NCBI GenBank assembly: GCA_000018565.1
Contig: CP000875.1
Location: 377,199 to 441,198 of the forward strand
Source: Herpetosiphon aurantiacus DSM 785
Lineage (GTDB): Bacteria > Chloroflexota > Chloroflexia > Chloroflexales > Herpetosiphonaceae
Length of the DNA stretch: 64,000 bases
Reading direction: 5' to 3'
Shown here: piece by piece, positions 1-64,000 of the stretch
Layout: each line of letters starts with the position of its first letter
How positions within the stretch are numbered: the first letter of the stretch is position 1
Made by a program: the position numbers and the translations under genes
The notes under the pieces: model-generated
Seen by the model: the letters and a program-made list of their open reading frames with translations, nothing else
Databases searched by the model: none
What the model was told of the DNA's origin: nothing

Positions 1-542
1 CCAAACGGTGTGAACACTTCGGTTTGCTTGCTGCGTTGTGGTGGCGGTGGTGCATCAATATCGCCAGTGTAATCGGTGGGTATTTTGCCATTGAGCAAAT
101 CGTTGCGCTCGTAGCAATCGCGAATTGTGCCGACTGTGCTGGCTTGCATCACCACCCGAAATTCGTTCAAAGTTAATGTGTTGAACACGCGGAAGGTGGC
201 AGTTGAAGCAGGCACTGGCTCGCGTTCGTATGGCTCATCGTCGCCAACTTCGGTAGGGAGCACTGGCATAGTTGGCGCTTCATCAGTCAACACGCCAGTG
301 GTGATAAATTCGACCGTCAATGTGCGATTGACTCGTTGAACGCCGCTGGGTGGATTGACCTGGCTAAGTTTGGTTTTGAGCGCGGCCAGTTGGAATGGAT
401 CGCCACTCAAACATGGTTGGGCACTGCCGCTCGTCTGGGCCGAAATTGAACTAGTGGTGATTGAAAAACTACTGGCTATTAATCCGACCGTTCCTAACAG
501 GCTCAGCGTCGAGCGCCAAAGTTGGCGAGTTTGTCGTTGCAT
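1..542 (-). CDS. Hypothetical secreted protein; only the N-terminal part is in the window and the gene continues past the window start
   Basis: Minus-strand reading frame stays open from the ATG at 540-542 to the window edge. AAGGAG RBS (revcomp of 551-556) sits 8 nt upstream. The N-terminus is hydrophobic and signal-like (LWRSTLSLLGTVGLIASSF). The plus-strand ORFs 127-339 and 355-594 on the opposite strand look spurious. Missing from the ORF track presumably because it lacks an in-window stop. Confidence 0.45.
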   Translation of the reverse strand, partial: MQRQTRQLWRSTLSLLGTVGLIASSFSITTSSISAQTSGSAQPCLSGDPFQLAALKTKLSQVNPPSGVQRVNRTLTVEFITTGVLTDEAPTMPVLPTEVGDDEPYEREPVPASTATFRVFNTLTLNEFRVVMQASTVGTIRDCYERNDLLNGKIPTDYTGDIDAPPPPQRSKQTEVFTPF

Positions 543-624
543 TGCTACACTCCTTCTTGATTCCGATGGCTGTAGCATAGCAGCCCGCCGCTGAGCAAAA
601 GTCTCATTTCGCGATCAAAAAGTC

Positions 625-1395
625 TCATTCTCCAATTGGCAACACCAAGCCATCATAGGCTAATTGAACATGCTTGGGTAGCGTGGCATGCTCAGTGTTG
701 TAATCAAGGCTATGGCTCATATGCACAAAAAAGGCCTGTTCTGGCTGAATTCGTGCTACCGCAGCCAGTGCTTGCTCAACCGTAAAGTGCAATGGATGCG
801 GTTCATGGCGCAGCGCTCCGATAATTAAGCTCTTTACGCCATGCAACATCTCAAATGTTGGCTCTGGAATATGGCTCACGTCAGTCATATAGGTCAAATC
901 GCCAATTCGAAAGCCTAAAATCTGCCAATCACCATGATCAATCGGCAAGGGAATAATCGGCACATCGCCAATCTGTAACGCTGAGCCATCAAGCAGATTC
1001 AAGCCCAAGCTCGGGCGAGTTGAAGCCGATTCGCCGCTGGCAAAGGCATAATCATATTGGTAGCGAATGCGATCGAGGGTAAATTGGTTGGCATACAGCG
1101 GTAACATTCGTTGGGTATGCAAGGTAAATGGCCGCAAATCGTCGATGCCACCAATATGGTCTTGATGCGGATGAGTGACTAAAACTGCATCGAGCTGCTG
1201 CAAATTATGGCGCAAGCCTTGAAGCCGCAAATCTGGGCCAGGATCGATCAAAATGGTTGTGGTTGGGCTTTGAATCAAGGCAGCGGTGCGGGTGCGCTGG
1301 TTGCGTGGCTCAGTTGATGTACAGACTACGCAGTCGCAGGCCAACATTGGCACGCCCATCGAGCCACCACACCCCAGAATTGTCAATTGCATCAA
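625..1395 (-). CDS. MBL-fold metallo-hydrolase (PhnP/beta-lactamase-like)
   Basis: 256 aa with HxHxDH motif 'THPHQDHIGG' plus downstream His/Asp ligands typical of the metallo-beta-lactamase fold. Confidence 0.8.
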   Translation of the reverse strand: MMQLTILGCGGSMGVPMLACDCVVCTSTEPRNQRTRTAALIQSPTTTILIDPGPDLRLQGLRHNLQQLDAVLVTHPHQDHIGGIDDLRPFTLHTQRMLPLYANQFTLDRIRYQYDYAFASGESASTRPSLGLNLLDGSALQIGDVPIIPLPIDHGDWQILGFRIGDLTYMTDVSHIPEPTFEMLHGVKSLIIGALRHEPHPLHFTVEQALAAVARIQPEQAFFVHMSHSLDYNTEHATLPKHVQLAYDGLVLPIGE

Positions 1396-1502
1396 ACCAT
1401 CTCCTTGTGCTAGTTGGGTTGCAATGCTCAGCGCATTTTAGCATGGCCTCGCCCAGTTTGCCGTTACAATGGAGTGAGCTTTGTTGATGTTTGGAGGTTG
1501 GT

Positions 1503-2267
1503 ATGAGCGCAGTAGTTGAGTTAAGCCGCGCCGAAATTGTGACAATTTGTGCTGTGGTTAGTGCAGCAAGTATTATGGGGGTTGCTCCAGCCCAAAATCC
1601 TGCTGAGCACGCTCAATTATTACAGCTTGGCGAAGCCGCACTGCGCCAACGCCAGCTTGCTCAATCCGACCAAGATGGAATGTTGATGATCGCCCGTGAT
1701 CCGCTGGCCTTGGTCGCAACCTGTGCTTACCCCCAGCGCAGTTTGATCATCCATCATGTGCAACATAATGGGTCGGTGCTGCAAGCATTTGGGCATAAAC
1801 ACGCCGATTCAGTGGTTTTCCACGAGGTGCTCAATTCCGATATGCAGCGTTTGCAGGCCTTTGGTTCGTTGGCACAACTAGCAAATTACAGCCTTGATTG
1901 GTGTGGCTACGCGGGAAGTGCTGAGTTAAGTGTGCGCTGGCATATTCAAAGCACGGTTTTGGCCGAAGCCCGTAGTTTGGTTGAACAAAGCGAGGAACAA
2001 GCTGCCCTACGAGCCTTGGGCAATTCGGGTGTTTCGGCTGAAGCAGCCATCCGTTTGATCGAGTTGTTGAGCCAACCACATACCACCACGATTTTCAATG
2101 CAGTGGTCTATCAAGGTCAGCAGGTGTTGAGCCGTGAATATAGTTTATTGCAGGCAGGCCAACACACCTTACTCATGACCCAAACTAACATTGAGCAAGA
2201 TCTCTATCAACTTGAAACGACCAGTCGCGAACGCTTGGCCAATTTGTTGATTCAATCGTTAGCATAG
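1503..2267 (+). CDS. Hypothetical protein (lysine-poor, unknown function)
   Basis: Complete ORF with GGAGG RBS 5 nt before the ATG at 1503. No recognisable motifs. Only one Lys in about 254 aa. Lies 16 bp upstream of the methyltransferase gene. Confidence 0.55.
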   Translation: MSAVVELSRAEIVTICAVVSAASIMGVAPAQNPAEHAQLLQLGEAALRQRQLAQSDQDGMLMIARDPLALVATCAYPQRSLIIHHVQHNGSVLQAFGHKHADSVVFHEVLNSDMQRLQAFGSLAQLANYSLDWCGYAGSAELSVRWHIQSTVLAEARSLVEQSEEQAALRALGNSGVSAEAAIRLIELLSQPHTTTIFNAVVYQGQQVLSREYSLLQAGQHTLLMTQTNIEQDLYQLETTSRERLANLLIQSLA

Positions 2268-2283
2268 TTTAGAAGGGCTTGGC

Positions 2284-3132
2284 GTGAATTCGCAGCAATC
2301 AAATCAGCTTATCCAAGGCGAAATGCTCGATGTTATCGGCTCAATCGCGCCTCAATCGATCAATCTGTTGTATCTTGACCCGCCATTTGCTGCTGGTCGG
2401 GTGTTTGCCGATAGCGCTGGAGCTTTTGATGATCGTTGGCAAGGTGGCTTAACTGAATATTTGGCTTGGCTTGAGCAACGTTTGGTGGCTGCTCGCCGAA
2501 TTGTGGCTGAGCATGGCTCGTTATTTTTGCACCTTGATCGGCGGGCGGTGCATTATGCCAAAGTGCTGCTTGACCAAACGTGGGGTTTCGAGTGCTTTCG
2601 CAACGAAATTATTTGGCATTACACAGGCGGCGGGCGAGCACGACGCAGTTTTTCGCATAAACACGATACAATTTTGTGGTATAGCAAACATCCGCAACAC
2701 TGGACATTTAATCTCCAAGCAATGCGTCAACCGTATAAAGCCAGCAGTGGTTTTGCCAAGGCCGGCATTCGTTCGGCGGCTGGCAAGCGTTATTTGCCGC
2801 ATCCCGATGGCACGCCCGTCGATGATGTTTGGGATATTCCGATGCTCAACCCCATGGCTGCTGAACGTTTGGGCTACCCCACCCAAAAGCCCGAACGCTT
2901 GCTGGAGCGAATTATTCTCGCAGCAAGCAATTCAGGCGATCTGGTAGCTGATCTCTGTTGTGGCTCAGGCACGACGGCGGCAGTGGCTCAGCGCCTAGGG
3001 CGATGCTGGATTGCAGCAGATCAATCGGCTGATGCCTTGGCTTTGGTGCGTGGTCGCTTGCGCCAACAAGCTGCCGAATGGCAAGAGACGCTTATCCAAC
3101 CTCAGCCAGCTTCGTTTGCTGCCAAGCGCTAA
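2284..3132 (+). CDS. DNA methyltransferase, N6-adenine/N4-cytosine beta-class (PF01555-like)
   Basis: N-terminal motif IV 'LDPPF' and C-terminal motif I 'DLCCGSGTTAAVAQRLGRCWIAADQ' (FxGSGTT) in the beta-class order. GTG start with AGAAGGG RBS. Confidence 0.8.
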   Translation: MNSQQSNQLIQGEMLDVIGSIAPQSINLLYLDPPFAAGRVFADSAGAFDDRWQGGLTEYLAWLEQRLVAARRIVAEHGSLFLHLDRRAVHYAKVLLDQTWGFECFRNEIIWHYTGGGRARRSFSHKHDTILWYSKHPQHWTFNLQAMRQPYKASSGFAKAGIRSAAGKRYLPHPDGTPVDDVWDIPMLNPMAAERLGYPTQKPERLLERIILAASNSGDLVADLCCGSGTTAAVAQRLGRCWIAADQSADALALVRGRLRQQAAEWQETLIQPQPASFAAKR

Positions 3133-3724
3133 GCGCCGTCGCAGCCACTGCTGAATCCCAATGGTGATCAATCGCTTGATCGATTAAGCCTTGCAGATTG
3201 GGGCTAAGGCTGCTTGGTTGTGCTCGCAAATGGTCGAGCGCATTGGCCAAAGCCACGATTTGGGCACTACGGGCTGGATATTTGCTGCCACGTGGAAAAC
3301 CTGTGCCATCAATCCGTTCGTGATGCTCAGCCACTAAGGGAATGAGCAAATGCAGCGTGGGATAAGCATGTAAAACATCAAGGCTTTCGTTGACATGCTG
3401 TTGATAGAGCGCAACTTCCCAATGTGGGCTACCTGGCGGTGGGCAAAACAGCAAGCTTCGTGGCATGCGGGTTTTGCCACAATCATGCAACAGTGCTGCC
3501 AACCAAATCTGCTGCCGTTCATAGGTTGGTACACCCAAACTATGGCTCATATGCCAAGCCATGTGGCCAACCCGCAGCGAATGTTGATATAGTTCATGCG
3601 AATGGCGAGCGATCGAATTTAAGATCAAATGTGCGTCGTAGGGTAATTCGGGTGAGTTTGGCATCAGGGCTGCAATGTCACGCGGGATGGAGTGCCAAAA
3701 TTCAGGAAAGCTTGTTGTGTCCAT
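3092..3724 (-). CDS. Stand-alone HD-GYP-like domain protein (putative cyclic-di-GMP phosphodiesterase)
   Basis: 'LLHDCGK' HD motif and 'HHERIDGTGFP' (HHExxDGxGYP-like). GAGGAG RBS before the ATG at 3724. The 3' end overlaps the convergent MTase gene by 41 bp. Confidence 0.7.
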   Translation of the reverse strand: MDTTSFPEFWHSIPRDIAALMPNSPELPYDAHLILNSIARHSHELYQHSLRVGHMAWHMSHSLGVPTYERQQIWLAALLHDCGKTRMPRSLLFCPPPGSPHWEVALYQQHVNESLDVLHAYPTLHLLIPLVAEHHERIDGTGFPRGSKYPARSAQIVALANALDHLRAQPSSLSPNLQGLIDQAIDHHWDSAVAATALSAWQQTKLAEVG

Positions 3725-3743
3725 GCCGCGTTCTCCTCTTCAA

Positions 3744-4133
3744 TTAAAGCATCCCTTTGCTTGATTCGATGTTGCCCCATTGCCAAGCGGTGTTGAGTGG
3801 CGCGGTTTGCAGTTGGTGTGTCATCGTAATACCTTCGATATCGCCCCATTGCCAAGCGGTGTTGAGTGGCGCGGTTTGCAGTTGTTGGGTGACGGTAATG
3901 CCTTCGATGTCGCCCCATTGCCAAGCAGTATTGAGTGGGGCAGTTTGCAGTTGTTGGGTGACGGTAATGCCTTCGATATCGCCCCATTGCCAAGCAGTGT
4001 TGGCGGCGGCTGGTGTACCAAATTGGGGTGTTTGGCTGCTTGTGAGGGCAGTGTAAACAAAACTGACAAAAATCAGGCCGAAGGTTACGAAGGCGAGAGC
4101 GATGCGGCGGCTAATCGTTGATGAATTGTACAC
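3744..4133 (-). CDS. Small secreted/membrane-anchored protein with 23-aa tandem repeats (NTAWQWGDIEGITVTQQLQTAPL)
   Basis: The ORF track extends to 4229, but an AGGAGG RBS followed 6 nt later by GTG at 4133 gives a start just before the hydrophobic segment IALAFVTFGLIFVSFVYTAL. The C-terminal part is four copies of a 23-aa repeat. Confidence 0.55.
   Translation of the reverse strand: MYNSSTISRRIALAFVTFGLIFVSFVYTALTSSQTPQFGTPAAANTAWQWGDIEGITVTQQLQTAPLNTAWQWGDIEGITVTQQLQTAPLNTAWQWGDIEGITMTHQLQTAPLNTAWQWGNIESSKGML
3775..4012. repeat. 69-bp tandem repeat, about 3.5 copies, inside a CDS
   Basis: Units starting 3775, 3844, 3913 and 3982 ('ccccattgccaagc(g/a)gt(g/a)ttgagtgg...gcagttg...ccttcgat(a/g)tcg') with few mismatches. 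Confidence 0.85.
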
Positions 4134-4345
4134 TGGGAGCCTCCTAAGCTGTATCAATTTTGGTCTGGATACAGCTTCGCTTTCGCAGTGCGACAACTCC
4201 GTGAATGGCATGCGACAGGTATGCGACAATTATTAAGTTGTTATTGAGTTGTTAGGTTTTTGTTGACTACTAAAAATTAAAAAAATCAGCCATGGTGCAG
4301 CGAACTACACACATGACTGATCGATTTAAGCCGAATAATTTTAAT

Positions 4346-5554
4346 TTATTGGCGGTTTAGTTGCCTCTGCCGTAATAACACCAGCATTGGCCATAAACAG
4401 CAACTTGCTGCCACAAACGCCGCTGGGAGTCCCATGCGACTAGCGATTAAGCCAATGATCGGGCCGCCCAGAATCTGGCCAAAGGCATCAGCTTGGCTAT
4501 TGATCGAAATAATTGTCGCACGGCTGCGACTTTCAATCAGCCGATTGAGCCAAGCACTATACAGCGGCTGAATGCTTTGACGTAGCATGCGAATGAGCAT
4601 AATCCAAAATAAGGCTATAGCAAATTGTTGGGTGAGCGCTAAACCAAGCAAGCCTGCTGCCAACAAGCCATATTGCCAGCGTAACAGCCAAATACTGCGC
4701 TCGGTGGTGTTGCTGGCTAAGCGTTTGATCACGATAACTGCCACCAAACTAGCCAAGGTTCCCAGTGCGGCGATTGCACCAAACCAGCTAACTGGCTGGA
4801 GATCAAGCCATGTTGGTAGGCCAATATTGTTGAGCAAGTGCGCTTCCCACAGCCGATCGTAGCCTTCAGAAGCGGCTCCGGCGATGGCACTCATCACCAT
4901 AATACTCAATAATACTGGTTGTCCTCGTACCGCTTGCCAACCATGGCCGAGGGTTGCGCCGAAGCGGCCCCAACTTTGGCGTTCAGCAGCTGGCGCTGGG
5001 CTAAACTGGGTTTCTGGCATAAACCAGCGAATGCTGATCGCTAAACCAACCAAAGCGAGGCCACCACCAACGATTGGCCAAACCAAGCCAATAGTTGCCA
5101 ACGCCACCCCCAGCCCGATGCCAAGCAAACTGGCGATGCTGTTGAGTTGGGCGGCCTTGAGAAACAACGCTTCAACCACTTCAACTCCGAGTTCATCGGT
5201 GATCCAAGCTTCGGTCGCGCCGCTCATGAGGGTATAACCCAAGGCCCAAACAACTTGCGCTAACAAACTGCCAACAAAACTGCCCAGCCAAACCTCGCTG
5301 AGCGCTCCCAAGCCCAAAAAGGCTACTCCCAACACGACCGACAATCGCCGACTATAGACATCGGCAACCACACCCGTGGGAATTTCTAAGGCGAAGGCGG
5401 CAGCCTCAAGCATTGTGCCAACTAAAACCAATTGCAATGGATCAAGCTGGAGCACTTGAATTCGATAGAGCATTGAGGCGGTAAAAATACAACTTAAGAG
5501 CAGTCGAGTACCAAACGATAAAACCAAATAGCTAAAACGCGCTTGCGGTTGCAC
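4346..5554 (-). CDS. MFS transporter
   Basis: About 12 predicted TM segments with two 6-TM halves and MFS-like loops. The ORF-track start is TTG directly abutting the RBS; a GTG two codons in (GCAGGAG + 6 nt) is more plausible. Confidence 0.8.
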   Translation of the reverse strand: MQPQARFSYLVLSFGTRLLLSCIFTASMLYRIQVLQLDPLQLVLVGTMLEAAAFALEIPTGVVADVYSRRLSVVLGVAFLGLGALSEVWLGSFVGSLLAQVVWALGYTLMSGATEAWITDELGVEVVEALFLKAAQLNSIASLLGIGLGVALATIGLVWPIVGGGLALVGLAISIRWFMPETQFSPAPAAERQSWGRFGATLGHGWQAVRGQPVLLSIMVMSAIAGAASEGYDRLWEAHLLNNIGLPTWLDLQPVSWFGAIAALGTLASLVAVIVIKRLASNTTERSIWLLRWQYGLLAAGLLGLALTQQFAIALFWIMLIRMLRQSIQPLYSAWLNRLIESRSRATIISINSQADAFGQILGGPIIGLIASRMGLPAAFVAASCCLWPMLVLLRQRQLNRQ

Positions 5555-5819
5555 ATGCAACTCCTGCTAAAAAAATTCAGCCCAGCTGGCTGAGCCGCAG
5601 CGCGATTACTCCCATTGACCATTAATTGACCTTTCGGGGCTATCCTTGCTGTTGCTCAACCCGAACAATGCCAGCAGCAGTTGATAGTGTTTGCATAAAT
5701 TGCCTCCAAATCAAAACAATAGCTGGTTTATACCAAGTTTTGGCGGGCTTGGCCTCGGTCTTAGGGCACATCTCCAACACAACGCTAACGTAGCAAGCTT
5801 CTCGTGGTAGGCATGGCTA

Positions 5820-5828
5820 TGCTACAAT
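5820..5828 (+). promoter_or_regulatory. Candidate extended -10 (TGcTACAAT) upstream of htpG
   Basis: TGnTACAAT at 5820-5828, about 50 nt before the htpG ATG. No convincing -35 and no CIRCE element found. Confidence 0.3.
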
Positions 5829-5878
5829 CGGCCTAGCGGTTTAAGCCCAATTAAGCGTTTTATAAGGAGTAGCGACCT

Positions 5879-7753
5879 ATGGCTGAGCAACACGATGTTG
5901 CCAATGAGCGCGAACAGTTTCAATTCCAGGCTGAAATCCAACAAGTTTTGCATATTCTGATTCACTCGCTGTATACCCACCGCGAGATTTTTGTGCGCGA
6001 ATTAATCTCGAATGCTTCCGATGCCTTGAATCGGGTGCAATTTGAGATGTTGACCAACCAAGATGTGCGCGACCCCGAGCTTGAATTGGCGATCACGTTG
6101 GAAGCCGATAAAGATGCGCGGATCATTCGGATCAGCGATACGGGTATCGGCATGACCCGCGATGATATGATCAAGAATTTGGGCACGGTGGCGCAATCTG
6201 GCGCGAAAGCCTTTTTGCAAAAGTTGGGCGAAGCCAACCCAACCAACAGCAGCGAAATTATTGGTCAATTTGGCGTAGGCTTCTACTCGGTGTTTATGGC
6301 TGCCGATGAAGTGCGGGTCACCTCGCTGTCGTATCAGCCCGATGCAACTGCTTGGCGCTGGACATCGCGCGGCGAAGCAACCTACACCTTGGAAGCAGCC
6401 GAACGCAGCGAACGCGGCACGACGATCGAAATTGTGCTCAAAGAAGATGCCGAAGAATATGCCGAACGCTGGAAACTTGACCAAATTGTGCGCCAACACT
6501 CCAATTTTGTGGCCTTCCCAATTTATTCGGCTGAGGGCGACGAAAAGAAAGTGCTCAACCAACGCACGGCGCTTTGGCGCAAGCAGCCACGCGAAGTCAC
6601 CCAAGAAGAATATAACGATTTCTATCGCCAAACCACGATGGATTTCAACGAGCCATTGAGCACAATTCACATTAGTACCGATGCTCCGGTCGATTTGCAC
6701 GCAATTTTGTTCTTGCCCGCCAAACGTGAGCAAGGCATGATGCGCCAAATTCCTGATCCAGGTTTGAAACTTTATTCGCGCAAGGTGCTGATCCAAGAGC
6801 GCAACGAAGAATTGTTGCCCAAACATCTGCGCTTTGTCCAAGGTGTGGTCGATTCGGAAGATTTGCCGTTGAATGTCTCGCGTGAAACCGTGCAAAGCAG
6901 CGGCACATTACGCCAAATTGCCAAAATTGTGACCAACAAAATTACCAAAGAAATTGAAACCTTGGCCGAAAACGATGCCGAAAAGTTTGCTGACTTCTGG
7001 CGTGAATTTGGGCCATATTTCAAAGAAGGCTTGGTTACCGATCCTGGCACGCGCAGCCAAATTGAGCCACTATTGCGCTTCCACTCGACCAGCGGCGAGG
7101 GCTTGACCAAGCTCAGCGAGTATGTTGAGCGCATGAAGGAAGGCCAAGAAGATATTTATTATGTGATTGCCGACAACGTGGAAACTGCCCGCCGTTCGCC
7201 ACATCTCGATTATTTCAACGAACGCGGCTACGAAGTGCTGTTGATGCATGAAACGATTGATAGCTTTGTCATCTCCAGTTTGCGCGATTTCCAAGGCAAA
7301 AAATTGCGCTCAGTCGATGATGCCGATATTGCGGGCGACGATGTTGAGCTAGAAGGCTCGCTCTCAGCAGCAACGCTTGGCCAACTGGGCGACCGCATCA
7401 AAGAATTATTGGGCGAGCAAATCAGCGAAGTGCGTGGCTCGAAGTTGCTGCGCAGCAACCCTGTGCGTTTGGCCGCGCCTAGCGACGATTTTGGCCGCGA
7501 TATGGATCGCATTCGGCGTATGATGGGTCAAGAATATAGCGTTCCTAGCCGAATTCTAGAACTCAACCCACGCCACGCGATTGTGCACAACTTGGCCGCC
7601 TTGCTCGATGAGCCAGATCAAGCCGAATTGTTCGAGGTTGCGGTGCAACAATTGTATGGCACGGCTTTGTTGGGCGAAGGCTTACACCCCAACCCCAGCG
7701 AGTTGATCAGCGGTGTCCATGCCTTGATCGCTGCCGCTACCAAAAAACAATAA
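5879..7753 (+). CDS. htpG: Molecular chaperone HtpG (Hsp90)
   Basis: 624 aa. N-terminal GHKL ATPase signature 'YTHREIFVRELISNASDA' and 'GQFGVGFYS'. Full-length Hsp90 architecture. AAGGAG RBS. Confidence 0.95.
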   Translation: MAEQHDVANEREQFQFQAEIQQVLHILIHSLYTHREIFVRELISNASDALNRVQFEMLTNQDVRDPELELAITLEADKDARIIRISDTGIGMTRDDMIKNLGTVAQSGAKAFLQKLGEANPTNSSEIIGQFGVGFYSVFMAADEVRVTSLSYQPDATAWRWTSRGEATYTLEAAERSERGTTIEIVLKEDAEEYAERWKLDQIVRQHSNFVAFPIYSAEGDEKKVLNQRTALWRKQPREVTQEEYNDFYRQTTMDFNEPLSTIHISTDAPVDLHAILFLPAKREQGMMRQIPDPGLKLYSRKVLIQERNEELLPKHLRFVQGVVDSEDLPLNVSRETVQSSGTLRQIAKIVTNKITKEIETLAENDAEKFADFWREFGPYFKEGLVTDPGTRSQIEPLLRFHSTSGEGLTKLSEYVERMKEGQEDIYYVIADNVETARRSPHLDYFNERGYEVLLMHETIDSFVISSLRDFQGKKLRSVDDADIAGDDVELEGSLSAATLGQLGDRIKELLGEQISEVRGSKLLRSNPVRLAAPSDDFGRDMDRIRRMMGQEYSVPSRILELNPRHAIVHNLAALLDEPDQAELFEVAVQQLYGTALLGEGLHPNPSELISGVHALIAAATKKQ

Positions 7754-7775
7754 GTCTGAATGCCCTCACCCCAAC

Positions 7776-7809
7776 CCCTCTCCCACTGCGGTGGGAGAGG
7801 GGCTTTTTG
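7776..7809 (+). terminator. Rho-independent terminator of htpG, formed by a degenerate copy of the GC-rich palindromic repeat
   Basis: Stem cccctctccc / gggagagggg with loop actgcggt, followed by cttttt. Confidence 0.7.
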
Positions 7810-7896
7810 TTAAATCCCCAACTTGCGACTGATTACGCCCCAAATCATTGTGATTATGCTGGCTATGATCAACTCTGATCGCAGACGAGGTGAACG

Positions 7897-8433
7897 ATGA
7901 GTGATGAGTTTGTGGCGTTTCCCAAAATTGCGCGGCTTTCGCGCCAAGTGATTGTGACCGAGAAAATTGATGGTACGAATGCTTGTATTGCAATCGACGA
8001 ACAAGGCCAAATACGCGCTGGCAGCCGTAGTCAATGGCTAACTGTGGAGCACGATAATTATGGCTTTGCCGTGTGGGTTGCCGCCAACCACAATGCTTTA
8101 CTTGAATTAGGCGTTGGCACGCACCATGGCGAGTGGTTTGGCCACCGAATTGGTAAGCGCCAATATGGCTTGAATGAACGGCGTTTTGCCTTGTTCAATA
8201 CTTCGCGTTGGAATGCCGAGAATCGCCCTGCTTGCTGTGAGGTTGTGCCAGTGCTCTACGATGGCGTATTTGATACTGCCAAGATTGATGCATTCTTAGA
8301 AGATTTACGGCTCAATGGTAGCCGCATGGTTGCGGGATTCATGCAGCCTGAGGGTGTGATTATCTATCATACTGCTGCCAATATTTTTTTCAAAAAGACC
8401 ATGCCCAACGATGGAGCCAAAGGTAAAACCTAA
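7897..8433 (+). CDS. Minimal RNA/DNA-ligase-like nucleotidyltransferase domain protein (PF09414-like)
   Basis: 178 aa. Motif I 'KIDGTN' (adenylated lysine), 'PEGVIIY' (motif IV-like) and 'FFKK' (motif V-like). No OB or C-terminal domain. Confidence 0.6.
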   Translation: MSDEFVAFPKIARLSRQVIVTEKIDGTNACIAIDEQGQIRAGSRSQWLTVEHDNYGFAVWVAANHNALLELGVGTHHGEWFGHRIGKRQYGLNERRFALFNTSRWNAENRPACCEVVPVLYDGVFDTAKIDAFLEDLRLNGSRMVAGFMQPEGVIIYHTAANIFFKKTMPNDGAKGKT

Positions 8434-8536
8434 ATATTACTAAAACAACAGCCTAAAATACTGCAAAAGCCACAGGATAGTTGCGTATCTGGCGGCTTTT
8501 TGCAGTTAAATTCTAAAGAAATACTTAAGATTTTAA

Positions 8537-8564
8537 TTGACTCTTTAAAAATGTATACTATTAT
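8537..8564 (+). promoter_or_regulatory. Sigma-70-type promoter for the GH26 gene
   Basis: TTGACT (8537-8542), 16-nt spacer, TATTAT (8559-8564). Lies in an AT-rich intergenic region and implies a 5'UTR of about 125 nt. Confidence 0.45.
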
Positions 8565-8696
8565 CGCTGGTGGGAATGTTCCTATATTTGCTCTGGACTC
8601 TTGGACATTCGCACGCGTAGCCATCGCATTCTCGCCTCGTTCTTACCACGATCAATACCCAATGCTGAGTGTCCTCAATCAAAGGAGATTGTCGCC

Positions 8697-10781
8697 ATGT
8701 GGTCGAACCTGAGCCGTTCGCGGTCGTTGTTGACCATTGCGCTCCTTGGGGTCTTGCTTGGTTCACTGAGTTTGTTACCAACGCACACCACCAAGGCCGC
8801 GATTACCGCCTATCAAGCCGCCGATCCAAATCTCGCCCCGTATGCCCAAAATGTGCTCGATCGTTTTGTCCAATACAAAGGTCAGTATTGGCTAGGTGGT
8901 CAGCAAGAAGTTCACTGGGATAATTCGCGCAAAGATGAAATGTCGAACGCAGTTTTTGCCCGCACCAATCCACAACGCTACCCCGCGCTGCGTGGCTGGG
9001 ATTTCCCGATCGGCGGCGCACTGCCCAACGATGGCCAATGGATGATCGACGCGATCATCAGCGATTGGACCAATGCCAACGTTATTCCAACCATCAGCCA
9101 ACACTGGACACCGCTTGCCAGCCAAGGCACTAACCATCAAGATATGTTCACGGTGGTTGATATTGATCGGATGTTTGTTGATGGCACGACTGAACGCACT
9201 AATTATCTGATTTGGCTCGATAATATTGCTGATGATTTGCAACAGCTCGAAGATGCCAACGTGCCAGTGCTATGGCGACCCTACCACGAAGCTGGTGGTG
9301 GTTGGTTCTGGTGGGATAAAGATAATGGAGCCACCAATTATCGCCGCCTTTGGGATGATATGTTTACCTATTTGGTAACCACCCGTGGCCTGCACAACCT
9401 GATCTGGGTTTGGACACCTGGGGTAAAAGGAGTCAGCACGGCTTGGTATCCCGCTGGCCAAGCCGATATTTTGGGCAGCGATGTATATAACGAAACTTCG
9501 GGCAATTACGTGAGTTGGTATGAAGATCTTGGGCGTTTCTCGCAAACCAAGATTAAAGCCCTCAGCGAAACCGACTACATGATGGACCCTGCTCTGTTGA
9601 GCAGTGCGCCATTTGCCTACTTTATGATTTGGCACACCGATATGTTTTATCGCAATACCGATAGCCGCATTCAAAGCACCTATGCGCATTGGGCAACCCT
9701 GAATCGAACCAATGTTGGCCAGATTTGGAATGGTACTCTTGGGATCGCTCCCACAGCAACGCCTGGTACACCAACGCCTACGCCAATTCCTGGGATCGTG
9801 GTCAGCGATTTTGAAGATGGCACGCTGCAGGGCTGGACTGGCACAAACCTGGTTTCAGGGCCAACTGTCAACAACGAATGGGCCGCCAATGGTCAACGTT
9901 CGATCAAAGCTCAAGTTAATTTAGCCGCTACGCCTGCCGATATTCGGCTCGCACAAGCACTGGATTTAACTGGTCAATCACGCATCCAAATTCGCCTGAG
10001 TGCCCAAAATGTTGGGAGCGGTCTCAGTGCTAAGCTCTACATCAAGACGGGAAGCGCCTGGAATTGGAAAGATAGCGGAACTGTGCTGATCGATTCGGGC
10101 ATCAGCTTGCTGACAATTGAATTAGCGGGTGTGCCTGATATCAACCAAGTGCGCGAGTTGGGGGTTGAATTCAACGCACTCACGGGGAATAGTGGCACAG
10201 CAACGATCTACGCCGACTATCTGACCGTGGGTGTGGTCAATAGCAACCAACCAACCCCAACCACGGGGCCAACGGCGACTGCAACGCGCACGCCAACCCA
10301 AGCGCCAACGGCTACGCCAACCAATATTCCAACCGCAACGCGCACGCCAACCCAAGGCCCAACCGCGACTGCAACCACCATTCCAACCGTCACGCCAACG
10401 AATATTCCAACCGCAACGCGCACGCCAACCCAAGTGCCAACTGCTACGCCAACCAGCACTGGCGGCGCTTGTAAGGTTGATTTCAAGGTGACAAGCCAAT
10501 GGGGCGTAGGCTTTATCGCCGATGTTACCGTAACCAATTTGCAGCCAAGCGCCTTAAATGACTGGAATGTGAAATTCAACTTCCCCAGTGGCCAAACCAT
10601 CAGCAACCTATGGAATGGCACACTCAGCCAGACTGGTAGCGCAGTTACCGTCACGAATGCTGGCTGGAATGGCTATCTTGCAGGTAATGGTGGCACAGCC
10701 AACTTTGGTTTCCAAGGTGTTGGTAGTGTTCCAATCTTGCCAAGCAACAGCTTCCAACTCAATGGCGTAACCTGCCAATAA
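8697..10781 (+). CDS. Secreted GH26-family beta-mannanase-like glycoside hydrolase with internal CBM-like domain, PT-linker and C-terminal CBM2
   Basis: Start moved to the ATG at 8697 (AAAGGAG RBS, signal peptide MWSNLSRSRSLLTIALLGVLLG). 'RPYHEAGGGWFWWD' matches the GH26 catalytic-region signature. The C-terminal segment 'GACKVDFKVTSQWGVGF...WNGYLAGNGGTANFGFQGVG...CQ' is a type-2 cellulose-binding module. Linker is 'PTATATRTPTQ...'. Confidence 0.8.
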   Translation: MWSNLSRSRSLLTIALLGVLLGSLSLLPTHTTKAAITAYQAADPNLAPYAQNVLDRFVQYKGQYWLGGQQEVHWDNSRKDEMSNAVFARTNPQRYPALRGWDFPIGGALPNDGQWMIDAIISDWTNANVIPTISQHWTPLASQGTNHQDMFTVVDIDRMFVDGTTERTNYLIWLDNIADDLQQLEDANVPVLWRPYHEAGGGWFWWDKDNGATNYRRLWDDMFTYLVTTRGLHNLIWVWTPGVKGVSTAWYPAGQADILGSDVYNETSGNYVSWYEDLGRFSQTKIKALSETDYMMDPALLSSAPFAYFMIWHTDMFYRNTDSRIQSTYAHWATLNRTNVGQIWNGTLGIAPTATPGTPTPTPIPGIVVSDFEDGTLQGWTGTNLVSGPTVNNEWAANGQRSIKAQVNLAATPADIRLAQALDLTGQSRIQIRLSAQNVGSGLSAKLYIKTGSAWNWKDSGTVLIDSGISLLTIELAGVPDINQVRELGVEFNALTGNSGTATIYADYLTVGVVNSNQPTPTTGPTATATRTPTQAPTATPTNIPTATRTPTQGPTATATTIPTVTPTNIPTATRTPTQVPTATPTSTGGACKVDFKVTSQWGVGFIADVTVTNLQPSALNDWNVKFNFPSGQTISNLWNGTLSQTGSAVTVTNAGWNGYLAGNGGTANFGFQGVGSVPILPSNSFQLNGVTCQ

Positions 10782-10799
10782 ACTCAATCGCAACGGCAT

Positions 10800-10838
10800 A
10801 ACGACGATCTCAGCAATGGGATCGTCGTTGGTATTTAA
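10800..10838 (+). terminator. Rho-independent terminator
   Basis: 9-bp stem aacgacgatc / gatcgtcgtt, loop cagcaatgg, then ggtattt. Confidence 0.6.
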
Positions 10839-10897
10839 GCACCTAGGTGCTAGCTCGAAGCTGGTATGATGAAACAACTGGCTTATAGGTAGCATCC

Positions 10898-13033
10898 ATG
10901 ATTTTTATTCTGCAATCGATCGCGCTGGCGATTTCAATTTTCAATGCAATTATCTGTTTGTGGTTGGGCATGACTGTGGCGCTCGATGGTGGGCGTGAAC
11001 GTGGCCCGCGTTTGGCAGCGGCTGGTTTATTGATGGCTGGCGTGTTCTTTTTGATTCACGCGGCGATTATTGGGCGCGGCCCACCAGTGGTTGATGTGGG
11101 CTTGCCCTTTTGGTGGCGGGTGATCAGTGTGGTTTCGTTGCTTGCGCCCTATGCCTGGTATGCCACGATGATCTGGTATACCGGGGTGAGCGGTAAGAGC
11201 CTGCGGATTCATAAATTGCTGCTATTTACCATGGGCATTTTTATTGGAATTTTGGGCTTGGTGCTGACCGCAATTTACCCTTTACCCCAAGAAGCGCGAA
11301 TTTTGGCCCTGAAAATTGTGCCAGCTTGGTTGGTTGCCAATTTGCCGTTTATTGTGGCAGGCTATCTTTTGGCTTTGATTATGTGTTTTAGCTTGCCGAT
11401 TCATGCCTTATTGACTGGTCCAGGGCGGCGCAACAACTTGCCGCATCAAGCATGGCTGCGGGTGCGCTCGTGGCTGATTCGCACCTCGTTGCTGGGGTTG
11501 CTCGCTGGAATTGTGGCATTAATCGGCGCGGTGATCGTTTTTTCGCAAGGTGCAGTGGGCCGCACTCCTGAGGTCGCTTGGCTGGCCGATCGCGCAATCG
11601 AACTCTTTTTTCAGCTTGATGTGATGGTGCTCATCGTGGTGGCTGCGGCGTTGGGGGCTGCTGGTCAGGCGATGGGAGCCTACGCTGCCTTTACCGATCG
11701 CCCCTTGCCCCAATGGAATCGCATCGATCAATGGCGTTGGTTGGTGGCGATTGCTGGCGGTTTTGCCTTGATGGTTGGGGTCAGCTCAGCGCTGCAAGTG
11801 GCCTCGATCTACATTGTGTTGTTTGCCACAACCTTGGCTTCGCTGGCCTATGGCCTGTTGAGTTGGCGCTATCGGGTTGAGCACGAGGCTTTTATGGAGC
11901 GTTTGCGCCCGTTCGTTGGCAGTTTGCACTTTCAAGATCGTTTGTTGGATGGCGGGGCTAGCCTTTCGGCTTCGGTCGAAGGCTTGGTTGAGGCGGTCAG
12001 TCGTGATGTGCTGCGGGCGGAACGAGCGTGTTTGTTGCTGCGCGATGCCGTGCCTGGCCTGCCCAACGTAATTAGCTATCACTGGGGCCAAACCCCAATT
12101 CCATTACTTGAACAATTGCCAATTTCCAACGAACGGCGAACGTCGGGCATTCGGCTTGAGGCGCAAAGTGGGGCCGAGTGGGCTGTGCCCTTGTGGGATG
12201 GGCGGGGTTTGGCCGGAGCGTTGGTGCTTGGTTCGCCCCAAGCTGGCGCGGTGTATAGCGAAGAATTGATGGAAGTTGCGGCGGCCTGCTGTGCCCGTTT
12301 GACCGATGCGCTGGCTGGCGAACGGGCGGCGCGAATGTTGGGTGATGTGTTGCGCCAACGAATTGCTGAAGTCAAAGTCTTGGGTAGCCAAGGGCGACGC
12401 ACCTTGCACGACGATGTATTGCCGCAAATTCATGCCGCATTGATTCATCTCAGCGCGGTTTCGGCCAACGATCCCATGGCGCAACAAACAATTCAGGCCT
12501 TATCCGAGGCCCATACCAAGCTTTCGGCGTTGATTCGCTCGTTGCCGCCCGCCACTCCCCATCGTTTGGCCCAAGGTGGTTTAGCCCAAACCTTGCACGA
12601 TATGGTTTTAGTTGATTTTGGCAATGCCTTTGATCAGGTCAGTTATACCGTTGCGCCTGCGGCAGAAGCCCGTTTGGCTGATACGCCGCAATTTATCGGC
12701 GAAGTGATTAGCTATGCCTTGCAAGAAACTCTGCGTAATGCCGCCCGCCATGCTCGTGGCAACGATCCACGCCGCACATTGCAGATGCGGGTACAAATTG
12801 ATTGGCAACATGGTTTAGTTGTCGATATTTGTGACGACGGTGTGGGCATGCAACCGCATCAATCGAGTTCATCGGGCAGTGGTAGCGGCTTGCGTCTACA
12901 TCGCGGCTTGTTGATGGTGATTGGTGGCAGCCTGAATATTGCTACACCAGGGCAGGGTGGCACGCATATTCACATTCAAGTGCCTGAAGAATTATGGAAC
13001 TTGCCAGTGCTCGAACCCGAAGAAATTGCCTAA
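10898..13033 (+). CDS. Membrane sensor histidine kinase (HisKA_3 / NarL-DegS-type), no adjacent response regulator
   Basis: At least 8 N-terminal TM helices, then a GAF-like region. H-box 'RRTLHDDVLPQIHAAL' (HisKA_3). HATPase_c N-box 'ETLRNAARHA' and G1 'DICDDGVGM'. Confidence 0.8.
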   Translation: MIFILQSIALAISIFNAIICLWLGMTVALDGGRERGPRLAAAGLLMAGVFFLIHAAIIGRGPPVVDVGLPFWWRVISVVSLLAPYAWYATMIWYTGVSGKSLRIHKLLLFTMGIFIGILGLVLTAIYPLPQEARILALKIVPAWLVANLPFIVAGYLLALIMCFSLPIHALLTGPGRRNNLPHQAWLRVRSWLIRTSLLGLLAGIVALIGAVIVFSQGAVGRTPEVAWLADRAIELFFQLDVMVLIVVAAALGAAGQAMGAYAAFTDRPLPQWNRIDQWRWLVAIAGGFALMVGVSSALQVASIYIVLFATTLASLAYGLLSWRYRVEHEAFMERLRPFVGSLHFQDRLLDGGASLSASVEGLVEAVSRDVLRAERACLLLRDAVPGLPNVISYHWGQTPIPLLEQLPISNERRTSGIRLEAQSGAEWAVPLWDGRGLAGALVLGSPQAGAVYSEELMEVAAACCARLTDALAGERAARMLGDVLRQRIAEVKVLGSQGRRTLHDDVLPQIHAALIHLSAVSANDPMAQQTIQALSEAHTKLSALIRSLPPATPHRLAQGGLAQTLHDMVLVDFGNAFDQVSYTVAPAAEARLADTPQFIGEVISYALQETLRNAARHARGNDPRRTLQMRVQIDWQHGLVVDICDDGVGMQPHQSSSSGSGSGLRLHRGLLMVIGGSLNIATPGQGGTHIHIQVPEELWNLPVLEPEEIA

Positions 13034-13185
13034 AATAAGTAGGTTCCAACCTGCAATCGCCAATAGTCAATCCCAATCAGCGACTTAAGTCATAGCTAGT
13101 CGTGCTATAATCGTTCTAAATAGTACAACAAGATTGCTCAATGGTGCGCGACACTCGCATCATTGTTATAGGAGCGCATAGCACC

Positions 13186-14265
13186 ATGGGCTTGTTTGGG
13201 AAACGGGCGGATGCGCCAACACAAGAGGCAGTCTTGGCTGCCCTTGCAACGGTGCAAGAGCCAGAACTCGGCGGCAATTTAGTTGCCCGCAAAATGATCA
13301 AAGAGCTTAACATTGATGGCGGACGAGTCGTTGTTTTGATCGATCTCACCACGCCAGCATGTCCATTCAAGGAACAACTGGCCAACGATGTGCGAGCAGC
13401 TTTGGCTCAAGTGCCAGGCGTGAGCGAAATCGAGGTCGATTTTACCGCGACCGTGCGGTCATACAATGGCATTCCTGATAAAGCCCGCGTGCCTGGGGTA
13501 AGCCATATTTTGGCGGTAGCTTCAGGTAAAGGCGGCGTAGGTAAATCGACGGTTGCCGTCAACTTGGCCGTTGCTTTGGCCCAAGAAGGCGCAAACGTTG
13601 GCTTGCTCGATGCCGATATTTATGGGCCAAGCGCTCCCTTGATGACTGGCGCACGCGGCAAACCAGGCATTACGCAAAATCAAAAAATTGCCCCACTCGA
13701 AGCTCATGGCATCAAAATTATTTCGGTCGGCTATTTTGTTGATGATAGCCAGCCCTTGGTTTGGCGTGGGCCGATGATTTCATCGATGTTGCGTCAATTT
13801 TTGTTCGAGGTTGATTGGGGTCAGCTTGATTATTTGATCGTCGATTTGCCACCTGGCACTGGCGATATTCAACTCACCTTGGCCCAATCAATTCCACTTT
13901 CTGGCTCGGTTGTGGTAACGACACCACAAGATGTAGCCCTTGCTGATGCGATTAAAGGCGTTGAGATGTTCCGCAAGTTGAATGTACCCATCTTGGGGAT
14001 TGTCGAGAACATGAGCTATTTTATCGCGCCCGATACTGGCAAGCGCTACGACATTTTTGGCCATGGTGGAGCACGAACCGCGAGCAGCAAATTGGGTGTA
14101 CCATTCTTAGGTGAAATACCCTTGGGCATGCCAATTCGCGAAGGTGGCGATACTGGCCAGCCAGCGGTAACCCAAAGCGCCAAAGATGCCTATGCTGATT
14201 CGTTCCGCGATGTTGCTCGCACTTTAGCAGGCCGCATCAGTATTGAAACCATGGTGGCGGCCTAG
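13186..14265 (+). CDS. apbC: Mrp/NBP35/ApbC family Fe-S cluster carrier ATPase
   Basis: N-terminal DUF59-like region 'ATVQEPELGGNLV', Walker A 'ASGKGGVGKST', CxxC-type C-terminal region. Start chosen at the ATG at 13186 (TAGGAG RBS); the ORF-track start 13141 is possible but lacks an RBS. Confidence 0.85.
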   Translation: MGLFGKRADAPTQEAVLAALATVQEPELGGNLVARKMIKELNIDGGRVVVLIDLTTPACPFKEQLANDVRAALAQVPGVSEIEVDFTATVRSYNGIPDKARVPGVSHILAVASGKGGVGKSTVAVNLAVALAQEGANVGLLDADIYGPSAPLMTGARGKPGITQNQKIAPLEAHGIKIISVGYFVDDSQPLVWRGPMISSMLRQFLFEVDWGQLDYLIVDLPPGTGDIQLTLAQSIPLSGSVVVTTPQDVALADAIKGVEMFRKLNVPILGIVENMSYFIAPDTGKRYDIFGHGGARTASSKLGVPFLGEIPLGMPIREGGDTGQPAVTQSAKDAYADSFRDVARTLAGRISIETMVAA

Positions 14266-14339
14266 CGCCTTGCCACTGGCAACGCTTCAATGACGCATGG
14301 CTGCTGCTATGCGTCATTGTTGTCTGAAAGAGCAAGCCG

Positions 14340-15374
14340 ATGATGCCGATTGAATTGTTGGAAAAACCTCAAACCCTGCAAACGCGCAGCAATGCCCCCG
14401 CCCACGATGCCCACGGGCGGCGGATTAATTATCTGCGGATTTCATTAACCGACCGCTGCAATTTTCGCTGCTTCTATTGTATGCCTGAATGGGGCATGCA
14501 GTTTGCCCCCAAGCCCGAACTGCTCACCAATGCTGAGTTGATTCGCTTGGTGCGCATTATGGCCCAAACTGGCTTTGAAAAGATTCGCTTGACTGGTGGC
14601 GAGCCAACCTTGCGCCGCGATTTGGTTGGGTTGGTCGAGGCGATTGCCAATACCCCAGGAATTAGCGAAGTTTCGATGACCACCAATGCCTTATTATTGG
14701 CCCCAATCGCCCAGCAATTGGCCGATGCAGGCCTCAAGCGAGTTAATATCAGCATCGATTCACTCAACCCCGAAAGCTTCCGCAAAATCACGCGTGGCGG
14801 CGATTTGACGCGAGTTTGGGCTGGAATCGAAGCCGCCGAGCAGGCTGGGCTGACTCCATTAAAACTCAATTGTGTGGTTGTGCGCGGAGTCAACGATCAC
14901 GAAGTGCTTGATTTGGCGCGGCTGACGATCGATAAACCTTGGCAAATGCGCTTTATCGAAGTCATGCCGTTGGTTGGCGTGGCTGAGGTGGCTGATAACG
15001 GGGTTGTGCCGAGCAACCAACTAATTGCGCAAATTGAGGCTGAATTTGGCCTCGATTTTCTTGGTTGGTATGGAGCTGATCCTGCCCGCACCTATCAAAT
15101 TCCTGGAGCACAAGGCAAACTTGGCTTTATTAGCTCAATTAGTGACCCGTTTTGTGCTACTTGCAACCGCATGCGTCTTACCGCCGATGGCAAATTACAC
15201 CTGTGTTTGCTGCGTGATAATGAGCTTGATCTGCGAGCTGCACTCCGGGGCAGCGGCAGCGACGAAGAGCTAGAAGCCTTGATCCGCCATGCCGTCTGGA
15301 TCAAACCATGGGGCCATGGGCTGCCGGATGGAGTTAAGCCGACCGTGCGCGGCATGTCAGAACTCGGTGGTTAA
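14340..15374 (+). CDS. moaA: GTP 3',8-cyclase MoaA (radical SAM, molybdenum cofactor biosynthesis)
   Basis: 'LRISLTDRCNFRCFYCMPE' CxxxCxxC radical-SAM motif, length and C-terminal second-cluster cysteines 'CATCNRMRLTADGKLHLCL'. Confidence 0.9.
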   Translation: MMPIELLEKPQTLQTRSNAPAHDAHGRRINYLRISLTDRCNFRCFYCMPEWGMQFAPKPELLTNAELIRLVRIMAQTGFEKIRLTGGEPTLRRDLVGLVEAIANTPGISEVSMTTNALLLAPIAQQLADAGLKRVNISIDSLNPESFRKITRGGDLTRVWAGIEAAEQAGLTPLKLNCVVVRGVNDHEVLDLARLTIDKPWQMRFIEVMPLVGVAEVADNGVVPSNQLIAQIEAEFGLDFLGWYGADPARTYQIPGAQGKLGFISSISDPFCATCNRMRLTADGKLHLCLLRDNELDLRAALRGSGSDEELEALIRHAVWIKPWGHGLPDGVKPTVRGMSELGG

Positions 15375-15421
15375 AGTAGGTTAAAAATTCGCTAGTAAAG
15401 CAACCACAACGCTGCTATAAT

Positions 15422-15473
15422 GCCATCCTACGATCGGTAGTAGGTGAAATCGATCGTAGGATGGCTCGTTTTT
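15422..15473 (+). terminator. Strong rho-independent terminator after moaA
   Basis: Perfect 15-bp stem gccatcctacgatcg / cgatcgtaggatggc with a 14-nt loop, followed by tcgttttt. Confidence 0.8.
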
Positions 15474-15602
15474 AGCTTGAAAAGCTTTCCATCGACCATA
15501 CAGATACAGGCCTTAGCATAAATCTCAATTGCGAATAGAATCGGCTCAAGACATACTAACCAAGCCGCATCCTGACAATTCATCACATCAAAGGCATTCG
15601 TT

Positions 15603-16886
15603 ATGGCTCGCAACATCATGCTCAATCATAGTATTCGCTTGTATGGTCATTTTATTCAGCAACAGCTTCCCCCAAGTAATTATAAAGAATTTTCGCGTTG
15701 GGGTATTGACGAACAAAATATTTATCGCTCAGAATATCTTCAAATGAGCAGTTTGACTCAAATGTGTACCATGTTTACCTATTTGTATCATTCAGCAATT
15801 GCTGATCGCCAAAAATGGAATATACTTTGTGAATCGTTTGGCACAATGCTGATCTATCAAATCTATGAAGTTATTTCAGATAATATTTCGATGGGTTTAG
15901 GCTTAGCGATTAATCCCGATTATCAGCAAAAAAATCAGTTGATTCGTTATTTCAATACAGCAATGGTTGAATCACTTGATAACGGTATTATTATGCTCGA
16001 TCATCAACGGATTAAAGCGTTATCAAAAAATATCTCATTAATCGAACAACATATATCGCTCACCCGCAACCAAGATCTGTTTGATAAATATTGTGCGCAT
16101 AAAAACATTCGATTAGATACCATCGAAGAGCCTGAGATTTGGGTCGCACTCTATGCGAATATTGCTAGTTGCTTAGATTTCATCAATCAAATTAAGCAAC
16201 CATCTGCCCGTACATTAATCAAAAATAGTGTTATAAGTCGTTATACGGCGATTAATCGCTTAAATAATGCTGAATATACCAGCATCAATCAACTTATTCA
16301 GCTGCAAATCGATACCATGTTAGTTATTCCAACTTTAGAATATTGTATTAATCTGTGGAGCGAAGTCTATCTCGACGATCAAGCGCTCCGCGATGATATT
16401 GCTGAAAATCCATATTTGCGCCAATATATCACTACGGCGACGCTGTTGGTGCGACTGCTAAACGATGTTGGTTCGATTTTGCTGCAATTAAGTCATCAGC
16501 AGATTGCCCAGTATTTCAGCCAATTATTGCTCGAATCGCCACCGCTGAAGCACGAAGCTTGGTACGATTGGTTTAATCGGGTTGCCTCGCATCCCATGTT
16601 TTTCCGTTTGCATAAAGATGTTGTGTTTAACGAAGTGAATATTTTGTTGTATGCGATTGAGCCGACGATGGACCCCAGCACGGTTATTGATCAAATGATT
16701 CATAATACCCAGCATGCCGCCCAACTGTACCAAGCGACAATGGCACTTTTTGAACAACAATTTGGGCTGCTCAGTCAAACAAGCCATTATCGTATACCGC
16801 TCGATATTGCCAGCCGCATCGTCACATTTCACCAAGCACTGTATGCCAACGACTATACGCAGCCAGAGGGCGAATATGCCGTTTAG
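15603..16886 (+). CDS. Hypothetical protein encoded in a low-GC island
   Basis: 427-aa intact ORF at about 38-40% GC against about 52% for neighbours. Q/I/N/Y-rich, predicted all-alpha. No motif I can assign. Confidence 0.55.
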   Translation: MARNIMLNHSIRLYGHFIQQQLPPSNYKEFSRWGIDEQNIYRSEYLQMSSLTQMCTMFTYLYHSAIADRQKWNILCESFGTMLIYQIYEVISDNISMGLGLAINPDYQQKNQLIRYFNTAMVESLDNGIIMLDHQRIKALSKNISLIEQHISLTRNQDLFDKYCAHKNIRLDTIEEPEIWVALYANIASCLDFINQIKQPSARTLIKNSVISRYTAINRLNNAEYTSINQLIQLQIDTMLVIPTLEYCINLWSEVYLDDQALRDDIAENPYLRQYITTATLLVRLLNDVGSILLQLSHQQIAQYFSQLLLESPPLKHEAWYDWFNRVASHPMFFRLHKDVVFNEVNILLYAIEPTMDPSTVIDQMIHNTQHAAQLYQATMALFEQQFGLLSQTSHYRIPLDIASRIVTFHQALYANDYTQPEGEYAV

Positions 16887-16913
16887 TTAATCTTTTGAGC
16901 TGGTGGAGAATCT

Positions 16914-17372
16914 ATGCCAAACCCATTATGCATCAGCGCCAACGAATTGGTCTGCACCGATCAATCGACAACCTTCGAGTATGTTTGCCATTTTGAAAAC
17001 AACCGCGAATGGTGGTTGCCAGTCACCCATACCCAACATCTCAGCGGCGAAGGCGTTGGCGCAATTTATGAGGAGCACGCCAAGGTTGCGGGCATTCCCA
17101 TGAAAATGCAGTTGAAGGTGTATCACTACAACCCACCACAGCAAATCAAATTCACGATTACGTCGGCATTGATGCTATCGGATATGGATTATCGGTTTTT
17201 AGTTGAGTCAGCAGGCACCCGCATCATCATTAGCACAGCAATTAATTTCAAATGGTTTTTACGCCCATTCGCCCCGCTCATGCGTTCAGCCTTGATCAAA
17301 GAAGCCAGCCAACATTTAGGCGTACTCAAAAGCGTTTTGGCCCAAAAATTCAGCCAAGCAAGCAACAAATAA
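16914..17372 (+). CDS. Small protein, possibly SRPBCC/START-like (polyketide_cyc2-like)
   Basis: 152 aa with GGTGGAG RBS. Size and alternating beta/alpha pattern only; weak. Confidence 0.4.
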   Translation: MPNPLCISANELVCTDQSTTFEYVCHFENNREWWLPVTHTQHLSGEGVGAIYEEHAKVAGIPMKMQLKVYHYNPPQQIKFTITSALMLSDMDYRFLVESAGTRIIISTAINFKWFLRPFAPLMRSALIKEASQHLGVLKSVLAQKFSQASNK

Positions 17373-17426
17373 GCTCAATTGCTGCTGAAGTTGCAGCAAC
17401 TTTATGGTATGCTATACAAAACTTAG

Positions 17427-17462
17427 ACGCTGAGGTCAACAATGTTGCTCAGCGTTTTTTGT
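17427..17462 (+). terminator. Rho-independent terminator
   Basis: Stem acgctgag / ctcagcgt with a 13-nt loop, then TTTTTTGTTGTTG. Confidence 0.65.
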
Positions 17463-17483
17463 TGTTGAAAGGATAACAGCGCA

Positions 17484-17924
17484 ATGGCGCGGACTGATCA
17501 ATCGAACGAATCGGAAGTTTTAGCAGGCAGTAGTCGAGTTTTACGCTTCGCCTATTGTGTGCTGGCAATCTCGGCTGGCGCTCGTGCCTTGTTCCAAGTT
17601 GCCACCAAATTCAATCAAGCACCACTGGCCTATGGCTTGACAACCGTAGCAGCATTAATTTACTGGGTCGCTTTCTTGGGATTTGGGCGACGCTCACCCC
17701 AAGCTTGGCGCATAACCTTGGGCGTATGTGCAATTGAACTTTTAGGCGTGATCACGGTTGGCATTTTGACCTTGATCGAACGCGATTGGTTTCCGAAAGA
17801 TACTGTTTGGAGCGATTTTGGGATTGGCTATGGCTTTACGCCATTATTATTGCCAATCGCTGGGCTGTGGTTATTGTTACGCCAAGAAACCCGCCAAGCC
17901 TATGGGGTCGCCAATAAACTCTGA
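17484..17924 (+). CDS. Hypothetical 4-TM membrane protein
   Basis: 146 aa, AAAGGA RBS, four hydrophobic helices. Confidence 0.5.
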   Translation: MARTDQSNESEVLAGSSRVLRFAYCVLAISAGARALFQVATKFNQAPLAYGLTTVAALIYWVAFLGFGRRSPQAWRITLGVCAIELLGVITVGILTLIERDWFPKDTVWSDFGIGYGFTPLLLPIAGLWLLLRQETRQAYGVANKL

Positions 17925-18709
17925 ACAGCAGCAACAACGGCAGGCCATTCCCGACTCGCTGGATCGATTAACTCAAAGTGATGGGCATTTGGCAGCGGCA
18001 CCAAACGCGCCTCATCACCAGCAGCCAGCGCTTGTTCAACATAGCTTTGGCTAATCGCAAAGGGCACAGGCCCATCATCAGTTCCATGCAACACAATTTG
18101 CGGCACCTGCAAGGGCAATAAGGCAGCAGGCGAAGCATCATGGTAGCGTTCGGGATAGGTTTCCGGCGAGCCACCCAATAATTCCTGCACTGCTTGCTGG
18201 CTCAAACGGCGTTGATCAGCCATAGCCAAATCGGCTACACCCGCTAAGCTCACAACTCCTTTTAATCCCAGCGGTTGAGCTTGCCACAACGGGCTGGTCG
18301 CGGCCAGTTTAGGCCGCGCCGCCAACCATAAAGCTAAATGGCCACCAGCCGAATGACCCAAACTAATAACCTGTTGCGGATCAATTGGGTAGTGCTGGGC
18401 CAAATTGGGCACAAAATCGGCAGCTTGAGCAACATCTAAAAAGGTATTTGGCCAGCCACCCGCATTGCCAACCCGCCGATATTCAATATTCCAAGTAGCA
18501 TAGCCCAAGGCCGTCAAGGCCGCACAGACATGGCCAATATGCTCAAGATCATAGCGTGCGCGCCAAAACCCCCCATGGACAACGACGACCACTGGGAATG
18601 GCCCGATTCCTGGCGGTACGCGTAAATCAGCAAATTGCAGCGGCTCAGCTCCATACCAAATCCGCTGATCAGCAGGCGGCGCGGCCTGGGCCAAAATCGA
18701 ATCACTCAT
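17900..18709 (-). CDS. Alpha/beta-hydrolase fold esterase/lipase (HSL-like)
   Basis: 'VVVVHGGFW' oxyanion-hole HGG motif and nucleophile elbow 'LGHSAGGHLA' (GxSxG). His near the C-terminus. Confidence 0.8.
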   Translation of the reverse strand: MSDSILAQAAPPADQRIWYGAEPLQFADLRVPPGIGPFPVVVVVHGGFWRARYDLEHIGHVCAALTALGYATWNIEYRRVGNAGGWPNTFLDVAQAADFVPNLAQHYPIDPQQVISLGHSAGGHLALWLAARPKLAATSPLWQAQPLGLKGVVSLAGVADLAMADQRRLSQQAVQELLGGSPETYPERYHDASPAALLPLQVPQIVLHGTDDGPVPFAISQSYVEQALAAGDEARLVPLPNAHHFELIDPASREWPAVVAAVQSLLATP

Positions 18710-18864
18710 CGTTTGTTCCTAATTATTAAAAAATACATAGTTGTTAATAAAGTTTTAAAGGCGAATAGGACTGTTGGCCTATGGTCAATCCAGCGCTAGC
18801 ATAGCACGATCAACCCATTATTTCCATGGAACTGCCACGTTTGCAGTCAAGAGGAGTGTCTAGT

Positions 18865-20607
18865 ATGGTTCTTCGAAGGATGATGTTTGTTTTGCTGGTT
18901 ATTTTTAGCTTGAGCACTGTTTCGGCAACGTCGCTGGAAACTCCCTCTGCTGAGCCACTCGACGCAGCAAGCCCCGCTAGCCCAGCCGCCACCAATGCCT
19001 ACACCATGCGAGCTGGATTCCCTGCAACCAAGCCGAATGGTTCATATTTTTCATCACCAACCGTCGTTGATCTATTTAAAGATGGTTCGCCCGAGATTCT
19101 TTCAGCAGATGCAACTGGTTGTATTTGGGGTTACAACATTTATGGTCAATTGTTGCCTGGCTTTCCCTGGATGACTGGCGGTGCGTGTGCCAATACCCCG
19201 CGGATCAATGGTTCGTTGGTGGTCGCTGACATTAACGAAGATGGCTTATTGGAAATTGTGGTTGGCACACGCGGCAAAGGCACAAGCGTTGGTCAGCGCG
19301 GCAAGGTCATTGTTTATCAACGCAATGGAGCCATTTTGAGCGGTTGGCCCAAAGAAATGGAATGGGCCTACATCACCAACGGCAACTTCCCCGAGGTGGT
19401 GCATGTCGCTGTTGACGATATTATTGGTGATAGCAAACTTGAGGTGATTGCGACTACCACGAATGAGGCGGGTAGTAATACTGATTATGCACCCAATGTG
19501 CATGCGTGGTATTACACGGGGAATGTCGTTACTGGCTACCCCAAAAGCTCCGATAAAGGCTCGGGCATTTGGGGCCACCCCGCCTTGGCCGACCTCGACA
19601 ATAACGGCAAATCGGAGATCTTCGTTGGCCGCGATGAACTCTATTTCTATCGCTATAAAAACGATGGAACCCAATATGCAGGCTGGCCAATTCAGACCTA
19701 TACCCATGTCAACCAAACGACTTGGAATGTTCACGATTATATTGAGTTTACCCGCTCTGGCCCAGCTATCGCCGATTTAGATAATGATGGCAGTTACGAG
19801 GTGATTGCAGCAGGTAAAGTGCGGACTCCAGACGGCGATCCGCATAACAACTACGACCCGCAAAGTGCTAGTGCGGTTTTCGTAACTGAGCCAGATGGTA
19901 CTCGCCGCCCTGGCTGGACTGATGCCAAACGCGCTGGCGCACCGTTGGATGTCAACTTTACCCCCAATAATCCGATTGTTGTCGCCGATTTGGATGGCAA
20001 TGGTGAAAAGGAATTTGTAGTTACCTTCGATGATGGTACAATTCGCGCCTATCGCGAAAACGGCACGCAAATCTGGTCGTATTTCTATGCTGAGGAACCA
20101 GTCCAAGGTGCGCCAACCCGCAAAGTATTTGGTAGCGAAGTCGTCATTGCCGATGTTACGGGTGACCGCAAGCTAGATATTGTCTTTGGTACGTATTCAT
20201 TCGACCGACTTTATGCGGGGATTGTCGGGTTGTATGCCCTCGATGCCCGCAATGGAGCCTTGCATTCGGGCTTTCCACTGAGTTTGCCCAATGAAGGCAC
20301 GGCTAGCGATAACAGTGCTGGCTCGCAGAAAGGGATTCAAGCCGCCCCAACTATCTCCGATATCGATAATAACTGCTATGTCGAAATTTTGGCCCACAGT
20401 CGGGCGGGCAATATTTATGTTTGGGAAACCCTAGGCCGCAATTTGCCTGAATTAATGCCTTGGCCGATGAGCCGCCAGAACTTACAGCGCACTGCGTGGG
20501 TGCAAAATCCACCTGAACCACGCCAACACGTATTTGCCCCCGAGCAAATTCAAGGCGGTGATTTCAATGTCTATTTGCCAATGACCCGCATGGGTTGCGA
20601 TTTCTAG
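18865..20607 (+). CDS. Secreted FG-GAP/VCBS-repeat beta-propeller protein
   Basis: Start chosen at the ATG at 18865 (AGAGGAG RBS; signal peptide MVLRRMMFVLLVIFSLSTVSA). Repeated Ca-binding-like loops 'DINEDGLLEIVVG', 'DLDNNGKSEIFVG', 'DLDNDGSYEVIA', 'DLDGNGEKEFVV'. Confidence 0.75.
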   Translation: MVLRRMMFVLLVIFSLSTVSATSLETPSAEPLDAASPASPAATNAYTMRAGFPATKPNGSYFSSPTVVDLFKDGSPEILSADATGCIWGYNIYGQLLPGFPWMTGGACANTPRINGSLVVADINEDGLLEIVVGTRGKGTSVGQRGKVIVYQRNGAILSGWPKEMEWAYITNGNFPEVVHVAVDDIIGDSKLEVIATTTNEAGSNTDYAPNVHAWYYTGNVVTGYPKSSDKGSGIWGHPALADLDNNGKSEIFVGRDELYFYRYKNDGTQYAGWPIQTYTHVNQTTWNVHDYIEFTRSGPAIADLDNDGSYEVIAAGKVRTPDGDPHNNYDPQSASAVFVTEPDGTRRPGWTDAKRAGAPLDVNFTPNNPIVVADLDGNGEKEFVVTFDDGTIRAYRENGTQIWSYFYAEEPVQGAPTRKVFGSEVVIADVTGDRKLDIVFGTYSFDRLYAGIVGLYALDARNGALHSGFPLSLPNEGTASDNSAGSQKGIQAAPTISDIDNNCYVEILAHSRAGNIYVWETLGRNLPELMPWPMSRQNLQRTAWVQNPPEPRQHVFAPEQIQGGDFNVYLPMTRMGCDF

Positions 20608-20619
20608 AGTTGTTGCCAA

Positions 20620-20652
20620 AGCAGGGATGGTTGCGGCCATCCCTGTTTTGTT
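20620..20652. terminator. Bidirectional terminator hairpin between convergent genes
   Basis: cagggatgg / ccatccctg stem with ttgcggc loop, then ttttgtt. Confidence 0.6.
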
Positions 20653-20654
20653 AA

Positions 20655-21362
20655 TTATTGCAATGGCAGATTAGGATCAATCTTGTAGCTCTGAACAATC
20701 CGCACAAGATCTGGTTGCAAGGCCTCAAATTGCTCCAACGGCACTAAAATCTGAATGATGCTAAGATAGTTGCCATCACGCCGCACATAGCCATCGCCAC
20801 TCATCGCCAGCAAACTTTGCTGATCAATAAAACTATACGAAACATAGGTGTTGCCATCGGCTTGCAACACTGGCTGATCGATATTAAACTCCGACGATTG
20901 CCCGACAATTTGGCTAATAAAATCGTTCAAAAACTCAGCTTGGTCGCCAATTAAATTCTGGCTATCATCAACCACTAACAATTGAATAAACGCTTGCTCA
21001 GCGGGATCAACCCAAAAGAGCAAATTATTGCCAGCATCAACGCTATCACGCATTTGCCAATCGTCAGGTATGTCGATTGAAAAGGCTTGGGTGGGATTGG
21101 TATAGGTTTTCAAGCCTTTAATTTCGATAAAAGCTGTGCTATTACCTGGAATATTGCCCAAATCGGCTACGGTTGGGGTTACCCGTGGGAGTGGCGTAAA
21201 CGTCGGGGGAATCGTGGGTGTAAGGGTTGGCTGAACCAAGGTTGGCTCAGGGGTTGCCGTGCTTACTTGAGCAACCACCTGTGTTGCTGGAATTGGCGTT
21301 GCCGTTGCGCCACCACAGGCAACTAAGCCACAAATAAATAGAAAATAACTAATCAACCGCAT
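20655..21362 (-). CDS. Lipoprotein with Pro/Thr-rich linker, unknown function
   Basis: Start at the ATG at 21362 (GAAGGAG RBS, 6-nt spacer). Lipobox 'LFICGLVAC' with Cys. PT-rich tract 'TPEPTLVQPTLTPTIPPTFTPLPRVTPTV'. Confidence 0.6.
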   Translation of the reverse strand: MRLISYFLFICGLVACGGATATPIPATQVVAQVSTATPEPTLVQPTLTPTIPPTFTPLPRVTPTVADLGNIPGNSTAFIEIKGLKTYTNPTQAFSIDIPDDWQMRDSVDAGNNLLFWVDPAEQAFIQLLVVDDSQNLIGDQAEFLNDFISQIVGQSSEFNIDQPVLQADGNTYVSYSFIDQQSLLAMSGDGYVRRDGNYLSIIQILVPLEQFEALQPDLVRIVQSYKIDPNLPLQ

Positions 21363-21423
21363 AGATGCTCCTTCGACCAAATCGGTCGGCTCAATGACGG
21401 TCTAGAGTGTACTCGATTTTAGC

Positions 21424-22263
21424 TTAGGCAAATTCGCCGCGCTGCCAAAGCGCCCATTGTTGCAATTCTTCATAATAATCAGCAACACAGGCAATCCCCG
21501 CTTGAATTCCATCATCAAGGTGCAGTAAATCGGCCATACTCATGCGATTTACATCGGGGCTGAAGAGTAGATCAGGCGGGGTTTCGCGCAAACGTTGCAA
21601 AGTAATTTGATGCACCATAATCCCAATTGCTCGCTCAGCTAAGGCCAATTGCGTGAGCGGAACCCAGCGTCGCCACGAAAAGAGGCTGCTTTGGGCGGCA
21701 TTATTTACCTCAAATTGATCGAATTCACCAATCAAATTAACTGCAATCACCCGTTCGGCTCCAAGTTGACGAGTGATGTCAATTGGCAAATTATTACGGA
21801 TGCCACCATCGGCCAAAATATATTTCTCGATGCGGCGGGGCGGAAACACCCCAGGCACTGCCGCACTCGCCAAGGCAGCCTCAACCAACGAGCCACGTTG
21901 CAATACCACCTCATGCCCAGTCACCAAATCAACCGCCACTGCCGCATAGGGTATCGGCAAATCTTCGATCAGTTGATCGCCCAATAATTCGCTGAGCACG
22001 CCAGCCAATTTTTCCGAGCCAATCAAGCCCCAACTTGCTGGATCAAGGCTGAGAATTCGGCGCAACGGCGTGGCACGAAAAGCCTGCTCAATCGTCGTCG
22101 CATTGTAGCCTGCCGCCACCACGGCCCCAATAATGGCCCCAATGCTGGTTCCAGCCACCATATTTGCTTGGATGCCAACCCGTTCTAATTCATGGAGCAC
22201 GCCAATATGGGCACTGCCCTTGCCACCCCCGCCACCAAGACATAAACCAATCGTCCGTTGCAT
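21424..22263 (-). CDS. Patatin-like phospholipase
   Basis: 'GGGGKGSAHIGV' oxyanion Gly-rich loop, 'GTSIGA' GxSxG nucleophile, downstream catalytic 'DGG'. Confidence 0.8.
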   Translation of the reverse strand: MQRTIGLCLGGGGGKGSAHIGVLHELERVGIQANMVAGTSIGAIIGAVVAAGYNATTIEQAFRATPLRRILSLDPASWGLIGSEKLAGVLSELLGDQLIEDLPIPYAAVAVDLVTGHEVVLQRGSLVEAALASAAVPGVFPPRRIEKYILADGGIRNNLPIDITRQLGAERVIAVNLIGEFDQFEVNNAAQSSLFSWRRWVPLTQLALAERAIGIMVHQITLQRLRETPPDLLFSPDVNRMSMADLLHLDDGIQAGIACVADYYEELQQWALWQRGEFA

Positions 22264-22354
22264 GGCCCAACTCCTTGATTGAATGACGCGCTGCGTTAGA
22301 GTATAACACGGTATAGGAGTCAGGGACTCTTACAAGGATAGGTTTTAAGTTCCC

Positions 22355-22418
22355 TCACCCCCTAGCCCCCTCGCCCACTGCGGCGGGCGAGGGGGCTAGG
22401 GGGTGAGGGCATGCCAAT
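22355..22418. repeat. GC-rich palindromic MITE-like repeat: minimal perfect hairpin copy
   Basis: ccctcaccccctagccccctcgccc-actgcggc-gggcgagggggctagggggtgaggg. Flanked at 22440-22460 and 22561-22656 by other modules of the same mosaic family (cccttgaaagggt; ccttcgtgtcctttgtgcccttcgtggatc; ctatgttctatgctctat). Confidence 0.8.
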
Positions 22419-22655
22419 CGGCGGTACATCCCACCCAACGATTGTTAAAAACCTACCCTTGAAAGGGTCAGGGATTGAGAGTCGGGGTTTAGGGGATCAG
22501 GCAATTGGCATTGAAGCGTAATCATAATAATCTGTGCTAATCTGTGGCAAAAACAGCCTTCGTGTCCTTTGTGCCCTTCGTGGATCAAACAGTAATTTTG
22601 CGTCCTCGATCCCCAGCTCACCTCTATGTTCTATGCTCTATATTCTATGTTCTGA

Positions 22656-24086
22656 TTAATCATCGTCATCATTGCCTTTGCCTGGACCTTTGGGCTTTTT
22701 CGTTTCTTTGACCGCAATCACCAACGTAATTTGGCTATTTTCGGCGATTGGGCTGCCAGCAGCTGGCTCTTGGCTTAAAATCCGATCTTTGGCTTGTTCG
22801 TTGGCTTCTTCGATAAAATTAATTTTTAGCTTTAACTGGCGTGCTTGCTGCTCGGCCTCACCACGTTTTAGCCCGACAAAATTGGGCATACTTGGCAGCG
22901 GTTGGCTGGCGATGGTGGGTTCTGGAGCTTGGGTGCTGATTGCCTCGGCCACGATTGTTGCCGTTGCTTCAGCTATTGGCACAAGCGTAGCGCTGGGTTG
23001 AGCAACAGTCGTCGCATTGCCGCTAGCGCCGGGTTGTTGGGTATCGCCACTGAGTTTGGCAAAGGCCACGGCAACCAGCACCACAAAGACCAACGCTGCC
23101 AAGGTTAGGCCAATTTGTTTTTTGGCAACAGGTTTGGGATTGGCAAGCAAGGCTTTGGTTGGCGTTGGCTGAGGCTTGGCCTGCACTAAGGCTGCGGTTT
23201 TAGGCGGCACACGCACCGCCGTGGTTTCCATGTTGTGAATCGAAACAGTTGAGCGTTGGCGCACTGGCATGGCAATCGTGGCCGAATTTGCGCCTTGTTG
23301 AATGCTCTCGATCTCGCCAGCAAAGGCTTGAGCTGAAGCAAAACGCTGGCTTGGCACTCGTTCAGTCGCACGCTTGATCAGATTCTCAATCGCGGTGGCG
23401 GTGCCTGGCAAGGCTTGGCGTAAGGCGGGCACACCTTCATTCAAATGGCGCTGCACAATCGCCCACGCCGAATCGCCATCAAGCGGCACGCGCCCAGTCA
23501 AAAGCTCATACAACATGATTCCCAAGGCATAAATATCGCTGGCTTCGGTGGTTGCCCCACCCTCAGCCCGTTCAGGTGCGATATATTGGGGCGTGCCATA
23601 CACCTGCTCAGCATTGATTGTGCCGATCGCTTGCACAATTCCAAAATCGAGCAAAATGGCATGGCCATCGGCATTGATGCGGATATTTTGGGGCTTTACA
23701 TCGCAATGGACATAGCCTTGTTGATGAATCGCGGCTAAGGCTAGGGCAATTTCACGCGTCCATGTCAGCGCTTGGGGCGCGGCAACGGGCAACAATTGAT
23801 CAAGGCTTTGGCCTTCGATCAGCTCTTGCACAAAAAACGGCCCGCTACTTGGATCATAGCCAACATCGAAAATTCGCGCAATATGGGCGTGGCTCAATTG
23901 GGCGGCGGTTTGGGCTTCGGCACTAAATTGCTGGCTCAAGCTAGGATTATTGGCAAACTCAGGCCGTAAAAGCTTCAAAGCCACATCGCGCTTGAGCAAC
24001 AAATCACGGGCACGATAGACCGTCGCCATGCCACCTTGGCCAAGCGTTGCTAAAATCTGATAGCGATTTACCAGCGTTTGATTCAT
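22656..24086 (-). CDS. Hanks-type Ser/Thr protein kinase with TM segment and C-terminal PASTA domain
   Basis: Kinase subdomains 'GQGGMATVY', 'VALK', 'HCDVKPQNI', 'DFG', 'GTPQYIAPE'. TM helix 'LTLAALVFVVLVAVAFA'. C-terminal PASTA-like 'MPNFVGLKRGEAEQQARQLKLKINFIEE'. Confidence 0.85.
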   Translation of the reverse strand: MNQTLVNRYQILATLGQGGMATVYRARDLLLKRDVALKLLRPEFANNPSLSQQFSAEAQTAAQLSHAHIARIFDVGYDPSSGPFFVQELIEGQSLDQLLPVAAPQALTWTREIALALAAIHQQGYVHCDVKPQNIRINADGHAILLDFGIVQAIGTINAEQVYGTPQYIAPERAEGGATTEASDIYALGIMLYELLTGRVPLDGDSAWAIVQRHLNEGVPALRQALPGTATAIENLIKRATERVPSQRFASAQAFAGEIESIQQGANSATIAMPVRQRSTVSIHNMETTAVRVPPKTAALVQAKPQPTPTKALLANPKPVAKKQIGLTLAALVFVVLVAVAFAKLSGDTQQPGASGNATTVAQPSATLVPIAEATATIVAEAISTQAPEPTIASQPLPSMPNFVGLKRGEAEQQARQLKLKINFIEEANEQAKDRILSQEPAAGSPIAENSQITLVIAVKETKKPKGPGKGNDDDD

Positions 24087-24135
24087 TGCAGCATCCTTAT
24101 GGTTTGAGCCAATCTCGCGGGTATAATAGCAGAAT

Positions 24136-24171
24136 TAAAAAAATTGAGAGGCGTAAGCTACGCCTCTCAAC
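24136..24171 (-). terminator. Rho-independent terminator (minus strand) downstream of the mini-ORF
   Basis: 10-bp stem ttgagaggcg / cgcctctcaa with loop taagcta. A-run at 24136-24143 gives a U-tract on the minus strand. Confidence 0.65.
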
Positions 24172-24191
24172 ACAATTCGCTTGGTTTATTT

Positions 24192-24314
24192 TTAGACGGT
24201 TTCTGGTTCGCCCAAGATTTTGTTGGTCAGGTATAAGGCCAAACGGGTGGCCAAGGTTCCTAAGGCCAAGCTCAACAAACCATAAACAATCCGGCGTTTC
24301 AAATCATCATCCAT
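24192..24314 (-). CDS. Candidate 40-aa single-TM mini-protein (MDDDLKRRIVYGLLSLALGTLATRLALYLTNKILGEPETV)
   Basis: Too short for the ORF track. Perfect AGGAGG RBS (revcomp of 24324-24329) 9 nt before the ATG at 24314. Hydrophobic core. Own terminator immediately downstream. Confidence 0.4.
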   Translation of the reverse strand: MDDDLKRRIVYGLLSLALGTLATRLALYLTNKILGEPETV

Positions 24315-24365
24315 TAATTATTCCTCCTAAATCGAAAAGCGCTGCTACGCCCTAGTATAGCATTT

Positions 24366-25073
24366 TTAGTCGCGGCGACCGCCAAAAACCCGAAATGCAA
24401 AGTAGGCAAAGGTCAAAATCGATTGGGCCGCAGATGCAACATAGGTCCAAGCAGCAGCATTCAACACCTTGGAAACCGCTGCTTGATCTTGGGGGCTAAC
24501 CAAGCCATTGGCGATCAGCATTTTTTTGGCGCGGCTTGAAGCGTTGAATTCAACAGGCAAGGTTACCAAGGTGAAAAGCACAGCGCCAGCAAACAGCACC
24601 AAGCCAATCAAGGCCATGGTAAAGCCAATGCCGCCACTGCGTGAAGCAGCACCAAACATCAAGCCTAACATCACCAGCCAAGTACCGATATTGCTGCCAA
24701 TATTAGCAATGCCAACGATTGAGCTACGCAAACGTAACATAGCATAGCCTTCGCGGTCTTGCAGGGCGTGGCCCAATTCATGGGCAACCACCGCCATCGC
24801 TGCTACCGAAGGGTTGACCGACGATTGCGAAATATTGATCGACTTGTCGGCGGGGTTGTAGAAATCGGTTAGCTGGCCAGCAACTTGATTGACCCGCACA
24901 TAGTTTAGGCCTTCAGCGTTCATCAAACGTTGAGCCACCGCAAAGCCATTCATGTTGTGCATATTGGCCACATTGGCATATTTGCTAAATGTCGATTTGA
25001 CATACCACTGTGCCCAGAAAGCAAACAACATACCAGGGATGGCAAAAACGAAATACAAAGGGTCGAAGATCAT
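24366..25073 (-). CDS. Membrane-associated zinc metallopeptidase (PF04298-like, HExxH)
   Basis: 'VVAHELGHALQ' HExxH with flanking TM helices. Start at the ATG at 25073 (GGAGGATACC RBS) rather than the ORF-track 25148. Confidence 0.75.
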   Translation of the reverse strand: MIFDPLYFVFAIPGMLFAFWAQWYVKSTFSKYANVANMHNMNGFAVAQRLMNAEGLNYVRVNQVAGQLTDFYNPADKSINISQSSVNPSVAAMAVVAHELGHALQDREGYAMLRLRSSIVGIANIGSNIGTWLVMLGLMFGAASRSGGIGFTMALIGLVLFAGAVLFTLVTLPVEFNASSRAKKMLIANGLVSPQDQAAVSKVLNAAAWTYVASAAQSILTFAYFAFRVFGGRRD

Positions 25074-25236
25074 CGGTATCCTCCAAGGCGATGCTTGTTC
25101 AATGTCCCTGTCCTCATGGACAGAAAATTCTAACATTAAGTATAGCAAGCTCTGGACCTAGGCGTGTTAGCATGACATTAATACGCACACCCAAAAATAG
25201 CTGTAATGATTCATTGGGTTGGCAATAAACTCTATG

Positions 25237-25337
25237 CCCTCACCCCCTAGCCCCCTCTCCCGCCCGCGAGGCGAGGGGGAATCGCACTCGGAGTGCCCCC
25301 CTCGCCCGCCGCAGTGGGAGAGGGGTTGGGGTGAGGG
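25237..25337. repeat. GC-rich palindromic MITE-like repeat, full-length copy with imperfect terminal inverted repeats
   Basis: Left arm ccctcaccccctagccccctctcccgc...gcgaggcgaggggg; right arm cccctcgcccgccgcagtgggagaggggttggggtgaggg. Followed at 25340-25390 by the module ttgttaacc...cattacacatagaacctag. Confidence 0.8.
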
Positions 25338-25398
25338 TACAGGAAAATTGGTTGTTAACCTCATAAGCCATTACACATAGAACCTAGAAGGAGTTTGC

Positions 25399-27285
25399 AT
25401 GAATGGTGGAGGCTGGCGAGGGTTTGTTCGCGCCAATGAGGACGAACAACCCACCATCAGCCGCATGTTGTTGCAGCGCGTATGGGGTTATGCCAGACCC
25501 TATCGCAGCGGCATCATTGTGGTCTTAATTACAATTTTCATCGGAACCTTGTTGGATCGGATTACACCGTTGTTGGTGCGCCATTTGATCGATGTGGCGA
25601 TTCCAGAGCGCAATCTAGGGCGGCTGAATCTTGTAGCCGTCGGCTTGGTTGCAATTCCCTTGATCGGCGGTTTGCTGGATATTTTGCAGCGTCGCCATTC
25701 ATCGTTGGTTGGCGAGGGAATTATTTTTGATTTGCGGCGGGCCTTGTATAGCCATATGCAGCGCATGAGCTTGCGTTTTTTCACCAGCACCAAATCGGGC
25801 GAGTTGGTTTCGCGGCTCAATAACGATGTGGTTGGTTCGCAACGGGCGGTTACTGGCACGCTGATCACGTTAATCACGAATGTCATTACCGTTAGCATCA
25901 CGCTGTTTATTATGTTGACGATCGAATGGCGTTTAACCTTGTTAGCCCTGCTGGTTTTGCCCTTGTTTATGCTGCCAGCCCGCCGTGTTGGTCGCATTGT
26001 GCGCAACTTGACCCGCTCGCAAATGCAGGCTAACGGCGAAATGAATGGCTTGATGGGCGAAACCTTGAATGTCAGCGGCGCGTTATTGGTCAAGATTTTT
26101 GGGCGGCGCAACGATGAAGTCGCCAAATTTAGCCAACATGCTGGCGAAGTGCGCGACCTAGGCATTCGTACCGCCTTGGTTATGCGCTCATTTTTTGTGA
26201 TGGTTGGTTTGGTCAGCGCAGTTGGCGTAACCTCAGTTTATTGGTTTGGCGGCTATCTCGCAATCACCTCGGATAATTTTAGCACTGGCGATATTATTGC
26301 CTTAGCCTTATATTTGCCTGGTTTGTATGGCGCAATTTCTACGTTGGTCAATACGCGAGTCGAATTGGCTTCATCATTGGTTTCATTCGAGCGGGTGTTT
26401 GAAATTCTCGATTTACCGCTAGAAATTGTTGATGCTGAGCAGCCTCAAATACTGCAAACTATTCGCGGCGAAGTGCAATTTGAGCATGTTTGGTTTCGCT
26501 ATCAGGCCGATGAGATCAATAGTCTCAGCTCGCGCGATGGTCAAGAAACCACTGTTATCAGTCCAATTACAACCCGTGAATGGGCCTTGAGCGATATTGA
26601 TTTTACCGCTAAGCCAGGCCAATTAGTGGCATTGGTCGGGCCATCGGGCGCGGGCAAAACCAGCCTAACCTACCTGTTGCCACGTTTATACGACCCCAGT
26701 CGTGGCCGCGTGTTGATTGATGGAATTGATGTGCGCGAGTTGGAGCTTGATAGCCTTGGTCAAGCGATTGGCATGGTCACCCAAGAAACCTTTCTCTTTC
26801 ACGAGAGCTTGCGGGCTAATTTGCGCTATGCCAAACCCGATGCCACTGATGCTGAATTAGAGGCCGCCTGTCGCGCTGCCAATATCCACGATTTGATCGC
26901 CAGCCTGCCCAATGGCTATGATACGGTGGTTGGCGAACGTGGTTATCGCTTCTCAGGTGGCGAAAAACAACGGATTGCGATCGCCCGTGTGATTCTCAAA
27001 AACCCGCGGATTTTGGTGCTTGACGAGGCCACCTCGGCGCTCGATTCACGCTCGGAAGCATTAATTCAGGCTGCACTCCAACCATTGCTCAAAGATCGCA
27101 CCAGCATTGTGATTGCCCACCGACTTTCAACGATTCTGGCGGCTGACTTGATTTTGGTCGTCGATCAAGGGCGGGTGCTCGAACGTGGCACACATAGCGA
27201 GTTGCTAGCCCAAGCTGGTTTGTACGCCCAACTCTATCAAACCCAATTTAAGGAGCGGGAACAAGCCTTAGAACAGAGAGCATAG
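25399..27285 (+). CDS. ABC transporter permease/ATP-binding fusion protein (MsbA-like exporter)
   Basis: Six N-terminal TM helices. Walker A 'GPSGAGKTS', signature 'FSGGEKQRIAIAR', Walker B 'ILVLDEATSALD', H-loop. AAGGAG RBS. Confidence 0.85.
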   Translation: MNGGGWRGFVRANEDEQPTISRMLLQRVWGYARPYRSGIIVVLITIFIGTLLDRITPLLVRHLIDVAIPERNLGRLNLVAVGLVAIPLIGGLLDILQRRHSSLVGEGIIFDLRRALYSHMQRMSLRFFTSTKSGELVSRLNNDVVGSQRAVTGTLITLITNVITVSITLFIMLTIEWRLTLLALLVLPLFMLPARRVGRIVRNLTRSQMQANGEMNGLMGETLNVSGALLVKIFGRRNDEVAKFSQHAGEVRDLGIRTALVMRSFFVMVGLVSAVGVTSVYWFGGYLAITSDNFSTGDIIALALYLPGLYGAISTLVNTRVELASSLVSFERVFEILDLPLEIVDAEQPQILQTIRGEVQFEHVWFRYQADEINSLSSRDGQETTVISPITTREWALSDIDFTAKPGQLVALVGPSGAGKTSLTYLLPRLYDPSRGRVLIDGIDVRELELDSLGQAIGMVTQETFLFHESLRANLRYAKPDATDAELEAACRAANIHDLIASLPNGYDTVVGERGYRFSGGEKQRIAIARVILKNPRILVLDEATSALDSRSEALIQAALQPLLKDRTSIVIAHRLSTILAADLILVVDQGRVLERGTHSELLAQAGLYAQLYQTQFKEREQALEQRA

Positions 27286-27300
27286 AACATAGTTGTGGTT

Positions 27301-27343
27301 CCCCCTCGCCTCGCGTGCGGGAGAGGGGGCTAGGGGGTGAGGG
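27301..27343. repeat. GC-rich palindromic repeat (right-arm copy), with associated modules out to about 27535
   Basis: ccccctcgcctcgcgtgcgggagagggggctagggggtgaggg, then ccattgttaacgcg..ccattacagatagagcatagaacatagagc and cccttcgtggatc at 27510-27530. Same order and orientation as the copy upstream of the ABC gene. Confidence 0.75.
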
Positions 27344-27586
27344 AATGCTAGCCATTGTTAACGCGACAAACCATTACAGATAGAGCATAGAACATAGAGC
27401 TTTTTTACCGCAGAGGCCATAGGGCTATCGGCTGAAGGCCCTAGGCTATTGGAACCGGGGGATATTTCAAAAGCCCATAGCCTAAAGCCTAAAGCCATAT
27501 CAGCCTTCATGCCCTTCGTGGATCGAAAACTCCGCCAATATCTATTACACTATAGCCATTGTTTTGAGCAAGGAGGCTTGAACGCT

Positions 27587-28621
27587 ATGATGAAGGCTGG
27601 ATTTTTTCGCCACCATGGTGGGCTAGAAGTTTTAGAATATGGCGATCTGGCTGAACCCGTGGCTGGGCCAGATGAAGTTTTAGTGCGAGTGCGGGCTGCC
27701 GCCTTGAACCACCTTGATCTGTTTGTGCGCGAGGGCTTGCCTGGCCTGAATTTGCCCATGCCGCATATTGGTGGCTGCGATATTGCGGGCGAAATTGCGG
27801 CAATTGGCGAGGGCGTGACTGGTTGGCGCGAAGGCCAGCGCGTGGTCGTCAACCCTAATATCTGGTGTGGCGCTTGCGAATATTGCATTGCTGGCGAAGA
27901 AACCTTGTGCGATCGTTATGGCGTGATCGGTGAGCACCAAACTGGTGGTTTGGCTCAATATATCGCGGTGCCAGCTCGCAATCTCTACGCCATTCCTGCT
28001 GATTATGCGTTTGAGCAAGCTGCCGCTGTGCCGCTGGTTTGGATGACCGCTTGGCGAGCATTGATCGGTCAAGCACAGTTGCGGGCCGGCCAAAGCGTGC
28101 TGATTTTGGGAGCTGGTGGTGGTGTGGCCAGTGCTGCAATTCAAATTGCCCGTTATGCTGGAGCAACCGTCTATGCTGCCTCGCGTTCGCCCGAAAAACT
28201 GGCCCGTGCCCAAGAACTAGGGGCCGATTACGTGGTACGATCAGATGGCGATTGGGGCCGCGAACTGTGGAAACAAACCAATAAGCGCGGAGTTGACGTA
28301 GTGTTGGAGAATGTGGGAGCCGCCACATGGGAAAGCTCGTTACGCAGCGTTGCTAAAGGCGGCACGGTCGTAACCTATGGAGCAACTACCGGACCAATCG
28401 TCAATATCGATATTCGTAAACTTTTTTGGCGACAATTTAACCTGATTGGCTCGACCATGGCCAATAATCGAGAATTTAATACGATTATGCGCTTGGTATT
28501 TTGGGAACGCCGTTTTCAACCATTGATCGACAAGGTGTTTCCACTCAGCGAAATTCAGGCAGCTCAACGCTATCTCGAATCAGCCGAGCAATTTGGTAAA
28601 GTCGTGATCACAATTCCCTAG
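27587..28621 (+). CDS. Zinc-binding alcohol dehydrogenase family oxidoreductase (MDR superfamily)
   Basis: Start at the ATG at 27587 (AGGAGG RBS). 'GGCDIAGEI' catalytic region, structural-zinc Cys pattern 'CGACEYC', Rossmann 'LGAGGGVASAAIQIA'. Confidence 0.8.
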   Translation: MMKAGFFRHHGGLEVLEYGDLAEPVAGPDEVLVRVRAAALNHLDLFVREGLPGLNLPMPHIGGCDIAGEIAAIGEGVTGWREGQRVVVNPNIWCGACEYCIAGEETLCDRYGVIGEHQTGGLAQYIAVPARNLYAIPADYAFEQAAAVPLVWMTAWRALIGQAQLRAGQSVLILGAGGGVASAAIQIARYAGATVYAASRSPEKLARAQELGADYVVRSDGDWGRELWKQTNKRGVDVVLENVGAATWESSLRSVAKGGTVVTYGATTGPIVNIDIRKLFWRQFNLIGSTMANNREFNTIMRLVFWERRFQPLIDKVFPLSEIQAAQRYLESAEQFGKVVITIP

Positions 28622-28678
28622 AATACAGCCCGACCCACACAAACCAGCAATGGGGTCAAGGCTTGGAGTAATTAATTC

Positions 28679-29683
28679 ATGCCAATCACAATTGAACATG
28701 TTCGCGTTTTAGAAGGCCCAAATATCTATTACCCTCAGGCTGGGGTCGCTGCAAGCTTGCAAGTTAGCCACGATCTGCGCGATGAACTTGGTCGTCAGCT
28801 CAAAACTTGGGCGCAGGCAGTTGGCTTAATCATTGGCTATCTGCGCATGAAAATCGAGCCGATTGACGACCAATGGCTATTAAGCCTGAGTTTTACCTGC
28901 AATCATCCCCAACTTGGTGCGGCTATCTTGCAGCATGCGGTCGAAGATATACTGGCCGGCGAACGCCAAGACGAAGATTGGAACCACGACGATGCCTTGT
29001 TTGATCTGCGTCGTCAGCGCATGCGGATTGATCCGGTGTTGCCGTTGTTGCAATTACGGGCCGAAGCTCAAGGGCGGGTTCTGCCTGTGATCGCGGTTGG
29101 TGATGGCATGCTCCAAATCGGCACCGGCAGTGGTGGTTGGCAGTTTGATCCGGCGCAGCTAAGCCTTGGCTTTGCGATCAACCCGCCATGGGAGCAAATT
29201 CGTAGCGTGCCTTTGATTGCGATTGGTGGGGTTGGGGCTGAAATTGCCGCAGCCCAGATTGCCCAAGGATTAACTGCGGCTGGTTGGCAACAGGTTATGC
29301 ATATTGTTAAGGGCGATTTTGCTAGCGTGCGCCAAGCATTTCTCCAGCCCAAGGCTGAAATCTTTGTGATTGCTTTGGATCATAGCGATGCTGTCGAGCG
29401 TGGTTTAGCCTTTAATCGCTGCACGATGGGGGTGGTACTTGGCATTAGCGATTTGCCTGAAACTCAGGCTTTGGCGGCGGGGTTGCCAGCCCTAACTGCC
29501 GATGAACTAGGCAATACCATTTTGCTGGCCGATGATCAACGGACTGCTGGCTTGGCGCGACGCACCGCAGCCCCAGTTGTGCAACTACAACGTACCCACG
29601 AACCAGCCAGTATTCAACAACCCTTATTAGCGTTGGTGGTCAATCAATTGCAACAATTGCTCGACGCTGGAGCATTTGATTAA
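28679..29683 (+). CDS. Hypothetical protein
   Basis: 334 aa with no motif I can assign. The N-terminus 'VRVLEGPNIYYP' faintly recalls the N-terminal region of cyanophycin-synthetase/ATP-grasp-like proteins, but no P-loop is present. Confidence 0.55.
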   Translation: MPITIEHVRVLEGPNIYYPQAGVAASLQVSHDLRDELGRQLKTWAQAVGLIIGYLRMKIEPIDDQWLLSLSFTCNHPQLGAAILQHAVEDILAGERQDEDWNHDDALFDLRRQRMRIDPVLPLLQLRAEAQGRVLPVIAVGDGMLQIGTGSGGWQFDPAQLSLGFAINPPWEQIRSVPLIAIGGVGAEIAAAQIAQGLTAAGWQQVMHIVKGDFASVRQAFLQPKAEIFVIALDHSDAVERGLAFNRCTMGVVLGISDLPETQALAAGLPALTADELGNTILLADDQRTAGLARRTAAPVVQLQRTHEPASIQQPLLALVVNQLQQLLDAGAFD

Positions 29684-29722
29684 TTTGGGTTAACGATTTC
29701 CACAAATTCTAGGAGGTGGAGT

Positions 29723-30076
29723 ATGCCAAAGATTACCGTCGGTTCGCAAGCTGCGTTTGAGGTTGCTAGTGGCACACGCTTAGTCAATGCTCTTGAAGAT
29801 CATGGTGTGGATATTTTACATCGCTGTGGCGGCAATGCCCGTTGCACAACCTGTCGAGTTGAGTTTCAGACTGGCGAACCCCAAGCGATCACCAAGGCTG
29901 AATCGTTTAAATTGGCCGAGGCCAAGCTCACTGGGGTGCGTTTGGCATGCCAAATTCTCTGCGAACACGATATGCAGCTTCAACCTTTACAAACCTTGAG
30001 CGCATCGGGCTTGCCCGACCCTGGGCCACGCCCGTCCGATGAACTCACCCCAGCCCCTGAATGGCTGAATCGTTAA
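29723..30076 (+). CDS. 2Fe-2S ferredoxin-like protein
   Basis: Perfect AGGAGG RBS. Cys pattern 'CGGNARCTTCRV...LACQ' matches the plant-type [2Fe-2S] binding motif. Confidence 0.75.
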   Translation: MPKITVGSQAAFEVASGTRLVNALEDHGVDILHRCGGNARCTTCRVEFQTGEPQAITKAESFKLAEAKLTGVRLACQILCEHDMQLQPLQTLSASGLPDPGPRPSDELTPAPEWLNR

Positions 30077-30134
30077 TTGAAGCCAATTGCACCAAGGATC
30101 TCCATGCTGAGATGCTTGGTTGAATAGGAATCCG

Positions 30135-31025
30135 ATGAACTTTCCGTTGCTGCGCGAATTTGGCTCAACTGGTTTGCAGGTTTCAGCGCTAGGCTTTGGC
30201 GCTGGCCATATTGGTGGAAACGAATTAACTGAAGCTGAAGCAGCCAAGTTGCTGCATGGCTTGCTCGATTTAGGGATTAACTTAATTGATACAGCACGCG
30301 GCTATGGCCTTTCCGAAGAGCGGATCGGGCGACATCTCCAGCAACGTCGTCATGAGTTTGTGCTTTCAACCAAAATTGGCTATGGCATCGAGGGCTACGA
30401 CGATTGGACCAGCCCAATCATCACTGCCGGAATTGATGCAGCGCTGCAACGCATGCACACCGATTATTTGGATATTGTGCATTTTCATTCTTGCCCGGTC
30501 GAGACCTTACGAGCAGGCGAGGTGATTGAGGCACTTGAGCGGGCGGTTCAAGCAGGTAAAGTACGGGTTGCCGCCTATTCTGGCGATAATGCACCCTTAG
30601 CTTGGGCGGTGCAGTCAGGCCATTTTGGTGCGATTGAATGCTCGGTGAACCTCGCCGATCAACGGGTGATCAGCCAAGTATTGCCCCAAACCCAACAACG
30701 CCAAATTGGTGTAATTGCCAAACGCCCAGTGGCCAACGTCGCGTGGCGTTTTGCCCAACGGCCAGTTGGCGATTATGCTGAAGTGTATTGGGAACGACTC
30801 CAAGCCATGCAGCTTGATTTCGACCCTGAACGACTTTTGGATATTGCCTTGCGGTTTACCGCCTATACCCCAGGTGTCCATAGCTGTATTGTTGGTTCGC
30901 GCAGCCTCGAACATATGCAGCATAATTTAGCATTATTGCAACAAGGCCCACTTGAACCCCAACTCTATGCCTATCTCTCCAGCCAATTTCAGACGAACGA
31001 TCAAGGTTGGGTTGGTCAGATCTAA
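30135..31025 (+). CDS. Aldo/keto reductase
   Basis: 'IDTARGYG' and 'KIGY' AKR motifs, TIM-barrel-length protein. The ORF-track start 30120 is TTG; the ATG at 30135 is preferred. Confidence 0.8.
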   Translation: MNFPLLREFGSTGLQVSALGFGAGHIGGNELTEAEAAKLLHGLLDLGINLIDTARGYGLSEERIGRHLQQRRHEFVLSTKIGYGIEGYDDWTSPIITAGIDAALQRMHTDYLDIVHFHSCPVETLRAGEVIEALERAVQAGKVRVAAYSGDNAPLAWAVQSGHFGAIECSVNLADQRVISQVLPQTQQRQIGVIAKRPVANVAWRFAQRPVGDYAEVYWERLQAMQLDFDPERLLDIALRFTAYTPGVHSCIVGSRSLEHMQHNLALLQQGPLEPQLYAYLSSQFQTNDQGWVGQI

Positions 31026-31257
31026 GCCATCAGCAAGCATCATGCATGGTGGTGCTTGCTACTCTAGCAGTAGAAACGGGACTTTTCGACTATAGCTTGG
31101 TGTTGGCAAAGCTGCCACAATAAGCTTGAGAGTAGACGACCATTTCAAATCCACAGTTCAGTGTTTGGGGAATTTGCCCTGATGTTGCTTGCAGTTGCAA
31201 CTTTGGCCTGTTTCGGGTACAACAGCAACCAGTTAATCAACAATCAAGGACAACATC

Positions 31258-31869
31258 ATGGGCAAATTAATTACTATTGTGGGCAACGCTGGCATTGGCA
31301 AAACCACCCTCACCAAGCTACTCTGCCGTGATCAGCGTTTTTTCGCAGCCTTAGAGAGCCACGTCGAACGACCATTCCAACAACTATTTGCCCAAAATCT
31401 GCAACGCTATGCCTTAGCCAACCAATTCGATTACCTCTTACTCCGTGCTGAACAAGAGCGATTCATTCGGGCGCAATCTGGTATTGGAGTCCAAGATGGC
31501 GGCCTTGATGAAGATTTTTGGGTTTTTACCCAGCATTTTCAGCATCAAGGCTATTTGAGTGCTGCCGAGTTTGAGTTATGCCAACGTCTATATACTGAAT
31601 TGCGAGCTGGGCTTGGTCAGCCCGATTTGATCATCAAGCTCGATGCCCCCTTGGATGTGATTATTCAGCGTTACGAGCAGCGCAATCGCCCATTGGAAAT
31701 AGCGCAGCGCGACGATTTAGCCCAACTTGGCACATTGCTTGATCGCTGGACTGCGACCATTACCACCCCTTTGCTCAGCCTCGATTGGAGCAGCAGCGCT
31801 TTACCGACGATTGAACAGCAACAACAACTCATTGAGACTATTCTAAAACAGCTCCGTATAGTACACTAA
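31258..31869 (+). CDS. P-loop NTPase, deoxynucleoside-kinase-like
   Basis: 'ITIVGNAGIGKTTL' Walker A at the N-terminus. 203 aa with lid-like Arg-rich region 'RYEQRNRPLE'. Confidence 0.55.
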   Translation: MGKLITIVGNAGIGKTTLTKLLCRDQRFFAALESHVERPFQQLFAQNLQRYALANQFDYLLLRAEQERFIRAQSGIGVQDGGLDEDFWVFTQHFQHQGYLSAAEFELCQRLYTELRAGLGQPDLIIKLDAPLDVIIQRYEQRNRPLEIAQRDDLAQLGTLLDRWTATITTPLLSLDWSSSALPTIEQQQQLIETILKQLRIVH

Positions 31870-31908
31870 GCAAACTAGTTAGGGTTAGATGTAGATTTTG
31901 GAGGTTGT

Positions 31909-34101
31909 ATGCGATTACGGATTGGTTTAATCATCACGCTTTTGTTGATGATCACCGTTGGAAAAACCCTGCAAAACCCCAGGGATGTAGCCCAAGCCCT
32001 GTCCCAAACCCCTGATCAAACCACAATTCCGCAAGGATTTTCCCGCATCCAAGAGCAAGAATTTAACGACTTACCACTCAATGCCAATCTGTTGGTTGGC
32101 AGCAGTTTGGTGGTGCGCGGCTCAATTCAGCAAACTGATGTTGATTATTTTGCGCTTGATTTAACCGCTGGTCAGCGTTTAGCAATGGCCACCATTACTA
32201 GCGCCAGCGTCGCCTCCAGCGATACAACCATCCATCTCTATGCTTTCGATGGCGTAAATAGTGATCTGATCGAAACCGATTTGAGCGATGGCATTCTGAG
32301 CAACAGTTCCTCGGTGATCAGTTCTCAGCCAATTACGCTGACCGGAACCTACCTGATTAAAGTTGAAGGTGGCACTGCAACCACGGTTATTCAGCCCTAC
32401 GACTTATATGTGCGAGTGCTGAGCGAAACTGCCAGCGAACAAGAACCTAACGACGAAGTTGCCCAAACCATCGATGCTCAAGCGGCAATCAGCGGGGTAG
32501 TTTCAACCACCAACGATCTTGATCGCTATCAATTTAATGTTAATCCTGGCGACACAATTTTTGCCACCGTTGATTTTGATCCAGAGCGTGATGGCATAAC
32601 TTGGAATGGCTTTCTCGATATTGGCATGATCAACAATACCTATCTTCGGGCTAACGATAGTAATAGTGTTTCACCCAACGCTGAAGCCAATGTGATCACC
32701 GTTCAACAAGCTGGCACTTACGAAATTCGCATTGGCTCACTACTTGAGATCGGTGTGGATGCTAGTTATTTGGCGCAAGTTACGATTATTCCCGCCGCTA
32801 TTCAGGCCAACTGCCAAACCGTGATGAGTTCAGGTGCACCACAGAATATTGGCCCACAAGCTGGAATAATTCAATCGACATTAACCGTCACCCAAGCAGC
32901 CAACATTGCCGATATTGATGTATTGCTCAATTTAGAGCATAGCTTCATGCCCGATTTGGATGTAACCCTGACTGCCCCCGATGGTAATGTGATTAACCTC
33001 TTCACCGATATTGGCAATGTGCAGCAACCTACCGTTAATCTCGTGATTGATCAACAAGCTGCCTTACCACTTGGCACGTATAACGTTTTGAGTGGCACGC
33101 ATTTTGGTCCGAAATGGAATAGCAGCCTCGATTGGTTGGCTGGACAACAAGCCCAAGGCCAATGGATACTGACGATTTATGATGATACCGACCAAAATGC
33201 TGGTGTATTAAATGGTTGGGGCTTGCGGATTTGTGGCATGCCCACGCCAAGCGATTGTCCAGTCGGGATGTCGCGCAGCGTGCTTTATAGCAGCCAATTT
33301 GAGGCCGATAATGGCGGGCTTACTCCAGGCCCATTTGACCAAGAATGGGTTTGGGGTAATCGTAATAGCCCACCAATTGTTGGTGCGTATAGCGGCGAAA
33401 ATAGCTGGAATACCAATTTAACCGGAAATTATCCTAATAGTACCCGCATGCAATTGCTATCACCGCAAATTGACTTAACCAATGTTACGGGGCCAATTTA
33501 TGCAAGTTGGTATCAACGCTATCAGCTTGATAATAGTGTTAACGATTTTTATCAGGTAACGGCCCATAAGCCCCAAGTTGAACAGATTCTCTTTCGCCAT
33601 CAAAGTGCTGCAATGCAAATTAACCTCGGAAATCCTTTGGTTACGCTTGATCAAAGTACAGGTTGGGGACTTCAACGCCATGATCTAAGCGATTTTGCTG
33701 GCACTTCACTCTATTTAACCTGGGATTTCGGTAGTGATGAGGTAGCAAGTTTTGCTGGGATTGCGCTTGATGATGTGGAAATTACTGGTTGTATTGATCC
33801 AGCTCAAATCACGCCAACGAATACGCCAACGCCAAGCAACACGCCAACCCTAACATCAACTCCTAGCAATACGCCAACGCCAAGCAATACGCCAACGGCG
33901 ACCGCAACACCAACCCAAACCTTAACGCCAACTGAAACGCCAACGCCAAGCAATACGCCAACGGCGACCGCAACGCCGACCCAGACCGAAACGCCAACCG
34001 CGACTGAAACACCAAGTATCACCCCAACGAGTACACCAAGTGTAACGGCAGATCCAAGCTTAATCCCGGTCTATCTGCCTTTAGTCAGTAAAGATAATTA
34101 A
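31909..34101 (+). CDS. Secreted multidomain protein: signal peptide - PPC - PPC - proprotein-convertase P-domain - MAM-like domain - PT-linker - conserved C-terminal tail (paralog 1 of 5)
   Basis: GGAGG RBS. PPC signatures 'EQEPNDE..A..I.A...ISGV....D.DRYQFNV..GDT'. P-domain '[29 protein letters not shown]...W.L.I.DD...AG.L..W.L.IC'. MAM-like '[12 protein letters not shown]'. Linker [13 protein letters not shown].... Tail '[12 protein letters not shown]'. No peptidase catalytic domain. Confidence 0.8.
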
Positions 34102-34242
34102 ACCAATTGCGCCAGTCTGGGGATGCCTAGGCTGGCGCAATGCCCCTAAATTCACCCTTGCAATTGGTTAAAAAGTAGCCTATCCTAACTCAATCCCACC
34201 TTCATTATTGCCCCAGCAAAAGCCTTGTTTTAGGAGGTTTGC

Positions 34243-36393
34243 ATGCGTCTACGGATTGGGTTTATCGGCCTCATGATCGCTTTACTTGGGTTAACTGGTA
34301 GTTTACGGGCTTTCAAGCCAGTTCAAGCTGCCCCAAGTAATCCAACTACCGCTCAAATTGCTCAAGCGAATGTCCCGCAGGGGGCAGTCCGCGTTAAAGA
34401 ACAGGAAAGCAACAATACGACTGCCACCGCCAACGCGATCATGTCCAGCAGTACCCTAATTCGCGGGAATATCTGGAATGGTGATGTTGACTTCTATAGC
34501 ATTGAATTAGCCGCTGGCGATCGCCTGACCGCTGCAACCATGAGCGCGGCTTCAGCCTCTGGCAACAACGATACGGTATTAACCTTTTTTGCGCCTGATG
34601 GTACAACCGTGATTGAAACCGATGATAACGATGGCTCACTTGGCGGCAATGCCTCGGTGATTAGTTCGGCTCCGGTGACCCAAACCGCTACCTACTATCT
34701 GCGGTTAAGTAGTACTAGTACCAACCAAGTTCGCTACTACGACTTCTATGTGCGGGTGTTGAGCGAAGCCGCCACTGCTGAAACAGAGCCAAATGATCTT
34801 TTGACAACCGCCCAAGTGTTGCCTACCAGCGGCACAATTTCGGGGGTCTTATCGGCTACAACCGACCTCGATTACTACCAGCTTAACTTGAATGCTGGTG
34901 ATACGATCTTTACCAGCCTCGACCTCAACCCTGAGCGCGATGGCATTGTTTGGAACGGACGACTTGGGATCGGCGCGTTTAATGGCTTTACTTTAGTTGT
35001 TGATGATACCAGTGTAGTCTCACCAAATGCTGAAGCCCATTTTATGACCGTCAAGACGAGTGGTACCTACTATGTGCTGGCCTCAACGACGGCTGCAAGT
35101 ATTCCGGCTGAAGCAACCTATTTGTTGGGTGTCACAGTGTTCCCTGCCGAGCAGCAAGCCAATTGTACAACCTACACCAGCGCTGATGTTGCCAAGACCA
35201 TCCCAACGACTACCAGCTTTATTACCTCAACCTTGACTGTTCCCGACAACTTTATCATCGCTGATCTTGATGTCAGTATCGAACTGACTCATACCAATAT
35301 GCCCGACCTCGATGTTCAACTCCAAGGGCCAGATGGCAATGTTGGAGGGCTATTTACCGATATTAGCAATAATACCCAGACCACGATGAATATCGATCTT
35401 GATGATGAAGCCGCAATTCCAATTGGACTTTTCGCGATTGTCTCGGGCATCCGTTATATTCCAGAGTTGAATTATCGCCTCGATTGGTTCGATGGTGGGC
35501 GATCGGCTGGCACCTGGACTCTCTTGATTCACGATGATACTGCTGCCAACGGTGGAACATTGCAAAATTGGAGCATCACGCTGTGTGCCGCGCCACCAGC
35601 AAGCTGCCCCGATGGTATGAGCATGAGCACAATCACGAGCACTGATTTTGAAGCCAATGATGGTGGCTTTACCCATAGCGGAACTGCTGATTCATGGGAA
35701 TATGGCGCACCAAGCGCTGCTCCATTGATCGGTAGCTATAGTGGGGCTAATAGCTGGAAGACCAACCTTGACGGAACTTATTCGGTCAGTAGTATTGCCA
35801 ATCTCTTCTCGCCATCAATTAGTATTCCCAATGTGACTGGCCCTGTCTACATCCAATGGCAACAACGCTACCAGATGGAAAGTGCTAATTTTGATCATTA
35901 CACGGCCTCGGTTGGTACAGGCGTTGTGACCAAAACCTTGTATGAATTTGATGCAGCAACCATGACCAATGCAGTTGGTAACCCAAGCGTAACCTTCCAA
36001 GAAAGCACAGTTTGGAGTCGCCAGCTCTACGATATTAGCGAGTTCAAGGGTCAATCAATCCAGGCCTTGTATCACCTAGATACTGATAGTTCGGTTCAAT
36101 TGGGTGGTATCGCGATCGACGATTTCCAAATTATGGCCTGTGACGGTGTGGCAGCAACCGCGACCCCAACCGAAGCACCAACCGCTACCAGCACACCAAC
36201 CAACACGCCAACTAACACACCAACCAACACGCCAACTAACACGCCAACCAATACACCGATTATCACGATTACCCCAAGCAATACGCCGACGGCTACGGTT
36301 ACCCCAAGTAACACGCCAACCGTTACCCCAAGCGTGACCGCTGGGCCAACCATGATTCCGGTTTATATGCCATTAGTCGGTAAAGACCAATAG
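34243..36393 (+). CDS. Paralog 2 of the secreted PPC-PPC-P-domain-MAM-like-PT-linker family
   Basis: Same architecture as paralog 1. Signal peptide '[23 protein letters not shown]'. Tail '[12 protein letters not shown]'. Confidence 0.8.
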
Positions 36394-36547
36394 ATCAGCC
36401 CTTGCCTAATAATGCAGCCCGTGGCTTAACCACGGGCTGTACTCGTTAACAGCACCAAACTGCCCCTTGTGTTTGCTCACCCTATAGCCTACGCTAACTC
36501 AAGCCCCGCTCATCGCTTCGATAAAACCTTGATTGTAGGAGGTTCGT

Positions 36548-38629
36548 ATGCGTTTACGGATTGGGTTTATCGGTCTTATGATCGCCCTGCTCGGATTAAC
36601 GGGCGGCTTGCGTAGTTTAACCAGCGTTCAAGCAGTACCCAACGCCCCTCAAAATCTCGCAGCCCACCAACTTAATACTCCTCAAGGATTTGCGCGGATT
36701 AGCGAACAAGAATCAAACGATACTCCTGCCATGGCCCAGCCAATCATTGGCGATTCAGCCGTCATTCGCGGCTATATCACTGCCAATGATAGCGATTTCT
36801 TGGCAATTCCACTTACTAGCGTCCAACGGGTGGTCGCAGCAACTATGACCTCGGCTTCAGCCACAAATATTGTCGATTCGATCCTGACTCTCTATCAACC
36901 TGATGGGACAACTGTCTTGGAGCTTGATAATGACGATGGGATTTTTGGCGTGAGTTCTTCGGTTATCAGCTCAGCGATTATCACGACTACTGCAACCTAC
37001 TATCTCAAGGTCACCGCCAACAATACGACGAATAAAATTTATTATTACGATTTATATGTACGGATTTTAACCAGCGAACCAATTGTCGAACAAGAGCCAA
37101 ATGAGCCAGCTCAAATGCTGCCAGCAGCTGGGATTGTCAGTGGGATTATTAGCCAAACTGGCGATATTGATCGTTTTCAGCTGGCCTTGAATCCAGGCGA
37201 TACGTTGTTTACAACCCTCGATATAGACCCCGAACGTGATGGCATTAGCTGGAATGGGCGGGTAACGATCGGGCCATTTGGGCCAAATATCATCACAATC
37301 AACGATGGCAATGCGGTTTCGCCCAATGCCGAATCGGCCCAATTAACCGTTAAAGAAGCTGGTAATTATATAATCAGCGTCGATAACCTATCAGCAATTA
37401 ATAATTCGACCTACATCCTACAAGTGCTGATCATCCCAGCCGAAGAGCAAGCCAATTGTCAGACCTATATGAGCACCGATGTCAATAAAACAATTCCACC
37501 TGATCCTGGTATGATCACGTCGGGATTAAATATTCCTGACAATCTCTTGATTGGCGATTTAGACTTGATTATTCAGCTTGATCATACCTTTATACCTGAT
37601 CTCGATGCGCAATTGACTACGCCTGATGGGAATATCCTTGGGCTATTCAGCGATATTGGAATCACGACTAGTGCCCCAGCGAGCATGAACCTGATTATTG
37701 ATGATGAAGCAGCCTTACCATCATTTCAAGCGCTTAGCGTCAATGGATTGATCAACTTGCCTGAGGCAGCCTATCGGATGAGTTGGTTTGATGGCCAACG
37801 TACCCAAGGCAATTGGACATTAACGCTCTATGATGATGCAACTGGCGATGGGGGCACATTACTCAATTGGGGCTTGCAGGTTTGCGCTGCGCTGCCACCC
37901 GCCGATTGTCCTGATGGCACGGTTAGCAGCACCATCTACAGCACCGATTTTGAAGCAAATGATGGGGGCTTTACCCATAGCGGAACCACTGATCCATGGC
38001 AATATGGTCAACCAAACTCAGCGCCAATTGTGGGCAGTTATAGTGGGAGCAATAGTTGGAAAACCAATTTAACTGGCAATTATCCCGCTTTAATGAATGC
38101 CAACCTAACGTCGCCGGCCATTGATCTTAGCGGTGTAGTTGGGCCAATTCAGGTGCAATGGCAACAACGCTATCAAATCGAATCAGCAGCATTTGATAAT
38201 TATGCAGCACAGATTGTTGGTAGTAGCAACCAAGTACTCTTTCAGCATCGCGATGGCGTAATGCGTGAATCAGTTGGCAATCCGCTGGTTACGGTTCAAG
38301 CAAGCACTGGTTGGAGCCGCCAACTGCATGATATTAGTAGCTTTGTGGGTCAGTCGATTCAACTGCAATTCCATATGGATACTGATTCCAGCGTTGAACT
38401 GGCGGGTGTCGCCATTGATGATGTGCTGGTAACTGGTTGTGTTGTGCTCCCTACGGCCACCCCAACCGAAACGCCAACTAACACACCGACCAATACCCCC
38501 ACCGAAACCCCAACCAATACGCCGACGGTTACGGTTACGCCAAGTAATACACCAATCGTTACCCCAAGCGTGACGGCTGGGCCAACGACGATTCCAGTTT
38601 ATCTGCCGTTGGTTAGTAAAGGCGAATAA
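36548..38629 (+). CDS. Paralog 3 of the secreted PPC-PPC-P-domain-MAM-like-PT-linker family
   Basis: Same architecture. Tail '[12 protein letters not shown]'. The leader 36394-36547 is nearly identical to 38630-38784. Confidence 0.8.
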   Translation: MRLRIGFIGLMIALLGLTGGLRSLTSVQAVPNAPQNLAAHQLNTPQGFARISEQESNDTPAMAQPIIGDSAVIRGYITANDSDFLAIPLTSVQRVVAATMTSASATNIVDSILTLYQPDGTTVLELDNDDGIFGVSSSVISSAIITTTATYYLKVTANNTTNKIYYYDLYVRILTSEPIVEQEPNEPAQMLPAAGIVSGIISQTGDIDRFQLALNPGDTLFTTLDIDPERDGISWNGRVTIGPFGPNIITINDGNAVSPNAESAQLTVKEAGNYIISVDNLSAINNSTYILQVLIIPAEEQANCQTYMSTDVNKTIPPDPGMITSGLNIPDNLLIGDLDLIIQLDHTFIPDLDAQLTTPDGNILGLFSDIGITTSAPASMNLIIDDEAALPSFQALSVNGLINLPEAAYRMSWFDGQRTQGNWTLTLYDDATGDGGTLLNWGLQVCAALPPADCPDGTVSSTIYSTDFEANDGGFTHSGTTDPWQYGQPNSAPIVGSYSGSNSWKTNLTGNYPALMNANLTSPAIDLSGVVGPIQVQWQQRYQIESAAFDNYAAQIVGSSNQVLFQHRDGVMRESVGNPLVTVQASTGWSRQLHDISSFVGQSIQLQFHMDTDSSVELAGVAIDDVLVTGCVVLPTATPTETPTNTPTNTPTETPTNTPTVTVTPSNTPIVTPSVTAGPTTIPVYLPLVSKGE

Positions 38630-38784
38630 ATGTATCGCGTCGCTAAAATCGCAGCCCGTGGTTAATCCACGGGCTGCCCGTATTAACAGCACTAAACTCA
38701 CCCTTGTATTTGGATGTTGTCGCGCCTATGCTAGCCCAATCCCCGCTCATTGCTTCGATAAAACCTTGATTGTAGGAGGCTTGT

Positions 38785-40912
38785 ATGCGTTTCAGGATTG
38801 GGTTTATCGGCCTTATGCTTGTCGTACTTGGGTTAACTGGTAGTTTGCGGGCTTTCAAGCCAGTTCAAGCCGCCCTCAGTAATCCAAATACCTCACGAAT
38901 TGTTCAAACGCATGTGCCGCAAGGTGCAGCTCGGATCAATGAACAAGAAAGTAATAATACACTTGCAACGGCTAACCCGATCATGGCGAGTAGGGCGATC
39001 ATTCGTGGGATTATCTGGAGTGGTGATGTTGATATGTATCGGATTGAATTAGCAGCAGGCGACCGATTGAATGTCGCGACCATGACTTCCGCTGCAACCC
39101 ATAGCAGCACTGACACCGTACTAAGCCTGTATGCACTCGATGGAACAAGCCTCATTGAATTAGACGATGACGATGGAACATTTGGTAGTCTTTCATCAGT
39201 CATTAGCTCAGTTCCGGTCACCATAACAGGTACATATTATATTCGTATCAATGCGTTCTTGGCTACCGCCCAAGTTCGTTACTACGATTTGTATGTACGC
39301 ATCTTTAGCGAAGCCACCACTGCTGAGCAAGAACCAAATGATGTTGTTGGCACAGCCCAAGTGTTGCCAGCCAGCGGCGCTGTTGAAGGTAGTTTATCCG
39401 CCACGACTGATGTTGATCTGTTTAAATGCTGGCGATACGATTTTTACGAGTATCGACTTTAACCCTGAACGTGATAGCACAAATTGGAATGGAAGCCTCG
39501 GTATTGGACTATTTAACGGTCTTATTTTATTCGCTGATGATAACAGTACTTCGGCTCCGCCGAATGCTGAGGCTCATTTTATGACCGTTAAAAATAGTGG
39601 AACCTATTATGTTGTTGTTTCAACAAGTGCGAGCAGTATTCCGGCTGAGGCAACCTATCTATTAAATGTTACGACCTTTCCTGCCGAGCAACAAGCGAAC
39701 TGCACAACCTACACCAGCACCGATGTTGCCAAAACGATTCCAACCACCACCAGTTTTATCACCTCAACTTTGAGCGTTCCAGATAACTTTATCATTGCCG
39801 ATCTTGATCTAAGCATTCAATTGACCCATAACAACATGCCCGACCTCGATGTCCAGTTGCAAGGGCCAGATGGTAATGTTGGTGGGCTATTTACCGATAT
39901 TGGATCAAATCTTGTGACGATGATGGATCTTGACCTTGATGATGAAACAGGGATCACGATTAACAGCTTTGCGGCTGTAGCTGGGATGAAGTATATTCCT
40001 GAATCTGTCTATCGCCTCAATTGGTTTGACGGTGGTCGCTCAGCCGGCACTTGGACGCTGTTGATTCACGATGATCTCGCTAGCAATGGTGGTACACTCC
40101 AAAACTGGAGTATTACGCTGTGTGCCGCCCCTCCCGCGAGCTGCCCCGATGGTATGAGCATGAGCACAATCACGAGCACCGATTTTGAGGACAATAATGG
40201 TGGTTTTACTCACAACGGAACCGGCGATACATGGGAGTATGGTGCACCAATCGCCGAACCACTGATCGGCAGTTACAGCGGGGTTAATAGTTGGAAAACT
40301 AATTTGGATGGAACCTATAGTGCTAGCAGTGTTGCCGATCTCTTCTCACCATCAATCAGTATTCCGAATGTGGCTGGCCCAGTCTATTTGCAATGGCACC
40401 AACGCTATCAGATGGATACGGCTGGATCTGATCGCTATAGCGCATCAATTGGTGCTGGGGCTGTGACCAAAACCCTGTATGAGTTTGAGTCAGCCGTAAT
40501 GACCAATCCAGTTGGCAATCCAAGCGTGACCTTCCAAGAAAGCACAGTTTGGAGTCGTCAGTTACACGAAATTAGCGAGTTCAAGGGTCAATCGGTTCGG
40601 GTTCAATATCACCTTGATAGTAATGCTACAACGAATTTGGGTGGCGTTGCAATCGACGATTTTCAAATTATGACATGTGATGAGGTGATCGCAACCCCAA
40701 CCAACACCCCAACTGCAACTCCAACCAACACCCCAACTGCAACTCCAACCGCAACCCCAACCGCAACCCCAACCGCAACCCCAACCAACACCCCAACCAA
40801 TACGCCAACGGTTACGGTTACGCCAAGTAATACGCCAACCGTTACCCCAAACGTGACGGCTGGGCCAACGACGATTCCGGTCTATCTGCCACTAGTCGTT
40901 AGAGGCGAATAG
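38785..40912 (+). pseudogene. Paralog 4/5 of the same family, disrupted by a +1 frameshift in an A-run (39424-39426); the two ORF fragments are 38785-39462 and 39251-40912
   Basis: N-terminal and C-terminal parts align to the other paralogs in different frames. Removing one A from 'tttaaatgct' restores '...[23 protein letters not shown]...'. Tail '[12 protein letters not shown]'. Confidence 0.65.
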
Positions 40913-40933
40913 GCTTCATCATTGGTTACCCAA

Positions 40934-40972
40934 ATAGCCCATGGTCAATCCACGGGCTATTTTTTTTGCCTA
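40934..40972 (+). terminator. Rho-independent terminator ending the paralog array; hairpin core conserved at 36415-36439 and 38652-38677
   Basis: gcccatggtcaatccacgggc followed by a T8 run. Earlier copies (cagcccgtgg-cttaa-ccacgggctg) lack a T-run. Confidence 0.6.
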
Positions 40973-41142
40973 CCCATAAACCTATGAAGATTTGATGGAG
41001 TATAAGCTAAACCCTGAATGAGCAAAAGCGGCATTTGACTTGGATTTTCTAAACCACCATTTAGCCTGCATTAGCCTGCTTTTTAGCTAAACATTGCTAC
41101 AATACAAGCAGCAAAACAAGCTCTCTGCAACCAGGAGTCGTT

Positions 41143-42249
41143 ATGAGTAATCCCAAACGTACCGTCGGCATCGGCGGATTGATTATTGCCGCCCTCGCAC
41201 TTTCAGGGGTTGGTGGTGGTTTAGTCGGTGGTGTCGCAGGCTATCGCTTAGCCCAAGTTGATCAAACGGCAACGGCAGTGGCGGTCACGCCAACCAGCGC
41301 CACCCAACAAACGACCGATAATCTGACTGCGCAACCAGTTGTTGCCAGCACGAATGATGCAGTTGTCCAAACCGTTGCCAAGGCCTCACCAGCAGTCGTA
41401 AAAATTATTAGTACGGTGGTTGGCGGTCAGGCCAGCGGTTCAGGCGCAATTATCAATGAAGATGGCTATATCATCACCAATAATCATGTGGTCGAAGGTC
41501 AAAGTCGCTTGCAAGTAATTTATTCTGATGGAACCAGCCACAATGCCGAGTTGATCGGCACTGATGCTTTTTCGGATATCGCCGTGATTCGGGTGCTCGA
41601 TGCCGTGCCAGCCACAATTTCCTTAGGCGATTCGGATAGTTTGCAGCCTGGCGAAACGGTCGTGGCCATTGGCAGTCCGCTTGGTAAATTCCAAAATAGT
41701 GTGACGGTTGGAGTGGTCAGCGCTCTTGACCGCACAATTGATAGCATGGAAGGCCTAATTCAAACTGACGCAGCGATTAACCATGGCAATAGTGGCGGCC
41801 CACTGATCAACCTCAAAGGCGAAATTGTTGGGATCAATACGTTGGTTGTGCGCGGTGATATTGGTAGTATCGATGAAGCTCAAGGCCTAGGTTTTGCTGT
41901 CCCATCAAATATTGTGCGCGAAGTCAGCGATGCTTTGATTGCCAATGGCCAAGTTATTCGACCATATATAGGCATTCGCTACGAATTGCTTTCGCCCGAA
42001 ACCGCCGAACTGGGGATTGCCAATGATAAAGGTGCTTTCGTGACCAATGTTGATGAAGGTACACCTGCTCGGCGAGCTGGCATTAGCCGTGGCGATATTA
42101 TTCTCGCAGTCAACGGCGAAGAAATTACTCAACGCCACTCATTGCAGCGCCTGCTGTTGCAATATAAACCAGGCGATACCGTAACGGTCACAATCGAGCG
42201 TAATGACCAACAACAGGAAGTGCAAATTACCCTCGCTGAACGCCCATAA
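41143..42249 (+). CDS. htrA: HtrA/DegP-family trypsin-like serine protease with C-terminal PDZ domain
   Basis: N-terminal TM anchor. Catalytic His region 'ITNNHVV', Asp 'DIAVIRV', Ser 'GNSGGPL'. PDZ-like 'GAFVTNVDEGTPARRAGISRGDIILAVNGEEI'. Confidence 0.9.
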   Translation: MSNPKRTVGIGGLIIAALALSGVGGGLVGGVAGYRLAQVDQTATAVAVTPTSATQQTTDNLTAQPVVASTNDAVVQTVAKASPAVVKIISTVVGGQASGSGAIINEDGYIITNNHVVEGQSRLQVIYSDGTSHNAELIGTDAFSDIAVIRVLDAVPATISLGDSDSLQPGETVVAIGSPLGKFQNSVTVGVVSALDRTIDSMEGLIQTDAAINHGNSGGPLINLKGEIVGINTLVVRGDIGSIDEAQGLGFAVPSNIVREVSDALIANGQVIRPYIGIRYELLSPETAELGIANDKGAFVTNVDEGTPARRAGISRGDIILAVNGEEITQRHSLQRLLLQYKPGDTVTVTIERNDQQQEVQITLAERP

Positions 42250-42379
42250 TCGCCTAATAAACCCAGCTCGCTTCAAGCCCTTCGTTCCCAAAACGAGGGG
42301 CTTTTTGGTTGTGGCACGCTGCTTGCCCTTTACACAGCGTTTAGAATACAAACGAAACTTAGCCTGAAGGAGTGTTGAA

Positions 42380-42766
42380 ATGCGTCGTTGGTTTTTAGCT
42401 CTGTGTCTTTTGGTGGTGCTGGCGGGCTGCTCAGGCAGCAGTATCGCCACCCAAGTCTCGGATACAGTCCAACAATTAAGTGAAACCTCAGTGCAAGATT
42501 TGGTTGATCGTTTGTCGGGGATCGAAGAGGCGGTACGTAACAACGATTGGGAGCAAACCCGTGCTTTATTTAGCACAGTTGAAAATGGCTGGAATGCGCT
42601 ACGCGTGCCAGTTGAAGCCGCCTTTCCCGAGATTGCCAGCAATATTCAAGCTCAAATCGATCAACTGAGCCAAGCCTTGAGCGTTGAACTCCCAAGCTCT
42701 GAAGACGTTCGAGCAGGCTTATCCAATTTGCGCGATCAATTAGTGGCTTTATTGCAAGCACTTTAG
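42380..42766 (+). CDS. Small lipoprotein, unknown function
   Basis: GAAGGAG RBS. Lipobox 'LAGCSG'. 128 aa, helical. Confidence 0.5.
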   Translation: MRRWFLALCLLVVLAGCSGSSIATQVSDTVQQLSETSVQDLVDRLSGIEEAVRNNDWEQTRALFSTVENGWNALRVPVEAAFPEIASNIQAQIDQLSQALSVELPSSEDVRAGLSNLRDQLVALLQAL

Positions 42767-42821
42767 AGCTACTTTTTGCTGTAAATTGTGGTATGCTTTT
42801 TGAGGTTTCCAACGTAGAGGA

Positions 42822-43481
42822 ATGTGTGTGGGTGAATTTCAGCAGGCCTTGGAGTATGCGCTTGAGCCGCGCAATTTGGCGCGATTAAGTGCCGCGCTCA
42901 ATCGCCATGGGCAGCTTGTTGCTAGCGCGATGGCGATTGCGCTGCTACTAGGCTTGCCCTTTGGCTGGTGGAGCAGCCGCTCACGCCTGATTAGCGCCAT
43001 TGCGATCAATACCACCAATGGGCTGCGGGTCATTCCCAGCCTTGCCATCCTCTTTTTGTTTGTCGCAATCCCAGGCTTTGGCTTGAGTATTCGTTCGGCA
43101 ATTATTGCCCTAACAATCTTGGCTTTGCCACCAATTTTGATCAATACCAATACGGCTTTTCGCACGCTCAACCCAGCTGTGCGCGAAGCCGCCAAGGCCA
43201 TGGGTATGCCAGCATGGCTCCAACTATGGCGGGTCGAGTTGCCTTTAGCTGCGCCTGTCATTCTTTCGGGCATCCGCATCGCTTTGGTTGAGGTGATTGC
43301 CAGCGCCACCTTGGCTGCCTTTATTGGAGCTGGCGGGCTAGGCAGTTTTATCACTTTAGGATTTAGTATGAGCCGCGTCGATATTTTGCTTGTTGGCGCT
43401 ATTCCGGTGGCTTTGCTCGCAATTCTGGCCGAAATCGTCATGGCCGGGCTGTTGCGATGGGTGCAACCACCACAGTTTTAA
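42822..43481 (+). CDS. ABC transporter permease (glycine betaine/choline OpuCB/OpuBB-like)
   Basis: BPD_transp_1-like EAA loop region 'EAAKAMGMPAWLQLWRVELPLAAP'. About 6 TM. Confidence 0.8.
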   Translation: MCVGEFQQALEYALEPRNLARLSAALNRHGQLVASAMAIALLLGLPFGWWSSRSRLISAIAINTTNGLRVIPSLAILFLFVAIPGFGLSIRSAIIALTILALPPILINTNTAFRTLNPAVREAAKAMGMPAWLQLWRVELPLAAPVILSGIRIALVEVIASATLAAFIGAGGLGSFITLGFSMSRVDILLVGAIPVALLAILAEIVMAGLLRWVQPPQF

Positions 43482-43502
43482 GCTTGTTGGATAGGAGGAT
43501 TC

Positions 43503-44444
43503 ATGCGACGTTTCATCCAGCTAACCGTGTTGCTCACGCTCTTGATGACCATTTTAGCCGCTTGTGGCGATGATGCAGCCAGCAGCACGACAGCTCCCAG
43601 TAGCGACCCAAATCCCGCCCCAAGTAGCAATCAAGTAATTCGGATTGCCTCGAAGAATTTTACCGAACAGTTTATTGTGGGCGAAATGTATGCCCTCTTG
43701 TTGGAACAAGCAGGCTACAAAGTTGAGCGCAAAATTGGCTTAGGCGCAACCGATGTAGCCCAAGCTGCCATGGAAAAAGGCGAGATCGATATTTATCCTG
43801 AGTACACTGGCACTGGCTTGTTGACTGTACTCAAATTGCCAACCCAAACCGATCCCAAAGCGGTCTATGAAACGGTCAAAAAAGGCTATGCCGAGAAATA
43901 TCAAATTGCATGGCTCGACCCTGCGCCAATGAATAATACCCAAGCCTTGGCCATGACCAAAGAAGGTGCTCAGAAATTTGGCATCATCACAATCTCCGAC
44001 ATGGCCGCCAAAGCCGGCGAACTGCGCATGATCGGCCCACCCGAGTTCCAAGAACGAGAAGATGGCTTGCCTGGCATTCAAGCCAAGTATGGCAACTTCG
44101 AACTCAAGGAATATGTACCAGTCGATCCAGGCCTCAAATACAAGGGCTTGGTCGAAGGCAATGCCGATGTGGTGGTGGCCTTTGGCACGGACGGCGAAAT
44201 TGCCAATTATGGCTTGGTCGTGCTCAAAGATGATCGCAACATGTTCCCGCCCTACCAAATCGCTCCGTTGGTGCGCCAAAGCGTTTTGGATGCTAACCCC
44301 AAATTGGCTGAATTGCTGAATGCCTTGGCTCCCAAACTTGACGATGCGACCATGCAACAGCTCAATTTTGAAGTCAGCGGCAATAATCGCAAATACGAAG
44401 ATGTGGCCAAAGAGTTCCTAACCACCCAAGGTTTGTTGAAATAG
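43503..44444 (+). CDS. ABC substrate-binding lipoprotein, OpuAC/OpuCC-type (glycine betaine/osmoprotectant)
   Basis: AGGAGG RBS, lipobox 'LAACGD'. OpuAC-fold aromatic-box-like residues. Positioned inside an opu-like operon. Confidence 0.75.
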   Translation: MRRFIQLTVLLTLLMTILAACGDDAASSTTAPSSDPNPAPSSNQVIRIASKNFTEQFIVGEMYALLLEQAGYKVERKIGLGATDVAQAAMEKGEIDIYPEYTGTGLLTVLKLPTQTDPKAVYETVKKGYAEKYQIAWLDPAPMNNTQALAMTKEGAQKFGIITISDMAAKAGELRMIGPPEFQEREDGLPGIQAKYGNFELKEYVPVDPGLKYKGLVEGNADVVVAFGTDGEIANYGLVVLKDDRNMFPPYQIAPLVRQSVLDANPKLAELLNALAPKLDDATMQQLNFEVSGNNRKYEDVAKEFLTTQGLLK

Positions 44445-44561
44445 CGTTCGAGCATAACGTCAATCCATCTCCCTGCCCCTGCGTTACAAGGGTAGGTTTC
44501 TGCTGCGAACCACGGATAGACTGGTTCATCGGTGAATGGATGAGGACTCTGATTGCCCTTG

Positions 44562-44624
44562 AGGGGGTGCAGGGGGATTAAAGCCCCCTGCGTCTCCCGC
44601 CTTGAGGCGGGACGAAGGGTGGTG
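44562..44624 (+). repeat. Two-hairpin structured repeat element (copy 1), inside the opu operon spacer
   Basis: gggggtgcagggggattaaagccccctgcg + tcccgcc-ttga-ggcggga + cgaagggtgg. A second copy at 49449-49509 shows a compensatory stem change. Confidence 0.7.
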
Positions 44625-44693
44625 ATCGATGAGGCTTGTTAATAACCTATGGAATGAGTCGAGGGTGAGGGAAATGTACAGGGAGTTATCGGC

Positions 44694-45668
44694 GTGAGCA
44701 CAATCGAGTTTCGCAATGTTCGTAAAATCTACCCCAAGGCCGCAACCGCCGCGCTCGCCGATATTTCTCTGACAATCAATCGCGGTGAATTTGTGATTTT
44801 GCTTGGGCCTTCGGGCTGCGGCAAAACCACGCTCATGAAAATGATCAATCGCTTGATCGAGCCAAGTAGCGGCACAATTTTGCTCGATGGAGTCGATATT
44901 CAGTCGATTAATGCCACGAAATTGCGCCAGCAAATTGGCTATGTGATTCAGCAAGTTGGGCTTTTTCCGCATATGACGGTCGCTGAGAATATCGCAGTTG
45001 TCCCCAAATTGCTTGGCTGGCCCAAAGCCAAAATCCAAAGCCGCATCGACGAATTACTCCAGCTCATTCAGCTTGATCCTGCCCAATTTCGCCAGCGCTA
45101 CCCGGCCCAAATTTCCGGTGGGCAAGCCCAGCGCGTTGGTTTGGCCCGTGCTTTGGCCGCTGATCCTGGGGTGATGTTGATGGATGAACCATTTGGCGCG
45201 ATCGATGCGATCACCCGCACGGCCTTGCAAGATGAGATGCTGCGCATTCAGCAGCAATTGCAGAAAACTATCGTTTTTGTGACTCACGATGTTGAAGAAG
45301 CGCTTCGCTTAGCTGATAAAATTGCAATTCTGCACGAAGGCACGATCGTTCAATACGATACTCCGCTCAATTTATTGCGTAATCCCGCTAATCACTATGT
45401 CGCTGAGTTACTGGGAGCCGATGATTTGGTGCGCCGTTTGAGTTTAATTCAGGTGCGCCATGTGCTTCAACCACTGCCTGCAAGCTATGATTCCTCGTTA
45501 GCAAGCATCGAAAGTAGCCGCAACCTGCGCGATGGGCTGAATCAACTCCTCGCCAGCAGCGACGAACAATTGTTGGTCGTTGAACACAATCAACCAATTG
45601 GTATGCTCTCATTAGCCGCAATTCATGCCTATTTGCACCCTGAGGTCATCCATGAACGACATCGTTGA
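44694..45668 (+). CDS. ABC transporter ATP-binding protein with tandem CBS domains (OpuCA/OpuAA-like)
   Basis: GTG start with AGGGAG RBS. Walker A 'GPSGCGKTT', signature 'ISGGQAQRVGLARAL', Walker B 'VMLMDEPFGAID'. C-terminal CBS-like region. Confidence 0.85.
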   Translation: MSTIEFRNVRKIYPKAATAALADISLTINRGEFVILLGPSGCGKTTLMKMINRLIEPSSGTILLDGVDIQSINATKLRQQIGYVIQQVGLFPHMTVAENIAVVPKLLGWPKAKIQSRIDELLQLIQLDPAQFRQRYPAQISGGQAQRVGLARALAADPGVMLMDEPFGAIDAITRTALQDEMLRIQQQLQKTIVFVTHDVEEALRLADKIAILHEGTIVQYDTPLNLLRNPANHYVAELLGADDLVRRLSLIQVRHVLQPLPASYDSSLASIESSRNLRDGLNQLLASSDEQLLVVEHNQPIGMLSLAAIHAYLHPEVIHERHR

Positions 45669-46290
45669 TGGACTCCGATATCTATTAACTGAACGGGCTG
45701 AGGTTTGGCAATTGCTTGGCCAGCATGTAACGATCAGCCTGATCGCGCTCTTGATCGCTAGCTTGATTGCCTTGCCGCTGGGGGTATTGGTGGTGCGGGT
45801 TGGTTGGCTGGCTGGTGGTGTGATGGCCGTGTTGAGTGTGCTCTATACAATTCCTAGTTTGGCAATGCTGATTATGCTGATTGCAGTGTTTGGCCTGAGC
45901 AAAACCACCGTGATCGTGACGCTGGTGATCTATGCCCAAGTGATTTTGGTGCGCAACATTGTGGTTGGCTTGAAGAGCATTGATCGCTCGGTGCTTGAAG
46001 CGGCGCGAGGTTTGGGCATGAATGCTTGGCAAATTTGGTGGCAAGTCGAATTGCCTTTAGCTTTGCCAATTATGTTGGCCGGCCTGCGGATTGCCGCCAT
46101 GATGTGTATTGCGATTAGTTCAATTGCTGCAATGATTGGTGTTGGTGGATTGGGGCAGTTATTGTTTCAAGGCATCACCTTTGATCGGGCTGATATGATT
46201 TGGGCGGGCACAATCAGCATTGCCAGCTTGGCCTTGGTTTGTTATGGATTATTGGCTTTGGTGGAGCAACGATTTAGCCCAAAAATATAA
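45652..46290 (+). CDS. ABC transporter permease (OpuCD/OpuBD-like)
   Basis: The ATG at 45652 overlaps the upstream stop (coupling). 'EAARGLGMNAWQIWWQVELPLALP' EAA motif. 6 TM. Confidence 0.8.
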   Translation: MNDIVDGLRYLLTERAEVWQLLGQHVTISLIALLIASLIALPLGVLVVRVGWLAGGVMAVLSVLYTIPSLAMLIMLIAVFGLSKTTVIVTLVIYAQVILVRNIVVGLKSIDRSVLEAARGLGMNAWQIWWQVELPLALPIMLAGLRIAAMMCIAISSIAAMIGVGGLGQLLFQGITFDRADMIWAGTISIASLALVCYGLLALVEQRFSPKI

Positions 46291-46396
46291 TTGGAGCCGC
46301 GACCAGCTTGCAATAGCCATTGCAACATATCGCTAGCTCCAATTATAGCCAAACCATACGATAGCTACTAGCAGCGCCGAAGCGCAATTAAGCTGT

Positions 46397-46942
46397 CTAG
46401 AACCAGCTTTTTTGAACCACATACTTCTGATAAAACTCAGCATCAGAAGCGACTAAATAAAGTACTGTTTGCACCAAACAGATTATTCCGGTTAAGGCAT
46501 AGCCCAAAAGCCCAATCCCAAAACAGGATAACGGCAGAAACACTACGTTCGACAAGAGCAAAATTAACCCCATCTGACTATTGCCCAGATAAAACCCGTG
46601 AATCCCTAATGGCCCCAAGAAAAAGGCTAATAAGGCTGCGACAACTTTGTTTTTCTCAGTGTAGGCATAGCCTTGAGGCACTTGATATTGATATTGATTG
46701 GGCTGTTGGTAAGGGGCGATTGGTTGTTGATAGTTGGCTTGATACATTGGTGGTGGCTGAACTGGCTGGCTATATTGTTGATAGCCTGGTTGGGCAGGAG
46801 TAGAATTTTGTTGATAGGCCACAGTTTGAGCGCCATGGACTGGACTGCCTTGCAACGAACCTCCACAATTGGTACAAAACATCACATCAGGATGGGTTTG
46901 GGTGTTACAGGTTGGGCAAATTTTATAAAATGGTTGAGTCAT
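46397..46942 (-). CDS. Zinc-ribbon / TM2-domain membrane protein
   Basis: N-terminal 'CPTCNTQ...CTNCG' zinc ribbon, Pro/Gln/Tyr-rich low-complexity linker, C-terminal TM2 domain 'NKVVAALLAFFLGPLGIHGFYLG'. AAGGAA RBS. Confidence 0.65.
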   Translation of the reverse strand: MTQPFYKICPTCNTQTHPDVMFCTNCGGSLQGSPVHGAQTVAYQQNSTPAQPGYQQYSQPVQPPPMYQANYQQPIAPYQQPNQYQYQVPQGYAYTEKNKVVAALLAFFLGPLGIHGFYLGNSQMGLILLLSNVVFLPLSCFGIGLLGYALTGIICLVQTVLYLVASDAEFYQKYVVQKSWF

Positions 46943-47169
46943 AACGCATTCCTTAGTGCCAATAACAGCACAGTTAAATCATATTTTTTGTGTCATCATA
47001 GCTAGCTTTAAGACGTTTTTAAAAGATCTTTTGTTTCAACCATAGTCTAGCAATTGGGGTTTAGCTTGCCATCAGTCGCAAGATGCAGCTTAAATCGGTC
47101 GAGTGCCGATGGCAATTGGGTGTCAATTGCGCAAAAATAGCATATCAAATTTTGGCATGGAGTACAATC

Positions 47170-47616
47170 ATGACTATTTACTTTTACGCGGTTTCAGCAG
47201 AATTTGGTTGCTTCTCGAACTTTTCGGCCCATGGATTTAAGCTCGATGGCCACTACTGGCCCACCAGTGAGCATTATTTTCAAGCCCAAAAATTTACTGG
47301 CACTGACTATGCTACAACCATTCGGCTAGCTAAATCGCCAGCAATTGCCGCCCGACTGGGACGCAGCCGCAAACAACCATTACGCCGCGATTGGGAAGCG
47401 ATCAAAGATGCGGTGATGCGACGCGCCTTGTTGGCAAAATTCCGTAGCCACGCTGAGATTCGGGCAATTTTGCTCGCAACCGACGATCAGCCGCTGGTCG
47501 AGAATGCACCCAATGATTATTATTGGGGCTGTGGAATTGATGGCTCAGGCAAAAATATGCTTGGTCAATTGTTAGTCGAAATTCGCCAAACCCTACGTGA
47601 TGAGGACGTTGCATGA
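47170..47616 (+). CDS. NADAR/YbiA (DUF1768) family N-glycosidase-like protein
   Basis: 'FYAVSAEFGCFSNFS...HYWPTSEHYFQAQKF' matches the conserved NADAR core. Start at the ATG at 47170 rather than 47083. Confidence 0.75.
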   Translation: MTIYFYAVSAEFGCFSNFSAHGFKLDGHYWPTSEHYFQAQKFTGTDYATTIRLAKSPAIAARLGRSRKQPLRRDWEAIKDAVMRRALLAKFRSHAEIRAILLATDDQPLVENAPNDYYWGCGIDGSGKNMLGQLLVEIRQTLRDEDVA

Positions 47617-47840
47617 GCCATGCCCGCTTTTCTATTGAGCAGTTACATCATTTTCAATGTGGCGCATGTAGCGGTTGGTGGAGCATCGCCGATGCTCCGC
47701 CCCGCGATCATTGGTTTTGCCCATGGTGTGGCACTCAATTGATCAATGCTGGGCCACTGCCGCCGCTCAACTCCAGCCCCGAAGCACCAGAAGGCCCAGA
47801 AAACAACCCGCTACTCAATGATGGCCTAGCAATCGATTGA
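47613..47840 (+). CDS. Small C4 zinc-ribbon protein, translationally coupled to the NADAR gene
   Basis: ATGA overlap with the upstream stop. 'CGACSGWWS...FCPWCG' four-Cys ribbon, then a Pro-rich tail. Confidence 0.45.
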   Translation: MSHARFSIEQLHHFQCGACSGWWSIADAPPRDHWFCPWCGTQLINAGPLPPLNSSPEAPEGPENNPLLNDGLAID

Positions 47841-47925
47841 GCATTTGCTGGGGCAGCAAGCACGAGTTGGCAAGCAGCGCTGAATCTTGTACGATGGCGC
47901 AAGCAGTTTTTTGAAGGAGCCGTCC

Positions 47926-48264
47926 ATGCTAAACCCGGCCGATCAACTTTTACTCAAAAGCCTCTGCAACGATCTGGTTGCCGTCGAAGCTCAAATCAGC
48001 GAACTTGAAACGCAACGAGAAAGCTTGCGTGCTCGAATTTCAGAACTCGTCGAGCAAATGGGCGGTAAAATTCAGCTACGTGGCTTTGGTACATTGCAAA
48101 TCTCCAATCCCAGCGTGATTGTTTCTTACGATCGCAAGGGCATCGAGCAGTTGGTTCAGCAATTAGCAGAGGCTGGTAATTTTGCGCTGGTTGATGCAAT
48201 TCAAACGTCGCGCAAGGAATCGATGCGTAGCGGCGGCCTGCGCATTATGCGTGAAAAAGCCTAA
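47926..48264 (+). CDS. Hypothetical coiled-coil protein
   Basis: GAAGGAG RBS 6 nt before the ATG at 47926 (the ORF-track start 47887 has none). 112 aa, helical. Confidence 0.45.
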   Translation: MLNPADQLLLKSLCNDLVAVEAQISELETQRESLRARISELVEQMGGKIQLRGFGTLQISNPSVIVSYDRKGIEQLVQQLAEAGNFALVDAIQTSRKESMRSGGLRIMREKA

Positions 48265-48267
48265 ATT

Positions 48268-49377
48268 ATGCGCTTAACTCGCCGTTTATTGCTCAAAAGT
48301 GTATTAATTAGTGTGATTTGCGGTGTAGCGCTGCTGCAATTATATCGTCAGCGTGTGCCACCAGCCTTTAATTTGCCTGCCGCTGCTAGTGTGCGAACCC
48401 AGCACCCAATCGTTGGCGTTCATACCCGCTTGATGGGCTTGGATGAACCAACGATTCGCCGAACCTTGCAGCAGGTACGCGAAATGGGCGCAACCACGAT
48501 TATTGATTTGTTTCCGTGGGCCGTGATTCAGCCACGTTCAGCCAATAGCTACGAGTGGACGGGCAGCGATATGCTGATTGCCCATGCCCAACGCCAAGGT
48601 CTGACCGTAATCGCTCGTTTGGATTTTGTGCCAGCTTGGGCACGTCCTGCCAACACCAGTGATCGCTATCTCGACCCTGATCACTATGCGGCCTACGCTG
48701 ATTTTGTGGTGGCGTTTGCCCAACGCTATGTGCCGCAAGGCGTGCAGGTATTGCAAATTTGGAACGAGCCAAATCTACGCTTTGAATGGGGCGATCGTGC
48801 GCCTGATCCGGTGGCCTATGCTAATTTGTTGAAAGTTGTCTATCCGCGGGTCAAAGCAGTTGCCCCCGAAGCGCTCATTACCTTGGCTGGGCTTGCCCCA
48901 GGTGGCCCAACTGGCCTGATCGATCCGCAAACACTGAGCGTCAATGATTTGACCTTTCTTAAATTGTGTTTAGCTGAAAAACCGCCCTTTGATGCAGTTT
49001 CGGTGCATGCCTATGGCTCGATTAATCCCGCTGAGCAAGCGCCAGATCTCACAATTACTAACTTTCGGCGCACTGAATTAATTTACGATTTGGTGCTAGC
49101 GGCGGGCTACGAGGTACCGTTTTATATCACCGAGGGCGGCTGGAACGATCACGCCCGTTGGCCAAACGCCGTGTCACCACCAATCCGTGTGCAAAATACG
49201 CTTGCTGCGTATGCTTGGGCTGAGCAACACTGGCCATGGATGCACACTGTGGGCTTTTGGCAATTTTCATTACCCAATCTTACCTACACCTATGCCGATA
49301 ACTACACCTTTGTCGCGCCCGATGGCACACCCAAGGCGATTTATTATGCAGTGCAAGCATTTACCCAACAACCCTAG
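48268..49377 (+). CDS. Membrane-anchored glycoside hydrolase, GH5-like (beta/alpha)8 barrel
   Basis: N-terminal TM anchor. 'LQIWNEPN' (acid/base Glu in NEP) and 'YITEGGW' (nucleophile Glu) spaced as in clan GH-A enzymes. Confidence 0.65.
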   Translation: MRLTRRLLLKSVLISVICGVALLQLYRQRVPPAFNLPAAASVRTQHPIVGVHTRLMGLDEPTIRRTLQQVREMGATTIIDLFPWAVIQPRSANSYEWTGSDMLIAHAQRQGLTVIARLDFVPAWARPANTSDRYLDPDHYAAYADFVVAFAQRYVPQGVQVLQIWNEPNLRFEWGDRAPDPVAYANLLKVVYPRVKAVAPEALITLAGLAPGGPTGLIDPQTLSVNDLTFLKLCLAEKPPFDAVSVHAYGSINPAEQAPDLTITNFRRTELIYDLVLAAGYEVPFYITEGGWNDHARWPNAVSPPIRVQNTLAAYAWAEQHWPWMHTVGFWQFSLPNLTYTYADNYTFVAPDGTPKAIYYAVQAFTQQP

Positions 49378-49448
49378 AAATTCTTCCTTATAGCAATAAT
49401 ACTTTTAATCTATCTTCAATTGTATTGCAATCCAAATGGTCAAATTTA

Positions 49449-49509
49449 GGGGGTGCAGGGGGATGAAAACACCCTGCGTTTCCCTCCAGCGGAGGGACGG
49501 AAGGGTGGC
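49449..49509 (+). repeat. Two-hairpin structured repeat element (copy 2)
   Basis: gggggtgcagggggatgaaaacaccctgcg + tccctcc-agc-ggaggga + cggaagggtgg. Stem 2 differs from copy 1 by a compensating G:C to T:A pair. Confidence 0.7.
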
Positions 49510-49560
49510 GAAATAAAATCTAGGCTTATAAATAGATGTCGATAACAGCGCTTAAATTGC

Positions 49561-49589
49561 TTGACATAGCCTCAAGATTTCTTTATACT
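49561..49589 (+). promoter_or_regulatory. Strong sigma-70-type promoter of the FadR-family regulator operon
   Basis: TTGACA (49561-49566), 17-nt spacer, TATACT (49584-49589). Confidence 0.6.
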
Positions 49590-49597
49590 CGACTGGT

Positions 49598-49614
49598 AAG
49601 TGGTCTGACCAGTT
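49598..49614 (+). promoter_or_regulatory. FadR-box-like palindromic operator (AAGTGGTCTGACCAGTT)
   Basis: Differs from the E. coli FadR consensus AACTGGTCNGACCAGTT at one position. Sits between the -10 and the start codon of a FadR-subfamily GntR gene. Confidence 0.55.
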
Positions 49615-49621
49615 GGTGAAT

Positions 49622-50329
49622 ATGAGCGAATTACAACGACCAGCATCGTATTGCGAACAACAATTGATCAAACGAATTATTGGTGGTAGTTATGCCGCAG
49701 GTAGCAGCCTGCCCAGCGAACGTGAGCTAGCAGTCCAGTTGGGAGTCACGCGGCCAACCCTGCGCGAAGCGATTCAACGCTTGGCTCGCGATGGCTGGCT
49801 TGTCGTGCAACAAGGCAAGCCGACAATGGTTTGCAATATTTGGCATGATGGCGGCTTGGGCGTATTGCGCAGTTTGGTGCAATATAGCACTGAGCTGCCA
49901 GCCCAAATTGTGCCGCAACTACTAGCGGTGCGCCTCGATTTAGCGCCAAGTTACACCGCCATGGCGATCGAACATCACGCCGAAGCGATTGCGGCCTTAT
50001 TACAAACCGCCCTGCCATTGGCTGATAACGCGGCGGCCTACGCTCAATTCGATTGGCAATTACAGCATCAATTAACGATCGCTTCGACAAACCCAATTTA
50101 TACCTTGATTTTAAATGGCTTTCGTGGCTTCTACCAAATGATGGCCTTGGATTATTTTGAGCTAGCGCAGGCCCGCGAACATTCGGCGGCCTTTTATCGC
50201 ACCCTGTTACAAGCTGCCCAAACTCGCGATGCCGATTTAGCTCGCCAAGCCAGCCAATTCGCCATGCAGCAGAGCATCGAAGTTTGGCAATTGTTAGCCG
50301 CGAATATCAATAATACACAAAGGGGATAA
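49622..50329 (+). CDS. GntR family transcriptional regulator, FadR (FCD) subfamily
   Basis: N-terminal winged HTH 'LPSERELAVQLGVTRPTLREAIQRL'. C-terminal all-helical FCD-like domain. Start at the ATG at 49622 (the ORF-track GTG at 49613 lies inside the operator). Confidence 0.8.
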   Translation: MSELQRPASYCEQQLIKRIIGGSYAAGSSLPSERELAVQLGVTRPTLREAIQRLARDGWLVVQQGKPTMVCNIWHDGGLGVLRSLVQYSTELPAQIVPQLLAVRLDLAPSYTAMAIEHHAEAIAALLQTALPLADNAAAYAQFDWQLQHQLTIASTNPIYTLILNGFRGFYQMMALDYFELAQAREHSAAFYRTLLQAAQTRDADLARQASQFAMQQSIEVWQLLAANINNTQRG

Positions 50330-50330
50330 T

Positions 50331-51932
50331 ATGCGCCGTTGGAATGGTTGGGGCGACGAGAGCAAAGAGTATCCGGTTAAAGCCGGCATTTTAGGCTTGC
50401 TCAAGCAATTAATTGGTGCTGGCACGGCTCCCAGTGATGTTCGTTTGGCCGAGATTGTTGCCCAAGTTCCAGCATCACGCTTGCCACACCACGAATTGAT
50501 CAGCACCGATCCTGAGTTGCGGATTCGCCATGCTCGTGGTCAGAGTTTCGCCGATTTGGTGGCTACCCGCAGCGGCGAGCTAGGCCAAATTCCCGATGGC
50601 GTGGCGTTTCCCCAATCCAGCCAAGCAGTTCGCGAATTGATCGATTGGGCTAGCGACAACAATGTTAGCCTGATTCCCTATGGCGGTGGAACCAGCGTTG
50701 CGGGGCATATTAATCCCGTTGCTGGCGAGCGACCCATTTTAACTGTCAGCCTTGCCAAACTTAATCGGCTGATGGAAATCAATCCAACTGCGCGGCTAGC
50801 TCGCTTTGGCGCTGGAATCAAAGGTCCAGATCTCGAAGCCCAATTACGGGCTTTGGGCTTTACGCTGGGCCATTTTCCCCAATCGTTTGAGCTTTCGACG
50901 CTGGGCGGCTGGATTGCAACCCGCTCTAGTGGCCAGCAATCGCTTGGTTTTGGGCGGATTGAACAACTTTGGGCAGGCGGGCGGGTTGAAACACCCCGAG
51001 GCTCGTTAGAATTAGCGCCCTTTCCGGCTTCGGCGGCTGGCCCTGACCTGCGTGAAATGCTGCTTGGCTCAGAAGGTCGTTATGGCATTATCACCGAAGT
51101 CACTGTGCGAATCCGCCCAATTCCTGAGCTTGATGTAGTCCATGCGATCTTTTTTGCAAATTGGGAGCAAGCCCAAACTGCCGCGCGAACAATCGCCCAA
51201 GCCAACCTACCATTGGGCATGTTGCGGCTTAGCACGCCCACCGAAACCATGACCAACCTTGCCTTGGCTGGCCATGAGCGGGTGATTGGTTTGCTCGAAG
51301 GCTTTTTGAAATTGCGTGGGGTTGGCAGCGAAAAATGTCTGCTGTTGGTTGGCTTTATTGGCAGCCAAGCTCAAGTGAAGCTCAGTCGTCAAGCGGTGTT
51401 GAGCTTGATGCGTCGGCATGGCGGCGTTCACATCGGCCAAAGCTTTGGCAAAGCTTGGCAGGCTGGGCGCTTTCGTGCGCCGTATCTACGCAATCGGCTG
51501 TGGGAGTTGGGCTATGGCGTGGATACGGTCGAAACCGCCACGACATGGGAGAATGTTACGCCATTGTTGAATAGATTGGAACATAGCTTGCGCCATGGAT
51601 TAGCGGCTGAGCACGAACAGGTGCATGTGTTCACCCATCTTTCACATTTTTACCCAACTGGCTCAAGCATCTACACAACCTATGCTTTTCGGCTAGGCAA
51701 CGATGCGCAGGCAACTTTAGCCCGTTGGCACGCCTTGAAAACCGCTGCAAGCCAAGCAATTGTGGCCGCAGGCGGCACGATTAGCCATCAACATGGCGTG
51801 GGGCTTGATCATCGCCCCTATCTCGAAGCTGAAAAAGGCCGCTTAGGAATTGGCGCATTACAACAACTTGGCCAGCATTTCGACCCGCAGGGCTTGCTCA
51901 ATCCCGCCAAATTATACGAGGATGGCCAATGA
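50331..51932 (+). CDS. FAD-linked oxidase, alkyldihydroxyacetonephosphate-synthase (AGPS)/GlcD-like
   Basis: PCMH-type FAD-binding domain 'LIPYGGGTSVAGH'. C-terminal FAD-oxidase_C-like region with 'HQHGVGLDH'. 533 aa. Confidence 0.8.
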   Translation: MRRWNGWGDESKEYPVKAGILGLLKQLIGAGTAPSDVRLAEIVAQVPASRLPHHELISTDPELRIRHARGQSFADLVATRSGELGQIPDGVAFPQSSQAVRELIDWASDNNVSLIPYGGGTSVAGHINPVAGERPILTVSLAKLNRLMEINPTARLARFGAGIKGPDLEAQLRALGFTLGHFPQSFELSTLGGWIATRSSGQQSLGFGRIEQLWAGGRVETPRGSLELAPFPASAAGPDLREMLLGSEGRYGIITEVTVRIRPIPELDVVHAIFFANWEQAQTAARTIAQANLPLGMLRLSTPTETMTNLALAGHERVIGLLEGFLKLRGVGSEKCLLLVGFIGSQAQVKLSRQAVLSLMRRHGGVHIGQSFGKAWQAGRFRAPYLRNRLWELGYGVDTVETATTWENVTPLLNRLEHSLRHGLAAEHEQVHVFTHLSHFYPTGSSIYTTYAFRLGNDAQATLARWHALKTAASQAIVAAGGTISHQHGVGLDHRPYLEAEKGRLGIGALQQLGQHFDPQGLLNPAKLYEDGQ

Positions 51933-53509
51933 ATCCGCAGTTGCAATGGAACGCTGCTTGGCGCGAAACCACTTGGCAAGTGCTCGATCAAGCGTGGGAT
52001 GTGATTATTATTGGCGGTGGAATTACCGGCGCAGGTTTGGTGCGCGAAGCCACGCGCTCAGGCCTCAAAGCGTTGTTGCTTGAAGCCCGCGATTTTGCTT
52101 GGGGAACCTCAAGCCGCTCATCAAAATTAGTGCATGGCGGTTTGCGCTATTTGGCTCAGGGCCAAGTGCGGGTTACCTATGATTCGGTGGTTGAGCGCGA
52201 ACAGCTTTTAAATGAAGCACCTGGTTTAGTTGCCCCATTGGGCTTTTTAATTGGCCTGCCGCAGGGCAAACCAATCAAGCGCTGGGTGTATCAGGCTGGC
52301 TTATTGGCCTACGATGCGCTTGCTCGTCGCCGCGAACAGCATTATCTGAGCATGGCCAATTTGCGGTTACAAGCGCCCTACCTTGCTGATGCCAACTTAG
52401 CGGCTGGCTTGCGCTACAGCGATGCCCAAACCGATGATGCCCGTTTGGTCTTGCGAATTTTGCGTGAAGCAACCGCCGCTGGAGCCTCGGTATTAAATTA
52501 TGCAGCGGTTGAGCAATTAGTTCGTGCAAACGAGCAAGTGGTCGGGGTGGTTGTGCGCGATCAGCTCAGCCAACGCCAGCAAACCCTGACGGCCAAAGCG
52601 ATCGTGAATGCGACGGGTGCTTGGGTCGATCAACTGCGCCAGCAGATTCAAGCGCCAGCCAAAATGCGCCCGTTGCGGGGCAGCCATTTGGTATTTAGTC
52701 AAGCCCAATTACCACTCGCCCAAGCGATCAATTTGGAGCATCCTCGTGATCAGCGGCCAGTCTTTTTTGTGCCATGGGAAGGCGTGAGCATCGTCGGCAC
52801 AACTGATCTTGATCATGAGCAAGATTTATGGCAAGAGCCAAGTATCAGCCCGGCTGAAGTTGCCTATTTGCTTGAAGCTGCCCAAGCCGCTTTTCCAAGT
52901 TTGGATTTGAGTTTGAGCGATGTAATTTCGACCTGGAGTGGCGTGCGACCAGTGGTCGATACGGGAGCCAGCGATCCATCCAAAGAATCACGGGATTATG
53001 TGCTATGGCAAGAGCAAGGCTTATTGACGGTCACAGGTGGTAAATTAACCACCTTTCGCTTGATTGCGCTCGAAGCCTTGAAACTTTTACGCCAACGCTT
53101 GCCTCAGATTAAACGTTGGCCGAACGCCCCGCGATTGAATCCTGCGCCCAGTAGTTTGGCTGGCACACTAGCCCCACGCATCAAACAACGCTTGTTAGGG
53201 CGTTATGCTGCCGAAGCACCCTTGATGCTGCAAGAATTACCCAACCATGAGTTTTGTTCAATCGCCGACTTGCCAAGTTTGTGGGCCGAAATCCGTTGGG
53301 CAGCACGATATGAAGCCGTGACCAATTTAGGTGATTTGCTGTTGCGGCGCAGCCGTTTAGGCCTCTTGTTGCCCCATGGCGCAGCGGAATATCAGGCTCA
53401 AATTCAAGCAATTTGCACTGAAGAATTGGGCTGGGATGCGCAGCACTGGCAAACCGAGTGGCAGCAGTATCAACAGTTAATTGCCCAACACTATAGCTTG
53501 CCAGCTTAA
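51929..53509 (+). CDS. glpD: FAD-dependent glycerol-3-phosphate dehydrogenase (GlpD-like)
   Basis: ATGA overlap with the upstream gene. Dinucleotide-binding 'DVIIIGGGITGAG'. DAO domain plus the C-terminal GlpD-like alpha-helical domain. 526 aa. Confidence 0.8.
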   Translation: MNPQLQWNAAWRETTWQVLDQAWDVIIIGGGITGAGLVREATRSGLKALLLEARDFAWGTSSRSSKLVHGGLRYLAQGQVRVTYDSVVEREQLLNEAPGLVAPLGFLIGLPQGKPIKRWVYQAGLLAYDALARRREQHYLSMANLRLQAPYLADANLAAGLRYSDAQTDDARLVLRILREATAAGASVLNYAAVEQLVRANEQVVGVVVRDQLSQRQQTLTAKAIVNATGAWVDQLRQQIQAPAKMRPLRGSHLVFSQAQLPLAQAINLEHPRDQRPVFFVPWEGVSIVGTTDLDHEQDLWQEPSISPAEVAYLLEAAQAAFPSLDLSLSDVISTWSGVRPVVDTGASDPSKESRDYVLWQEQGLLTVTGGKLTTFRLIALEALKLLRQRLPQIKRWPNAPRLNPAPSSLAGTLAPRIKQRLLGRYAAEAPLMLQELPNHEFCSIADLPSLWAEIRWAARYEAVTNLGDLLLRRSRLGLLLPHGAAEYQAQIQAICTEELGWDAQHWQTEWQQYQQLIAQHYSLPA

Positions 53510-53596
53510 GCTCGTTAACACTTCTCTAATTTGACAATCTCGCCGAGATAGCTATAATTAAATCAAACCTTCTCCTCTCTCTTCTCTCCCACAAGC

Positions 53597-53626
53597 GGCT
53601 CCATTATGCGAGCCGTTTGTGGTTTT
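53597..53626 (+). repeat. 30-bp hairpin repeat ggctccattatgcgagccgtttgtggtttt (terminator-like); an identical copy lies at 55756-55785
   Basis: Stem ggctc / gagcc with loop cattatgc, followed by gtttgtggtttt. Both copies lie just downstream of plus-strand genes. Confidence 0.7.
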
Positions 53627-53676
53627 AGAACCATAACCCTCGATACTTGGTTTTCAGCAAGAACAAAATCTCATTA

Positions 53677-54618
53677 CTAACCACCAGCCATAACAACCGC
53701 ACGCATCCGCGTCGCATCGCGTATTGGCGGCGCTCCAAAAAGGCGTTTGTAGGCACGGGTAAAGTATGCGGCATCATCATAGCCTACCCGAGCACCTACA
53801 CTTGCTGCATCAAGATCTTCGCTCAATAATAAGCGCCGAGCCTCTTGTAGACGCAACTGCTGCTGATACTGACCTGGACTCATCGCGGTCACCGCCTTAA
53901 AGTGGCTGTGGAACCCAGAGACACTCATTCCTACTGCCTGTGCTAGATCAGGAATCCTAAGCGGCTGATGAAAATCACGCTGAATTTGGGCAAGCGCACC
54001 CATGATCCGATGTTCCGCTCCTCCGATGATTGCAATCTGACGCAGCCGCATACCTTGTTCGCTCATCAAGAGCCGATAAACCAGTTCCCGCATAATCAGC
54101 GGCCCCAAAACCTGCGCGTCGCGAGAGCTATTGAATAACCGGACAAGCCGTACCACCACATCCATAAATTCTCCATCCAGCGAACTTACTGCAAGTGCTC
54201 GCACCGATGCTTGACTTGCTACCGGCGTTACTCCCACCTCGGCCATAACCGAGCTAATAAGAGCTGGGGACAGTGCAAACCGAAGACTCAGATATGGTGC
54301 TTCTGGCGTGGCCTCCGTAATTTGACCAACGACGGGCAGCGCCGCCGTGGTGAGCAAGTAGTGGGCTGGATCATAGTGATACTGGTCGGCAGCTAATAGC
54401 ACCATCTTCCGCCCTTGAACAATCACGCAAAAGGCAGGAACAGTTACCCCATGAATTGGCTCCGTTGGGCCAGAAACACGGTAGACATGTACTCCAGGCA
54501 GCGGTTCAATCATTCCATCGGATGGAAGAATGTGGGCGATCCGTGTGCTGATCTCAGCGTAGTTGGCAGCCCTATGCTGGCGCTCCCAAGCAGTTTGGTG
54601 TTCTTGAGTCATCGGCAT
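53677..54618 (-). CDS. AraC family transcriptional regulator
   Basis: N-terminal cupin/AraC-binding-like domain. C-terminal dual HTH 'AAYFTRAYKRLFGAPP'. GAGGTG RBS. Confidence 0.8.
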   Translation of the reverse strand: MPMTQEHQTAWERQHRAANYAEISTRIAHILPSDGMIEPLPGVHVYRVSGPTEPIHGVTVPAFCVIVQGRKMVLLAADQYHYDPAHYLLTTAALPVVGQITEATPEAPYLSLRFALSPALISSVMAEVGVTPVASQASVRALAVSSLDGEFMDVVVRLVRLFNSSRDAQVLGPLIMRELVYRLLMSEQGMRLRQIAIIGGAEHRIMGALAQIQRDFHQPLRIPDLAQAVGMSVSGFHSHFKAVTAMSPGQYQQQLRLQEARRLLLSEDLDAASVGARVGYDDAAYFTRAYKRLFGAPPIRDATRMRAVVMAGG

Positions 54619-54805
54619 AATTACACCTCGCTGTGTGGCTTCTATCTTTTAGGTATAGTCTGGAGAATTGTCCAATAATTGACGACAATCATCATACCAT
54701 ATGCAGCTTGTATACGCCTATACTTAGTTATGGCACGAAGTAGGCTGATCCAGCGCTCTAGAGAATCGGACAAGTAGGCGCGATTCGTGCTTTTTCAATA
54801 GCTAA

Positions 54806-55678
<873 letters not shown>

Positions 55679-55755
55679 AATACTAATCACATCCAACATC
55701 CTCACAGCATTTGGTGGCAACTGCACCAGAATATTCGATCTGCTCGTCTACAAGT

Positions 55756-55785
55756 GGCTCCATTATGCGAGCCGTTTGTGGTTTT
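55756..55785 (+). repeat. Second copy of the 30-bp hairpin repeat
   Basis: Identical 30-mer to 53597-53626. Confidence 0.7.
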
Positions 55786-55921
55786 AGGCGATTTTCCTCA
55801 AGCACGAACCAAAAAAGTAATCAAATTCATGTTCCTTGACGCTAGCTATAGATTGTGATATTTATAACATAGTCACTAGACGAACAGTTTTCGTTTAGGG
55901 CTGGCGTATGAGGGGGTGCTC

Positions 55922-57175
55922 ATGGATATTAGCATCATCAGTTATGGTTCGCGCGGCGATGTTCAACCATTTGTAGCGATTGCACGGGCATTACGCCATG
56001 TAGGGCATCAAGTTCAACTGATTGGCCCAGCCAATTTTGCTGCGCTAAGCCACGATGCAGGCGTGCCGTTCGTTTCGGTTGGAGTTGATATTCAAGCCTA
56101 TTTACGTGAACGCATCGCTAGCTTATCTGGCTCGCGCAATGTGATAGGGCTGCTCAAAAGCCTGCGTAACGAACTAAACGAATTGATTGAAGGAATTGCC
56201 CAAGAAACATTGCAAGCCTGTCAAGGAACCGATCTGATTCTTGGGACTGGCCCCCAGACTGCTAGTTTTGCTGAACGACTGGGGGTTCCATTTATTGAAG
56301 CAGTGCTCCAACCGCTAACCCCCACCCGCGCCTATCCCTCGCCAATTGCCCCGGCGTGGCTCCAACTTGGCGGATTCGCCAACTATCTCACGCATCTTGG
56401 TTTTGAGCAGATTTTTTGGCAGATCTTTCGGCCTACGGTTAATCGAGTTCGCAGCCATGTGCTTGGCTTACCATCCTATGGCTTTACCAGCCCGTTTGGC
56501 AAAATCCGCGAGCAGGTTCCGTTGCGGCTACACGCCTATAGTGACTATGTTATGCCAAGGCCAAACGATTGGGCCAAGCAACATCAGGTCACAGGCTTTT
56601 GGTTTCTGCCAGCACCAGCCGATTGGTCGCCACCAGCTGAGCTATGCGCCTTTCTGGCAGCTGGGCCGGCTCCAATTTATATCGGCTTTGGCAGTATGAT
56701 GGGCGGTGATCCACAACAATTAACCAGCATTGTGAAAGAAGCCTTAGCTCGCTCTGGCCAACGGGGAATTTTGGCTGGCGGTTGGGGTGCATTAGCCGAA
56801 ACCTCAGCGCCAAGCGATCACTTATGCTTTGTTGAAAGCGTGCCGCATCAATGGCTTTTCCCGCAAACAGCGGCAATTGTGCATCATGGCGGTGCTGGCA
56901 CCACTGGCGCAGCCTTACGCAGTGGCCGACCGTCAATCGTTGTGCCCTTTGCCTTCGATCAGACTTTCTGGGGGCGACGGGTGGCTGAGCTAGGCGTGGG
57001 CACTGCACCCATCGCACGTTCGCAAATCACGGTCGATCGGCTGACAGCAGCGATCAATCAGGTAACAACCCAAACCGCAATTCGTGAACAAGCAGCCCAG
57101 CTTGGCAGCCAAATTCAGCAAGAATACGGCACAGCCCAAGCGATTGACCATATTCATCGCGTATTTCGCCATTAA
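55922..57175 (+). CDS. GT1-family glycosyltransferase (UDP-glycosyltransferase/MGT-like)
   Basis: N-terminal 'ISYGSRGDVQPF' and C-terminal UDP-sugar-binding 'HHGGAGTTGAALRSGRPSIVVPFAFDQ' (GT-B PSPG-like). ATG at 55922 with GAGGGGG RBS. Confidence 0.8.
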   Translation: MDISIISYGSRGDVQPFVAIARALRHVGHQVQLIGPANFAALSHDAGVPFVSVGVDIQAYLRERIASLSGSRNVIGLLKSLRNELNELIEGIAQETLQACQGTDLILGTGPQTASFAERLGVPFIEAVLQPLTPTRAYPSPIAPAWLQLGGFANYLTHLGFEQIFWQIFRPTVNRVRSHVLGLPSYGFTSPFGKIREQVPLRLHAYSDYVMPRPNDWAKQHQVTGFWFLPAPADWSPPAELCAFLAAGPAPIYIGFGSMMGGDPQQLTSIVKEALARSGQRGILAGGWGALAETSAPSDHLCFVESVPHQWLFPQTAAIVHHGGAGTTGAALRSGRPSIVVPFAFDQTFWGRRVAELGVGTAPIARSQITVDRLTAAINQVTTQTAIREQAAQLGSQIQQEYGTAQAIDHIHRVFRH

Positions 57176-57283
57176 TGTGGCAATAGTTGGGCTGTTGTGA
57201 GCAGGTTGAAGCAATAAAGGCTATTGGCTCGCGGAATCCATGGTGATAGGTTGATGATTGATCGAAAGCCAATAGCTAATAGC

Positions 57284-58147
57284 CTATTTATTTTTGCGCA
57301 CACCTGTGAAGCCGAGCGCACCTGGGCCAATGTGAGTGCCCACGACCGCGCCAATTTCGGCCAACACAATTCGATCGGCGGGGAAAATCTCGTTGAGGCT
57401 TTGGGCAAATTCGCGGGCTTCAGCTTCGTTACGCGAATACAGCACCGCTAATTCTTCAAACGGAGCCATGCTGCGAGCTTCTTCGATCAAGCGGGCCACA
57501 GCTTTTTTCTTGCTGCGCACTTGCTCGAACGGTTTTACCTCGCCATCACGCACATCGATAATCGGCTTAACATTGAGCAAGGTACCAAGTAAAGCGCGGG
57601 TTTTGCCAATGCGGCCACCTTTTTCGAGGTAGCGCAAGGTATCCAAGGCTGCCAACAAGCGGGTGCGCTCGACGATACTATGCACTAAGGCCACAATTTC
57701 GTCAGCCGATTTGCCTTCTTTGGCGGCGCGAGCAGCTAATAAGGCAGCCCAACCTTGCGACATAGTGGTGCTTTGCACATCGATCACCCGAATATCAAAA
57801 TCGGGCAATAATTCGGCTGCTTGCTGGGCTGAGCGAATTGTGCCGCTCAATTTGCCAGCAATATGAATCGAGATAATTGGCTCATCGTTGCCAATTGCCC
57901 GATACAATTGCTCGAACGCACCAACTGAGGGCTGCGAGGTTGTCGGCAAATTATTGCTTTCAACCAGGCGGGCATAAAATTGATCATGGGTAATTTCCAC
58001 GCCATCGGCAAACGATTCGGCATCGAAATTAACCGTCAATGGAATCACATGAATGTCGTTTTCTGCTGCCAAACCAGCGGGAATATCAGCAGTGCTGTCG
58101 GTTACAATAATCGCCACTTGGCCTCCTTCTGGCATTATTCCAGCCAC
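57284..58147 (-). CDS. fakB: DegV-family fatty-acid-binding protein (FakB-like)
   Basis: 'VAIIVTDSTADIP' DegV N-terminal signature and length. A GTG at 58117 preceded by GAAGGAGG may be the true start. Confidence 0.8.
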   Translation of the reverse strand: MAGIMPEGGQVAIIVTDSTADIPAGLAAENDIHVIPLTVNFDAESFADGVEITHDQFYARLVESNNLPTTSQPSVGAFEQLYRAIGNDEPIISIHIAGKLSGTIRSAQQAAELLPDFDIRVIDVQSTTMSQGWAALLAARAAKEGKSADEIVALVHSIVERTRLLAALDTLRYLEKGGRIGKTRALLGTLLNVKPIIDVRDGEVKPFEQVRSKKKAVARLIEEARSMAPFEELAVLYSRNEAEAREFAQSLNEIFPADRIVLAEIGAVVGTHIGPGALGFTGVRKNK

Positions 58148-58300
58148 ATTCTTACGAGCAACATTCGGCCAATTGGCAAAGCATTGCTCGTTTAGGGAAT
58201 AGCTACCCCACGCAGCCGTATAATAGCCGAAAATGGCGCTGCGTGGGGTGTTGCTTTTGGTTTATTCAAGGGTTGATTGCTGGGCAGATTCGGCGCTGGG

Positions 58301-59149
58301 CTATTCCATGCCTTCGTAGACCACCACACCCATGGCATTTGGCCCAAGGTGCGCCCCAAGTGCCGGCCCATATTCCACAATCATAACTTGATCACGCGGA
58401 TAGATTGGATCGATCTTTTCGAGCAATTTCTCAACATCATCGGGCGTGGTGCTATGCATAATTGCTACTTGTTCGACCTTGGGGAAATCTTCAATAAAGG
58501 TAAATAAGCCTTCGATCGCTTTGGCTCGGGTGCGGGTGCGATCGTAGGGCACAATTTCACCATCATCAAGAATCAACAACGGCTTGATCCGTTGCATTGA
58601 GCCAAGCATGGCTGAGGCTTGGGATAACCGTCCGCTGCGTTCGAGATAATCAATTGAATCAACAAAAAACACCACATGAGTCAATTGAATAGTTTGCATG
58701 ACAACGCGATGCACTTCATCAATTGAGGCTCCGTCGAGCGCTGCCCGCGCTGCGGCGATTGCCACCATGCCCAAGCCCAGCGAAGTCGAGGTACTATCAA
58801 TCACCTCAACGCGGGTCAGCGAAGCTGGCAATTTATCGCGGGCAATCGTCGCCGATTTAACCACGCCACCGAATCGATTCGACAAGTGAATTGAAAATAC
58901 CCCGTCATATTCACGGGAAAATTGACGATAATACTGTTCAAACACTCCTGGTGCTGGTGCGGTCGTATAAGGATACGGCCCACCCTCGGCCATCCGCCGA
59001 TAAAACTGCTCGTTGCTAATGTCGATTCCAGCTCGCAACGTCTGATCACCAAAATGCACATAGATAGGAATAACGGTGATATTCAGCTCTTGTGCAAGTG
59101 CTGGTGGAATATCAGCAGTGCTATCGGTAATAATCTTTACTCGCGCCAT
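58301..59149 (-). CDS. fakB: DegV-family fatty-acid-binding protein (second FakB-like paralog)
   Basis: 'VKIITDSTADIP' signature. Start moved to MARVK (59149) from the ORF-track 59197. Confidence 0.75.
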   Translation of the reverse strand: MARVKIITDSTADIPPALAQELNITVIPIYVHFGDQTLRAGIDISNEQFYRRMAEGGPYPYTTAPAPGVFEQYYRQFSREYDGVFSIHLSNRFGGVVKSATIARDKLPASLTRVEVIDSTSTSLGLGMVAIAAARAALDGASIDEVHRVVMQTIQLTHVVFFVDSIDYLERSGRLSQASAMLGSMQRIKPLLILDDGEIVPYDRTRTRAKAIEGLFTFIEDFPKVEQVAIMHSTTPDDVEKLLEKIDPIYPRDQVMIVEYGPALGAHLGPNAMGVVVYEGME

Positions 59150-59193
59150 AACCCAACATATCTCCATCGCGCCGTCAGAAACGGGGCTGTGTA

Positions 59194-60831
59194 TCACTCC
59201 GCAGAGAGAATGTAATCATAAAATGGTTGTCCGCCGTTTTGCACCTCAACATCAAGCGCCGGGTAGGTCGCATTGATTTTGTGGGCTAGTGCTTCAGCCT
59301 GTTCCGCCGAACATTGTTCGCCATAATAGATGGTAACGATCTCATGATCGTCTAAATCCATCCGTGCTAGAATGCGATCAATCACTTCGTCGGGCTGATC
59401 GCCAGATTCAACCAGTGCGCCATTGAGCAAGCCAATCGTTTGGCCGTCGCGCACTTCAACATCATTAACCGTAGCATCGCGCACGGCGGTGGTAATTTCT
59501 GCCGTGGTAATATCTTTGATCGCGCGGCTCATGGCCTGCACATTATCGCTTGCGCCAACCGCATAATTAAAGGCAAACATTGCCGCCATACCTTGAGGCA
59601 CGGTTTTGGTTGGAATCACATGCACAACTTTATTGGTTACTTGTTGGGCTTGTTGCGCTGCCAAAATCACGTTGCTATTATTGGGCAACACGATCACCTC
59701 TGGCTGTGGCAACTTATCGATCGCCGTGACCAAATCTTGAATCGAAGGATTCATGGTTTGACCGCCAGTGACCACCTCGCCCACATTTAATGATTCGAAC
59801 AGCACACGGAAGCCTTGACCTGGTGCAACTGCGACCACCCCAACATCGCTGACTGGCTCGTCGAGCTTGACGCGGGCTGGTTGGCTGGCTTGTTGCGCTT
59901 GGGCCGCATGCAGATCGCTGCGCTGTTTATCCATATTGGTGATTTCGATTGCCCCAAGGCTGCCCCATTGCACGGCATAATTGAGCGCATCGCCAGGCCG
60001 CAACGTGTGCAAGTGCACCTTGACCAAGCGCTCATCGCCGACCGCCACCACCGATGTGCCCATTTCGGCAATCGTGTTGCGCACATCTTCGTAAGGGATA
60101 TTTTCGCCTTGGATCATAAAGTTGGTGCAATAGCCAAAATCATCATCGCTATGAATGTCGTCAAACGCCATCGCCAACTGATCGACGGGTGCAACTCGTT
60201 GTTCGAGTTGTTCGCCACGGGCAAAAGCGCGTGCGCCTTCAAAGAGCAGATACAAGCCCTCGCCGCCAGCATCAACTACGCCAGCATCACGTAACATTTT
60301 CATGAGGTTGGGCGTATTATCGACCGAAACTCGCGCACCTTTAACAATTAAATCCAGTACTTCATGCCAATTCATTTCGGGCTGAAATCCGGCGCGAGCG
60401 GCTTCGCTGGTTTCGCGAATAACGGTAAGCATCGTGCCCTCGACTGGCTTGATCACCGCTTTGTAGGCAGTGGTAGCGGCTTGTTCGAGCGCAGTTACCA
60501 GAATTTCAGGCGTACAAACCTGCTGGCCGACCATGCCTTGCGAAAGCCCGCGCAGAATTTGCGAAAGAATCACGCCCGAGTTACCACGAGCGCCCATCAA
60601 AGCCCCGCGATAGACCCGTTCCGCCACCACGGCGACCGAGGCATCATTCTGAACATCCTTGAGGGCGGCTGTCAGCGTAAGGTTCATGTTGGTTCCGGTA
60701 TCGCCATCGGGCACAGGAAACACATTTAGGGCGTTGACAGTCGCCACATTCTGGCTAAACCATGCGGCGGCTGCGCGGAATACCGCCAACAGCCGCGTGC
60801 CATCAATTTGATTCTTCGGTGCGCTGTCCAC
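59194..60831 (-). CDS. fakA: DAK2-domain protein, YloV/FakA-like fatty acid kinase
   Basis: N-terminal Dak2 signature 'VFPVPDGDTGTNM'. 545 aa, comparable in length to the ~550-aa FakA/YloV proteins. The operon includes two DegV genes and asp23. Confidence 0.8.
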   Translation of the reverse strand: MDSAPKNQIDGTRLLAVFRAAAAWFSQNVATVNALNVFPVPDGDTGTNMNLTLTAALKDVQNDASVAVVAERVYRGALMGARGNSGVILSQILRGLSQGMVGQQVCTPEILVTALEQAATTAYKAVIKPVEGTMLTVIRETSEAARAGFQPEMNWHEVLDLIVKGARVSVDNTPNLMKMLRDAGVVDAGGEGLYLLFEGARAFARGEQLEQRVAPVDQLAMAFDDIHSDDDFGYCTNFMIQGENIPYEDVRNTIAEMGTSVVAVGDERLVKVHLHTLRPGDALNYAVQWGSLGAIEITNMDKQRSDLHAAQAQQASQPARVKLDEPVSDVGVVAVAPGQGFRVLFESLNVGEVVTGGQTMNPSIQDLVTAIDKLPQPEVIVLPNNSNVILAAQQAQQVTNKVVHVIPTKTVPQGMAAMFAFNYAVGASDNVQAMSRAIKDITTAEITTAVRDATVNDVEVRDGQTIGLLNGALVESGDQPDEVIDRILARMDLDDHEIVTIYYGEQCSAEQAEALAHKINATYPALDVEVQNGGQPFYDYILSAE

Positions 60832-61279
60832 GCAGACCTCCCATTACGCCAAAACGTCGCCAGCGGCTGGGCTGGCCTTCGGTTGCATCTTTTGGTTCTT
60901 TATCAGCTTGTTCGATCCGCAAGCCTTGGACATGCACATTGACTGTGATATTGGCCTCGCCGAGTGCATGCACCACTGCATATTGGACACTTTCCATAAT
61001 ATTACGGGCAACTGTGGCAATCCGTGTGCCATACTCGATGATCACAAACAGATCGACCGTAATTGCCTCGGTACTCACTTGAACGTCAATCCCTTTATAT
61101 TGATCTTCTGGTCGCAAAACATGGGCGACACTATCGCGTAAGTTGCGCGGGGCCATGCCCACAACACCGTAGCACCGTACTACCGCCCCGGCTACCACAG
61201 TAGCAATGGCGCGAGAATGTACTTCGATGCGTCCAGCGTCATTTTGGCGCACATTCGCGAGACTTGTTTTCTCGTTCAC
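60803..61279 (-). CDS. Asp23/Gls24 family protein (alkaline shock protein, DUF322)
   Basis: Conserved Asp23 core 'IEVHSRAIATVV...GVVGM...GIDVQVS...VDLFVIIEYG'. The YloU-YloV-type arrangement is conserved in Firmicutes. Confidence 0.7.
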   Translation of the reverse strand: MNEKTSLANVRQNDAGRIEVHSRAIATVVAGAVVRCYGVVGMAPRNLRDSVAHVLRPEDQYKGIDVQVSTEAITVDLFVIIEYGTRIATVARNIMESVQYAVVHALGEANITVNVHVQGLRIEQADKEPKDATEGQPSRWRRFGVMGGLRGQRTEESN

Positions 61280-61507
61280 TCGAACAGTCCTCGCAACTAG
61301 ATGGTTCGATGGTCGGCGCTCACGAGCGTCCGGTTTTGATGAGAATAGCGCGGAACCAACCGCGCTACTGCTTTATGATACCCGATTATGCAAGAGCTAG
61401 CATATGCCATAATTGGCTGCTGCCCATGGCCAAACTACCATTGCTACTGAACGATTGCTGGTTGGAATGCCAGCTGCAAGCAGCATGCTCTGAACGAATT
61501 AAAAAAG

Positions 61508-61536
61508 TTGCATCAGAGCGCGTCCTATGGTATAGT
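61508..61536 (+). promoter_or_regulatory. Sigma-70-type promoter of rpmB
   Basis: TTGCAT (61508-61513), 17-nt spacer, TATAGT (61531-61536). Confidence 0.6.
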
Positions 61537-61594
61537 CAGCGGGTACAGCCACCAAGGGTGGCTCTTTTTAAGTCTAAACTACGGAGGTCCGCCC

Positions 61595-61777
61595 ATGGCA
61601 GTCTGCCAAATGACGGGGAAAAAGCGCTCCTTCGGCCACAATGTGAGCCACGCTAAAAACCGTACCAACCGCTCATGGAAACCAAATATCCAATGGGCTA
61701 TGGTTGAAGTTAATGGCCAAATGAAGCGAATGAAAGTTAGCACCCGCTATATTCGCACCATGTACAAAGATCGCTAA
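61595..61777 (+). CDS. rpmB: 50S ribosomal protein L28 (bL28)
   Basis: 'MAVCQMTGKKRSFGHNVSHAKNRTNRSWKPNIQ' matches the L28 N-terminus. 60 aa. ACGGAGGT RBS. Confidence 0.9.
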   Translation: MAVCQMTGKKRSFGHNVSHAKNRTNRSWKPNIQWAMVEVNGQMKRMKVSTRYIRTMYKDR

Positions 61778-62260
61778 TGACTTTTTCACCGCAGAGGTGC
61801 GTTGCGGCAAGTAACCTCGGTTTTGACCGCAACGCATTATAGCGGATAGCTATACCCTTTGCAATAGTTTTTAACCATTATTTCACCTCTCTTTTTGATA
61901 CCTAACACACACTATAATCCTACAATGCATACTATAGTCCCATTGTACACTAGCACTTTACTCCTAACCTATGAAGAAACTTTGAACATCTTTAAACTAC
62001 CCCTTTTGGCTTATTGATCTTGACGAATCTCTTGCTATACTATACTTGTTATACTGTAACTGTAAGAATTACAGTTCGTGGCGTGGTTTTTGCTTAGCAC
62101 AATCCAACTGGTAAGCAGCCCGTCGCAATCCACCTGCACATCCATGTTTACCAGACGTAACGTAGTAGATTGCATAGAGAATCCTGCGGGTTCAATAGAT
62201 AGCTTTCGTGCGCCGCCAGCAGCGAAAGCCATAGTGGGCGTAGCCCAGCGAGCGTGGACG

Positions 62261-63319
62261 ATGACAAAGTATGAAACGATGAATGTAGCAAAAAACCAAC
62301 CGGAACTCGAAGATGCCCCCGAGGGCTGGGAGCTTGAGCCGGGTTTTAATGATGAAGACGTAGAATTAGCAATTGTAAACCTACGCCGCAAAAAAACGCT
62401 CTATTCCGAGGCTGTCGAAGATTCAGTCCAGATGTATTTGCGTGAAATCGGCGAGGTTGAGTTGCTCACCGCCGAGGAAGAAATTACGCTGGCCAAGCAA
62501 ATTGAAACTGGCCGCAAAGCGGAACATCAGTTGCAAACCGAGCAGTATGCAACCTGGGATGAACGTACCGCCCTCGAACGCCGCGTCGATTTTGGTAATG
62601 AAGGCCGTCGCAAGCTGACCCAAGCCAATTTGCGCTTGGTCGTGAGCGTCGCCAAAAAATATATTGGCAATCACATGTCGTTCATGGATTTGATCCAAGA
62701 AGGCAATATTGGTTTGATGCGGGCAGTTGAGAAGTTCGATTATCGCAAGGGTAATCGCTTTTCAACCTATGCTACGTGGTGGATTCGCCAAGCAGTTACC
62801 CGTGCGATCGCTGAGCAAAGCCGCACCATCCGCTTGCCAGTCCACTTGAGCGAATCAATCGCCCAAATGCGCCGCGTCGCTTACCAGCTTGAGCAAGCTT
62901 TGCAACGTGAAGCAACGCCCGATGAATTGGCTGATGCCTTGGGTGTAAGTTTGCGCAAGGTCAAGCGTATGCTGAATGCTTCGGTACAGCCAGTGTCGCT
63001 TGAGCAACCAATTGGCAAAGAAGGCCAAGGCCGCGTTGGCGAATTTTTGGCCGACGATACCGATGAAGCACCGCTTGAGCAGGCCACCCGCATGATGTTG
63101 CAAGATGAATTGGCCGATGCGCTCTCGCAATTGCCCGACCGCGAACGCCAAATCTTGTTGTTGCGCTATGGTTTGGCCGATGGCAAACGCCGCACGCTCG
63201 AAGAAGTTGGCGCTGAATTCGGGATTACTCGCGAACGCACCCGCCAAATCGAGGCTGAAGCGATGCGTCACTTGCGCCAACCCAATGTTGGTCAACACTT
63301 GCGAGCTTACCTTGATTAA
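62261..63319 (+). CDS. sigA: RNA polymerase sigma-70 factor (RpoD/SigA-like)
   Basis: Region 1.2 'VQMYLREIG'. Region 2 '[41 protein letters not shown]'. Regions 3 and 4.2 '[28 protein letters not shown]'. The start is uncertain; the ORF-track 62078 is also possible. An AT-rich promoter region lies upstream (61860-62080). Confidence 0.85.
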
Positions 63320-63464
63320 TTGCTAAGCTCTGTTGGTTCAATCGCCCTCGCTGCCGTTTTGGTGGCGAGGGCTTTTTGATCCACGAAGGCCACAAAGGAC
63401 ACGAAGGGGAAATGTCTATTAACTATAGGGGTATTAGTTCATTGGGCTGGTAATCAATTGTATG

Positions 63465-63678
63465 CCCTCACTCCCTAGCCCTCTCTCCCGCAGGCGAGGC
63501 GAGGGGCTGGGGGCTTTCAAGGGTAGGTTTTCAACAATCATTGGGTAGGATGCACCGTCGCTGTTCATGCCCTCACCCCCTAGCCCCCTCTCCCGCAGGC
63601 GAGGCGAGGGGGAAACCCTTGATCATGATACTGGATATCCCCTCGCCCGCCGCTGTGGGAGAGGGGTTGGGGTGAGGG
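63465..63678. repeat. GC-rich palindromic MITE-like repeat, about 1.5 nested/tandem copies
   Basis: ccctcactccctagccctctctcccgcaggcgaggcgagggg, then caagggtaggtttt..., then a second full unit ccctcaccccctagccccctctcccgcaggcgaggcgaggggg...cccctcgcccgccgctgtgggagaggggttggggtgaggg. An inverted 'cttcgtg' module lies at 63380-63410. Confidence 0.8.
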
Positions 63679-63753
63679 AACGATTAACCTCGTGAACCAA
63701 AAGCTATAACCAATCTCCAATAGCCTCGTGCCTTTACTCCTCTTCATTAAATT

Positions 63754-64000
63754 CTAATCCCTAATCCCTTGATAGTGATCCAACCGATCCCGCAGGGCGT
63801 TACCAAGCAAGTTGAGCCATAGCACAGTTGTGGCAATGCACAGGCCAGGAATAATCATTAGCCGTGGTTCGCGTTGAAAAAATGCCCGTGATTCGTTGAT
63901 TAAATTGCCCCATTCAGGGGTTGGTGGGTTGAGTCCAAAGCCAATAAACGACAAGGCCGAAAGATTCAATATCACGCTGCCAAAGTTGGTGGTGGCAATC
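63754..64000 (-). CDS. ABC transporter permease, C-terminal part only (Dpp/Opp 'C'-type); the gene continues beyond the window
   Basis: The reading frame is open to the window end. C-terminal 'LMIIPGLCIATTVLWLNLLGNALRDRLD' is typical of DppC/OppC-type permease C-termini. Confidence 0.55.
   Translation of the reverse strand, partial: IATTNFGSVILNLSALSFIGFGLNPPTPEWGNLINESRAFFQREPRLMIIPGLCIATTVLWLNLLGNALRDRLDHYQGIRD

Follow-up and report, generated by a model that had tools for sequence, protein, structure and literature searches.

The repeat called BoxC, PIT, TMECO or the intrastrand triplex motif (TM) has reportedly been known since the 1990s, from the work of Bachellier in that decade and of Hoyne and Maher in 2000. 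Two other groups of repeats resemble what we describe here. MITEs of the Correia/NEMIS, ERIC and RUP types are 100-200 bp long, have terminal inverted repeats, duplicate their target (TA in the case of the Correia element), fold into long hairpins and insert next to genes, where they are occasionally used as terminators or leaders. REP/BIME repeats are imperfect GC-rich palindromes of 20-40 nt with a GTAG or CGTC tag, accompanied by further short motifs whose order and orientation vary; they are intergenic, lie at gene ends and reach high copy numbers. Y1 transposases, by the mechanisms of IS200/IS605 and RAYT, are not known to produce 6-bp target duplications. Insertion sequences of the IS481 family duplicate a 6-bp NCTAGN target and have TGT ends (PMC3053399, PMC2516522), and these ends carry outward promoters (PMC3053399). 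In the study of Holder et al. (2015), hundreds of genomes proved to carry the triplex motif, and how it spreads was not explained; the authors described small deletions and rearrangements around the motifs, reported neither promoter nor terminator activity for PIT/BoxC in E. coli, and mention neither Chloroflexi nor Herpetosiphon (PMC4666352).

The window considered here is the whole analysed stretch of 64,000 nucleotides of Herpetosiphon aurantiacus DSM 785 DNA, in which an ABC exporter gene (ABC) is flanked on both sides by related repeats (Table 1). These blocks are probably independent insertions of a genus-specific, non-coding and non-autonomous MITE with a BoxC/PIT pair as its core. A preliminary description of the locus had presented them as mosaic direct repeats bracketing the gene; all strings quoted in it occur where it placed them, and modules are indeed shuffled among copies in mosaic fashion. 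A 38-nt direct repeat, TTGTTAAC…CATTACA.ATAGA, does join the two flanks (25352-25389 and 27355-27392, 79% identity), but their strongest similarity is inverted (25234-25286 versus 27294-27346, 53 nt, 92%). Over a half-unit of about 105 nt, the downstream copy agrees better with the reverse complement of the upstream left half (69% identity) than with the right half of that element, which has the same orientation as the downstream copy (54.5%). The full element, earlier drawn at 25237-25337, is palindromic as claimed but extends further: the complete upstream copy runs from 25202 to 25375 (174 bp), with TGTAATG…CATTACA as its bounds.

Table 1. Repeats, target sequences and neighbouring features in the window
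Feature	Position	Strand	Remarks
Solo triplex motif after htpG	7763-7811	-	+ strand hairpin 7775-7802 followed by CTTTTTGTT, terminator-like
Perfectly palindromic double triplex motif, one shared hairpin	22352-22409	.	then shared module 22410-22465; synteny breakpoint
Left target duplication, upstream element	25196-25201	.	AATAGC; H. gulosus empty site ...AAAATAGC^ACATAGAAGG
Left terminal arm	25202-25236	+	TGTAATGATTCATTGGGTTGGCAAT...; 'GGTTGCCAA-type' terminal inverted repeat; same arm at 63430-63464
Triplex motif, CTA-loop variant, reverse	25237-25279	-	CCCCCTCGCC-TCGCGGGC-GGGAGAGGGGG-CTA-GGGGGTGAGGG
Central spacer between triplex motifs	25280-25296	.	strain-variable
Triplex motif, TT-loop variant, forward	25297-25337	+	CCCCCTCGCCCGC-CGCA-GTGGGAGAGGGG-TT-GGGGTGAGGG
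Right terminal arm	25338-25375	+	…TTGTTAACCTCATAAGCCATTACA; 'GTTAAC-type' terminal inverted repeat
Right target duplication, upstream element	25376-25381	.	CATAGA; then one heptamer unit, RBS AAGGAG (25388-25393) and ABC start (25399)
ABC exporter gene	25399-27285	+	ABC_membrane + ABC_tran, 628 aa; resident, not cargo
Heptamer array (TAGAACA/GAGAGCA)n	27266-27293	+	encodes last residues and stop of ABC; insertion target
Left target copy, downstream element	27288-27293		CATAGT
Downstream half element	27294-27378	+	spacer remnant TGTGGTT, CTA-type triplex motif 27301-27343, GTTAAC-type arm ending CATTACA
Right target copy and continuation of heptamer array	27379-27401	+	GATAGA; ATAGAGC ATAGAAC ATAGAGC
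CCTTCGTG-type nonamer array upstream of ADH gene	27504-27529	+	
Longer mosaic with degenerate terminal arms	63430-63712	.	three triplex motifs: 63465-63507 (degenerate), 63570-63612, 63639-63678
Element end sequences			TGTACTGGTTCATTG / TGTAATGATTCATTG
Order of blocks in the triplex motif			C-rich block, loop, G-rich complement block, 2-3-nt loop, mirror G-rich third block (class II purine motif)

What is the GC-rich arm at the ABC flanks? The preliminary description was right that it is a repeat, but did not recognise it as a known one. By comparison with the motifs of Holder et al. 2015 (PMC4666352), its sequence can be assigned to the cross-phylum BoxC/PIT/TM family as a long-stem variant. 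The copies take the form CCCC(C)TC(G/T)CC(C)-loop-GGG(A/C)GAGGGG(G)-TT/CTA-(G)GGGGTGAGGG; sequences within 3 mismatches of GGGAGAGGGGNNNGGGGTGAGGG occur 6 times in the 64-kb window, against 0.00 expected. Eight clean copies with the triplex architecture lie at five sites (nine copies, counting the degenerate one at 63465-63507); all five sites are intergenic, three of them hold inverted pairs, and both orientations occur. The likeness to BoxC/PIT/TMECO extends to the three blocks (C-rich, loop, GGGAGAGGG-type, short loop, mirror GGGTGAGGG-type), to a conserved G/T mismatch (CTCGCC versus GAGAG), to a strictly intergenic location in both orientations with frequent inverted tandem pairs, to the cross-phylum distribution, and to the local rearrangements and small deletions that go with the motif.

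The published strict pattern, CCCTCNCCC N3-6 GGGNGAGGG N3 GGGNGAGGG, has no match on either strand of the window. The window motifs are thus a variant rather than TMECO sensu stricto, because their stems are longer (10-11 nt versus 9 in BoxC/PIT/TMECO) and their loops differ (loop 1 of 4-9 nt versus 3-6 in TMECO; loop 2 of 2-3 nt, TT or CTA). In the Herpetosiphon pairs the third-strand blocks are outermost, whereas in four of five E. coli pairs they are innermost, and a check of the E. coli BoxC pairs for similar arms uncovered a shared flank of only about 15 nt and no TGTA ends. Elsewhere, many phyla have the exact 21-mer, preceded by the same hairpin, the identical 45-nt motif in Petrachloros and Thiothrix is surrounded by similar lineage-specific carrier elements, and phages (IMG/VR contigs) harbour 4-7 co-oriented copies. 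The G-rich half of every motif also fits G3+N1-7 x4, and nine of the ten such matches in the window are triplex motifs. The Klebsiella pneumoniae G-quadruplex KP-PGQ-5 (GGGAGAGGGCCGGGGTGAGGG; PMC11170735) appears to fit in the same way, but a bacterial G-quadruplex reading leaves out the paired C-rich block of the Herpetosiphon motif.

The Herpetosiphon element itself is MITE-like, about 170 bp long and non-coding, and its core is an inverted pair of triplex motifs. Its ends are AT-richer terminal inverted repeats of roughly 25-35 nt that start with TGTA (TGTAMTGRTTCATTG…CAKTACA). In the upstream copy the terminal 7 nt are perfectly matched (TGTAATG/CATTACA) within repeats of about 24 nt at 71% match, and other species have 13-nt perfect ends. 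The longest open reading frame across this copy (65 aa) found no homologue in a protein search. As single-stranded DNA the copy is predicted to form one long hairpin (-49.2 kcal/mol, z = -6.8); its central spacer lacks 7 nt in the metagenome strain L002. Eight complete elements, of 135-174 bp, have common termini, and the family occupies the five intergenic window sites and at least six Herpetosiphon genomes, in agreement with the earlier characterisation of the repeats as MITE-like or BIME-like and not a simple terminator. Rfam, at gathering and at permissive thresholds, returned no match, only sub-threshold look-alikes of miRNA hairpins; when plasmids were searched with the whole element, there were only weak matches to the GC motif, in Pseudanabaena, Cupriavidus and Xanthomonas, and none in a Herpetosiphon plasmid. 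Many triplex motifs in the same genomes are without TGTA arms and occur as solo copies, as palindromic doubles or as a second pair type, so the MITE cannot account for all copies of the motif.

A target duplication accompanies the insertions. The 6-mers flanking the eight elements match at 39 of 48 positions, compared to 27.2 for shuffled partners (P = 0.003), and at the outer 'N' positions alone the figure is 10 of 16 compared to 4.2 (P = 0.007). The duplication is 6 bp long and falls at NCTATN/NATAGN; removing one 6-bp copy improved the phase of the surrounding 7-nt array in all four cases tested. Perfect duplications make up only three of the eight, and the pair CAAAGA/CCTATA matches at just 3 of 6 positions. 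The element usually sits inside heptamer arrays, (CATAGAA)n, and the arrays start at stop codons. The 'catagaac' strings, previously counted among the modules of the element, belong to these pre-existing tandem arrays, which are the insertion sites. A copy of CATAGAACATAG does abut the end of ABC, as had been described, and in fact overlaps its stop codon (27283-27285); with up to 1 mismatch this string occurs 5 times in the window, against 0.20 expected. The earlier proposal of preferential insertion at gene ends is in line with these data, all sites being intergenic and the target arrays beginning at stop codons.

Comparison with related species bears directly on mobility. In H. gulosus, H. 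llansteffanensis, H. giganteus and H. geysericola the site of the upstream copy is empty, and the spacer between the Zn-peptidase gene and ABC measures 324 nt in H. aurantiacus versus 140-143 nt in those four species. Alignment of the spacers reveals one missing block of 180 nt, the sum of the 174-bp element and the 6-bp duplication, with its boundaries at the element ends; when the element and one duplicate are removed, the H. gulosus site is recovered with 1 mismatch in 17. This is the sole fully clean filled/empty pair, and both the terminal inverted repeats and the target-site duplication, for which the preliminary description had suggested a check, are present at it. The downstream copy is a half element, with one GC motif, one arm and an unexceptional fold (z = 0.34). 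H. gulosus, H. giganteus and H. geysericola lack it; in H. llansteffanensis the spacer downstream of ABC holds another copy, full-length and of independent origin. The nonamer array further downstream is not part of the mobile element, since it is kept at the orthologous place in three other species.

The gene, on the other hand, stays put. In each of the five Herpetosiphon species compared, ABC still lies next to the Zn-peptidase gene, and in four of them also next to the ADH gene; H. gulosus is rearranged downstream. The H. gulosus ABC protein is 99% identical, and both repeat sites there are empty. In a comparison of ten spacers in the syntenic block, variation in length was confined to the two on either side of ABC. 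The gene thus occurs with and without its flanking repeats, which come and go independently of it, and the repeat-bounded cassette envisaged earlier does not survive the five-species comparison. ABC is an ordinary resident gene that was not delivered as a cassette, because the Zn-peptidase neighbour is retained in all five species.

Which transposase could have moved the element? The transposase family, like any current activity of the element and any effect on ABC expression, is something that we infer, and our best guess for the family is an IS481-like enzyme. The ends of the Herpetosiphon element start with TGT(A) and the target duplication is 6 bp, as in IS481, and its target consensus is NCTATN versus NCTAGN for IS481 and ISLxc2. 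Moreover, 12 of the 14 bases at positions 7-20 of the H. aurantiacus end (GATTCATTGGGTTG) agree with GATTCAATAGGTTG, a confirmed IS481 sequence, which we take to lie in the inverted repeat of IS481 from the location of a primer. Unlike IS481, the element has no transposase gene, its target is non-palindromic, and its core is a GC-rich palindrome of triplex motifs. Some 0.5 Mb of Herpetosiphon sequence and a metagenome scan yielded neither an autonomous element nor a transposase with matching ends; the scan, with the terminal-repeat pattern, gave 14 stretches, of which only one (L118) holds a real element and none an autonomous IS. An insertion of the IS200/IS605 type, without duplication, was also considered and rejected, the 6-bp duplication explaining the extra 7 nt; that reading arose from a first junction that resembled a 1-nt overlap.

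As to the other described families, Correia/NEMIS, ERIC and RUP share with the Herpetosiphon element their size range, terminal inverted repeats, target duplication, long-hairpin fold, gene-adjacent insertion and occasional use as terminator or leader. They differ in that no sequence similarity to them was noted, the target is another one, and the core is a cross-phylum triplex motif. REP/BIME repeats are alike in having GC-rich hairpins between genes, joined to other short motifs with changing order and orientation, and in their high copy number and placement at gene ends. The Herpetosiphon motif, at about 43 nt, has a third block and neither a GTAG nor a CGTC tag, and the element, unlike REP/BIME, has 6-bp duplications and long terminal inverted repeats. 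The same features set it apart from the triplex motifs of Holder et al., who found no link to mobile DNA (PMC4666352): here the motif pair forms part of an element that ends in inverted repeats and is flanked by target duplications. A MITE that bears the triplex motif appears to have been undescribed so far.

Could the repeats instead have moved ABC as a unit, between the outer ends 25202 TGTAATG… and …CATTACA 27378? These outermost ends are inverted, lie 2177 bp apart and agree at 18 of 25 positions; each has NATAGN outside it (AATAGC on the left, GATAGA on the right), and they are the only inverted pair of ends 0.6-3 kb apart in the loci examined. Considering the neighbours kept in five (Zn-peptidase) and four species (ADH, with H. 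gulosus rearranged), the absence of the upstream element in four species and of the downstream one in three, the two empty sites beside the 99% identical H. gulosus gene, and the fact that each element has its own flanking 6-mer pair, such a composite transposon is hardly credible. Loss in place of gain is also very unlikely as an explanation, although deletions or slippage, brought about by unstable palindromes and triplexes in a spacer that was ancestrally rich in repeats, would be in keeping with the small deletions and rearrangements around triplex motifs (Holder et al., PMC4666352), with the 7-nt strain-level indel in the central spacer and with the synteny breaks at motif sites. With absence in four species, outgroups included, one gain is the more parsimonious history; what is missing is exactly an inverted-repeat-bounded element plus 6 bp, and unrelated loci in other species show these termini and duplications again.

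A REP/BIME system, in which a Y1 (HUH) transposase would spread single-stranded GC hairpins with the TGTA arms as incidental neighbours, accords with the mosaic modular organisation and alternating orientation, with the armless solo and paired motifs, with the strong single-strand hairpins and with the CTAG tetranucleotide that adjoins the hairpin foot in the CTA variant. We nevertheless consider it quite unlikely, since the boundaries of the clean filled/empty site are the TGTA…TACA ends and not the hairpins, 6-bp duplications are not a known Y1 product, the TT variant is without CTAG, and no RAYT gene was seen in the loci examined. The repeats might also be host cis-regulatory elements, that is, conserved terminators, attenuators or promoter elements controlling the exporter. 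The upstream copy, with the conserved promoter region on one side and the RBS on the other, must be in the 5' leader, and IS481 ends do carry outward promoters (PMC3053399). The copy after htpG resembles an intrinsic terminator, with a 12-bp GC stem, a 4-nt loop and CTTTTTGTT; hairpin and T-run are kept in four species, and loop changes preserve the stem. The terminator role proposed earlier for the repeats is supported for the terminator-like htpG copy but not for the copies flanking ABC, which lack a T-run; no intrinsic terminator was found in 25200-25400 or 27286-27420. Consensus scans of the arms for outward promoters gave no promoter-like match above shuffles, and hand-made -35/-10 readings in the arms were dropped as weak. 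Both ABC-flank copies are moreover missing in close relatives with an intact gene, and PIT/BoxC is inactive as promoter and terminator in E. coli (PMC4666352), so that a regulatory role as the explanation of these repeats is unlikely.

The proposed course of events under the insertion of independent MITE copies would be as follows. A DDE-type transposase supplied in trans would recognise the element ends and insert the element at NCTATN/NATAGN, duplicating 6 bp. The (CATAGAA)n arrays after many Herpetosiphon stop codons would offer runs of such targets, and copies would pile up at gene ends because of them. The complete upstream copy would have inserted in the H. aurantiacus lineage, 23 nt ahead of the start codon of ABC, and the downstream copy would be a one-armed derivative. 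Once inserted, the elements would be largely passive palindromes that may destabilise their spacers, giving strain-level indels, synteny breaks and assembly breaks, and a motif with a chance T-run after its hairpin could be retained as a terminator, perhaps as at htpG.

For the locus itself this outcome is deflationary: the exporter is a resident, and the repeats are selfish insertions. For Herpetosiphon genomes more generally, the elements and their target heptamer arrays are signposts of hypervariable spacers and of breaks in synteny and assembly. At the level of the repeat family, a triplex motif pair is found within an element that has defined ends, a 6-bp target and a documented empty site, and because these are now defined, movement of the motif can be tested in a cultivable organism. 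We suggest, tentatively, that at least in Herpetosiphon the triplex motif may travel within a transposase-mobilised MITE, as its cargo or its core, and that, with similar carriers and phages, this could explain its spread across phyla. If so, the occurrence of a near-identical motif in Chloroflexi, cyanobacteria, Proteobacteria, Acidobacteria, Gemmatimonadota and candidate-phyla bacteria would become explicable.

The repeats flanking the ABC exporter gene had been observed correctly but mis-parsed. All of the strings quoted for them in the preliminary description are present in the window, which is DNA of Herpetosiphon aurantiacus DSM 785, far above chance (the GC-rich motif has 6 matches versus 0.00 expected, and CATAGAACATAG has 5 versus 0.20). 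The two flanks had been read as direct repeats, and co-oriented similarity does exist (a 38-nt segment, 79%), yet the strongest match is inverted (25234-25286 versus 27294-27346, 53 nt, 92%), and identity over the half-unit of about 110 nt is 69% in the inverted comparison versus 54.5% in the co-oriented one. The upstream element, previously delimited as 25237-25337, actually extends from 25202 to 25375 with ends TGTAATG…CATTACA, and its fold as single-stranded DNA is a single long hairpin (-49.2 kcal/mol, z = -6.8). The downstream block (27294-27378) is a half element with one GC motif and one arm.

The GC-rich motif has the architecture of the BoxC / PIT / "intrastrand triplex motif", whose E. 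coli form is CCCTCGCCCC-TTT-GGGGAGAGGG-TTA-GGGTGAGGGG (Holder et al. 2015, PMC4666352). That study describes a motif found in more than 260 genomes, strictly intergenic and often in inverted pairs, tied to local instability, neither active as a promoter or terminator nor linked to transposons, phages or plasmids; it does not mention Chloroflexi (PMC4666352). The G/T mismatch conserved in stem 1 of BoxC/PIT is also seen in the window copies, which form a long-stem variant (stems of 10-11 nt, loop 1 of 4-9 nt, loop 2 TT or CTA). None of them matched the published strict pattern; a relaxed pattern recovers eight clean copies at five sites in the window, or nine including a degenerate copy (63465-63507). 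A G-quadruplex motif can likewise be read in the G-rich half; the window holds ten motifs of that kind, nine of which are these repeats, and an almost identical sequence from Klebsiella has been the subject of quadruplex work. The 21-mer GAGGGGGCTAGGGGGTGAGGG, with this hairpin in front of it, recurs unchanged in more than 106 stretches, whose sources include Chloroflexi, cyanobacteria, Thiothrix, Longimicrobiaceae, Thermoanaerobaculia, Gracilibacteria and Hymenobacter. Viral contigs (IMG/VR loci L130-L149, for example UViG_3300042525_000913 and UViG_3300044730_001458) also carry it with the hairpin, some at about 61% GC with 4-7 motif copies, all on the same strand, whereas Holder et al. (2015) state that the motif was not found in phages.

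Around the motif pair, Herpetosiphon loci share a conserved unit: a left end TGTACTGGTTCATTG(C)GTTAAC…, the reverse motif, a spacer of about 18 nt, the forward motif, and a right end CATG…GGTTGCCAA…AATGAACCAGTACA. We call this composite element mosaic because arm types and motif variants are differently combined from copy to copy. Eight complete elements of 135-174 bp were delimited, most of them within heptamer arrays. Their flanking 6-mers (see table) are identical at 39 of 48 positions versus 27.2 with shuffled partners (P = 0.003), and at 10 of the 16 unconstrained outer positions versus 4.2 (P = 0.007); in each of the four cases tested, the 7-nt periodicity through the junction improved once one 6-bp copy was taken out. 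The flanks thus represent a 6-bp target-site duplication at NCTATN/NATAGN.

Features of the locus, flanking 6-mers of complete elements, and other repeats (window positions unless a locus is named)
Feature	Position	Strand	Remarks
ABC exporter gene	25399-27285	+	domains ABC_membrane and ABC_tran
Zn-peptidase gene		-	precedes ABC exporter gene, divergent (gene table)
Alcohol-dehydrogenase-like (ADH) gene	starts 27588		follows ABC exporter gene, co-directional
HtpG of window			ABX02974.1 / A9B7K1
Heptamer arrays	22623-22653, 27266-27292, 27379-27401, 27470-27496, 63754-63769
Nonamer arrays	22557-22582, 27504-27529, 63381-63407
Flanking 6-mers, window copy			AATAGC / CATAGA
Flanking 6-mers, other complete elements			GCTATT / GCTATG; CAAAGA / CCTATA; TCTATG / TCTATG; CATAGC / CATAGC; TCTATG / GCTATA; GCTATA / GCTATG; TATAGT / TATAGT
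Second composite upstream of htpG	L157 ~2640-2770; L158 ~2620-2750		H. llansteffanensis (L157), H. giganteus (L158)
Four tandem paralogous genes	31909-40912		P_proprotein / InhA-like MAM matches; Thr/Pro-rich linker repeats (ACGCCAACC…) are the window's largest direct-repeat families
69-bp unit x3.4	3765-4002		91% matches; inside minus-strand ORF

How did the gene come to be flanked by these repeats? One proposal was that it sits inside a repeat-bounded cassette. Orthologous loci were compared in H. gulosus (ABC protein 99% identical to that of the window) and in H. llansteffanensis, H. giganteus and H. geysericola (93%). The upstream spacer, 324 nt in the window, measures 140-143 nt in each of the four other species, and the alignment shows a single block that they lack. 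The 180-nt excess over H. gulosus equals the element (174) plus the duplication (6), and the window without the element and the right 6-mer reads ATAGCACCTAGAAGGAG versus ATAGCACATAGAAGGAG in H. gulosus. The downstream spacer lacks the half element in H. gulosus, H. giganteus and H. geysericola, and in H. llansteffanensis holds an independent full element (TGTACTGGTTCAT…ATGAACCAGTACA) with the duplication TATAGT. Gene tables show that, of the ten spacers in the syntenic block, only the two beside the ABC gene vary in length. In four species the gene has the Zn-peptidase gene on one side and the ADH gene on the other; H. gulosus keeps the Zn-peptidase neighbour, and synteny there is broken directly after the ABC gene (L112 after 11888). 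The cassette idea was therefore rejected: the gene is resident, and the repeats came to it in separate insertions. The MITE- or BIME-like reading, by contrast, is upheld by the inverted-repeat ends, the 6-bp target duplication and the empty site in relatives.

Synteny of the window with other species also stops at about 22617, at a motif-bearing spacer downstream of the kinase gene; this point and the one in H. gulosus are rearrangement breakpoints at repeat sites. Metagenome contigs end 46-157 nt from the ABC gene, as expected of dispersed repeats. Assemblies likewise break inside or beside repeats at the end of an H. giganteus contig (L158, 140 nt past htpG) and at the ends of L003-L005. Strains vary as well: 7 nt of the central spacer are missing from a metagenome strain whose ABC protein is identical. 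H. gulosus has a 1.2-kb TnpB-only insertion (OrfB_IS605 / Cas12f1-like_TNB; L112 7650-8870, window ~24087) between the kinase gene and a 40-aa ORF, not present in the window.

Herpetosiphon spacers are rich in short tandem arrays, which resemble the cyanobacterial STRR heptamers. Units in intergenic DNA include CATAGAA, AAAGCCT, CTAATCC and CCTTCGTGN, with GGATGAA, GGGATCA and AAATCAA in other Herpetosiphon species; in the window and the orthologous spacers (L112-L115) the arrays often begin at a stop codon, and unit number differs between species. The (CATAGAA)n array begins at or within the stop codons of the ABC and kinase genes. Because it also occupies the orthologous place in species without the element, the arrays predate the insertions, and because every unit holds an NATAGN target, the clustering of elements is explained.

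A terminator role had also been proposed, and this reading holds only for the solo motif 3' of htpG (7763..7811), a 12-bp GC hairpin with a 4-nt loop followed by CTTTTTGTT. H. gulosus, H. llansteffanensis and H. giganteus keep it at the corresponding position, TGCG becoming CTAG in the loop while stem and T-run are preserved, and H. geysericola has an unrelated hairpin terminator in its place; this copy fits a role as terminator. Neither of the copies beside the ABC gene has a T-run, and scans of them for terminator-like or promoter-like sites gave no match. Because the upstream element lies 23 nt before the ABC start codon, after the conserved promoter region and ahead of the RBS, it must be transcribed as part of the ABC leader. 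The divergent Zn-peptidase/ABC promoter region holds a palindrome, CTGTCC-N4-GGACAG (25108-25123), kept in all five species compared with a variable N4, and a candidate operator. Upstream of htpG, H. llansteffanensis and H. giganteus, but not H. aurantiacus or H. geysericola, carry a second composite (reverse motif, CTTTAACC…, forward motif) without TGTA arms.

Ends starting with TGT and duplication of a 6-bp, NCTAGN-like target are hallmarks of the IS481 family (PMC3053399, PMC2516522). The element shares both features, with TGTA ends and the target NCTATN/NATAGN. At positions 7-20, the H. aurantiacus end agrees at 12 of 14 bases with a stretch of IS481 that we take to lie in the inverted repeat of that insertion sequence. 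Neither the Herpetosiphon loci examined nor a metagenome scan yielded a transposase partner. The GC motif was already known, and its packaging as a MITE-like element is apparently new: a triplex-motif pair within inverted-repeat ends, with a 6-bp duplication and an empty site, was absent from the literature searched. Petrachloros (L015, L028, L031, L041, L080, L082, L106) and Thiothrix (L052, L070, L075, L103) hold the identical motif inside longer repeats that are conserved, lineage-specific and sharply bounded (in Petrachloros, for example, …GTCGAACTCACGT), which suggests that other carrier elements exist. Because many motifs occur without arms (solo copies, a perfectly palindromic double at 22352-22409, and the second pair type upstream of htpG in two species), the MITE is one vehicle for the motif and not the whole story.

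Follow-up and report, generated by a model that had tools for sequence, protein, structure and literature searches.

The P-domains of convertases stabilise the protease on which they pack. Such kexin/furin-type P-domains occur in furin (PDB 4OMC) and in the Aeromonas sobria protease ASP (3HJR). PPC domains with a characterised Ca2+-site motif are found in the collagenases of Hathewaya histolytica, namely in the s3a-s3b pair of ColG (5IKU) and the collagen-binding domain of ColH (3JQW). MAM and InhA-like MAM domains are present in meprin beta (4GWM), SR-C (8YT7) and Bacillus InhA2 (4YU5). Finally, the "choice-of-anchor" proteins carry a conserved N-terminal core followed by the sorting signal of the host phylum.

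We analysed a gene array of Herpetosiphon aurantiacus DSM 785 whose products combine modules of all these types. The window is a stretch of 64,000 nucleotides, and all coordinates refer to it. The array proteins share with ColG and ColH the PPC fold and the Ca2+-site motif, E-x-E-x-N-D...D-x-D in the N-terminal linker as in ColG s3b. However, they have neither the M9 catalytic module nor a PKD domain, their identity to the collagenases is only 13-19%, and the PPC pair is N-terminal, whereas in ColG it is C-terminal. The P-domain is not preceded by an S8 catalytic domain, and, unlike in convertases, its packing partners in the predicted structure are the PPC and MAM-like domains. The MAM-like domain is likewise free of an M6 or M12 peptidase. 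The arrangement of an N-terminal core and a phylum-specific C-terminal signal is that of choice-of-anchor proteins, but the named choice-of-anchor domains differ: choice_anch_J (NF038128) matched only c1, at 14.8 bits (E 0.025) against a cut-off of 30.

Layout of the array and its intergenic regions

The array consists of four paralogs, of which one carries a frameshift and the others are intact (Table 1). The open reading frames do lie head to tail on the plus strand, with starts at 31909, 34243, 36548 and 38785/39251, as had been noted from the sequence. However, the original prediction counted five genes, and the frames 38785-39462 and 39251-40912 both belong to the single copy c4, each being one half of it. 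Alignment of the c2 and c4 DNA places an 11-bp deletion in c4, relative to c2, at about 39416/39417; with the frame restored, c4 encodes 712 amino acids with zero stop codons and is 75% identical to c2. Copy c4 is probably a recent pseudogene. Its dN/dS ratio of 0.14-0.22 indicates purifying selection for most of its history, and the range of 0.13-0.22 across the array genes similarly indicates that they are functional.

Table 1. Coordinates of the array genes, their parts, the spacers and htrA in the window
Feature	Position	Strand	Residues	Description
c1	31909..34101	+	730 aa	lineage A; signal peptide, two PPC domains, P-domain, MAM-like domain and a long Pro/Thr linker; YLP-box tail at 34063-34098
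c1-c2 spacer	34102..34242	+		hairpin 34106-34141; promoter-like block ~34152-34191; Shine-Dalgarno AGGAGG 34232-34237
c2	34243..36393	+	716 aa	lineage B
c2 signal peptide	34243-34332	+	1-30	
c2 PPC1	34393-34767	+	51-175	
c2 PPC2	34768-35151	+	176-303	
c2 P-domain	35152-35592	+	304-450	
c2 MAM-like domain	35593-36150	+	451-636	
c2 Pro/Thr linker	36151-36342	+	637-700	
c2 tail	36343-36390	+	701-716	
c2-c3 spacer	36394..36547	+		hairpin 36413-36441; conserved promoter-like block; AGGAGG
c3	36548..38629	+	693 aa	lineage C; architecture of c1/c2, shortest linker; tail 38591-38626
c3-c4 spacer	38630..38784	+		hairpin 38651-38677, homolog of the one after c2; promoter-like block; AGGAGG
c4	38785..40912	+		lineage B, disrupted; tail 40874-40909
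c4-htrA spacer	40913..41142	+		homologous hairpin 40932-40962; T8 run; upstream region of htrA
htrA	41143..42249	+		predicted membrane-anchored S1C (HtrA/DegS-like) serine protease, one PDZ

The repeated leaders and hairpins noted from the sequence were also found here. A conserved promoter-like block and AGGAGG precede c2, c3 and c4, and the block between c1 and c2 matches both the equivalent spacer of H. giganteus and the c2-c3 and c3-c4 spacers. RNA folding yields a stable hairpin 3' of each copy. The free energies are -30.5 kcal/mol after c1 (z -5.4), -23.2 kcal/mol after c2 (z -6.4; stem GCAGCCCGTGG...CCACGGGCTG), -24.6 kcal/mol after c3 (z -5.9) and -16.5 kcal/mol after c4. The inter-copy hairpins have no T-run or a mismatched stem, and they were missed by a consensus terminator scan and revealed by folding. 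The hairpin and T8 run between c4 and htrA form the only predicted canonical intrinsic terminator of the array; this spacer can be aligned with the one between copy B and htrA in H. giganteus.

Domain architecture and C-terminal tail

The order of signal peptide, two PPC domains, P-domain and MAM-like domain, proposed from inspection of the sequence, was recovered by Pfam, which found PF04151, PF01483 and PF20773 and nothing else. In c1, PPC (PF04151) scores 35.5 bits (gathering cut-off 25.9) and P_proprotein (PF01483) 40.8 bits (cut-off 21). For InhA-like_MAM (PF20773, cut-off 26.9), c2 and c3 are above the threshold with 30.5 and 31.1 bits, and c1 and c4 are below it with 22.9 and 15.8. The structure comparison places the fold with MAM domains; the canonical MAM model PF00629 gave no match at E<=0.1. 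The domain ends, as had been observed, in G[IV]A[IL]DDxx[IV], followed by the Pro/Thr linker.

The proteins were also thought to lack a peptidase, and no catalytic domain was found by Pfam, NCBIfam or structure comparison; in particular, the S8 subtilase, M9 collagenase and M6 InhA catalytic domains are absent from all array proteins. In the AlphaFold2 model, which is confident (pLDDT 84, pTM 0.80), the fold is all-beta and the linker and tail are disordered. Four beta-sandwich domains with pLDDT >90 account for the whole length, and their structural neighbours are all non-catalytic modules. The PDB match to the PPC pair came from a profile search, a single-sequence search with the pair giving no match; in the family profile, the motif ExEpNd...DvDyYsF aligns to ColG s3a/s3b. 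In 53 sequences, residues E53, N57, D83, E180, E182, N184 and D210 do not vary, and neither do four cysteines at the boundaries of the P and MAM domains. The invariant acidic positions are those of the Ca2+-site motif known from the collagen-binding domains of collagenases. As a separate observation, beta-sandwich domains may have unexpected activities, which fold searches cannot exclude.

The short conserved tail after the Pro/Thr linker was confirmed as IPVY[LM]PLVxKxx. In all four copies the protein stops three residues past the LPLV core and lacks a hydrophobic segment there. By its sequence, this tail is the YLP-box, a putative sorting motif already curated in NCBIfam. When the tails were scanned alone, c1, c3 and c4 scored 13.8, 13.9 and 13.1 bits with NF053834 (ultrashort_CTERM, cut-off 10), and c4 scored 15.3 bits with NF050076 (sort_motif_YLP, cut-off 15). 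The c2 tail (YMPLV) and the tails of the lineage-A orthologs (HLPLV) produced no score against these models. The YLP-box differs from classical sorting signals, having neither their transmembrane helix nor their basic cluster, and the tripartite signals LPXTG, PEP-CTERM, IPTL-CTERM and MYXO-CTERM are absent from the array proteins. The YLP-box, a putative motif, is not known to have a sorting enzyme and has no transmembrane segment, so that the proteins may be either retained at the surface or released. The array proteins are natural substrates for a study of this putative ultrashort motif of Chloroflexota, and YLP-box sorting could be examined in the cultivable Herpetosiphon, a predatory monoderm. 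A literature search on the YLP-box, on choice-of-anchor proteins in Chloroflexota and on this architecture in Herpetosiphon returned nothing relevant.

Breadth of the family and age of the copies

Hundreds of proteins match the core of about 590 amino acids over a single stretch, at 40-53% identity, and in most of them the match is N-terminal. Searches gave 278 relatives among the GTDB species representatives and, with E<=1e-30, at least 366 clusters at 50% identity; together they span approximately seven phyla. The best match to an array protein has 74% identity in the protein search and 70% in the genome scan, the genome of H. aurantiacus itself being outside both collections. Peptidase domains are absent from the Pfam lists of 120 homologs and from five homologs with extra N-terminal regions. 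The original prediction knew of no description of this combination as a family. Indeed, neither a dedicated model nor a paper turned up; the architecture is nevertheless common, and its members are routinely named after their domains, PGAP using, for example, "proprotein convertase P-domain-containing protein".

The C-terminus varies by phylum. IPTL-CTERM (assigned by PF18203 and PGAP names), MYXO-CTERM (33.4 bits, cut-off 20), T9SS (25.4 bits, cut-off 23), SLH and dockerin are found in homologs, and in Chloroflexota this place is occupied by the YLP-box. The locus is a clean example of a conserved, enzyme-free four-domain module, predicted to be surface-displayed, that bacteria of about seven phyla combine with their own anchoring pathway. 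The hosts include Herpetosiphon, Lysobacterales and Polyangiaceae, and many are Anaerolineae and Acidobacteriota from sludge and soil. All-against-all clustering of the open reading frames from 76 loci found no conserved operon partner. Two large clusters of non-family frames appear antisense inside the gene; the representative that was checked lies within the match.

The array represents a local expansion, as suggested, with four copies here and two at the syntenic locus of four other Herpetosiphon species, where orthologs of c1 (68-69% identity) occupy the same position. However, the duplication is not recent, as had been supposed. The protein identity is 45-47% between c1 and the other copies and 54-57% between c3 and c2 or c4; even the closest pair, c2 and c4, has 75% identity of both protein and DNA and dS of about 1.0. 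In the tree, c3 clusters not with c2 or c4 but with the second copy of the MAG MFD03066 (L042), with 100% bootstrap, so that this lineage has an ortholog in another Chloroflexia genome. Judged from these comparisons, the three lineages of the array are older than the species splits. The whole neighbourhood akr-dNK-array-htrA-opu is syntenic among Herpetosiphon-type genomes, and the flanking syntenic genes are 84-95% identical to those of Herpetosiphon at the amino acid level. The tandem array, the pseudogene and the htrA neighbour look like ordinary genome evolution, and the local expansion in itself is fairly ordinary.

Proposed function and alternatives

We suggest, with a probability of about 0.6, that the locus encodes paralogs of a widespread non-enzymatic cell-surface family, Ca2+-stabilised binding proteins of the choice-of-anchor type displayed on the surface. 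The predicted features agree with the extracytoplasmic or surface location proposed earlier. The proteins would be exported by the Sec signal peptide and outside the cell would fold into four beta-sandwich domains that form a rigid unit: two collagenase-type PPC domains with the Ca2+-site motif ExExN(D)...DxD, the P-domain and the MAM-like jelly roll, the last two each probably stapled by a disulfide. The disordered Pro/Thr stalk may keep this head at a distance from the cell, and the YLP-box tail, the presumed Chloroflexota counterpart of the sorting signals of other phyla, would retain or sort the protein. The head would bind a polymer or protein ligand, and the paralogs, which have diverged and each have a promoter and hairpin of their own, probably differ in specificity.

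Alternatively, the proteins could be structural components of an envelope or sheath, that is, abundant S-layer-like building blocks of the filament surface rather than ligand-binding adhesins. Herpetosiphon filaments have been described as sheathed monoderms (PMC6210107, PMC3368417), the Pro/Thr-rich linkers are probably glycosylated, every copy has a promoter-like region and a hairpin, SLH domains occur in one homolog, and c3 weakly matches the model of an anammox S-layer glycoprotein (E 5e-4). We nevertheless consider this unlikely: the true sheath is itself debated (PMC6210107, PMC3368417), the S-layer match of c3 has 17.5 bits, far below the cut-off of 1400, and the core is also present in diderm phyla with T9SS and anchors of the exosortase/myxosortase type, where a sheath role is improbable.

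It is quite unlikely that the proteins are released helpers of predation whose head binds prey or substrate polymers and recruits or potentiates separate secreted hydrolases in trans. The domains are of the kinds that direct collagenases, subtilases and InhA to their substrates, the family is frequent in groups that are predatory or lytic (Herpetosiphon, Lysobacterales and Polyangiaceae), and Herpetosiphon is a "wolf pack" predator dependent on secreted hydrolases (PMC6210107 / PMC3368417). However, cell-anchoring signals on nearly all complete homologs argue for retention, none of the 76 loci revealed a conserved hydrolase neighbour, and the taxonomic tie to predation is anecdotal given the many sludge and soil hosts.

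A more elaborate version of the surface-protein reading seems very improbable to us. It takes the PPC-PPC-P-MAM core to be a discrete unnamed cross-phylum surface module that has a specific ligand relevant to cell-cell or prey contact and is attached in Chloroflexota via the transmembrane-less YLP-box and processed by the adjacent HtrA. The protease gene does lie 230 bp downstream of the last copy, as predicted. Its product contains Trypsin_2 (105 bits, 6.8e-30) and PDZ_2 (78 bits, 6.1e-22; Pfam), as in HtrA/DegP S1C proteases. By these domains it belongs to the HtrA family; it has one PDZ and no defined subtype, since it misses the equivalog cut-offs of NCBIfam (for example, TIGR02037, 308.7 bits against 416). 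"Periplasmic", the term applied to it earlier, is loose, as Herpetosiphon is a monoderm (PMC6210107, PMC3368417); the protein carries an N-terminal membrane anchor.

PDZ domains of HtrA proteases such as DegS and DegP bind C-terminal peptides. A direct coupling, in which the PDZ protease recognises or processes the YLP tail or the array proteins are substrates or regulators of HtrA, might thus be imagined, the more so as the gene keeps its position in five Herpetosiphon-type genomes; we regard it as highly improbable. The tails finish in charged residues, whereas PDZ ligands typically have a hydrophobic C-terminus, and the T-run terminator separates c4 from htrA. The gene, which has 92-93% identity and conserved synteny with htrA of Herpetosiphon spp., stands beside family genes in five of the 76 loci, all of the Herpetosiphon type. 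No HtrA homolog (E<=1e-5, >100 aa) was detected within flanks of up to 10 kb per side in the other 71, which include Chloroflexota loci with members ending in the YLP-box. We rejected a functional linkage, as HtrA was found only in these five syntenic loci out of 76. A significance of the adjacency beyond synteny at the genus level is not supported.

The least credible reading is that a hidden catalytic site in the core explains its 45-50% identity across phyla: the conservation over some seven phyla is unusually high for accessory-type domains, and the core has one invariant histidine (H350) along with many Asp and Glu residues that do not vary, but binding-type beta-sandwich domains fill the entire length, their structural neighbours are non-catalytic, and the invariant acidic residues are those of the Ca2+-site motif of collagen-binding domains.

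Array genes and their domain architecture

The array consists of four head-to-tail genes, c1-c4, the fourth of which is broken (see the table). ORF calling splits c4 into two overlapping frames, one aligning with the N-terminal and one with the C-terminal part of the remaining copies; the original prediction, which listed five genes, had counted these halves separately. DNA alignment with c2 as the reference reveals a single 11-bp deletion that shifts the frame, and padding it yields a 712-aa protein with zero stop codons. Judged from the assembly rather than from reads, the deletion is probably real, since its site lies outside any homopolymer. Three long antisense ORFs are found opposite array genes, one of them GV-rich and facing the ACN-CCN Pro/Thr linker. 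Comparable ORFs recur within the gene at GC-rich homolog loci; all are composition artefacts, not genes.

Coordinates of the array genes and of other features mentioned in the text
Locus	Coordinates	Strand	Feature
Window	28679-29683	+	DUF4938 protein, 334 aa (Pfam 1.3e-37)
Window	29723-30076		ORF, 117 aa
Window	30120-31869		Flanking genes
Window	31909-40912	+	Array
Window	from 31909	+	c1, 730 aa
Window	from 34243	+	c2, 716 aa
Window	from 36548	+	c3, 693 aa
Window	38785-39462	+	c4, N-terminal ORF
Window	39251-40912	+	c4, C-terminal ORF
Window	~39416		c4, 11-bp deletion
Window	35350-35676	-	Antisense ORF
Window	36096-36353	-	Antisense ORF
Window	38270-38701	-	Antisense ORF
Window	41143-43481		Flanking genes
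L006	3624-4079	-	151-aa piece at contig end
L008	9842-11872		PVEL[AQI]GFSV[ED] ending
L014	4648-9084	-	Thermoflexales protein, 1478 aa
L040	9758-11803		PVEL[AQI]GFSV[ED] ending
L040	16900-17739		PVEL[AQI]GFSV[ED] ending
L042	7800-12932		Family copies of Chloroflexia MAG MFD03066
L060	303-2318		Planctomycetaceae family member
L060	3777-5867		Planctomycetaceae family member

The proposed order PPC, PPC, P-domain, MAM-like, read by eye from the sequence, is borne out by the Pfam, structure and profile searches. In Pfam (E<=0.1), each copy matches PPC, P_proprotein and InhA-like_MAM, and no further domains are found in any copy. Most scores exceed the curated cut-offs; PPC in c3 and MAM in c1 and c4 fall below them. 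The NCBIfam scan of the copies gives sub-threshold matches only. Given 53 homologs, AlphaFold2 yields a confident model of c2 (mean pLDDT 84, pTM 0.80, core >90) that is all beta except for the signal-peptide helix, with the Pro/Thr linker and tail disordered. Structure and profile searches concur on the domain identities, the family profile matching ColG, the P-domain of Aeromonas ASP, and InhA. These results leave no space for a hidden peptidase in the array proteins, in agreement with the prediction.

In the family profile, the motif ExEpNd...DvDyYsF aligns with the linker region that binds Ca2+ in ColG s3a and s3b; the residue roles are those of the published ColG structures. The acidic and Asn positions of the motif are invariant across the 53 homologs, as are four cysteines flanking the P and MAM-like domains. 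The cysteines may form two disulfide staples, a feature that would fit an extracytoplasmic protein. The likeness of the PPC domains to the collagen-binding domains of ColG is a structural one.

Family breadth and C-terminal ends

The best relatives of c2 are Herpetosiphon proteins (68-74% identity), followed by hundreds of proteins with 43-53% identity over >80% of its length. The hosts include Chloroflexota, Acidobacteriota, Lysobacterales and other Gammaproteobacteria, Polyangiaceae, Planctomycetota, Bacteroidota and Actinomycetota. Scanning a single genome for each species gave 278 relatives, and phmmer, run exhaustively over 1.84 billion representatives, gave at least 366 at E<=1e-30. In most of the best 150 phmmer matches the ~590-residue core is matched as a single stretch, usually N-terminal. 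The extensions after the core vary (DUF11, HYR, PKD, CARDB, FG-GAP, others), and the extreme C-terminus follows the host phylum: the T9SS type A domain in Spirosomataceae, MYXO-CTERM in Polyangiaceae, IPTL-CTERM-type signals in Acidobacteriota and Gammaproteobacteria, GC-type dockerin-like ends in Planctomycetaceae, the YLP-box in Chloroflexota, and SLH in one protein. The same pattern is seen in 'choice-of-anchor' surface proteins. The family is known by domain-name annotation and is uncharacterised; its tail motif is already curated.

Two Planctomycetaceae members end in tandem ...NSNDISAFLTAWLD...NGC repeats that score 24.5 bits, just below the cut-off of 29 of the NCBIfam GC-type dockerin model. 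Two members from Acidobacteria/Holophagales MAGs and a 279-aa ORF at L040:16900-17739 that clustered with the family carry PVEL[AQI]GFSV[ED] at the extreme C-terminus, without a transmembrane segment. No NCBIfam model matches these endings, which may be another ultrashort C-terminal motif.

All four array copies end in IPVY[LM]PLVxKxx, three residues from the C-terminus. When the tails were scanned alone, those of c1, c3 and c4 reached the cut-off of NF053834 (ultrashort_CTERM), and that of c4 also the cut-off of NF050076 (sort_motif_YLP); NCBIfam describes both as 'YLP-box putative sorting motif-containing protein'. A literature search found no paper on this motif. In the fetched loci, YLP-type tails close 16 of the 24 Chloroflexota family members with a readable C-terminus. 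Among stop-terminated open frames of at least 100 codons they occur in 27/1476 in Chloroflexota (window included), compared with 2/3357 in other phyla. A Thermoflexales protein that adjoins a family member, is unrelated to it and has no Pfam domain ends in GGRLYLPL[VM]LR(S), and the piece in L006 has the same C-terminal sequence. Thus the motif is not specific to the family.

Candidate function and the adjacent htrA

The best reading, with a probability of about 0.6, is that the proteins are exported by Sec and have a Ca2+-stabilised non-catalytic head with a putative binding role. The head would be carried on a Pro/Thr stalk, sorting or retention would proceed through the YLP-box, and specificity would have diverged between paralogs. 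A structural role in the envelope or sheath is less likely, as is release of the proteins as helpers for secreted hydrolases.

Functional coupling to HtrA is also a less likely explanation. The gene lies 230 bp downstream of the array and encodes a protease of the HtrA family that has a membrane anchor and one PDZ domain; its original description as periplasmic is inapt, as Herpetosiphon is monoderm (PMC6210107, PMC3368417). An HtrA homolog (E<=1e-5, >100 aa) was detected beside the family in 5/76 loci, only the syntenic Herpetosiphon-type ones. No other neighbour gene is conserved among the 76 loci, and the only T-run hairpin of the array sits after the last copy. The adjacency is therefore treated as synteny, not a system. 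A cryptic enzyme is less likely too. A peptidase domain was found in 0/120 best homologs and in 0/5 homologs with extra N-terminal regions. On the whole, what had been observed was largely right and its interpretation partly right. The array is valuable mainly as a way into the unstudied core module and the YLP-box.

History of the array

The order aldo-keto reductase, deoxynucleoside kinase, array, htrA, lipoprotein, opu transporter is common to five other genomes, those of four named Herpetosiphon species and one Chloroflexia MAG, each with two family copies only. The flanking proteins are 84-95% identical across the syntenic genomes, whereas the array proteins share just 68-70% identity with their Herpetosiphon orthologs. 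The neighbour-joining tree separates three lineages. Lineage A unites c1 with its orthologs (100% bootstrap); c2 and c4 fall in lineage B, together with the second copy found in each of the four named species; and in lineage C, c3 groups with the MAG's second copy (100% bootstrap).

Between c2 and c4, dS is ~1.0 (dN/dS 0.14-0.22), as large as that between the window genome and H. giganteus orthologs, htrA included (0.8-1.3). Therefore the duplications are old, not recent as had been proposed. For c2 and c3, dS of 2.2 is saturated and dN/dS is not interpretable. That hairpins and promoter-like leaders are conserved is a mark of the duplicated unit and of selection rather than of a recent event. 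Compared with H. giganteus, dN is 0.17-0.24 for the array orthologs and 0.04 for htrA, and dN/dS of the array orthologs is 0.13-0.19; they evolve faster than their neighbours, with purifying selection kept. Tandem family pairs occur in six loci of other lineages, one being another Chloroflexota genome. In the array, a widespread family has undergone a lineage-specific expansion from two copies to four, of which one is now broken.

In the MAG, frameshifts interrupt the two family copies as well as the kinase gene; these are probably long-read assembly indels and not true pseudogenes. The position of the DUF4938 gene is conserved in other Herpetosiphon loci; downstream of it lie the 117-aa ORF, the aldo-keto reductase and the deoxynucleoside kinase.

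What the first reader, a model, noticed from the sequence alone, without database searches (positions are those of the whole stretch)
34030..34101. Conserved C-terminal tail 'IPVY(L/M)PLV(S/G/V)(K/R)(D/G)(N/Q/E)' after a PT-linker: candidate undescribed sorting/processing signal
All five paralogs diverge substantially over their domains, yet they end identically. Each has a PT-rich linker, then 'SVTAGPT(M/T)IPVY(L/M)PLV..', then 3-4 polar residues, then stop (34060-34101, 36352-36393, 38588-38629, 40871-40912). The layout is a linker followed by a short conserved C-terminal motif. That resembles exosortase/archaeosortase-type (PEP-CTERM, PGF-CTERM) or LPXTG-type signals, which also follow Thr/Pro-rich spacers. 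This tail, however, lacks a TM helix and basic tail, so it is not one of the known classes. It could be a recognition motif for a dedicated processing enzyme or for cell-surface attachment in this Chloroflexi lineage.
Basis: seen in the sequence. Interest (0 to 1): 0.7.

Follow-up and report, generated by a model that had tools for sequence, protein, structure and literature searches.

The report
YLP-box C-terminal tail on secreted proteins
The conserved tail is real and belongs to the "YLP-box", an eight-residue C-terminal motif found on hundreds of unrelated exported Chloroflexota proteins; NCBI curators already list it as a putative sorting signal, but how it works and which enzyme reads it are unknown.

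Summary
The tail IPVY[LM]PLV[SGV][KR]xx-stop is present at the stated coordinates. It occurs on four tandem genes, not five, and one of them is frameshifted. The genes encode exported all-beta binding proteins (PPC, P-domain, MAM-like). Each ends in a 50-90 residue disordered Pro/Thr linker plus the tail.

The motif is not undescribed. NCBIfam holds two models named "YLP-box putative sorting motif" (NF050076, NF053834). Three of the four tails score like canonical YLP boxes.

A scan of 185,579 species genomes for V-Y-L-P-L-[VIM]-L-R-stop gave 113 hits. Of these, 104 are Chloroflexota, almost all at the very end of long, mutually unrelated ORFs with signal peptides (64 BLAST clusters, 68 Pfam families). 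The motif is almost exclusively end-proximal. Homologs in other phyla carry IPTL-CTERM, MYXO-CTERM or transmembrane tails in the same slot. The YLP box also follows "choice-of-anchor Q" domains. A fifth YLP-like tail sits on an unrelated FG-GAP protein in the window.

The sorting or retention reading is therefore well supported comparatively. No experiment, paper or candidate enzyme was found. Verdict: a member of a curated but mechanistically uncharacterised motif class. Interest is moderate.

The parts
31909..34101 (+). Paralog 1 (730 aa): signal peptide, PPC, P-domain, MAM-like domain, 90-aa PT linker (33793-34062), YLP tail
34063..34098 (+). Tail 1, [12 protein letters not shown]. The YLP box is VYLPLVSK, with 2 residues after it before the stop.
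   Evidence: As an isolated tail it scores NF050076 14.2 bits and NF053834 13.7 bits (cutoff 10).
34243..36393 (+). Paralog 2 (716 aa), same architecture, 71-aa PT linker (36142-36354)
36355..36390 (+). Tail 2, [12 protein letters not shown] (Met for Leu, Gly at +3). This is the divergent copy.
   Evidence: No NCBIfam hit.
36548..38629 (+). Paralog 3 (693 aa), 50-aa PT linker (38441-38590). In the AF2 model the body (residues 50-633) is folded all-beta, and residues 634-693 are disordered.
38591..38626 (+). Tail 3, [12 protein letters not shown]
   Evidence: NF050076 14.7 bits and NF053834 13.8 bits.
38785..40912 (+). Paralog 4, split into two ORFs (38785-39462 and 39251-40912) by a frameshift near 39427. 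It is a pseudogene or a sequencing error. 65-aa PT linker (40679-40873).
40874..40909 (+). Tail 4, [12 protein letters not shown]
   Evidence: NF050076 scores 15.2 bits as a tail (cutoff 15) and 10.8 bits on the full-length ORF. NF053834 scores 13.0 bits.
18826..20607 (+). Unrelated exported FG-GAP/VCBS repeat protein (593 aa) ending in a YLP-like tail, NVYLPMTRMGCDF (20566-20604)
   Evidence: 37 of 120 homologs end in YLP-type tails. The tail of homolog P0125 passes both NCBIfam YLP models. The window's own tail does not hit them.
41143..42249 (+). Downstream membrane-anchored HtrA-type protease (Trypsin_2 + PDZ). Listed as context only; it is not shown to be part of the system.
   Evidence: The gene order is the same in Herpetosiphon sp. 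NSE202. It is not a recurrent neighbour of YLP genes elsewhere.

Best explanation
The four tails are instances of the Chloroflexota 'YLP box', an ultrashort linear motif with consensus [HY]-[RK]-[VILT]-[YF]-L-P-[LVIFM]-[VIL]-x-[RK] followed by 0-5 residues and the stop. It sits at the extreme C-terminus of Sec-exported proteins. In these Herpetosiphon paralogs a non-catalytic binding body (two PPC/collagen-binding-like domains, a P-domain and a MAM-like jelly roll) is exported through a cleavable signal peptide. A 50-90 residue Pro/Thr-rich disordered stalk, probably glycosylated, separates the body from the YLP box. Most likely mechanism (inferred, not shown): after export, a Chloroflexota-specific protein factor recognises the YLP box in a sequence-specific way. 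This factor would be a processing or transpeptidating enzyme, or a receptor. It keeps or places the protein on the cell envelope. The YLP box would thus play the role that LPXTG, PEP-CTERM, IPTL-CTERM or MYXO-CTERM signals play elsewhere, but without a transmembrane helix. The residues after the basic position would be dispensable or discarded. Shown: the motif, its end-proximal position, its lineage range, its presence on exported unrelated proteins, and its interchangeability with known anchors. Inferred: retention or sorting as the function, recognition by a protein, and any cleavage.
For: Curated class: NF050076 and NF053834, both 'YLP-box putative sorting motif', hit tails 1, 3 and 4 with the same scores as canonical VYLPLVLR tails. 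The positive control L015 scores 16.9 bits.

Generality: the genome-collection scan for VYLPL[VIM]LR-stop gave 113 loci, against about 35 expected from uniform composition. 104 are labelled Chloroflexota, and about 100 lie at the end of long ORFs. The non-Chloroflexota hits are mostly 12-42 codon ORFs or not stops.

Unrelated carriers: 109 YLP ORFs fall in 64 BLAST clusters. Fifty complete proteins share only Met1 and the tail, with 8% mean column identity, and cover 68 Pfam families, all of extracytoplasmic type.

Export: 44 of 57 have signal-peptide-like N-termini by a crude rule. The window paralogs start [20 protein letters not shown]|A.

Position: 20 of 22 non-selected motif matches in 501,644 ORF residues lie within 4 residues of the C-terminus.

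Anchor slot: homologs of the same protein carry IPTL-CTERM (TIGR04174, 23.9 bits), MYXO-CTERM (TIGR03901, 21.7 bits) or TM+RR tails instead. The YLP box directly follows choice-of-anchor Q domains (NF041518, 70-74 bits). A Bacteroidota homolog of YLP proteins ends in a T9SS-like CTD.

Need for tethering: a DppA-like solute-binding protein without a lipobox and a triple cupredoxin with a cleavable signal peptide both end in YLP boxes.

Sequence-specific recognition: Pro is 82/82, Leu 71/82 and Tyr/Phe 78/82.

Linear motif: AF2 gives pLDDT below 50 and no secondary structure for the linker and tail.

Peptide-level selection: synonymous codon differences in the tail.
Against: There is no experimental evidence anywhere, and no paper was found. 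The curated name itself says 'putative'. No candidate enzyme or receptor was found. The neighbours of 113 loci are generic families: two-component systems, kinases, STAND regulators, beta-helix proteins. The window and its syntenic loci hold no sortase, exosortase, rhomboid or CPBP gene. Without a TM segment there is no obvious way to hold the substrate at the membrane for processing. On full-length proteins only paralog 4 gave a sub-threshold HMM hit (10.8 bits against a cutoff of 15). Tail 2 (YMPLVGK) gives no hit at all. The signal-peptide rule used is crude. The genome scan sampled only one codon-restricted form of the motif.
Confidence: 0.6

Rival explanations
1. Enzyme-free physical anchor. 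The hydrophobic heptad VYLPLVL, flanked by basic residues, partitions by itself into the outer leaflet of the membrane or binds an anionic wall or sheath polymer. It would resemble the short C-terminal membrane-targeting sequences of MinD or FtsA (from my knowledge of those systems, not tested here).
For: The extended consensus is basic-hydrophobic(7)-basic. K is 9.4x and R 5.2x enriched just before the V, and R/K is at +4. There is no TM helix, and no enzyme was found.
Against: Invariant Pro and near-invariant Leu and Tyr indicate recognition of a specific sequence rather than generic hydrophobicity. Seven residues with a central Pro are not amphipathic and would bind lipid only weakly (my estimate from hydrophobicity scales, not computed with a tool). 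The window tails lack the upstream basic residue (T-I-P instead).
Confidence: 0.15
2. Processing or quality-control tag. The tail would be a C-terminal recognition element for a PDZ-containing protease (HtrA, encoded just downstream, or a Ctp/Tsp-type enzyme). It would serve maturation, activation or turnover of exported proteins rather than localisation.
For: An HtrA gene with a PDZ domain lies immediately downstream (41143-42249), and this order is conserved in Herpetosiphon sp. NSE202. PDZ domains bind C-terminal peptides (established knowledge).
Against: The adjacency is only genus-level synteny. No Trypsin/PDZ family recurs next to YLP genes in 113 other loci. The distance from the motif to the free C-terminus varies from 0 to 5 or more residues, and the last residues are polar or basic, which is unlike classical PDZ ligands. 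This reading does not explain why the motif replaces membrane anchors in homologs.
Confidence: 0.1
3. Translation- or translocation-pacing peptide. A C-terminal arrest-like sequence would slow termination or release of large exported proteins.
For: The requirement to be close to the end. A Pro-containing conserved peptide on large secreted proteins.
Against: There is no precedent for hundreds of substrates per lineage. It does not explain interchange with anchor domains. It is purely speculative.
Confidence: 0.03
4. Plain paralog inheritance, or a conserved DNA element (terminator or repeat) overlapping the gene ends, with no function for the peptide.
For: Within the four paralogs alone the tail is no more conserved than the best domain segments.
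Against: The same motif ends unrelated proteins in the same window (FG-GAP protein) and in at least four Chloroflexota classes. The tail codons differ synonymously, and DNA similarity stops at the stop codon.
Confidence: 0.02

Closest known systems
NCBIfam NF050076 (sort_motif_YLP) and NF053834 (ultrashort_CTERM): 'YLP-box putative sorting motif-containing protein'
   Same: Same motif, same extreme C-terminal position, same phylum. Tails 1, 3 and 4 score 13-15 bits, like canonical VYLPLVLR tails.
   Different: The Herpetosiphon form has Ser/Gly/Val at +3 and two extra polar residues. It has Ile-Pro upstream instead of the usual [HY][RK]. Tail 2 (YMPLVGK) and the FG-GAP tail are not detected, and the full-length proteins fall below the cutoffs. 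The class itself has no demonstrated function.
LPXTG / sortase cell-wall sorting signals (TIGR01167)
   Same: A C-terminal signal after a Pro/Thr-rich wall-spanning spacer on Sec-exported surface proteins. A near-invariant Leu-Pro dipeptide forms the core.
   Different: No T-G, no ~20-residue hydrophobic helix and no Arg/Lys-rich tail. There is no LPXTG_anchor hit on the window proteins. No sortase was seen nearby.
Exosortase/archaeosortase-type and related signals: PEP-CTERM, IPTL-CTERM (TIGR04174), MYXO-CTERM (TIGR03901), PGF-CTERM
   Same: They occupy the same slot in homologs of the very same protein. They share the formal three-part layout: signature motif, hydrophobic stretch, basic residue(s).
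   Different: In the YLP box the hydrophobic stretch is 3 residues and the basic cluster is one residue, so it cannot span a membrane. The intramembrane enzymes of those systems act on TM substrates.
Ultrashort C-terminal targeting signals in other biology (CaaX box, PTS1 -SKL, KDEL)
   Same: Sequence-specific end-proximal peptides of 3-8 residues read by a soluble or membrane receptor or enzyme. The Herpetosiphonaceae FG-GAP variant has a Cys 0-3 residues from the end, which looks like a CaaX box.
   Different: Those are eukaryotic, cytosolic-side systems. There is no sequence similarity. The comparison comes from memory and is not a test.

Membership tests
YLP-box putative sorting motif (NCBIfam NF050076 / NF053834) | HMM score at or above the curated cutoff (15 bits for NF050076, 10 bits for NF053834) | tested here: inconclusive
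   As isolated 30-32 aa tails, the scores (NF050076/NF053834) are: paralog 1 14.2/13.7, paralog 3 14.7/13.8, paralog 4 15.2/13.0. All three pass NF053834, and paralog 4 also passes NF050076. Paralog 2 gives no hit. On full-length proteins only paralog 4 is reported, at 10.8 bits, below the cutoff. A canonical control scores 14.9/13.4 and L015 scores 16.9.
YLP-box putative sorting motif (NCBIfam NF050076 / NF053834) | Motif lies at the extreme C-terminus, within a few residues of the stop | tested here: met
   Two residues follow the basic position in all four tails. The same '+2' layout was seen 9 times among 82 YLP tails, and extensions of 0-5 residues are common. 20 of 22 unselected matches are within 4 residues of the end.
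YLP-box putative sorting motif (NCBIfam NF050076 / NF053834) | Carrier is an exported protein (N-terminal signal peptide) | tested here: met
   The paralogs begin MRLRIG(F/L)I..LLGLTG..VQA-A. AF2 predicts an N-terminal helix at residues 2-17 followed by a disordered segment. 44 of 57 other YLP proteins are signal-peptide-like by a crude rule. No dedicated signal-peptide predictor was available.
YLP-box putative sorting motif (NCBIfam NF050076 / NF053834) | Chloroflexota lineage | tested here: met
   The closest homologs are Herpetosiphon spp.. The window's FG-GAP protein is 100% identical to a Herpetosiphon protein on a 6,346,587-bp contig. 104 of 113 scan hits are Chloroflexota.
YLP-box putative sorting motif (NCBIfam NF050076 / NF053834) | Actually directs sorting, anchoring or processing | not testable with these tools
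   The only evidence is comparative: interchange with IPTL-CTERM, MYXO-CTERM and TM tails, and position after choice-of-anchor Q domains.
LPXTG sortase signal | LPXTG pentapeptide, then a hydrophobic TM segment, then a positively charged tail | tested here: not met
   The sequence after L-P is L-V-[SGV]-[KR]-x-x-stop. There is no T-G and no TM segment. TIGR01167 is not reported at E<=10.
PEP-CTERM / IPTL-CTERM / MYXO-CTERM / PGF-CTERM (exosortase, archaeosortase, myxosortase targets) | Signature motif, then a ~20-residue TM helix, then an Arg-rich cluster; a matching HMM | tested here: not met
   No such HMM hits the window proteins. Only 6 residues follow the Pro. The same models do detect the control homologs P0013 and P0078.
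T9SS C-terminal domain | A ~70-100 residue folded beta-sandwich CTD | tested here: not met
   The last 60 residues are disordered linker plus a 12-residue tail. There is no C-terminal Por_Secre_tail hit.

The most novel reading that the evidence does not exclude
The YLP box may be the recognition element of a still undiscovered protein-sorting pathway in Chloroflexota that needs no transmembrane helix. A dedicated enzyme would read the end-proximal [YF]-L-P-h-h-x-[RK] peptide after export, clip it, and attach the protein covalently to a wall, sheath or lipid component. The Herpetosiphonaceae '..R-x-G-C-x(0-3)' extension would be a lipidation- or thioester-type sub-variant.
Probability: 0.3. 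Interest if true: 0.8.

Novelty: new member of a known kind. Interest (0 to 1): 0.4.

Why it matters
Chloroflexota are a large, environmentally dominant phylum, mostly filamentous, whose cell envelope is poorly understood. A motif of only about 8 residues marks a substantial, diverse set of exported proteins: adhesin-like proteins, beta-helix enzymes, cupredoxins, solute-binding proteins and proteases. It stands in for classical anchors. If it is a true sorting signal, it would be the shortest prokaryotic C-terminal sorting signal known and the first without a membrane-spanning segment, which implies unknown machinery. In practice, recognising it improves annotation of surface proteomes in Chloroflexota MAGs. 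It also gives a handle (a peptide bait, or phylogenetic profiling) for finding the machinery. For this specific window the result is more modest: the finding rediscovers a motif class that NCBI curators have already modelled.

Tried and rejected
I re-ran it with CTN Leu codons, so only one codon-restricted form of the motif was sampled.
2. A tail-only profile search of the 5.8-billion protein set was impossible. The max_evalue cap is 10, and a 12-column profile cannot reach that.
3. A 55-aa linker+tail query found 81 word-sharing candidates, none with E<=10.
4. Neighbourhood guilt-by-association for a sorting enzyme in 113 loci found only generic families: histidine kinases and response regulators, Ser/Thr kinases, BTAD-AAA-TPR regulators, and beta-helix proteins.
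5. The downstream HtrA/PDZ protease was considered as a reader of the tail. I rejected it as specific evidence, because the gene order is genus synteny only and the family is not recurrent elsewhere.
6. Literature searches found nothing relevant. The terms covered YLP-box, the YLPLV-type strings, the NCBIfam accessions, ultrashort sorting signals, choice-of-anchor, and Herpetosiphon secretome or proteome.
7. The non-Chloroflexota scan hits were examined. Kangiella, Nitrospira, Bacilli, Flavobacteriaceae and Bacteroidetes hits are 12-42 codon ORFs or TGG (not a stop), so they are chance. The Flaviaesturariibacter hit is antisense inside a real gene. One 5.6-kb contig binned as Hyphomicrobiaceae (L021) has two genuine-looking tandem YLP genes. 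It may be misbinned; this was not resolved.
8. Foldseek on the AF2 model only confirmed that the body consists of binding modules (ColG collagen-binding domains, furin P-domain, neuropilin/CUB/MAM-like). It gave no information on the tail.
Full report
**What is in the window**

Four same-strand tandem genes lie at 31909-34101, 34243-36393, 36548-38629 and 38785-40912. The fourth is split into two ORFs by a frameshift near codon 214, at about 39427. A six-frame scan finds exactly four in-frame copies of the tail.

Each protein starts with a Sec-type signal peptide ([23 protein letters not shown]). Pfam detects a PPC domain, a proprotein-convertase P-domain and an InhA-like MAM domain. An AlphaFold2 model of paralog 3 (pLDDT 81, pTM 0.75) is all-beta from residue 50 to 633. 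Its closest solved folds are ColG collagen-binding domains, the furin P-domain and neuropilin/CUB/MAM-type modules. The body is therefore a non-catalytic binding protein.

After the last Cys comes a linker of 50-90 residues with 58-65% Pro+Thr. AF2 gives pLDDT below 50 and no secondary structure for the linker and tail.

**Is the conservation meaningful?**

Among the four paralogs alone it is only moderately so. They are 45-74% identical. The tail has 8/12 invariant columns, against 9/12 in the best domain windows.

Two other observations settle the question. First, six of the eight IPVYLPLV codons differ synonymously among the copies, and DNA similarity ends at the stop codon. Selection therefore acts on the peptide, not on a DNA element. 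Second, the motif recurs far outside this family, as described below.

**It is a curated motif class**

NCBIfam release 20 contains NF050076 (sort_motif_YLP, 11 positions, cutoff 15 bits) and NF053834 (ultrashort_CTERM, 10 positions, cutoff 10 bits). Both are described as 'YLP-box putative sorting motif-containing protein'.

- On the full-length proteins only paralog 4 was reported, at 10.8 bits.
- On isolated tails the scores (NF050076/NF053834) are: paralog 1 14.2/13.7, paralog 3 14.7/13.8, paralog 4 15.2/13.0.
- These match a canonical VYLPLVLR tail, which scores 14.9/13.4.
- Paralog 2 (YMPLVGK) gives no hit.

Seven literature searches found no paper on the motif. In this library it exists only as database models, and it has no tested function.

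**Generality, lineage and position**

I scanned one genome for each of 185,579 species (596 Gb) for GTN TAY CTN CCN CTN RTN CTN MGN TRR. This encodes V-Y-L-P-L-[VIM]-L-R-stop. The scan returned 113 loci. From uniform base composition I expect about 35 by chance.

- 104 of the 113 are labelled Chloroflexota: Anaerolineae/-ales, Chloroflexia/Chloroflexaceae, Thermoflexia/-ales, Ardenticatenales, Promineifilaceae and Herpetosiphonaceae.
- None is labelled Dehalococcoidia, Ktedonobacteria or Thermomicrobia.
- About 100 hits sit at the very end of ORFs of 100-1,800 codons with unrelated upstream sequence.
- The non-Chloroflexota hits are nearly all 12-42 codon ORFs, TGG rather than a stop, or antisense to a real gene.

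The carriers are unrelated to one another. The 109 YLP ORFs in these loci fall into 64 BLAST clusters. Fifty complete proteins share only Met1 and the tail (8% mean column identity) and match 68 Pfam families. These include DUF11, right-handed beta-helix, FG-GAP, NosD, Calx-beta, cupredoxins, M23 and M4 peptidases, and solute-binding protein family 5. All are extracytoplasmic types. 44 of 57 have signal-peptide-like N-termini by a crude rule.

The motif is end-proximal. Of 22 further matches that the scan had not selected, found in 501,644 ORF residues, 20 lie within four residues of the C-terminus.

**The motif itself**

From 82 tails in two protein families the pattern is as follows:

| Position | Residues (count out of 82) |
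|---|---|
| -1 | V 36, I 18, L 13, T 11 |
| Tyr position | Y 64, F 14, H 4 |
| Leu position | L 71 |
| Pro position | P 82 |
| +1 | hydrophobic |
| +2 | V 35, I 26 |
| +3 | variable |
| +4 | R 35, K 23 |

Between 0 and 5 residues follow the basic position. The window's layout, with two residues after the basic position, was seen nine times. In canonical tails the two residues before the motif are enriched for [HY] (8x and 4.8x) and [KR] (9.4x and 5.2x).

Tails with short polar extensions, such as [21 protein letters not shown] and IYLPLVLRNFP, are common. The Herpetosiphon form is an ordinary variant.

**Evidence that it fills an anchor slot**

The 120 best homologs of paralog 2 share the PPC/P-domain/MAM core but end in different ways:

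- YLP-type tails in Chloroflexota;
- IPTL-CTERM in Acidobacteriota and Thermoanaerobaculia (P0013: TIGR04174, 23.9 bits against a cutoff of 20.5);
- MYXO-CTERM in Polyangiaceae (P0078: TIGR03901, 21.7 bits against a cutoff of 20);
- TM+RR tails (for the HMM scores).

Further points support the same reading.

- The YLP box directly follows choice-of-anchor Q domains (NF041518, 70-74 bits, in L041 and L020). By curation, that domain class precedes interchangeable sorting signals.
- A Bacteroidota homolog of YLP-tailed proteins ends in a T9SS-type CTD-like sequence.
- A DppA-like solute-binding protein without a lipobox, and a triple cupredoxin with a cleavable signal peptide, both end in YLP boxes. 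Both kinds of protein must stay at the cell surface of a monoderm.

**A second, unrelated carrier in the same window**

ORF 18826-20607 is an exported FG-GAP/VCBS repeat protein. It ends in NVYLPMTRMGCDF.

- 37 of its 120 homologs end in YLP-type tails.
- The tail of homolog P0125 passes both NCBIfam models (16.1 and 15.7 bits).
- The window's own tail is too divergent to hit them.

This protein is 100% identical to a Herpetosiphon protein carried on a 6,346,587-bp contig. From memory, that length matches the H. aurantiacus DSM 785 chromosome; I did not verify this. Other exported proteins and lipoproteins in the window lack the tail: the GH26-CBM2 enzyme, the OpuAC lipoprotein and a GH39 enzyme. 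The YLP box therefore marks a subset of exported proteins.

**Search for the machinery**

None was found.

- Herpetosiphon sp. NSE202 has the same gene order, with only two paralogs and the same downstream HtrA (Trypsin_2+PDZ) gene. The window thus shows a tandem expansion from 2 to 4 copies, and the HtrA adjacency is genus synteny.
- Clustering of all neighbours in the 113 loci gave only generic families.
- The window region 8.6-50 kb holds no sortase, exosortase, rhomboid or CPBP gene.

**Mechanism**

My best-supported reading has a confidence of about 0.6. The YLP box is an ultrashort, sequence-specifically recognised C-terminal sorting or retention signal for Sec-exported proteins of filamentous Chloroflexota. 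In these paralogs it is presented at the end of a flexible PT stalk.

- Shown: the motif, its position, its lineage range, its export context, and its interchange with known anchors.
- Inferred: retention as the function, a protein reader (suggested by the invariant Pro and near-invariant Leu and Tyr), and possible clipping.

The rivals are:

| Rival | Confidence |
|---|---|
| Enzyme-free hydrophobic/basic anchor | 0.15 |
| PDZ-protease processing or turnover tag | 0.10 |
| Translation-pacing peptide | 0.03 |
| Mere paralog or DNA-level conservation (refuted) | 0.02 |

**Comparison with known systems and verdict**

The tail works like LPXTG, PEP-CTERM, IPTL-CTERM or MYXO-CTERM signals in that it occupies the same slot and follows the same kind of spacer. 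It fails their defining features: there is no TM helix, no Arg cluster and no HMM hit. It is a member of the curated YLP-box class.

It was reached independently of the curators' guess and is identical to it. The claim that the motif is undescribed is wrong.

- Novelty: new member of a known, curated but uncharacterised kind.
- Interest: 0.4.
- Remaining open question: what reads an 8-residue signal that has no membrane anchor.

Noticed in passing
window 38785-40912 (junction ~39427): The fourth paralog is interrupted by a frameshift near codon 214. Its N-terminal 214 codons and C-terminal 492 codons both align to paralog 2. It is a pseudogene or a sequencing error. The YLP tail is still intact.
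   Followed up: partly
window 18826-20607; P0124-P0168: FG-GAP proteins of Herpetosiphonaceae carry a YLP box followed by a conserved Gly-Cys, 2-3 residues after the basic residue, with 0-3 residues before the stop. Examples are YLPLVRSGCGS, HLPMVRIGCSL and YLPVIHRC. This is a CaaX-like layout that could mean a lipidated or disulfide-linked sub-variant.
   Followed up: partly
P0006, P0008, P0018, P0030, P0039, P0047, P0049 (homologs of the paralogs): Anaerolineae-type homologs end in a different shared tail: P-T-[DN]-V-x-L-x-x-[VI]-[GS]-G-Q, then a TM helix, then RR. No NCBIfam C-terminal sorting model reaches its cutoff on this tail. It may be an uncurated TM-type sorting signal.
   Followed up: partly
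P0073, P0096, P0109 (Herpetosiphon geysericola and H. llansteffanensis orthologs of paralog 1): These end in IHLP[LF]V[IVL]..: His replaces Tyr and there is no basic residue. The NCBIfam YLP models do not detect them. The motif drifts considerably even within one genus.
   Followed up: no
L114 (Herpetosiphon sp. NSE202) versus window 24000-50000: Gene order is conserved, but NSE202 has two paralogs where the window has four. This is a recent tandem expansion in the window's genome.
   Followed up: partly
L015, L025, L059, L060, L065, L077, L095, L113: Small (~95-140 aa) proteins with a 'GQPDAG..GG.Y.L.GGFW' module and a canonical EYKVYLPLVLR tail sit next to 650-735 aa pectate-lyase-like beta-helix proteins. 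This looks like a recurrent two-gene cassette.
   Followed up: no
L021 (5.6-kb contig binned as Hyphomicrobiaceae): This contig has two tandem, genuine-looking YLP-tailed genes in a MAG labelled Alphaproteobacteria. It is probably a misbinned Chloroflexota contig, but this was not checked.
   Followed up: no
L047, ORF 2175-7244: An internal LYLPLVLR lies 743 residues before the end of a 1,690-aa ORF that also ends in a YLP box. This looks like a fusion, or a lost stop, between two tandem YLP genes.
   Followed up: no
The window's FG-GAP protein is in the protein collection at 100% identity. The four paralogs are not: their best matches are 70-74% identity to paralog 2 and 93% to paralog 3 (P0005).
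   Followed up: no
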